A stretch of DNA of 24,000 nt from positions 5,373,661 to 5,397,660 of the forward strand of contig KB904821.1 in the NCBI GenBank assembly GCA_000380225.1, in the 5' to 3' direction. The DNA comes from a filamentous cyanobacterium ESFC-1. Its GTDB lineage: Bacteria > Cyanobacteriota > Cyanobacteriia > Cyanobacteriales > Spirulinaceae. The notes under the pieces are model-generated. The model saw only the letters and a list, made by a program, of their open reading frames with translations, had not been told where the DNA came from and did not search any database. Shown here piece by piece: positions 1 to 24,000 of the stretch. The translations under genes were made by a program, and so were the position numbers. Each line of letters opens with the position of its first letter. Within the stretch, counting starts at the first letter, position 1.

Positions 1-259
1 CCCTACGCCCCGAATCCCGCTTGTTTCAACGCACCTCCCCAGCCCAACCCCTTATTCTTAATAAAAATAAATGTAGTTTTAACAACATTTTCCTCGTTAA
101 CTTAACTTGAGAAAAAATAAACAAACATCACACTTCTAAAATTTTCTTTAAAAATTGGCATTTTAACCCCTCATTTTCTGCCAAATGAAAAAACCAGAGC
201 TAACATGAAAGCTAGAGAGAACCAAAACCTCGCTACAGCTAACGTTCTGGGGTAACAGC

Positions 260-2935
260 ATGGTATTCAAAGTCACAACAGTTGAAGAACTTGAACTCCT
301 TATTCAAAGGGTTAAAGCCGCTCAACAAGAATATGCAAATTTCAGTCAAGAACAGGTCGATCAAATATTCAAAAAAGCAGCCTTAGCTGCCAATGCAGCT
401 CGGGTTCCCCTTGCCAAAATGGCCGTCGCAGAAACCGAAATGGGAATTGTTGAAGATAAAGTGATCAAAAATCACTTTGCTTCTGAAATTATCTACAACA
501 AATACAAAAACGAAAAAACCTGCGGCCTCATCGAAGAAGATAAATCTTTCGGCTTCCAAAAAATTGCCGAACCCGTTGGTATCCTTGCCGGGATCGTGCC
601 GACCACCAACCCCACCTCCACCGCCGTCTTCAAAGCGCTGATTGCCCTCAAAACCCGCAACGCCATCATCTTTTCGCCTCATCCCCGCGCTAAAAATTGC
701 ACCATCGAAGCCGCCCGCATCGTCCACGATGCCGCCGTAGCCGCAGGCGCACCGGAAAACATCATTGGTTGGATTGACCAACCCACGGTTCCCCTGTCCC
801 AAGCCTTGATGCAACACCAAGATATCAAGCTGATTCTGGCCACCGGCGGTCCGGGTATGGTCAAAGCCGCTTATTCTTCGGGCAATCCTTCCTTGGGCGT
901 GGGCGCAGGCAACACCCCTGCCCTGATCGACGACTCCGCCCACATCAAAATGGCCGTTTCTTCGATTCTCCTCAGCAAAACCTTCGACAACGGTATGATT
1001 TGCGCCAGCGAACAATCGGTGGTTGTCGTAGATTCGGTTTACGAAGAAGTCAGACAAGAATTTATTAAGCGGGGCGCATATTTTGTCACCGCCGACGAAC
1101 GGCAAAAACTCGGTGAAAAACTGATTGTCAACCATCACCTCAACGGGGAAGTTGTCGGCCAACCCGTTCCCAAAATTGCCGAACTCGCAGGCTTTAGCGT
1201 TCCCCCAGAAAGTCGGGTGTTAATTGCCGAAGTCGATAATGTGGGCGTAGACGAACCCTTTGCCTACGAAAAACTTTCCCCCGTTTTGGCCATGTATCGA
1301 GTTCCTGACTTTGATACTGCCGTTGAAACTGCCGAATCCCTGGTAGAATTTGGCGGACGCGGCCACACTGCCGCCCTTTATACTTCCACCTTCAACAGCG
1401 AACATATCCAGCAATTTGAAGACAAAGTACAAGCGGCCCGCGTCCTGATTAATACCCCGTCTTCTCAAGGGGCAATTGGCGATATTTACAACTTCCGTCT
1501 CGACCCCTCCCTTACCCTCGGTTGCGGGTCTTGGGGCGGTAACTCCATCAGCGAAAACGTCGAACCTAAGCACCTCCTCAACATCAAAACCGTGGCCGAA
1601 CGCCGGGAAAATATGTTGTGGTTCCGGGTTCCGCCGAAGATTTACTTCAGATACGGTTCCCTTCCTGTGGCCATTCGCGAGTTAGCTGGCAAAAAACGCG
1701 CCTTCATTGTCACGGACAAACCCATTTATGAATTGGGGATGACCAAAGAACTCGAAACCGTCCTCGAAGAAATCGACCTCACCTACGATATTTTCTATGA
1801 CGTAGAACCCGACCCCTCCCTCGATACGGTCAAACGAGGCGTGGCCATGATGGACACCTTTAACCCGGATGTCATTATCGCGATTGGTGGCGGTTCGCCG
1901 ATGGATGCGGCCAAGATTATGTGGCTGATGTACGAACACCCGGAAATCGAGTTTGAAGGCCTGGCGATGCGCTTTATGGACATCCGCAAGCGGGTGTATG
2001 ATTTACCACCCCTCGGGGAAAAAGCGATGATGGTCGCGATTCCCACGACCTCCGGGACGGGTTCGGAAGTGACTCCCTTTGCTGTGGTGACAGACCGCCG
2101 CAATCATATTAAATACCCCTTGGCGGATTATGCCTTAACGCCGACGATGGCAATTATAGACCCGCAGTTGGTCTTGAATATGCCCAAAACCCTAACCGCT
2201 TTTGGGGGGGTGGATGCTTTAACTCACGCCATTGAAGCTTATGCTTCTGTCTTCGCGTCGGAATATACGAATGGCTTGGCTTTAGAGGCGATTCGCTTGT
2301 TGTTCAAATACCTGCCGCGATCGTACAAACACGGGGCAAATGACCCGAAAGCCCGTGAAAAAGTCCACTACGCGGCAACGATGGCGGGAATGGCTTTTGC
2401 CAACAGTTTCCTCGGTATTTGTCACTCGATGGCGCACCAACTTGGCGGGATGTTCCACGTTCCCCACGGGTTAGCGAATGCTTTGTTAATTTCCCACGTT
2501 ATCCGCTATAACGCCACGGATGCGCCGTTTAAGCAAGCGACGTTCTCGCAGTATAAGTATCCGAATGCCAAATGGCGTTATTCGATGATTGCCGATTACT
2601 TGAAATTGGGCGGCGATACGGAAGATGAGAAGATTGAACGTCTGATTGCGGCGGTAGAAGACTTGAAGCAACAAGTGGACATCCCTACAGCGATGAAGGA
2701 TGCCCTGCGCGAAAGCGAAGAAGGCTACTTCGCCAAACTCGATGAGTTGGCTGACCAAGCCTTTGATGACCAGTGTACGGGTGCAAACCCCCGCTATCCG
2801 TTGATTGGCGACCTCAAACAGTTGTTGATTGATGCTTATTATGGTTCGCCTAAACCGTTGACGGCAGTGAATGGTAATGGCAATGGTCACAGCGATTCTT
2901 CAGATGTGGTAGAACCGGAAACAGTTGTGTCGTAA
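260..2935 (+). CDS. adhE: Bifunctional acetaldehyde-CoA/alcohol dehydrogenase (AdhE)
   Basis: 891-aa ORF with the full AdhE architecture. The N-terminal half is an acylating aldehyde dehydrogenase (catalytic Cys context FDNGMICASEQS). The C-terminal half is an iron-type alcohol dehydrogenase (GGGSPMDAAK, His-rich metal site CHSMAHQLGGMFHVPHG). An intrinsic terminator follows. Confidence 0.95.
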   Translation: MVFKVTTVEELELLIQRVKAAQQEYANFSQEQVDQIFKKAALAANAARVPLAKMAVAETEMGIVEDKVIKNHFASEIIYNKYKNEKTCGLIEEDKSFGFQKIAEPVGILAGIVPTTNPTSTAVFKALIALKTRNAIIFSPHPRAKNCTIEAARIVHDAAVAAGAPENIIGWIDQPTVPLSQALMQHQDIKLILATGGPGMVKAAYSSGNPSLGVGAGNTPALIDDSAHIKMAVSSILLSKTFDNGMICASEQSVVVVDSVYEEVRQEFIKRGAYFVTADERQKLGEKLIVNHHLNGEVVGQPVPKIAELAGFSVPPESRVLIAEVDNVGVDEPFAYEKLSPVLAMYRVPDFDTAVETAESLVEFGGRGHTAALYTSTFNSEHIQQFEDKVQAARVLINTPSSQGAIGDIYNFRLDPSLTLGCGSWGGNSISENVEPKHLLNIKTVAERRENMLWFRVPPKIYFRYGSLPVAIRELAGKKRAFIVTDKPIYELGMTKELETVLEEIDLTYDIFYDVEPDPSLDTVKRGVAMMDTFNPDVIIAIGGGSPMDAAKIMWLMYEHPEIEFEGLAMRFMDIRKRVYDLPPLGEKAMMVAIPTTSGTGSEVTPFAVVTDRRNHIKYPLADYALTPTMAIIDPQLVLNMPKTLTAFGGVDALTHAIEAYASVFASEYTNGLALEAIRLLFKYLPRSYKHGANDPKAREKVHYAATMAGMAFANSFLGICHSMAHQLGGMFHVPHGLANALLISHVIRYNATDAPFKQATFSQYKYPNAKWRYSMIADYLKLGGDTEDEKIERLIAAVEDLKQQVDIPTAMKDALRESEEGYFAKLDELADQAFDDQCTGANPRYPLIGDLKQLLIDAYYGSPKPLTAVNGNGNGHSDSSDVVEPETVVS

Positions 2936-2977
2936 TGAATTGAGTTTGTGGATTAAAAGACGTAGATAGTTTTGCTG

Positions 2978-3000
2978 ACCCGCTTTGTGCGGGTTTTTTG
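2978..3000 (+). terminator. Rho-independent terminator downstream of adhE
   Basis: Hairpin acccgc-tttgt-gcgggt followed directly by a T run (tttttg), about 40 nt after the adhE stop codon. Confidence 0.7.
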
Positions 3001-3104
3001 TTGGAATGCTTTATTTGGGCTTGTGGTTGGACTGGATATATAGTCATTACAATTAGTTGCCGTACAGTCATCTCCCAATAAAGGTATCGTATTATCCCTG
3101 AACC

Positions 3105-3142
3105 GCCCTCACCCCAAACCCCTCTCCCACTCCGAGAGGGGC
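3105..3142. repeat. GC-rich hairpin repeat (gccctcaccccaa(a)cccctctcc family), copy A
   Basis: The leader gccctcaccccaaacccctctcc is followed by a stem cccctctc/gagagggg. The same leader recurs at 3205 and 10021. Confidence 0.6.
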
Positions 3143-3204
3143 TGCTGGTTTTTATTTGGAATTACTATAGCAGGAGGCAAAACTGTTAGGACGTGGTGGG
3201 GTTT

Positions 3205-3257
3205 GCCCTCACCCCAACCCCTCTCCACCCCCCTCGTTCCCCCCTACAAGAGGGGGG
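3205..3257. repeat. GC-rich hairpin repeat, copy B (variant hairpin)
   Basis: Leader gccctcaccccaacccctctcc, then hairpin cccccct-acaag-agggggg. It generates the spurious ORF 3203..3445. Confidence 0.55.
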
Positions 3258-3393
3258 ATGACAGAGGAGCAATTTTTATTGAAGGGCGAGGGGCTAATTG
3301 TCTAATAAGGGATAGGAACAGATGCGGTGTCTTAACCGCTTTGGTGGTTGCTATAAAATTGGGAAGGAGGCGCGATCGCCCATCGTTTATTGA

Positions 3394-3571
3394 TGACAAG
3401 TTAAGCTCAAAATCCTCCTGTCCAGAAAGTCCTAAACCTGTGTAGGGATAATATCAACATTTGGGAAATGATGATTTAACGGGAGTAGTCGCGCCCAATA
3501 ACGTAAACTTGGACGGGGAAACCCCGCCCCTACGAGGAATTTGAGAATAGGGACTAAACCTTAACTGGACA
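3394..3571 (+). mobile_element. MITE-like non-coding element, copy 1 (imperfect TIRs)
   Basis: Left end tgacaagttaag; the reverse-complemented right end is tgtccagttaag (10/12 match). The interior is homologous to 19400..19595, including the block acgtaaacttggRcggggaaaccccgcccctacRaggaatttga with the hairpin ggcgggg-aaa-ccccgcc. No ORF. Confidence 0.5.
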
Positions 3572-3619
3572 CAATTACTCATCGTCTTTTTGAGTATTAT
3601 CGTTCGAGCGTGAAAAATT

Positions 3620-4036
3620 ATGATTTATCAAGAAGAATTAGAAATCTCTACGAAAGATAATGGCGATATGCACGATTTAACCCCCGAATTGAAAGAAATC
3701 GTGCAGAAATCGCAAATTCAAACGGGAATTGCTCATATTTTTAATATTGGCAGTACCGGGGCTATTGGGGCGATTGAATTTGAACCCGGACTGCAAAAAG
3801 ATTTACCTGAAATGCTCAATAAGTTAATTCCGGCGAGTCGGGATTATGGTCACGAACAAACCTGGCACGATGGTAATGGCCACTCCCATTTACAAGCGAC
3901 GCTTTTGGGCCCGTCGATTACTGTTCCGGTGCGTCACAATGATTTGGAATTGGGAATGTGGCAGCAGATTTTTCATTTAGAATGTGATATTAAATCGCGC
4001 CGTCGCCGCATTGTTGTGACTATTTATGGAGAGTGA
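3620..4036 (+). CDS. YjbQ/UPF0047 family protein (secondary thiamine-phosphate synthase-like)
   Basis: 138-aa ORF of the typical family size with family-like motifs: HDGNGHSHLQATLLGPS, LELGMWQQIFHLECD and a C-terminal RRRRIVVTI. Confidence 0.8.
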   Translation: MIYQEELEISTKDNGDMHDLTPELKEIVQKSQIQTGIAHIFNIGSTGAIGAIEFEPGLQKDLPEMLNKLIPASRDYGHEQTWHDGNGHSHLQATLLGPSITVPVRHNDLELGMWQQIFHLECDIKSRRRRIVVTIYGE

Positions 4037-4180
4037 TTTTGATTTTTGAGCGTTATTTTAGGGGATACTTGATCGCCCCGGTTTCTCGCTTAAAATTGTG
4101 ACTTGACTTTGTAAGCAGGTCACCCAACCAGGGATTCTCAATGGTTGTTTGTTCGGATTTGATCTGAGTTTAGAAATAAT

Positions 4181-4210
4181 GCCCTCTAACGCGATCGCGC
4201 TAGAGGGTTT
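4181..4210 (+). terminator. Possible terminator hairpin built around a HIP1 site
   Basis: Stem ccctcta/tagaggg encloses the self-complementary gcgatcgc and is followed by ttt. It lies about 145 nt downstream of the YjbQ-like gene. The T tract is short. Confidence 0.35.
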
Positions 4211-4254
4211 GATACTAATAATTGGGAAACTGGGGTTAGATTTAATTTGATATT

Positions 4255-4275
4255 AAAAATCGAGGCAGGGCCTCG
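4255..4275 (-). terminator. Rho-independent terminator of the small Zn-ribbon ORF
   Basis: On the minus strand: cgaggc-cct-gcctcg followed by attttt, about 30 nt after the stop of ORF 4305..4475. Confidence 0.5.
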
Positions 4276-4304
4276 CGATTGCAGATATGACTAAAATGGG
4301 TTGA

Positions 4305-4475
4305 TTAGGCTTGAGAATGAGTTGTTTTGGGTGTTTTTTGAGCGATCGCGTTGATGGATTTACGATTTTTTAATAAAGGGACTTTTTGGTGACAACTGGT
4401 ACAGTACCAGTAAACGCGATTGGAACTGATGTGCCGCAAGAGTTTACTAGAACAGTAGGGGCATTGATGTTTCAT
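4305..4475 (-). CDS. Small zinc-ribbon protein (56 aa), absent from the ORF track
   Basis: Manual translation: MKHQCPYCSSKLLRHISSNRVYWYCTSCHQKVPLLKNRKSINAIAQKTPKTTHSQA. It has two CxxC pairs (CPYC and CTSC) 16 residues apart and a basic tail. A terminator hairpin follows. No clear SD. Confidence 0.5.
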   Translation of the reverse strand: MKHQCPYCSSKLLRHISSNRVYWYCTSCHQKVPLLKNRKSINAIAQKTPKTTHSQA

Positions 4476-4603
4476 AAGAGTTTATCGAACTAATGATTGA
4501 GGAAAATGGATGTTGAGCTAGATGAAATTGTTCGATTTCAAGCTTGAGTTGCCTGGGAATCTTAGGAAATAAAATCAAGCAAGATTTATCAGATTGATCG
4601 AAC

Positions 4604-4660
4604 TCCCACCCCTCTTATTCCCCCAGTTTAATGGGGGATTTTGCGTAGCTAGGGGTTGGG
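4604..4660. repeat. GC-rich nested palindromic repeat (variant of the cccctc/gagggg family)
   Basis: The outer arms tcccacccct and aggggttggga are near-complementary. The inner hairpin is tccccca-gtttaa-tggggga. Confidence 0.4.
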
Positions 4661-4843
4661 AATTGTCGATGCAACGACAAGCTTATATTTTGGGCGCGAG
4701 CAAGATTATTTGAGTTGCTCAGTTTTTAGAGCAGGTGTTATCAAATGTTGTTATACTTCTTGAGTTTCATTATAAATTAGATTATTAGAAGGTGTCATCT
4801 TTCTAGAGATAGATTTTGCGCGATCGCGTCCCTAATTAAAGAC

Positions 4844-4967
4844 CTATAGTATTTTCATTTGAGAAGTAAACTCGCCTCTAGGTTTTTCTTAATAGTATAT
4901 CTATTGTAGAATTGAGACCCCGCCTCGTTTGGTGCGTCCCTTGGTGGAACTAAGGAACGAGATTAGA
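4844..4967 (+). repeat. ~125-bp dispersed repeat, copy 1 (inverted partner at 9846..9971)
   Basis: By-eye alignment to the reverse complement of 9846..9971 shows about 6 substitutions and one 2-nt indel. It contains an AT-rich block with tagaat/taaaat and the hairpin cgtcccttggtggaacYaaggaacg. Confidence 0.75.
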
Positions 4968-5046
4968 GTGTTTACATCCGATAAATACTATTTTTTCTAG
5001 TTATCCAATCAGCCACGATTAAACCCTTTCATCAGTCAGTTTAATC

Positions 5047-5078
5047 ACAAAAATAACAGCAAGGAATAGCCCTTGCTG
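5047..5078 (-). terminator. Rho-independent terminator of the rhodanese-domain gene
   Basis: On the minus strand: cagcaagg-gctatt-ccttgctg (8-bp stem) followed by ttatttttg, about 20 nt after the stop codon at 5101. Confidence 0.65.
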
Positions 5079-5100
5079 CTACATTGTCTCTCATGGGCTT

Positions 5101-5559
5101 TTATGAGCGTTCGAGGGACTTTTGGAGGGGTTCGGCGGGGTTGAATTGTTTGGCTTTGGTGGGACTAATGCCTTCGGTGGGGCCTTCAATGGCTTTCCAT
5201 GCGGATAAGCCACCTTTAACTTGAGCGATGCGCTCAAATCCAGCCGAAGCTAAAGCTTGAGCGGCTGACTGACCTTCGCTGTCATCTTTGCCGTAAACGT
5301 AGATATCGCGAGTATCTTCTAAGTTACTTTTAGCCGTTTCGACTAGGGTATCCATAGGCATATTGAGTGAACCTGTAATGCGCTCTTGTAGGTAAGTCTC
5401 GCGATCGCGCACGTCGATAATTGTTAAAGCCGGTTCACCCCAATCCAAGCGCTCTTTTAATTCGCTGGCACTCGATTCTGCGTGCATGGGTTCGGGAGAA
5501 GGAAGCGGTGCGGTAACTGTTTCTTTGGCTGATTCTACTGTATTTTGAATGTTTTCCAT
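5101..5559 (-). CDS. Rhodanese-like domain protein (active-site Cys replaced by Gly)
   Basis: 152-aa ORF with a single rhodanese fold (ALTIIDVRDRETY...GSLNMP...GGLSAWK). The loop where CxxxxxR is expected reads YVYGKDDSEGQS. Confidence 0.8.
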   Translation of the reverse strand: MENIQNTVESAKETVTAPLPSPEPMHAESSASELKERLDWGEPALTIIDVRDRETYLQERITGSLNMPMDTLVETAKSNLEDTRDIYVYGKDDSEGQSAAQALASAGFERIAQVKGGLSAWKAIEGPTEGISPTKAKQFNPAEPLQKSLERS

Positions 5560-5882
5560 AATAATCTATTTAATTCTACAATTTCGTTCTTTTCCAAGTG
5601 TAACGAGGCTTTTAATCGAATTAATCCCTCTAAGGAAACATATAAAAGTTATGATATCGCCTCATCAGGAACTCAGAAGAATGTTTTTGCCGATGATCAA
5701 CGATTTTTTGCTGTTTGGACGGGGTTGACTTTTTCCGGCAATTATTGAGTTGTACCGACGGGCTTTCTCTCTCCCGATAGACTAACCGCCCCTGATGACT
5801 CAACCTAAGATGGAGCGAAAAATAAGCATTTATTTTTATAATTCTGCCAAATCTGCGTAAATTTAGAATTTATTTAAAATTA

Positions 5883-7838
5883 ATGCCTTTAAACGTTACT
5901 CAAAAGCTCATTCAGTCTCATTTAGTCAGTGGGGAAATGACTCCGGGGACAGAAATTGGTTTGCGAATCGATCAATCTCTGACGCAGGATGCGACGGGAA
6001 CCATGGTGATGTTAGAACTCGAAGCCATGAATCTCGATCGCGTCAAAACTGAACTTTCGGTGCAATATGTAGACCACAATTTATTGCAAACTGATTATAA
6101 AAATGCTGACGATCACTTATTCTTGCGTTCGGCTTGTCAGCGTTTTGGCTTGTGGTACAGTCGCCCCGGAAACGGCATTTCCCACGCGGTACATACCGAA
6201 CGCTTTGGCATACCGGGAAAGAGTTTGATCGGGTCTGACAGCCATACTCCGGCGGCTGGTGGCATGGGAATGTTAGCGTTTGGGGCTGGCGGGATTGATG
6301 TGGCGATCGCGATCGCGGGAGAACCCATGTATGTGAAAATGCCCCAAATTATGGGAGTCAAACTCACGGGGAAGTTACCGGACTGGACGAGTGCGAAGGA
6401 TGTGGTGCTGGAAATGCTACGCCGTTATGATGTCGATGGTGGTCGCGGCAAGATTATTGAATATTATGGCGAGGGGCTAGACTGTCTCAGCGCGATGGAT
6501 CGCCATGTTATTGCCAATATGGGGACGGAATTAGGAGCAACAACCACTGTTTTTCCGTCAGATCAAAAAATTCAGCAGTTTTTACAAAGCCAAGACCGGG
6601 AAGAAGATTGGGTTGAGTTAGTGGCGGATGAGGGGGCAGAATACGATTTATACGAAGAAATTGATCTTGCCCAAATTGAGCCAATGATTGCTTGTCCGTC
6701 GAGTCCAGGGAATGTGGTGCGGGTGCAAGAAGTCGCGGGTAAAGAAGTCAATCAAGTGGTAATTGGATCGTCGGCTAATCCGGGGTTACGGGATTTTTGG
6801 ATCGTGAGTGCCATTGTCAAGGATAAAGTCGTCAGCGATCGCGTTTCTTTTGATGTTAACCCCACTTCTCGCCAAACTATTGAGAATTTAGCAGCAATTG
6901 ATAGTGCTTTTTTGGATTTAATTCACTCTGGGGCCCGGTTTCATCAAGCGGGCTGTTTGGGCTGTATTGGTATGGGTCAAGCCCCCGCTTCGGATCAAAT
7001 TTCGTTACGCACAATGCCCCGCAATTTCCCTGGGCGATCGGGAACCGCAGACGATAAGGTGTATCTGTGCAGTCCTGAAACGGCGGCCGCTGCTGCTTTG
7101 ACTGGGGAGATTACCGATCCGCGCCGTCTTGAAGATATTTATACTATGAAATATCCCCAATTTGTTCCCCCGGAAAAGGAAATCATCAATACGGATATGT
7201 TAGTTGCGCCTCCCGATAATAACTCCGAAATTGAGTTAGAAAAGGGGCCGAATATTAAGTCTTTTCCTGAGTTTGAGAAACTGCGCGATCGCGTTAATGT
7301 TCCGGTTTTATTAAAGGTGAGCGATAACATTTCTACAGATGAAATTTTACCTGCCGGGACGCGGGTTTTGCCGTATCGCAGTAACATTCCTGCCATTAGC
7401 CAATTTGTCTATTATATGGTGGATGATACTTTTAACGAACGCGCCCAAGCAGCTCAAGAAAAGTTTGGCGGCCATGTGATTGTAGCCGGGGAAAACTACG
7501 CTCAAGGATCGAGTCGGGAACACGCCGCGATCGCGCCCCGCTATCTCGGACAGGTGGCAGTTTTAGCAAAATCCTATGCTCGCATTGGCTGGCAAAATTT
7601 AGTGAACTTTGGCATTTTGCCCTTAGAGTTTGCCAACCCCGCCGATTATAACAGCATTGAAGAAGCCGACCAATTAGAGTTAGTTGATATTCGGGAATCT
7701 TTGCGCCAAAAAGCGCCGATCGCGGTACGAAATGTCAACAAAGATTTAACTTATAAAGCTCAGTATAGTTTGAGCGATCGCCAAATTGAGATTATGCTGG
7801 CCGGGGGTTTGATTAATTGGTATAAGTCCCGCAATTAG
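5883..7838 (+). CDS. Aconitase-family hydratase (~650-aa type with C-terminal swivel domain)
   Basis: 651-aa ORF with aconitase motifs: DQSLTQDATG, GSDSHT, AGCLGCIG, PRNFPGRSG, GENYAQGSSREHAA. The expected GSCTN reads GSSAN (see findings). Confidence 0.9.
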   Translation: MPLNVTQKLIQSHLVSGEMTPGTEIGLRIDQSLTQDATGTMVMLELEAMNLDRVKTELSVQYVDHNLLQTDYKNADDHLFLRSACQRFGLWYSRPGNGISHAVHTERFGIPGKSLIGSDSHTPAAGGMGMLAFGAGGIDVAIAIAGEPMYVKMPQIMGVKLTGKLPDWTSAKDVVLEMLRRYDVDGGRGKIIEYYGEGLDCLSAMDRHVIANMGTELGATTTVFPSDQKIQQFLQSQDREEDWVELVADEGAEYDLYEEIDLAQIEPMIACPSSPGNVVRVQEVAGKEVNQVVIGSSANPGLRDFWIVSAIVKDKVVSDRVSFDVNPTSRQTIENLAAIDSAFLDLIHSGARFHQAGCLGCIGMGQAPASDQISLRTMPRNFPGRSGTADDKVYLCSPETAAAAALTGEITDPRRLEDIYTMKYPQFVPPEKEIINTDMLVAPPDNNSEIELEKGPNIKSFPEFEKLRDRVNVPVLLKVSDNISTDEILPAGTRVLPYRSNIPAISQFVYYMVDDTFNERAQAAQEKFGGHVIVAGENYAQGSSREHAAIAPRYLGQVAVLAKSYARIGWQNLVNFGILPLEFANPADYNSIEEADQLELVDIRESLRQKAPIAVRNVNKDLTYKAQYSLSDRQIEIMLAGGLINWYKSRN

Positions 7839-7881
7839 GAGTTTTGCCTGGGTTTGACCCCAGCTACAAAATTCACGATAA

Positions 7882-7911
7882 CCCCGGTTTTTGAGGAAAA
7901 TCGGGGTTTTA
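7882..7911 (+). terminator. Rho-independent terminator downstream of the aconitase-family gene
   Basis: ccccggttttt-gag-gaaaatcgggg stem-loop followed by tttta, about 45 nt after the stop codon. Confidence 0.6.
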
Positions 7912-8016
7912 CCCGCCAGTTTCTATCTTGAGACTTAATCCTTGAGTTAGAATCTTATCCCTTTGGCAAGATGCGCGATCGCCTCGATTTTTGCTAATTT
8001 CAAGATAGATAGTTAC

Positions 8017-8023
8017 AGGAGGA
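8017..8023 (+). promoter_or_regulatory. Shine-Dalgarno-like site for ORF 8037..8231
   Basis: aggagga lies 13 nt upstream of the ATG at 8037. Confidence 0.4.
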
Positions 8024-8036
8024 TGAACTCTTTATT

Positions 8037-8231
8037 ATGTCTACCCAAGAACAAAGTCGCGAACTTTTTACCGAAGAACGACAAGACGGGCAAAATCGTC
8101 ATGATTCAATGGAAAATCGCGCTAAAAGTGAAAAACACGAAGACTCCGAACAAGCCCGCGAAATCGCTACCAAAAATCGGCAATATCAAGACAATCGCCA
8201 AGACACCATGCGCGATCGCGCCCAGTCTTAA
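8037..8231 (+). CDS. Small highly hydrophilic protein with an internal duplicated motif (64 aa)
   Basis: MSTQEQSRELFTEERQDGQNRHDSMENRAKSEKHEDSEQAREIATKNRQYQDNRQDTMRDRAQS. There is an SD-like site upstream. The block RQDGQNRHDSMENRAKS is repeated as RQYQDNRQDTMRDRAQS. I prefer it over the overlapping 7963..8241 frame, which has a TTG start. Confidence 0.4.
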   Translation: MSTQEQSRELFTEERQDGQNRHDSMENRAKSEKHEDSEQAREIATKNRQYQDNRQDTMRDRAQS

Positions 8232-8464
8232 AAATCTATAAAAATTAACCCTATATTTGCCTATACCGCCTTTTTTGAGGGCGGTTCCTCTCCCCAAATT
8301 TATCGAGACCTCAATACTCTTAAATAGCCGATTGTGGGGTATTAAATTGAATTATGGTACTATCCCCATAAACCTAACTTTCATTAAGATACGATCAAAA
8401 TAGGATTGAGTAATTACTTCTAAAACAAACTGATAACTATTCACTATTAATTAATAACTGCTAT

Positions 8465-9199
8465 ATGTCATTTCCAAGTTGGTCTGAACGCACCCGTCAA
8501 TTGATTGCATTTTGGAAAGAAAAAGTTAATCCCACCTTAGCTTCACTCTTTTCCACAATCTGGATATTTGGTATTTCAATTGCGGGGCTGGCCTTATGGG
8601 GATTTGCCGAAATTTCCGATGAAGTCTTAGACAAAGAAACCACCGCACTCGATAAAAATATTTTACAAGCACTAAGGGAATTACATAACCCTCTACTCGA
8701 TCGCATTATGATCGGGATTACCTCATTAGGCGATCCTTGGATGGTGACAATTGTGAGTGTTATTGTTGCTATTGTTTTATCGCGACGGCGACGATTAGCT
8801 GGCGCGATTACCATTGGTATTGCCTCAGCAGGTGCTTGGGGATTAAACATTTTATTAAAAGATGTCTTTGCTCGCGATCGCCCGGTCTTGTGGGAACGGA
8901 TTATTGATGCTCAATTTAAAAGTTTCCCAAGCGGTCATGCCATGGTTTCGTTAGTAGTTTATGGCTTTCTGGCTTACTTACTCGCCATTCGCTTTCCACG
9001 ACGACAAAATTTAATTTATTTCCTAGCCATTATCTTAATTACTTTAATTGGCTTTAGTCGGTTATATCTTGGCGTACATTGGCCGACGGATATTGTCGCT
9101 GGCTATGCTGCCGGATTGGTTTGGTTGATGACTTGCATCCTCAGTTTAGAAGTGGTGGAGCGTTCTATTACCAAACGCCGACGATCTGAATCCAATTAA
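8465..9199 (+). CDS. PAP2-superfamily membrane phosphatase
   Basis: 244-aa multi-TM ORF carrying all three PAP2 motifs: KDVFARDRP, PSGH, SRLYLGVHWPTD. Confidence 0.85.
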   Translation: MSFPSWSERTRQLIAFWKEKVNPTLASLFSTIWIFGISIAGLALWGFAEISDEVLDKETTALDKNILQALRELHNPLLDRIMIGITSLGDPWMVTIVSVIVAIVLSRRRRLAGAITIGIASAGAWGLNILLKDVFARDRPVLWERIIDAQFKSFPSGHAMVSLVVYGFLAYLLAIRFPRRQNLIYFLAIILITLIGFSRLYLGVHWPTDIVAGYAAGLVWLMTCILSLEVVERSITKRRRSESN

Positions 9200-9242
9200 A
9201 TTCATTCGCTACAATTTTTCCCTGAATAAGCATTATTAAAAC

Positions 9243-9247
9243 GGAGG
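9243..9247 (+). promoter_or_regulatory. Shine-Dalgarno site for the usp gene
   Basis: ggagg lies 8 nt upstream of the ATG at 9256. Confidence 0.5.
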
Positions 9248-9255
9248 AATCCTTT

Positions 9256-9777
9256 ATGGTTTTTAAACGCATTGTTACCGCCATTGACCGCACCCCCTTA
9301 GAACAAGAGGTCTTTACCCAAGCCGCAGACCTCGCAGCCGCCCAAAACGCGGAATTATTGCTAGTTCACTACTTTTCTCATCCCATTAATCCTACAACTA
9401 CGCCCCCTGTAGGAACCGCAGCCGTGGCGGGTGTCGGGTTGCAGCCCACCGCCGGGGCGAATATGTACCCCGTCACCGCCGAAAATTTAGAACTACATCA
9501 GAATGCAGTGGATCAAGAACGCCGCGAGGAAGAAGCTTGGCTAGACCGCTATCGTCGTCAAGCTTCGGATGCGGGGATTGCGGTACAAATGGAGTGTCTG
9601 CCCGACGATGGCAGCACAGGCCGCCGAATTTGCGACACGGCGCAGTCTTGGAATGCCGATTTGGTTGTTTTAGGTAGCAAGAGTCGCACGGGCTTGGCTG
9701 AGGCGTTTCTGGGCAGTACGAGCAATCATGTAGTACACCACGCTCATTGTCCGGTGATGGTGATTCAGCACAATTAA
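9256..9777 (+). CDS. Universal stress protein (UspA family)
   Basis: 173-aa ORF. It starts RIVTAIDRTP and ends ADLVVLGSKSRTGLAEAFLGSTSNHVVHHAHCPVMVI (the ATP-binding-type Usp C-terminal signature). It carries an inserted Pro/Ala/Thr-rich loop. Confidence 0.85.
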   Translation: MVFKRIVTAIDRTPLEQEVFTQAADLAAAQNAELLLVHYFSHPINPTTTPPVGTAAVAGVGLQPTAGANMYPVTAENLELHQNAVDQERREEEAWLDRYRRQASDAGIAVQMECLPDDGSTGRRICDTAQSWNADLVVLGSKSRTGLAEAFLGSTSNHVVHHAHCPVMVIQHN

Positions 9778-9845
9778 GATGAAGAACCCCGGTTTCTTAT
9801 CTGTTTATCCGAATTAAGTTGGAATTTCACCACAAAAACTGGGAT

Positions 9846-9971
9846 TCTAATCTCGTTCCTTGGTTCCACCAAGGGACGCACCAAACGAGGCTCCGCCTCA
9901 ATTTTACAATAGATATACTATTAAGAAAAACCTAGAGGCGAGTTTACTTCTCAAATGAAAATACCATATAG
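9846..9971 (-). repeat. ~125-bp dispersed repeat, copy 2 (inverted relative to 4844..4967)
   Basis: Its reverse complement aligns almost base for base with 4844..4967. This copy has perfect hairpins gaggc-gga-gcctc and ccttggt-gga-accaagg. Confidence 0.75.
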
Positions 9972-10020
9972 TAATTACAATTAACTTTCAAGCAGTGATG
10001 ATTGATAGCATTTAGTGTTT

Positions 10021-10060
10021 GCCCTCACCCCCAACCCCTCTCCCAATTGGGGAGAGGGGC
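10021..10060. repeat. GC-rich hairpin repeat, copy C
   Basis: gccctcacccccaacccctctccc-aatt-ggggagaggggc. It has the same leader as 3105 and 3205 and a near-perfect 10-bp palindrome. It sits between the convergent usp gene and the ExbD-like gene. Confidence 0.6.
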
Positions 10061-10105
10061 TTATTATTAGTTCTTGTTTATAAATGTTCATAACAGATGG
10101 CACAT

Positions 10106-10807
10106 TTATTGTACCCCCACGGCGCGACCTTGGGAGCCAAAAACAATAGTGCGATCGCCCTCCATCGGTTCCCAACCCACATCAAAACCCTGTTCCCACG
10201 CTAATTCCCTCGCTTGACGAAAGCCGGTAAAACTATCAGGACGCACTAAAAAAGCCAAGTAATCGGTTTGCGGGTTGAGACCGTTTAAAACGTCGCGAAA
10301 ATTAGAAGATTCTTGTTGAATAGCTCGCGGATTTTCCCCTTCTATTTCGGGTAATGGGAGATAAGCAATTCCCGAACCGCCAGCAATTCGCGCTTCGTAA
10401 TAACGAGTCGTCGTACTATAATTTTGTAAGCGCTCTAGACGGCGTAATTCGCAGCGTTGATACTCCTCAGCCCGACTGATGTAATAATCATACATTTCGG
10501 GCAAAATATTACTGGGAACTTCAGGTTCTTGGCATTGGGGTAAACCCTGCATATAAAGGTCGAGTTGTCGCGAAACTTGGTCGGTATTGAGGTATTTAAT
10601 TTGGTCGTCTGTGACTTCAAAAAATTTGGGACTTTTGCGGGTATTCGACACCACTGGAGTCCGCACAATGGTTTCAACTTCTGCGGTTACCAAAGCCACA
10701 AATAAGCCAATAAACATCAACACCCCGACGGTATTGGTGAGAATATCTAAAAAGGAATCTAGGTTTTGAGTAGGAGACGACAAACGCCTCATTCTTCTGC
10801 GTCTCAT
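10106..10807 (-). CDS. ExbD/TolR-like single-pass membrane protein (233 aa), TM Asp retained
   Basis: The N-terminus MRRRRMRRL is followed by a TM helix SFLDILTNTVGVLMFIGLFVALV, with Asp21 at the ExbD/TolR/MotB position. The C-terminal block YLAFLVRPDSFTGFRQARELAWEQGFDVGWEP is paralogous to the upstream gene. It begins 3 nt after the upstream gene's stop. Confidence 0.7.
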   Translation of the reverse strand: MRRRRMRRLSSPTQNLDSFLDILTNTVGVLMFIGLFVALVTAEVETIVRTPVVSNTRKSPKFFEVTDDQIKYLNTDQVSRQLDLYMQGLPQCQEPEVPSNILPEMYDYYISRAEEYQRCELRRLERLQNYSTTTRYYEARIAGGSGIAYLPLPEIEGENPRAIQQESSNFRDVLNGLNPQTDYLAFLVRPDSFTGFRQARELAWEQGFDVGWEPMEGDRTIVFGSQGRAVGVQ

Positions 10808-10810
10808 AAG

Positions 10811-11287
10811 CTATTCGGGTGGGGTAGAGTTGGCGGTTTCTACGTTGAGTTTCCAGCCTGTATCCAGGGGTTCGTAACCCAGGTTAATGCCTTCTGCTTC
10901 GATGATACTGCGGAGTTCTGTAAAGACGGAAAAGGCATCGGGACGAACGGCTACAATAAAGTATTCGCGATCGCGATTTTGTTTGACTTGGGTAATAATT
11001 TGACCTAATGCTGAATTAGAATTAGAAAGTTGGTTAAGCGGGACAAATGTTTCTTGGGGATGAATAACGATACCATCCACGCGGGCTTCGAGATAACGCG
11101 GGGTTCTGGTTTGATTGGTTCCCCTTTCGTTTCTGACGACAATTTTAACTTCTCGTTCGCTACCGTAAGTTTGGCTGGTAATGACAATAATGAGTAAAAT
11201 TAAAGTACCAATGGTACAAGCCAAAACGGATAAAAAGGGGAATAATTCGGTTTCGATGGGTTTACGAGTAATTCGACGGCGACGCAT
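10811..11287 (-). CDS. ExbD/TolR-like single-pass membrane protein (158 aa), TM Asp replaced by Ser
   Basis: The N-terminus MRRRRITRK is followed by a TM helix LFPFLSVLACTIGTLILLIIVI. The C-terminal block YFIVAVRPDAFSVFTELRSIIEAEGINLGYEP resembles the ExbD periplasmic domain. It begins 20 nt after the MotA-like gene. Confidence 0.7.
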   Translation of the reverse strand: MRRRRITRKPIETELFPFLSVLACTIGTLILLIIVITSQTYGSEREVKIVVRNERGTNQTRTPRYLEARVDGIVIHPQETFVPLNQLSNSNSALGQIITQVKQNRDREYFIVAVRPDAFSVFTELRSIIEAEGINLGYEPLDTGWKLNVETANSTPPE

Positions 11288-11307
11288 CTTTTTTAATGTT
11301 ATTAATG

Positions 11308-12690
11308 TTAACTTTCGTCCCCTTCAACTAACATAATCCGGCGGGGTTTACCGAGTTGTTGTAATACTGGACGCAGTTGGGCTAAATTACTATCAATTTC
11401 CTTGAGGACGCGCTCTAGTTGGGCAGTTTGTTGTAGTTCTTTGAAGCTTTGTTGTAAGTTGGTTTGGAGTTGAGCAACTTCGATGATTTGATTGGTACAT
11501 TGTTCGAGGGCTTCAACGCGACTTGATAAAGCCAGACTGGTTTGTTCGAGTTGTTTTATAACTTGGGAAGATTGGGTTTCTAATTGCTGCGCGATCGCGC
11601 TACGATCTGTATTAATCGCCGTTAACATATTTTGGATTTCTTGTACCAACATTTGGCTATTTTGCTGTTGGGTTTCCCAAGTCTCTACGAAGCCTTTACG
11701 ATCTTTAAGGGCGACTTGGTTAACTTTACTAACTTTCTGTAAAATCTGGGTACTGGTTTCTTGAATCTGACTAATTTCTGTAACAAAAACTTGGGCAATT
11801 TCTGTGGCGGCTTTTTCGGCATATTCCCGCGCAGGTGCGACTAAATCTTGACTGTCAGGCAGTTTAGTTTCAACTGCTTCGATCACCGCTTTACGAATCA
11901 AGTCTGGGTTAATCGGTTCGGATTTATGGGGCAGTTTGGCGATTAAGTTTTCGTTGATATAGACATCAATGGCTAAGAGCAATCGCGACTCTAAACGCTC
12001 GACTAATACCAAAGGAATCATCACAATAACACTGAGTAACAAAGCCAGTAAAGTGGTATCAAAAGCCACGGCTAATCCGCCTGTAACTGTACCAATTCCT
12101 TCTTTAATTTGGTCGATTTCTCCCGCTTCTTCGAGAAAGCCAGAAAAGCCACTCACCGCTTGACTAATCCCGATTACTGTACCAATAAAACCCAATAAAG
12201 GAATAGCCCAAACCAAAATCCGAGGGACTGAAAAAGACGACTCCGACGCACTCGCATAAAAGGAAGAATCATCTAGAGCAATTTCTGTGGCAGTTTGGCT
12301 ATTTCCCGACTCAATATAAGCCTTGAGAATCCGACTACAGCGCAAGGGTAACAGATAGCTCATTCGTGCTAAGTTGTATTGCAGTTTAGCGACTTGTTGT
12401 GATTTAGCGTCTTCTAAACTGACATTATTGGGAATCCAATTACCCTTTAAGCTGCGGTATTCTTGCTGCAATTTAACAAACTTTAAACCGGTTACCATTG
12501 CCACAGTACAAGCTAAGAAAACCGTAATAAACTGGGTAAAGCCACGACGATAAAACAATTCACCAATCGTTGAATTTTGAACTGGGAATAAAATTACATA
12601 AATAATGACAAAAATTAAAACTGCACCCCCAACTGCCAGGGGTGTAGAAACATCAAGTTCTTGTCGTTCGAGGTTTGCCTTTGCTGCCAT
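11308..12690 (-). CDS. MotA/TolQ/ExbB-family proton-channel protein with long C-terminal coiled-coil tail
   Basis: 460-aa ORF with four hydrophobic helices in a 2+2 pattern. The family signature lies in the last pair: LVWAIPLLGFIGTVIGISQAV ... GGLAVAFDTTLLALLLSVIVMIPLV. Residues ~250-450 are Q/E/L-rich with a heptad-like appearance. Confidence 0.85.
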   Translation of the reverse strand: MAAKANLERQELDVSTPLAVGGAVLIFVIIYVILFPVQNSTIGELFYRRGFTQFITVFLACTVAMVTGLKFVKLQQEYRSLKGNWIPNNVSLEDAKSQQVAKLQYNLARMSYLLPLRCSRILKAYIESGNSQTATEIALDDSSFYASASESSFSVPRILVWAIPLLGFIGTVIGISQAVSGFSGFLEEAGEIDQIKEGIGTVTGGLAVAFDTTLLALLLSVIVMIPLVLVERLESRLLLAIDVYINENLIAKLPHKSEPINPDLIRKAVIEAVETKLPDSQDLVAPAREYAEKAATEIAQVFVTEISQIQETSTQILQKVSKVNQVALKDRKGFVETWETQQQNSQMLVQEIQNMLTAINTDRSAIAQQLETQSSQVIKQLEQTSLALSSRVEALEQCTNQIIEVAQLQTNLQQSFKELQQTAQLERVLKEIDSNLAQLRPVLQQLGKPRRIMLVEGDES

Positions 12691-12853
12691 TTAAAAATTA
12701 CCTGAATCGTTACATTGAGTTAGTGCGATCCTAGCAAAATTTTATAAAATTGAGCAGAATACTCCTTACTGTGTCTTACATCTGAAGGCGCGATCGCAAC
12801 TTTTTCCATCCTAGCTTTACTTTTACCGTTTGTACGGCTGTCAAACAACAATA

Positions 12854-14083
12854 ATGTCTAATCCTTTTTCGTCTCAGACGCATTTGTCTTCCCTACAAGT
12901 TCCCCCGCAGACGCTTCCTTCTCTCCTGCTGGGTTCAACTCATCAACTGCTGCAATTTACTTATAATGCTTCCCCAGGTAATTATGAGTTAGTCAGAGAA
13001 ATTGAATTATGGGATGGTTGCGACTATAGTTACTTAGAACCCCATTGGTTGCAAAAGTTATCTGATTCATTCATTATTGCCCCAGGAGTCAATATTTTCT
13101 CCCTACGAGAAGATATCCCTAGCAGACAATATCACGCCGCATTTCTACCCGATCGCAAATTACTAAAATTATCCCCTGATTTAGAAATTATCGCCGTCCG
13201 CGAACATCAAGAAATTGGCGCAATGATAACTGCAAATAACCGAGTTTGGCTGTGTACGGAAGGGAAATTTATTGTTTTAGATAATAACTTGGATTTAGTT
13301 GCAGAAATCGATCTTAATTTACACGGATTTACCGGCAATATTAAAAATGCTCACGATATTATTATCCACGAAAACACCGCCTATTTACTAGATAATGTGG
13401 TTCAACCAACTTATGTTTTAACCATTGATATTACTAATCCCTATCAACCGCAAATCCTCAATACCCTAGGGTTAATTGGAGTTAACCACCACCTCAAACA
13501 CCAATGGCTGAATCCCGCTTTAAAACAATGGCATATTGTACAAAGTTATGGTACGCAAGTCGAATCGGGAGAGAATATTTTGACGCTACCATTTGAGATA
13601 GAAACGGATAGTATTGACTTGAATCGCGGACAATTTTATGCTGGTTTATCTCCAGATAATCCCCAATCTATTCTACTCGCTCATCAAGCGATCGCGTCTC
13701 AATCTTTTAGAGAGCCTGAAGATTATTCTGGTATTACTATCGTTACAATTACCCCCTTACCGCCTCATTGGGCTGTGATTTACGAAAACAATCAATCTCT
13801 TTATTTCGCAGGGGTAAAAAGTCAAGAAAATATGATGAATATGATTATATTTAAACCTAGACTCAAGTTAGCCACCCTAGGAAACTGTTACCCTCCCAAT
13901 GCTCAAATTTGTCAACACAATAACTTATATTTTTTGATAATAAGAGCATTTTGTGATGATCAAGTTTGGACGCAACTTTTTGTCATTGATGTAACCCGAA
14001 GTCCACAAATTATTTTCAGTCAAGATTTGAGCGAATGGGGGGTAAATAGTTATAAAGTCGCCTTTAGTTTAGCTTCGTCTTAG
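12854..14083 (+). CDS. Hypothetical protein (about 409 aa from the ATG; the ORF track starts at TTG 12830)
   Basis: Long ORF with no TM segment or signal peptide and no confidently recognised domain. One stretch, AHDIIIHENTAYLLDNVVQPTYVLTIDITNPYQPQIL, weakly resembles an LVIVD-type beta-propeller repeat. Its stop lies 2 nt before the methyltransferase start. Confidence 0.65.
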   Translation: MSNPFSSQTHLSSLQVPPQTLPSLLLGSTHQLLQFTYNASPGNYELVREIELWDGCDYSYLEPHWLQKLSDSFIIAPGVNIFSLREDIPSRQYHAAFLPDRKLLKLSPDLEIIAVREHQEIGAMITANNRVWLCTEGKFIVLDNNLDLVAEIDLNLHGFTGNIKNAHDIIIHENTAYLLDNVVQPTYVLTIDITNPYQPQILNTLGLIGVNHHLKHQWLNPALKQWHIVQSYGTQVESGENILTLPFEIETDSIDLNRGQFYAGLSPDNPQSILLAHQAIASQSFREPEDYSGITIVTITPLPPHWAVIYENNQSLYFAGVKSQENMMNMIIFKPRLKLATLGNCYPPNAQICQHNNLYFLIIRAFCDDQVWTQLFVIDVTRSPQIIFSQDLSEWGVNSYKVAFSLASS

Positions 14084-14085
14084 AT

Positions 14086-14778
14086 ATGACATCTCAATTC
14101 AAACTCGAAAATATTGTTCCCTGGGGGCGTTCTTTTGCCGAATATCAAGCCATGTTTGGCTTAACGGCTGAAGACTTATCGGGTACAATTCTAGACTGTG
14201 GTGGTGGACCTTCTAGTTTCAACGCCGAAATGACCCAGAGAAACCACCAGGTTATCTCCTGCGACCCGATTTATCAATTTAGCGCCTCAGAGATTGAAAG
14301 CCGCATCCAAGCCACCTATCCTGTTATTTTACAAGGACTGCGCGATCGCGCCGATCGCTTTGTCTGGCAAGATATAAAAACCCCAGAACAACTCGGAGAA
14401 GTGCGTTTAGCCGCGATGCAACAGTTTCTCGCAGACTTCCCCACCGGAAAACAACAAAGCCGCTACCAAGTCGCGCAACTGCCGCAACTGCCTTTTAAAG
14501 ACGCACAATTTAGTTTAGCTTTGTGCAGTCATTTGTTGTTCACCTACTCCGAACAACTCTCCCTCGACTTTCACCGAGACGCAATCCTGGAAATGCTGCG
14601 ATTAGCCCCAGAAGTGCGGGTTTTTCCCCTGGTTGAAAACTTTTCCGGGGAAACTTCCCCTTATTTACAACCTCTGATGCAGCAATTGTCAGCTAGGGGG
14701 TATCAGGTCAAGATTGAGCAAGTTGATTACGAGTTTCAGCGCGAGGGTAATCAAATGTTGCGAATTTGCGCGGTTTAG
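14086..14778 (+). CDS. Class I SAM-dependent methyltransferase
   Basis: 230-aa ORF with motif I ILDCGGGPSSF, a downstream acidic residue (ISCDP) and post-motif FSLALCSHLLF. It is tightly coupled to the upstream ORF. Confidence 0.85.
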   Translation: MTSQFKLENIVPWGRSFAEYQAMFGLTAEDLSGTILDCGGGPSSFNAEMTQRNHQVISCDPIYQFSASEIESRIQATYPVILQGLRDRADRFVWQDIKTPEQLGEVRLAAMQQFLADFPTGKQQSRYQVAQLPQLPFKDAQFSLALCSHLLFTYSEQLSLDFHRDAILEMLRLAPEVRVFPLVENFSGETSPYLQPLMQQLSARGYQVKIEQVDYEFQREGNQMLRICAV

Positions 14779-14847
14779 GGTTTTGGTCAAGTGACTTATA
14801 AGATTTAACCCTTCTGGTTTCTGGGGCAGAATTTCTGTGAATCACGG

Positions 14848-14952
14848 CTATTGGTCGCTGCGGTAACTAAAGAAAACTGCCGCTAGAATAATTAAGCCTA
14901 AAAATGCCAAGGGAACCCAAAGATTGAGCCAATTAATATCAGTGGTAAGCAT
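14848..14952 (-). CDS. Candidate 34-aa single-TM micro-protein (speculative)
   Basis: Manual translation: MLTTDINWLNLWVPLAFLGLIILAAVFFSYRSDQ. It has one clear hydrophobic helix. There is no SD or terminator, and it is too short to score. Confidence 0.25.
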   Translation of the reverse strand: MLTTDINWLNLWVPLAFLGLIILAAVFFSYRSDQ

Positions 14953-15194
14953 AAATTATCAAAAGAGAATAGTTTTTGTGGATCGATGAAGAAATAAAAT
15001 TAAATTTAGTAAAAATGATTCAATCGCAGCAACCTCAGCCCTGACAATTTTAAGGATTGTGATGATTTTGGGGTGAAAGAAGCTCGCCGGGGGCAGGCTT
15101 TCTTACCAAAAATTCTGGGTCTAAAGCCCCGTCCTTAAAGGACGGCTTTTTATTAATTATGTTATGATTAGGGAACTAATTGGCATTTCGTAGA

Positions 15195-16499
15195 ATGCTT
15201 AACCTTTCGTATCAGTATAAACTGAAATTAACGGCAAACCAAGCCGCCGTCATTGATGAGTGGCTTTCAGTTTGTCGTTCGGTTTATAACTATGCACTGA
15301 GAGAAAGGAAGGATTGGGTAAACTCCCGCAAGTGTTTAGTAGACCGATGCTCAATTCGGTCGGAGTACATCATTGCTCCTGACGCAAAGCGCCCAACTTA
15401 TGCCAGTCAGTGTAAATCTCTGACTGCGGCTAAACGAACCCACCCAAGCCTAAAACTCCCTCAATCTCAAGTTCTGCAACAAACTCTAAAACAGTTAGAA
15501 GCAGCCTTCGTGAATATGTGGGATAGAGGGTTTGGGTTTCCGCGTTTCAAAAAGCATAAGCGGTCATTTGTGTTTCCACAAGTTAAACCGGATGCGGTTA
15601 ATGGAAATACGATTGACCTCCCCAAAATTGGCAAGGTAGAGTTTCACAACTCCAGAAATATTCCCGATGGCTTTTTTGTCAAGCAAATACGAGTTATCAA
15701 GAAAGCCAGTGGGTACTATGTCTCGGTTTCAATCCAATGCGACGTAGACGTTCCCGACGTTATGCCTCACGGCTATGCCATTGGGGTTGACTTAGGATTA
15801 AACAGCTTTATCGCCACCAGCGAGAACCAATTTGTCAAAGGACACAAGTTTTTCAAGGAATCTGAAGGCCAGCTTAAATCGCTGCAACGGAGACTGAAAA
15901 ATAAAACCAAAGGTTCAAGACGTTGGTTAAGAGTAAAGCACCAAATTGGGCTACTGCACGAAAAGATACACAACTGTCGCAAGGATTTCTTCTTCAAACT
16001 GGCTCATCAACTCTGTGATGAAGTGGGGATGATATTCGCAGAAGATTTAAATCTCAAGGCGTTAGGACGTTCAGCTTTAAGGAAAGCTTGCCTTGATGCG
16101 GCTTGGGGTTCATTTCTGAATATCCTCAGCCATGTTTGTTGGAAGCGTGGCGTGTATTTTGCCAAGATAGACGCGAATGGGACAAGTCAGATTTGTCCCC
16201 ATTGCGGAACCAACTGCGGCAAAAAGTCTCTGTCTCAACGAGTCCACTCATGCTCTAATTGCGGCTACACGACAGACAGGGATGTGGCGGCGGCTCAAGT
16301 GGTGAAAGAACGAGGATTAAGTGCGGTCGGGCAGGTCGTACCAATGCTCGTCGAGGGTAAAGACGAGGGGCTGTGTCCGCCACCTGCGGGCGGACTTTAT
16401 ATGCCCCGTATCGGGGCTGGGGTCTATACTCCAGCGCTTAGTCTCCCTATGACGCGAGAATCCCCGCTTATGACAGGACGGGGAGTTGTCAAAATGTGA
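15195..16499 (+). CDS. tnpB: TnpB RNA-guided endonuclease (IS605 OrfB family)
   Basis: The N-terminus MLNLSYQYKLKLTANQ is typical of the family. The RuvC triad contexts are intact (GVDLGLNSF, IFAEDLNLK, TTDRDVAAAQ). The zinc finger is CPHCGTNCG...CSNCGY. The ORF track extends to TTG 15180; I prefer ATG 15195. Confidence 0.9.
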   Translation: MLNLSYQYKLKLTANQAAVIDEWLSVCRSVYNYALRERKDWVNSRKCLVDRCSIRSEYIIAPDAKRPTYASQCKSLTAAKRTHPSLKLPQSQVLQQTLKQLEAAFVNMWDRGFGFPRFKKHKRSFVFPQVKPDAVNGNTIDLPKIGKVEFHNSRNIPDGFFVKQIRVIKKASGYYVSVSIQCDVDVPDVMPHGYAIGVDLGLNSFIATSENQFVKGHKFFKESEGQLKSLQRRLKNKTKGSRRWLRVKHQIGLLHEKIHNCRKDFFFKLAHQLCDEVGMIFAEDLNLKALGRSALRKACLDAAWGSFLNILSHVCWKRGVYFAKIDANGTSQICPHCGTNCGKKSLSQRVHSCSNCGYTTDRDVAAAQVVKERGLSAVGQVVPMLVEGKDEGLCPPPAGGLYMPRIGAGVYTPALSLPMTRESPLMTGRGVVKM

Positions 16500-16545
16500 A
16501 GTAGGGGGACAACACATAAGAGCGATCGCGACCGTAAATAATTTT
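16300..16545 (+). ncRNA. Putative omega RNA (reRNA) scaffold overlapping the tnpB 3' end
   Basis: The GC-rich 3' end of tnpB and the sequence beyond it hold a dense run of hairpins: ctcgtc/gacgag (16347-16367), gtccgcc/ggcggac (16375-16395), gcccc/ggggc and tccccg/cgggga. Position and structure match the known TnpB omega-RNA layout. Boundaries are not determined. Confidence 0.35.
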
Positions 16546-16562
16546 TTTAAAGCGAGAGTATT

Positions 16563-19097
16563 ATGACTGTAGAAACACGAATAATCTGGTTGCAAGAGCG
16601 AACCCCGTTGACTGTGCTACCTGACAAGGCACTCAACGCGATCGCACCGCTTTTGCAGAAACGAGACATTACAGCGCATTGTACCGTGATGCGCGAACAG
16701 CAAACCCCGGACGGTTTATATATTCTCGTCGCTGGTCGCGCTGAAAGCAATCGACCCTTAGATAATTCTCAAATTTTACAAGCGGTGAGTTTGTTACCGG
16801 GGTCGGTGATTAACCTGCAAGCATTACTCCTCGACCAACCCACCCAACAAACCCTGACCACCAAAATTGATTGTCAGTTTTGGTTTCTCCCCAAAGCCGA
16901 CTTTCAAGCCTGGGTGAGTGAATATCCCAGCATTACCCAAATTATCGCCCAACAACTGGCCCGAGAAGTCAGCCAACTGGCCACCCAACTTAGCTTTGAA
17001 CAAGAACGTCAGGCGATGTTGCGGCCTTATTTAGTGACGAAAGCCCGACGGGGCATTATTGGCAAAAGTCGCTATGCCGTCCGTTTACGCAAACAAATCA
17101 AACAAGCTTCTGATAGTCGGAAATCGGTGCTGATTTTCGGGGAACCGGGTTTAGAAAAAGACAATATTGCCGCGCTAGTTCATTATGGCTCCTCTTGCCG
17201 CCGCGAAACGATTATTCGCGTTAATTGTAATACCCTGCAAGCAAGCGGGGCAGATTTGTTTGGTCGGGTAGGGGGTAAACCGGGCTTAATTTCAGCGTTG
17301 GGTCGCGGCACCTTGGTTTTAAATAATATTCAAGAGTTAGCCCCCAAATTAATTCAACCCATTGCCCATTTACTCGAAACCGGGCGATATTTCCCCATCA
17401 GTCGTGGCGAAACGCGATCGCAAGCGGCTTTAATTTCAGAAGCTCGTATTATTATGATTTCTGAAAAATCCAATCCCGACCTCGATCGCTTGGTAGGTCA
17501 TAAAATCAAAGTACCACCGTTGCGGGTACGAAAAGCGGATTTAGCCGATTGGGTGAATTATTACATTAGTATTACTTGCCGCGCCAGGGGGATTCCGCAA
17601 CCGAAACTCACCCCAGAAGCCCTGCGACAGTTACAGGCTTATGACTTTCCCAACAATTTGCGGGAGTTAGACAACACGGTGGGGCGAGCGATTACGCAAC
17701 TCTCCGGGACAGAGGAACTCACAGAAGAAATTATTTGGCCGGCTCAGAGCAAAAAACAACAATTTCGCTTTAATTTGCTCGATTCTTACCCAAAATTGCG
17801 TTATTTCCTCCGCAGTCCTTGGTGGCCCGACCGCATTAACTATGGTTTTACCACCGTGGCATTTGCCTTGGTGGTGGCGATTTTATTTCTGGGGCCGCAA
17901 ACCCGCGATCGCAACTTTGCCTTAAACTTATTCTGGGCGTGGTGGTGGCCCCTCATTCTCCTGGGTTTCCCCTTTGTAGGGCGATTGTGGTGTGCCGTTT
18001 GTCCGTTTATGATTTACGGTGAAATTACCCAAAAAATACGCCAACATTTCCTGCCGCAACCCCTCAAAAGCTGGCCCCGTCACGTTGCTGAACAATGGGG
18101 TGGCTGGTTTCTCTTTGGCTTGTTTGCCCTAATTCTGTTGTGGGAAGAAGTCTGGGATTTAGAAAACACCGCCTATTTATCCGCTTGTTTGTTGCTGCTG
18201 ATTACGGCGGGTGCGATGATTTTTAGTGCCATTTTTGAGCGTCGTTTCTGGTGTCGTTACCTCTGTCCCATTGGGGGGATGAATGGGATGTTTGCCAAGC
18301 TTTCGATGACCGAGTTACGAGCGGAACAAGGGACTTGTTCGGCAGAATGCACCACTTATCAATGTTACAAAGGCGGCCCGGAAAAAGGCGAAGGTCAAGC
18401 CACCGATGGTTGTCCGTTGTACTCTCATCCCGCGCAAATGCAGGATAATCGCGATTGTGTGTTGTGCATGACTTGTCTGAAAGCCTGTCCCCATCGGTCG
18501 GTAGAATTTAATGTGCGTATCCCCGGCATTGAATTATGGACGACTCATATTCCCCGGAGTTACGAGGTGGCTTTGTTGCTACTGTTACTCGATGCGGTGT
18601 TTCTGCACAAACTCCCCCAGATTAACCAGGCTTTGGGGTTGAATTGGGATTTGAGTCAGTTTGGCCCCCATTTGGGCTTGTCGGTGTTGGTGTTGGGTCT
18701 TCCGGCGGCGATTCCCTTCCTTATGTATGGCATTGTTCAACTGATTTACAAGGTTTTGCGGCAAATCAAGCCGCCGCCTTTCATGGAGTTGGCTTATGGT
18801 TATCTTCCCTTTGTTTTAGCCGCTAATTTGACTTATTATCTCCCTTTGGGTTTAGGAGAAGCCGGACGCATTCTGCCGGTGAGTTTTGCCACGTTTGGCT
18901 TACAGGGTGAGGGTTTGCCGATTTTAGTAGCGCATCCGGCAACCATCAACTTTTTACAGGGAAGTAGTTTGTTCTTGGGCATGGTTTTGGCCTTTGTCCT
19001 CACCCAGAATATTGCCCGTCAACCGTGGCGATCGCTCCTACCGCAGCATTTGGGTATTGTGGTTTTAGGGGTGCTGTTTTGGCAGCTTATGGTTTAG
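16563..19097 (+). CDS. Fusion protein: cNMP-binding-like domain + degenerate sigma-54-type AAA+ domain + NapH/polyferredoxin-like membrane 4Fe-4S domain
   Basis: 844-aa ORF. Residues ~20-135 look like a CAP effector domain. Residues ~165-395 align with the sigma-54 interaction domain (IIGKS..VLIFGEPGLEKDNIA..VNCNTL..DLFG..GTLVLNNIQEL..VPPLRVRKADL..FPNNLREL). The C-terminal half has multiple TM helices with CAVCPF, CRYLCPIGG and CVLCMTCLKACPHRS. Confidence 0.85.
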   Translation: MTVETRIIWLQERTPLTVLPDKALNAIAPLLQKRDITAHCTVMREQQTPDGLYILVAGRAESNRPLDNSQILQAVSLLPGSVINLQALLLDQPTQQTLTTKIDCQFWFLPKADFQAWVSEYPSITQIIAQQLAREVSQLATQLSFEQERQAMLRPYLVTKARRGIIGKSRYAVRLRKQIKQASDSRKSVLIFGEPGLEKDNIAALVHYGSSCRRETIIRVNCNTLQASGADLFGRVGGKPGLISALGRGTLVLNNIQELAPKLIQPIAHLLETGRYFPISRGETRSQAALISEARIIMISEKSNPDLDRLVGHKIKVPPLRVRKADLADWVNYYISITCRARGIPQPKLTPEALRQLQAYDFPNNLRELDNTVGRAITQLSGTEELTEEIIWPAQSKKQQFRFNLLDSYPKLRYFLRSPWWPDRINYGFTTVAFALVVAILFLGPQTRDRNFALNLFWAWWWPLILLGFPFVGRLWCAVCPFMIYGEITQKIRQHFLPQPLKSWPRHVAEQWGGWFLFGLFALILLWEEVWDLENTAYLSACLLLLITAGAMIFSAIFERRFWCRYLCPIGGMNGMFAKLSMTELRAEQGTCSAECTTYQCYKGGPEKGEGQATDGCPLYSHPAQMQDNRDCVLCMTCLKACPHRSVEFNVRIPGIELWTTHIPRSYEVALLLLLLDAVFLHKLPQINQALGLNWDLSQFGPHLGLSVLVLGLPAAIPFLMYGIVQLIYKVLRQIKPPPFMELAYGYLPFVLAANLTYYLPLGLGEAGRILPVSFATFGLQGEGLPILVAHPATINFLQGSSLFLGMVLAFVLTQNIARQPWRSLLPQHLGIVVLGVLFWQLMV

Positions 19098-19113
19098 TTG
19101 TGGGGGGGGTTTT

Positions 19114-19168
19114 CAGTAATCAGCTTCTAAGGGGCAATCGGCAATCGGCTCCTCGGCAGTCGGGGGGG
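19114..19168. repeat. Degenerate heptamer (STRR-like) tandem repeats
   Basis: cagtaat cagcttc taagggg caatcgg caatcgg ctcctcg gcagtcg. This module recurs at 19295-19355. Confidence 0.6.
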
Positions 19169-19294
19169 AGGTGGGATTTTGCCCCAGAAAGGGGGTCAGA
19201 AACTTCTTGCTGTAGGGCAGACTCTAGAAAAGGCTCAACACTAGACTATACTAAGGTTTCAGCGTCAAAAAGTAAAATTAACGTTTCAAAGAGA

Positions 19295-19394
19295 GTAATC
19301 AGTAATCAGTGATTAAGGGGCAGTAGGCAATCGGCAGTAGGCAGTGGTGTAGGGGCGCTCTTTTCCCCGCCCAATAACCAATAACCAATAACCA
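19295..19394. repeat. Heptamer (STRR-like) tandem repeats
   Basis: gtaatca gtaatca gtgatta aggggca gtaggca atcggca gtaggca, then ccaataa x3 (19371-19394) running up to the MITE-like element. Confidence 0.65.
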
Positions 19395-19399
19395 TGTTT

Positions 19400-19595
19400 T
19401 GACAAGTTAAGCCCAAAATCGGGATGTCAAGAAAACCTCAAACCGTCGTATCGGGGAACAGGTCTCCTCGCCCAATCTCAACTTTAGGGTTAGGACGAGA
19501 GGATGTTACCATCGTGTCGCTAAAACGTAAACTTGGGCGGGGAAACCCCGCCCCTACAAGGAATTTGACGATAGGCACAAAACCTTAACTTGTCA
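19400..19595 (+). mobile_element. MITE-like non-coding element, copy 2 (perfect 12-bp TIRs)
   Basis: Left end tgacaagttaag and right end cttaacttgtca are a perfect inverted repeat. The interior is homologous to 3394..3571. It is embedded in a ccaataa/ccaacaa heptamer array present on both flanks. Confidence 0.6.
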
Positions 19596-19665
19596 CCAAC
19601 AACCAATAACCAACAACCAATAACCAATAACCAATGACCAAGGACAAATGACAAATGACAAACAA
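19596..19665. repeat. Heptamer (STRR-like) tandem repeats
   Basis: ccaacaa ccaataa ccaacaa ccaataa ccaataa ccaatga ccaagga caaatga caaatga caaacaa. The array ends at the gloB stop codon. Confidence 0.7.
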
Positions 19666-20439
19666 CTAAAACATATCTTTTTTGCCCCGTAAACGTCCGA
19701 AAGTTTGCACCGGGTCTTTGCTGCCCATCGCGGCTTGAATGGTGGGGGATTCCCAACGCAGGAAGGGATTGGTTTGTTTTTCGGTGGCTAAAAGGGAAGG
19801 GACGGTGGCTTCGTCGTTTTGGCGGGATTTCTGGACTTGCTGGTAGCGCTGTTGTAAATCTGGGTTTTCGGGGTCTACCGTGAGGGCAAATTTGAGGTTT
19901 TTGAGGGTGTATTCGTGGGCGCACCAAACCTGGGTATTGTCGGGGAGGGTGCGGAGTTTGGTTAAAGATGTAACCATTTGGGCGGGTGTGCCTTCAAAGA
20001 GGCGACCACAACCCCCGGCAAAGAGGGTATCGCCGCAAAAAAGCTCTCCGGGTTGTCCGGGTTGGTTGGGGGGGAAGTAGTAGGCGATGTGGGCGCGGGT
20101 GTGACCGGGGACGAAGAAAACATCGGCAATTCTCCCGGCAAATTGGACGCGATCGCCCTCTCTGAGATATTGTTGTTGTCCGGGGATTCTGCCTTTATCT
20201 TCGCTACCCCCGTAAACGACGGCTTCGGGGAAGTGCTTTAAAAGTTCGCGATTGCCGCCTACATGGTCGCTGTGGTGGTGGGTGTTGAAGATGGCGACTA
20301 ATTTGACGTTGAGGCGGTCGAGGGCGGCTAAAACGGGCTTGGCGGTGGCAGGATCGACTACGGCGGCGGTTTGACTGTCGCGATCGCACAGCAGAAAAAT
20401 ATAATTATCAGATAAGGCGGGAAGCCGCAAAATTTCCAT
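19666..20439 (-). CDS. gloB: Hydroxyacylglutathione hydrolase (glyoxalase II)
   Basis: 257-aa ORF beginning [17 protein letters not shown]. It has the metallo-beta-lactamase motif [35 protein letters not shown], and the C-terminal NPFLR typical of GloB. Confidence 0.95.
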
Positions 20440-20495
20440 GTTGAGATATTTCTCCGAGGGAATAAATGACTGTTTCGATCTTAAAGGAAGGTTTT

Positions 20496-20729
20496 ATGAG
20501 CGATCGCGCCACCCCTGTATCTCCCGATGATTTGAGGCAACGAGTTGAACGTATTTTAGCGGCGGGTCAAGTAAGTCGTCAGGAGTATTTTCAGTTAATG
20601 AGTTTGTTTTTATCGGATTTTGCGGTCACTCGCGAGGATCGTTATCAGTTGAATCGGGTTTTTGATGAATTGCAAATGAATCGTCTACAATTCACGGCTT
20701 TAGAAGCAGATAAGGCTGAGGCGGATTAA
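20496..20729 (+). CDS. Hypothetical small protein (77 aa from ATG 20496; the ORF track starts at 20466)
   Basis: An SD-like aaggaagg lies just upstream of ATG 20496. The product is predicted helical and acidic (MSDRATPVSPDDLRQRVERILAAGQVSRQEYFQL...). The gene is divergent from gloB. No recognised domain. Confidence 0.5.
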   Translation: MSDRATPVSPDDLRQRVERILAAGQVSRQEYFQLMSLFLSDFAVTREDRYQLNRVFDELQMNRLQFTALEADKAEAD

Positions 20730-20864
20730 TCGCTCACTTTTTTTGCTTTTGAGAGAAAATTGAAGGTTTAAATAACGTCATTTCTGCGAGTTTTTAAGAT
20801 TTGAGAAATGGTAAGTTTTTCAACAAATTTCCTCAATCAAGGGGGTTTTCTCGTAGCATAAAAG

Positions 20865-22133
20865 ATGGAAGATGGTTGTCTTCTTTTGTCTATCCACGCC
20901 ACCCCGTTAAGAGTAATGTCTAATCCTGCGAGTCCGTCTCATCCCTTGCTTGTTGTGCCGACGGGGGCTTTGCAAATCCCGCCGTTAGCAGCCCGCAATT
21001 CAGCAACGACTACGCCAGAAATTAAGCTTTCTTTAATTATTCCAACTTATAAAGAAAGCCAAAATATTCCCACGATTGTTAGTAAGTTAAGTCATTTACT
21101 AAACCAAACGATTCGCGATCGCTACGAGTTAATTATTGTAGATGATAATAGCCCCGATCTGACTTGGGAAGTGGCGCAATCTCTCATGCCCGAATATCCC
21201 CAATTGCGGGTAATGCGTCGGGAAAAAGAAAGGGGTTTATCAACAGCCGTAATTCGTGGTTGGCAAGCCGCGAGAGGGGAGGTTTTGGGGGTGATTGATG
21301 CGGATTTACAACACCCTCCAGAAACCCTATTACAATTATACGCGGAAATGGAACGGGGGGCAGATTTAGCCGTCGCGAGTCGCCATGTAGAAGAAGGTGG
21401 AGTCAGCGATTGGAGCATTATCCGGCGCTTTTTATCCAGGGGGGCGCAGGTGTTGGGTTTAATCATTTTACCGGGGGTTGTGGGGCGCGTTTCTGACCCG
21501 ATGAGTGGCTATTTTATGGTGCGTCGAGATGCCATTATGGGAAAGGTGATGGACCCGGTGGGTTATAAGATTTTAATTGAAGTTTTAGGACGGGGAAATA
21601 TTCGCTGGATTGGGGAAGCGGGTTATGTTTTTCAAGAGCGTCAAGAAGGGGAAAGTAAGGTAACAGGAAAGCAATATATAGAGTATATTCAGCATTTACT
21701 AAAGCTCAGAATATCTCGCTGGCCGTTGATGCGGTTTATTCGTTTCGGCGTGGTGGGCTTTAGCGGTGTTTTTGTGGATATGGGCATATTTTATGTATTA
21801 CGAGAAATTGCCGGATTAGCCTTGACCCGCAGTGCCATTTTATCGGCGGAAGTGGCAATTGTTAATAACTTCTTATGGAATGATTTATGGACGTTTGGGG
21901 ATATTTCTCGGACGCAAAAGGGCTGGAAAAAGCGGATTAAACGGTTTTTAAAGTTTAATTTAGTTTGTTTGGCGGGGTTAATTATTAATGTTTTGATTGT
22001 TAATATATTATTTAATTTATTGGGGATGAATGAATATGTAGCCAAGTTAATCGCGATCGCGGCGGTGACACTTTGGAATTTTTGGATTAACCTGAAGTTA
22101 AATTGGCGTGTAACCGAAGTGGATGAGCGATAA
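20865..22133 (+). CDS. Polyprenyl-phosphate glycosyltransferase (GT2, DPM1/GtrB-like) fused to a GtrA-like membrane domain
   Basis: The GT2 half has LSLIIPTYKESQNI, IIVDDNSPD and VIDADLQHPPE. The C-terminal ~130 aa has four TM helices with GtrA-family features (FIRFGVVGFSGVFVDMGIFYVL ... VNNFLWNDLWTF ... WNFWINLKLNW). The start may instead be Met18 at 20916. Confidence 0.85.
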   Translation: MEDGCLLLSIHATPLRVMSNPASPSHPLLVVPTGALQIPPLAARNSATTTPEIKLSLIIPTYKESQNIPTIVSKLSHLLNQTIRDRYELIIVDDNSPDLTWEVAQSLMPEYPQLRVMRREKERGLSTAVIRGWQAARGEVLGVIDADLQHPPETLLQLYAEMERGADLAVASRHVEEGGVSDWSIIRRFLSRGAQVLGLIILPGVVGRVSDPMSGYFMVRRDAIMGKVMDPVGYKILIEVLGRGNIRWIGEAGYVFQERQEGESKVTGKQYIEYIQHLLKLRISRWPLMRFIRFGVVGFSGVFVDMGIFYVLREIAGLALTRSAILSAEVAIVNNFLWNDLWTFGDISRTQKGWKKRIKRFLKFNLVCLAGLIINVLIVNILFNLLGMNEYVAKLIAIAAVTLWNFWINLKLNWRVTEVDER

Positions 22134-23694
22134 AAGACGGTATCAGCCTGCGATTATTTTATCTTTGCTGTTTGCCATTGTTTTAGGCGTATTGCTGCGG
22201 TTTACCACCTTATCAGGGTTGGTATATTGGTATGATGAAGTTTACACGACATTGCGATCGCAAGGGCTGACAGAAACGGAGTTTGTGCGGGATATCGGGC
22301 AAAACCCGACGGTAACAGTCCAGCAGCTTCAGCAATATCAGCATTTTGACCGCAATCGCAATGGTTGGGATGTGATCCATTCTTTGGCCACAGAAGACCC
22401 GCAACACCCGCCGTTATATTATCTTTTGACTCATTTTTGGTTGCGGTGGTTTGGCTCAGAAATTGCTGTATCTCGCAGTTTGGCGGCGATTTTCTCGGTT
22501 TTGGCAATTCCAGCGATGTATTGGGTGGCGTTTGAGTTGTTTACTTCCTCATGGGTGGGATTGTGGGCTGCGGCGATTTTGGCGATTTCTCCGTTTCACA
22601 TCCTTTATGCCCAGGAAGCCCGTCAGTATAGTTTATGGACGGTGACAATTTTACTCTCAAGTGGGGCGTTATTGCGAGCGTTACGTCAACCGAAGCTTAA
22701 AAATTGGGGTTTATACGCAGTTACCGTGGCTTTGGGGCTTTATACTTTTTTGTTTTCGGGGTTGGTTTGCGTCAGTCACGGGTTGTATGTGTTGGTCACG
22801 CAAAAACGGAAGACGTGGGGGGCTTATCTGGCTGCTTCTACTCTGGGAGTGTTACTGTTTTCTCCGTGGTTGTGGGTGATTGCGACCAGTTTAGCCCAAG
22901 TCAATCAAGGGACAGCTTCTCAAGCGAGTGCAAAGTTAGGCTTGGGGGTATTGTCGCAAAAATGGGCAATTAATGTAACGCGGCTTTTTGTGGATATCCA
23001 GTTGGGTTATGGCCCGGATATTATCTTAAATCGCAAGGAAATTTTAACTTATGCGATCGCGCCTTTGTTAATTTTAGTCGGGTTGGCGTTTTATTTTTTG
23101 ATTCGCCATACTTCGCGCTCAGTTTGGCTTTTTGTGGTGTTTTTGGTGTTAGTTACGAGTTTGAAGCTGATTTTACCCGATTTAATCCTTGGGGGTCGTC
23201 GCTCGACGGTTAGCCGCTATCTTACGCCTTGTTACTTAGGGATTGAGTTAGCGGTGGCGTTTCTATTCAGTCGCCAACAAAGGGGAATTTGGGCGATCGC
23301 GATCGCGTTAGTCTTAGGAGGAGGGATGATGTCTAATCTGGTTAATCTCAATGCAGACACGTTATGGCATAAAGAAAGCGGTTACTACAATCCTAAAGTC
23401 GCAACTGTGATTAACCAAGCCCAAAATCCTTATATCATCAGCGACACAGAAATGGGCAATATTCTCTCGCTGAGTTATCTTCTCAAGCCAGGGGTGGAAT
23501 TCTATTATCAGCCCCATCGCTGTCATACTTGTCCGATGAATTTGACCCTAACCCCAGATTTTCCCGTAACTTTCCCCCCCGGACAATCTGTATTTGTCTT
23601 TCGGCCTTCTAGACAACTGCGAGAAACATTAGAAACCCAAGGTTACAGTCTCAATCGTGCATCCACTCCTGCTTTATATCGCTTATTGCCTTAA
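22123..23694 (+). CDS. GT-C fold membrane glycosyltransferase (GT39/PMT_2/ArnT-like)
   Basis: 523-aa polytopic ORF with YWYDEVYT (the acidic DE motif after TM1), HPPLYY and SPFHILYAQEARQY. Its start overlaps the upstream stop by 11 nt, which suggests translational coupling. Confidence 0.8.
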   Translation: MSDKRRYQPAIILSLLFAIVLGVLLRFTTLSGLVYWYDEVYTTLRSQGLTETEFVRDIGQNPTVTVQQLQQYQHFDRNRNGWDVIHSLATEDPQHPPLYYLLTHFWLRWFGSEIAVSRSLAAIFSVLAIPAMYWVAFELFTSSWVGLWAAAILAISPFHILYAQEARQYSLWTVTILLSSGALLRALRQPKLKNWGLYAVTVALGLYTFLFSGLVCVSHGLYVLVTQKRKTWGAYLAASTLGVLLFSPWLWVIATSLAQVNQGTASQASAKLGLGVLSQKWAINVTRLFVDIQLGYGPDIILNRKEILTYAIAPLLILVGLAFYFLIRHTSRSVWLFVVFLVLVTSLKLILPDLILGGRRSTVSRYLTPCYLGIELAVAFLFSRQQRGIWAIAIALVLGGGMMSNLVNLNADTLWHKESGYYNPKVATVINQAQNPYIISDTEMGNILSLSYLLKPGVEFYYQPHRCHTCPMNLTLTPDFPVTFPPGQSVFVFRPSRQLRETLETQGYSLNRASTPALYRLLP

Positions 23695-23702
23695 TTATTG
23701 CA

Positions 23703-24000
23703 ATGAATCTTTCTTCTAGCCATTTTAAGCCAGCATCCCCTCGCATTTTAACCCTTGTCAGGGCGATCGCGATTATTGTCATTTTATGCGGTATTTTCTT
23801 TCGTTTTTACGACCTCGACCGCCGCATTTATTGGCAAGATGAAGCCATTACCGCCCTACGAATTGCCGGATACACTGAAACTGAGTTTATCGCAGAAGTG
23901 GGCGATCGCGCCGTTACCGTTGCAGAGTTACAGCAGCAATATCAATCCCCCAACCCCGACCATAATTTAGGAGACACCCTCTATTCTCTCGCGTCAGAAG
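23703..24000 (+). CDS. Second GT-C (GT39-like) glycosyltransferase, 5' fragment truncated by the window end
   Basis: Manual translation in an open frame to the window end: MNLSSSHFKPASPRILTLVRAIAIIVILCGIFFRFYDLDRRIYWQDEAITALRIAGYTETEFIAEV... It is collinear with the N-terminus of 22123..23694 (YWYDEVYTTLRSQGLTETEFVRDI). It is not in the ORF track because it has no stop. Confidence 0.7.
   Translation, partial: MNLSSSHFKPASPRILTLVRAIAIIVILCGIFFRFYDLDRRIYWQDEAITALRIAGYTETEFIAEVGDRAVTVAELQQQYQSPNPDHNLGDTLYSLASE

Follow-up and report, generated by a model that had tools for sequence, protein, structure and literature searches.

The locus examined here raises the question of what kind of membrane machine is built from one channel protein and two unequal partners encoded in three consecutive genes of the filamentous cyanobacterium ESFC-1. 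The window, that is, the whole 24,000-nt stretch of contig KB904821.1 that was analysed rather than the trio alone, carries on its minus strand gene A (positions 11308–12690, 460 aa), a channel subunit of the MotA/TolQ/ExbB family, followed by B1 (10811–11287, 158 aa), an ExbD/TolR-fold protein with one transmembrane (TM) helix, and B2 (10106–10807, 233 aa), a B1 paralog with Asp21 in its TM helix. Direct reading of the sequence gave TAA, 20 nt and ATG at the A–B1 junction and TAG, 3 nt and ATG at the B1–B2 junction, confirming the tight packing described in an earlier note made from the letters of this DNA. Because hundreds of conserved homologs were matched by each product (818 for A, 501 for B1, and 383 for B2), the three are considered real genes. 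One HIP1 site (GCGATCGC) lies within each of them, at 10151, 10967, and 11591, as had also been noted; the window contains 36 such sites against 0.34 expected by chance, and the density in the operon equals that in the remainder of the window, which argues against a recently acquired island here.

Upstream of A, a conserved promoter-like block (12721–12755, minus strand; GCTCAATTTT..TTTGCTAGGATCGCAC), whose function as a promoter is putative, includes a −10-like TAGGAT (12733–12728) with TG before it (12736–12735) and the palindrome AATTTTATAAAATT (12751–12738). In an alignment of the upstream regions of the window and four relatives (L001, L002, L006, and L014), with A proteins 58–92% identical, TAGGAT and its flanks were invariant, and the AT-rich palindrome was not conserved in Jaaginema. 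A perfect 10-bp, G+C-rich inverted repeat (10035–10059), located 47 nt past the stop codon of B2, may mark the transcript end or act as a stabiliser; a clear T-run is absent there on the minus strand.

The family of A is well defined. Its residues 131–227, covering the last TM pair, match Pfam MotA_ExbB (PF01618) with 30.0 bits, above the curated cut-off of 22.9, and its four hydrophobic segments, in the proposed 2+2 layout, agree with helices 16–37, 51–81, 154–187, and 192–252 of the AF2 model (pLDDT 72), residues ~82–153 being the cytoplasmic loop. In Foldseek comparisons, the model matched TolQ (8odt and 9kpz, TMt 0.53–0.61) and ExbB (5sv0, TMt 0.51) with a probability of 1.0, and likewise ZorA (8qyd) and PomA (8brd), with an overall TMt of 0.43–0.61; the core superposed better on TolQ/ExbB than on ZorA (8qyd and 8qyy, TMt 0.43–0.51) or MotA, the structures of which were the poorest matches (TMt 0.32–0.37). 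The channel-lining segment from Thr171 to Thr213 (12052–12180, minus strand; codons checked at 12178–12180 and 12052–12054) was placed by aligning family A to TolQ and ExbB of E. coli with hhalign, which pairs GFIGTVIGIS with GLFGTVWGIM and sets T213 on the 'IAT' of TolQ. The two residues align to the lumen threonines opposite the B-subunit Asp (T145/T178 in TolQ and T148/T181 in ExbB), and both, together with F210-D211-T212-T213, are invariant in 97 sequences. Searching the PDB with a family A profile yielded nothing but coiled-coil false positives, e.g., syntaxin and apolipoprotein.

Beyond the channel, A continues into a cytoplasmic tail (residues 232–460; 11311–11997, minus strand), recognised by composition, periodicity, the AF2 model, and alignment. 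It contains 13.5% Q, 12.2% L, and 10% E, with no Pro and one Gly in residues 287–440 and a hydrophobic periodicity of 3.5–3.6. A Pro-containing linker (254–286) leads into long helices, the AF2 helices of the tail being 262–276, 280–319, and 324–443, and the helical stretch measures about 190–230 residues by composition, periodicity, and AF2. The Q/E/L-rich helix of heptad-like appearance that had been pointed out, from which a peptide starting at residue 368 was quoted, is thus borne out. The C-terminal motif KPRRIxLVE is conserved, with P449, R450, and I452 invariant, and PRR also occurs near the C-terminus of the planctomycete-type relatives L062 and L086.

B1 and B2 both begin with MRRRR, and their paralogy was corroborated by BLASTP (E=1e-10) and by family-to-family hhalign (98.7%, full length, B2 insert included). 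B1 has a cytoplasmic N-terminus, a single TM helix, and a periplasmic domain, modelled with a pLDDT of ~90, whose top fold match is TolR (5by4, Foldseek probability 0.96), with ExbD also matched (8vgd_B, TMt 0.71, rmsd 3.0; 8p9r_A, TMt 0.70). On this model, the B1 domain has the TolR/ExbD fold, and the same fold is predicted for B2 from its 98.7% hhalign homology to B1. The periplasmic insert of B2, ~72 residues long, carries the invariant Cys92 and Cys119 and is probably disulfide-bonded. Profile searches of B1 and B2 gave no match to Pfam ExbD (PF02472) at E<=1, no family match in Pfam, NCBIfam, or PADLOC, only a MarR-family match and coiled-coil noise in the PDB, and no ExbD link by phmmer with the TM regions alone. 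In the wider B-subunit family, which comprises about 2,960 clusters at 50% identity, ExbD was the most-matched Pfam family, with 4 of 60 members matching (best E=0.002); ten diverse members scanned against Pfam gave no match, and a broad family profile weakly reached ExbD (E=0.14) and TolR (E=0.67) in the PDB. For the B1 and B2 of the window, the connection to ExbD is suggested by the TM motif, the fold, and weak matches of profiles. Across loci, the B1–B2 gap has a median of 3 nt and a 4-nt overlap is frequent, implying coupled, equimolar synthesis.

What sets the two paralogs apart is a single TM position. The codons of B2 Asp21 (10745–10747) and B1 Ser20 (11228–11230) are as reported, and hhalign places LFPFLSVL of B1 on VTPFIDVM of E. 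coli ExbD and IVPLLDVL of TolR, pairing Ser20 with ExbD Asp25 and TolR D23, where B2 keeps its Asp. Both residues are invariant in 121 of 121 sequences each; the invariant TM-region residues include Ser20, Cys24, and Thr25 in B1 and, in B2, Asp17, Asp21, Thr24, Asn25, and Thr26. The split is retained in distant trios only 26–40% identical, the hosts of which are probably planctomycetes, and is not a quirk of one genome; in the wider B1-like family, the Ser20 position is occupied by S, A, G, N, T, and also D. Much as the earlier note had proposed, the three proteins have the appearance of an ExbB/TolQ-type channel with a tail and two ExbD-like paralogs as an Asp/Ser pair. The trio is related to the proton-driven ExbB/ExbD and TolQ/TolR motors but unusual among them, and its pattern is conserved from cyanobacteria to probable planctomycetes.

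The trio is a self-contained operon. The order A–B1–B2 is complete in 38 of the 49 loci with room for all three genes, and the A-protein tree largely tracks taxonomy. Neither TonB, a receptor, TolA, nor Pal recurs near ~40 cyanobacterial or 36 distant loci, and OmpA genes do not recur beside the trio either; the routine adjacency to tonB or receptor genes for which a survey had been suggested is absent from both sets, and among the distant trios a single one, L090, sits just downstream of a gene for a TonB-dependent receptor. All-against-all clustering of 39 loci yielded no recurrent neighbours, and among 120 neighbours of cyanobacterial loci, TonB and receptors were not among the most frequent families. 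vWA was likewise not among the commonest neighbours, TPR families matched one neighbour each, and no flagellar genes were found near the trio. Scanning the other ORFs of the window revealed no TonB, TolA, Pal, OmpA, TonB-dependent receptor, nuclease, or helicase domains, and neither an iron-related gene nor a recognisable Fur box was found there. Lipid-carrier enzymes of the PAP2 and PMT_2 families occur near the trio in the window and in PCC 7424. Immediately upstream of the trio are MltA and a PG_binding_1 protein in Spirulina subsalsa and NlpC/P60, Mur ligase, and penicillin-binding-type proteins in Lusitaniella. A phage origin of the trio was rejected, as no relatives were matched in phage records or viral contigs.

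Taken with modest confidence, the best explanation is that the trio is an operon for a divergent PMF-driven 5:2 motor with a B1:B2 axle, most likely serving as a Ton- or Tol-type envelope energiser. The family of A, the fold of B1, the B1/B2 paralogy, the Asp/Ser invariance, the operon autonomy, and the wide conservation are what the analysis shows; the 5:1:1 stoichiometry, the rotation, and the direction of energy flow are what we infer. Five copies of A would form a membrane ring, with a lumen lined by Thr171 and Thr213, around two TM helices, one contributed by a B1 and the other by a B2. As B2 alone carries a protonatable Asp21 and B1 always has Ser, the axle would have one proton-carrying site rather than two. 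Proton passage via the Asp21/threonine site would make the A ring and the B1:B2 pair move against each other, and the ExbD/TolR-fold domains that both B proteins have in the periplasm may hand the work to a partner encoded elsewhere, for which a TonB- or TolA-like protein or peptidoglycan is a candidate. The ~190-residue tail of A, a feature absent from canonical ExbB and TolQ, would project into the cytoplasm as an added module. Known motors as a rule have the Asp in each of their two B subunits, and the one-Asp axle may therefore deviate from standard rotation.

The trio shares with ExbBD and TolQR the PF01618 domain, the TolQ/ExbB-like fold, and the channel threonine pair in A, the cytoplasmic N-terminus, single TM helix, and periplasmic ExbD/TolR-fold domain in B1 and B2, a PF(L/I)D-like TM motif, and B genes directly downstream of A. 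It differs from them in an extra N-terminal TM helix (four vs. three) and a C-terminal extension of ~230 residues in A, in two obligate B paralogs, one with Ser for the essential Asp, in the 72-residue Cys-containing insert of B2, in B proteins missed by Pfam ExbD, and in the lack of a linked TonB, TolA, Pal, or receptor gene. That last difference had been held against an ExbBD–TonB model, but the argument was overstated: the exbBD region of E. coli K-12 that was examined has no annotated tonB either, so linkage is not required and the lack of this gene in the window is hardly informative.

A Ton-type role can be compared with published iron-starvation data. In Synechocystis, sll0477–0479 form one transcription unit annotated as 'ExbB-like / HP / HP' that is 6.7-fold up under iron starvation (PMC4195498), and sll0477-sll0478-sll0479, named exbB, exbD3, and exbD4, have a Fur box in Synechocystis sp. 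PCC 6803 (PMC8634477). Both are three-gene cyanobacterial operons and share the annotation pattern that the trio family receives, whereas the iron-starvation induction and Fur box reported for Synechocystis have no parallel iron gene or Fur box in the window. The trio, likened to sll0477–0479 by operon layout and annotation, may correspond to it, and the induction of this similarly organised operon fits the envelope-energiser role. Should the two prove to be orthologs, a redundant ExbB–ExbD set may be what the trio amounts to, the ordinary behaviour that the earlier note itself had set against its proposal. Anabaena exbB2 (alr4587), whose insertion mutant fails in diazotrophic growth (PMC8262864), was rejected as the counterpart of A, since the published primers have 5–7 mismatches in 17–18 nt and the wrong spacing against Nostocales A genes, and the peptides mismatch too.

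Other readings of the same features were considered. The long helical tail of A invites comparison with ZorAB, and the trio could be a Zorya-like sentinel whose periplasmic domains sense disturbances of the envelope or peptidoglycan, for instance when a phage or plasmid enters, and whose tail signals inward to unlinked or neighbouring effectors in a defence or stress role rather than in uptake. Weak ZorA matches that include the tail (PADLOC ZorA3, 24 bits; NCBIfam ZorA_2, 16.8 bits, residues 163–431) and the Foldseek hits to 8qyd and 8qyy point that way, as do some family members in defence islands or beside CRISPR genes: in at least three separate Nostocales assemblies, the trio comes immediately after a type III-B Cmr cassette and two Csm6-like genes that share its strand; Microcystis plasmid p1 carries it between a DrmD/PLD-like helicase with NTase+SLATT genes on one side and DUF559/NUDIX/HNH genes on the other; and on A. 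cylindrica pANACY.03, a viperin-family gene lies 5 kb downstream. However, every ZorA score falls far short of its cut-off (100 bits for ZorA_2), the core of A is closer to TolQ/ExbB, and the tail is less than half the length of the ZorA tail, which is roughly 500 aa. The B domain is ExbD-like rather than peptidoglycan-binding as in ZorB, the ZorB profile matched neither B1 nor B2, and no ZorC/ZorD or ZorE effector, nor any other conserved effector, was found in the window or chromosomal loci. Defence genes adjoin the trio only in the Nostocales and Microcystis copies, perhaps representing only two independent mobile elements, and defence genes are not enriched among 120 neighbours of the chromosomal trios; the mostly taxonomic A-protein tree, the even HIP1 density, and the lack of relatives in phage records and viral contigs weigh in the same direction. 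The likeness of the tail to ZorA that had been emphasised is weak, and the suggested defence role finds support in those Nostocales and Microcystis contexts but none in the window; a sentinel seems rather unlikely. Quite unlikely, too, is the bolder proposal of an unrecognised class of tailed 5:2 motor with an obligate one-Asp heterodimer axle acting as an envelope sentinel, in which what the ExbD-like domains sense would pass via the A tail to the cytoplasm, its Nostocales version wired to type III-B CRISPR-Cas with Csm6-like partners.

Cyanobacteria are not known to have a Tol-Pal system, for which the trio might substitute as an envelope maintenance motor, its ExbD/TolR-like domains engaging peptidoglycan or tethers of the outer membrane as cells grow and divide. 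TolQ chains (8odt and 9kpz) rank first for A by target-normalised TM-score (TMt up to 0.61), TolR is the top fold match of B1, and the peptidoglycan enzymes upstream of the trio in two genomes and the PAP2/PMT_2 enzymes in PCC 7424 and the window would suit such a role. None of these neighbours is recurrent across the ~40 loci surveyed, though; tolA, tolB, and pal are absent from the window and the commonest neighbour families (cf. the E. coli tolQRAB layout), and the tail of A has no counterpart in TolQ; the substitution is considered distinctly improbable. A non-rotary complex, in which B1 without its Asp is an inhibitory or plug subunit of a gated proton leak or static membrane scaffold, is suggested by the requirement for an Asp at this TM position in MotB, ExbD, and TolR and by the variability of the position in the B1-like family, as if proton carriage were dispensable there. 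The extremely strong conservation of the B1 and B2 TM helices and the A channel residues indicates a precise selected mechanism rather than decay, and the Asp/Ser pairing is kept across phyla; this reading is considered highly improbable. A TolQ/ExbB-like gene followed by two TolR/ExbD-like paralogs is also the architecture of Myxococcus AglRQS and of exbB-exbD1-exbD2, in which both B paralogs keep the Asp and A is not known to be tailed. Genes of the glt type or for gliding are absent near the trio, and cyanobacterial motility is driven by type IV pili; neither the 'stator' label nor the gliding role once suggested gained support. The MotB-type OmpA-like domain and flagellar context of MotAB/PomAB are missing as well, with no OmpA domain in B1 or B2. 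A precedent is provided by non-classical clusters of a TolQ-like gene with two different TolR-like genes, found in planctomycetes among other hosts, but there the Asp is retained and transducer genes of the TPR and vWA types are part of the cluster. Neither of two surveys published in 2025 on force transducers and 5:2 motors describes the trio family.

The trio family has a bearing beyond this genome. As the ten diverse B-subunit members scanned had no Pfam match, many ExbB-like genes are annotated without their partners. If the trio corresponds to sll0477–0479, it bears on how cyanobacteria energise iron uptake. The Nostocales linkage to type III-B CRISPR, if functional, would represent a new kind of membrane accessory module, and if the sentinel and CRISPR readings both proved true, a membrane ion motor would be tied to CRISPR immunity. 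In the current view of the characterised 5:2 motors, rotation proceeds by alternation between two identical Asp residues. A family that retains a single Asp paired with a Ser across at least two phyla puts this two-Asp alternation model to the test, by asking whether one proton site is enough to power such a motor or whether its stepping follows another scheme.

Gene A, which encodes the MotA/TolQ/ExbB-type channel with its long C-terminal tail (11308-12690, 460 aa), and the genes of its paralogous single-TM partners, B1 (10811-11287, 158 aa) and B2 (10106-10807, 233 aa), are open reading frames on the minus strand. The three-gene arrangement claimed in the earlier note agrees with all ORF ends and sizes, and the gaps of 20 nt and 3 nt were confirmed by reading the sequence directly. 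Among the loci compared, B1 and B2 are separated by a median of 3 nt and frequently overlap by 4 nt, and the A-B1 gap is looser; the tight junction fits a coupled production of B1 and B2 in equal amounts. Some 40 nt ahead of the A start codon is a promoter-like block, TGnTAGGAT, that is conserved. The B2 stop codon is followed, before the next gene, by a perfect inverted repeat of 10 bp, rich in G+C (CCCCTCTCCC-AATTG-GGGAGAGGGG, 10035-10059), with no T-run on the operon strand. HIP1, already noticed inside all three genes, occurs once in each; the window holds 36 sites (0.34 expected by chance), and the operon has about the HIP1 density of the surrounding DNA. Such abundance is a mark of a cyanobacterial genome.

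The A protein belongs to the MotA/TolQ/ExbB family, as had been proposed. Residues 131-227 match Pfam MotA_ExbB at 30 bits, above the curated threshold of 22.9. The proposed 2+2 TM layout is borne out by four hydrophobic segments in the hydropathy profile and by the AF2 model (pLDDT 72), which places TM helices at 16-37, 51-81, 154-187 and 192-252. In Foldseek searches the model groups with the A subunits of 5:2 motors (probability 1.0), with TMt of 0.53-0.61 to TolQ, about 0.5 to ExbB, 0.43-0.51 to ZorA and 0.32-0.37 to MotA. When the A family profile was aligned by hhalign to authentic E. coli TolQ and ExbB, GFIGTVIGIS paired with GLFGTVWGIM and Thr213 coincided with the threonine of the TolQ 'IAT'; Thr171, Thr212 and Thr213 are invariant across 97 sequences. 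The tail had previously been described as a Q/E/L-rich helix. Its 229 residues are indeed high in Q, L and E; the stretch 287-440 lacks Pro and has a single Gly, with a hydrophobic periodicity of 3.5-3.6; and helices are predicted by AF2 at 262-276, 280-319 and 324-443. Cyanobacterial A proteins are usually 460-485 aa, and some are unusually long at 627-635 aa (locus L011, 5654-7537; L045, 7965-9872).

By structure, B1 and B2 belong to the ExbD/TolR superfamily as distant members. Their paralogy, first suggested by the shared MRRRR starts and common motif, is upheld by BLASTP (E=1e-10) and by family-against-family hhalign (98.7%). Searches of Pfam, NCBIfam, PADLOC and PDB sequences gave no match for either protein; neither is thus recognised as ExbD/TolR by Pfam, and B1 additionally lacks the TM Asp. 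The ExbD-type fold emerged from the predicted structure: the periplasmic domain of the B1 AF2 model (pLDDT ~90) matches TolR 5by4 at a Foldseek probability of 0.96 and, for ExbD, the periplasmic domains 8vgd_B (TMt 0.71) and 8p9r_A (TMt 0.70), with rmsd 2.7-3.0. A broader B-family profile hit PDB entries weakly (ExbD, E=0.14; TolR, E=0.67) and aligned with E. coli ExbD and TolR at hhalign probabilities of 64-67%; no Pfam family was matched by more B-family members than ExbD (4/60, best E=0.002). Because that hhalign comparison pairs LFPFLSVL with VTPFIDVM and IVPLLDVL of E. coli ExbD and TolR, B1 Ser20 (codon 11228-11230) corresponds to ExbD Asp25 and TolR Asp23. The codon of B2 Asp21 was correctly placed at 10745-10747. 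Ser20 and Asp21 are each conserved in 121/121 sequences within nearly invariant TM helices, and representatives of the B1-like family carry S, D, A, G, N or T at the Ser20 position. B2 can be aligned to B1 end to end and adds an insert of ~72 residues, whose invariant Cys92 and Cys119 probably form a periplasmic disulfide.

Each of the three proteins has hundreds of homologs across cyanobacterial orders, with hosts including Jaaginema, Lusitaniella, Oscillatoria, Lyngbya, Spirulina, Myxosarcina, Hyella, Crocosphaera, Gloeothece, Microcystis, Anabaena and Dolichospermum. Identity is highest to a metagenome contig (L013, 100%), followed by a Spirulinaceae MAG (92%) and Jaaginema (82%). A metagenome scan yielded 80 loci, and the A-B1-B2 order was complete in 38/49 loci with sufficient downstream sequence. 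The trio is not always intact: in L014 (5598-9380) B1 precedes A and is encoded on the other strand, and a solitary B2 gene adjoins panC/cmk in Geminocystis sp. NIES-3709 (L012, 8001-8702). Three cyanobacterial loci of 36-37% G+C (L029, L030, L051) carry two B1-type genes in tandem, followed by B2 where the contig is long enough (L029, L051); short B1-like fragments also occur in L029 and L030.

The B1 profile retrieved ~2,960 clusters at 50% identity, and 10 diverse members showed no Pfam family match. A distant clade (L058-L092; 26-40% identity, 49-68% G+C), with L062 (2936-6513) and L086 (7611-11170) among its loci, retains the A-B1-B2 layout and the Ser/Asp split, the B1-type protein reading LFPFLSIL and the B2-type LDSLLDTL. 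The clade is probably planctomycete: DUF1559 and sulfatase genes, taken here as hallmarks of Planctomycetota, are found next to its trios. Its B proteins carry long coiled-coil inserts and end in Pro-rich stretches, TonB-like in the L062 and L086 B2-type proteins; the A proteins of these two loci bear an N-terminal zinc-ribbon-like CxxC...CPYC motif and share a terminal PRR motif with cyanobacterial A tails. A compact trio, L057 (1045-3472; 441, 150 and 227 aa), has a TM Asp in both B proteins (LFSFLDIL, GILDVLANL) and may represent the state preceding the Asp-to-Ser change.

In the window, the neighbours are of housekeeping type and encode AdhE, aconitase, rhodanese, PAP2, Usp, a methyltransferase, a 417-aa protein, TnpB, a cNMP/AAA/4Fe-4S protein, glyoxalase II, a GT2-GtrA protein and PMT_2. 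The 417-aa ORF (12830-14083), divergent from the operon promoter region, has no Pfam or NCBIfam match and was not encountered beside the trio in other lineages. The TnpB/IS605 OrfB-type gene (15180-16499), 2.5 kb away from the operon, encodes HTH, OrfB_IS605 and Cas12f-like TNB domains. The 844-aa protein (16563-19097) has an unusual combination of cyclic-nucleotide-binding, sigma-54-type AAA+ with lid and 4Fe-4S (Fer4_5) domains. PAP2 (8465-9199), PMT_2 and the GT2-GtrA protein (20865-23694) are encoded within 10 kb of the trio, and a PAP2 phosphatase and a PMT_2 (ArnT-like) glycosyltransferase adjoin it in Gloeothece citriformis PCC 7424 (L011, 8925-11529); the tie to lipid-carrier and envelope glycosylation enzymes is loose and unproven.

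Among 120 neighbours at ~40 cyanobacterial loci, TonB, receptor, OmpA and Pal families were absent from the commonest families, which were led by histidine kinases (6) and ABC ATPases (5), PADLOC returned generic kinase and ATPase matches and nothing else, and clustering gave no recurrent neighbour; the operon is therefore self-contained. The survey, suggested by the earlier note, which had found no TonB in the window, showed no routine adjacency of tonB or a receptor to the trio. The absence of tonB weighs less against a Ton-type role than the note had implied, because the E. coli exbBD region has no annotated tonB either. Among 83 neighbours scanned at distant-clade loci, a TonB-dependent receptor gene (Plug and beta-barrel) was beside only one trio, which lies directly downstream of it (L090, 81-5634); the A protein there has 345 aa, with a short or absent tail.

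A Zorya-like sentinel role, which we regard as rather unlikely, draws on defence-linked copies. The Nostocales trio comes immediately after a type III-B CRISPR cassette that has the same orientation, in the order Cmr2, Cmr3, Cmr4, small protein, Cmr6, one or two Csm6-like proteins, A, B1, B2 (L007/L094, A. cylindrica PCC 7122 pANACY.03, 1005-12544; L102, 1-11182; L103; L097-L099). This order was found in pANACY.03, in a FACHB-strain contig ending in a relaxase and in a Logan assembly, and recurs in Dolichospermum-type contigs, but these are too short for Cmr2-4. The cassette-to-trio interval encodes two unannotated Csm6-like proteins of 496 aa (E=4e-11) and 510 aa (weak), and viperin-family and DUF559 genes lie downstream of the trio in pANACY.03. 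A published account of type III accessory genes makes no mention of the linkage. On plasmid p1 of Microcystis aeruginosa NIES-2481 (L093, 1-12911), a series of genes resembling a defence island, most of them in one orientation, comprises N6 DNA methylase, nucleotidyltransferase and SLATT protein, DrmD/PLD-like helicase, the trio, DUF559, NUDIX, HNH, GIY-YIG and integrase. These plasmid copies cluster with the Nostocales ones in the A-protein tree, and the window copy sits with chromosomal copies; the phage and viral-contig collections searched contained no trio relatives. The trio differs from Zorya in having neither a ZorB-type domain nor effectors, and its ZorA scores are sub-threshold. It is not Zorya, nor a flagellar stator, nor Tol-Pal, a misfit that the earlier note had recognized. 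Peptidoglycan enzymes are encoded upstream of the trio in two genomes and do not recur elsewhere. A Tol-like maintenance motor is improbable, and a non-rotary or inhibitory arrangement seems more improbable still.

A lead towards iron comes from Synechocystis sll0477-0479, one transcription unit annotated 'ExbB-like / HP / HP' and 6.7-fold up under iron starvation (PMC4195498). These genes were named exbB/exbD3/exbD4, with a Fur box reported in strain 6803, in a study that cites Jiang et al. 2015 for ExbB-ExbD in inorganic iron uptake (PMC8634477). The matching annotation pattern makes orthology with the trio plausible, if unproven.

The trio shares its one-plus-two gene layout with AglRQS, exbB-exbD1-exbD2 loci and the PVC tolQ-like genes with heterologous tolR-like pairs (PMC12204202); the family is not described in two 2025 surveys of 5:2 motors, that one included. 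We infer the stoichiometry, rotation and signalling direction. An A pentamer would encircle a B1:B2 heterodimer in a proton-driven 5:2-type complex, with B2 Asp21, opposite the A threonine ring, as the sole protonatable axle site. The ExbD-like periplasmic domains would contact a partner encoded elsewhere, and the A tail would contribute an added cytoplasmic function. Such a complex, taken jointly with a Ton/Tol-like energising role, is the reading towards which we lean slightly. The fixed Asp/Ser axle and the A tail are what is distinctive in the trio.
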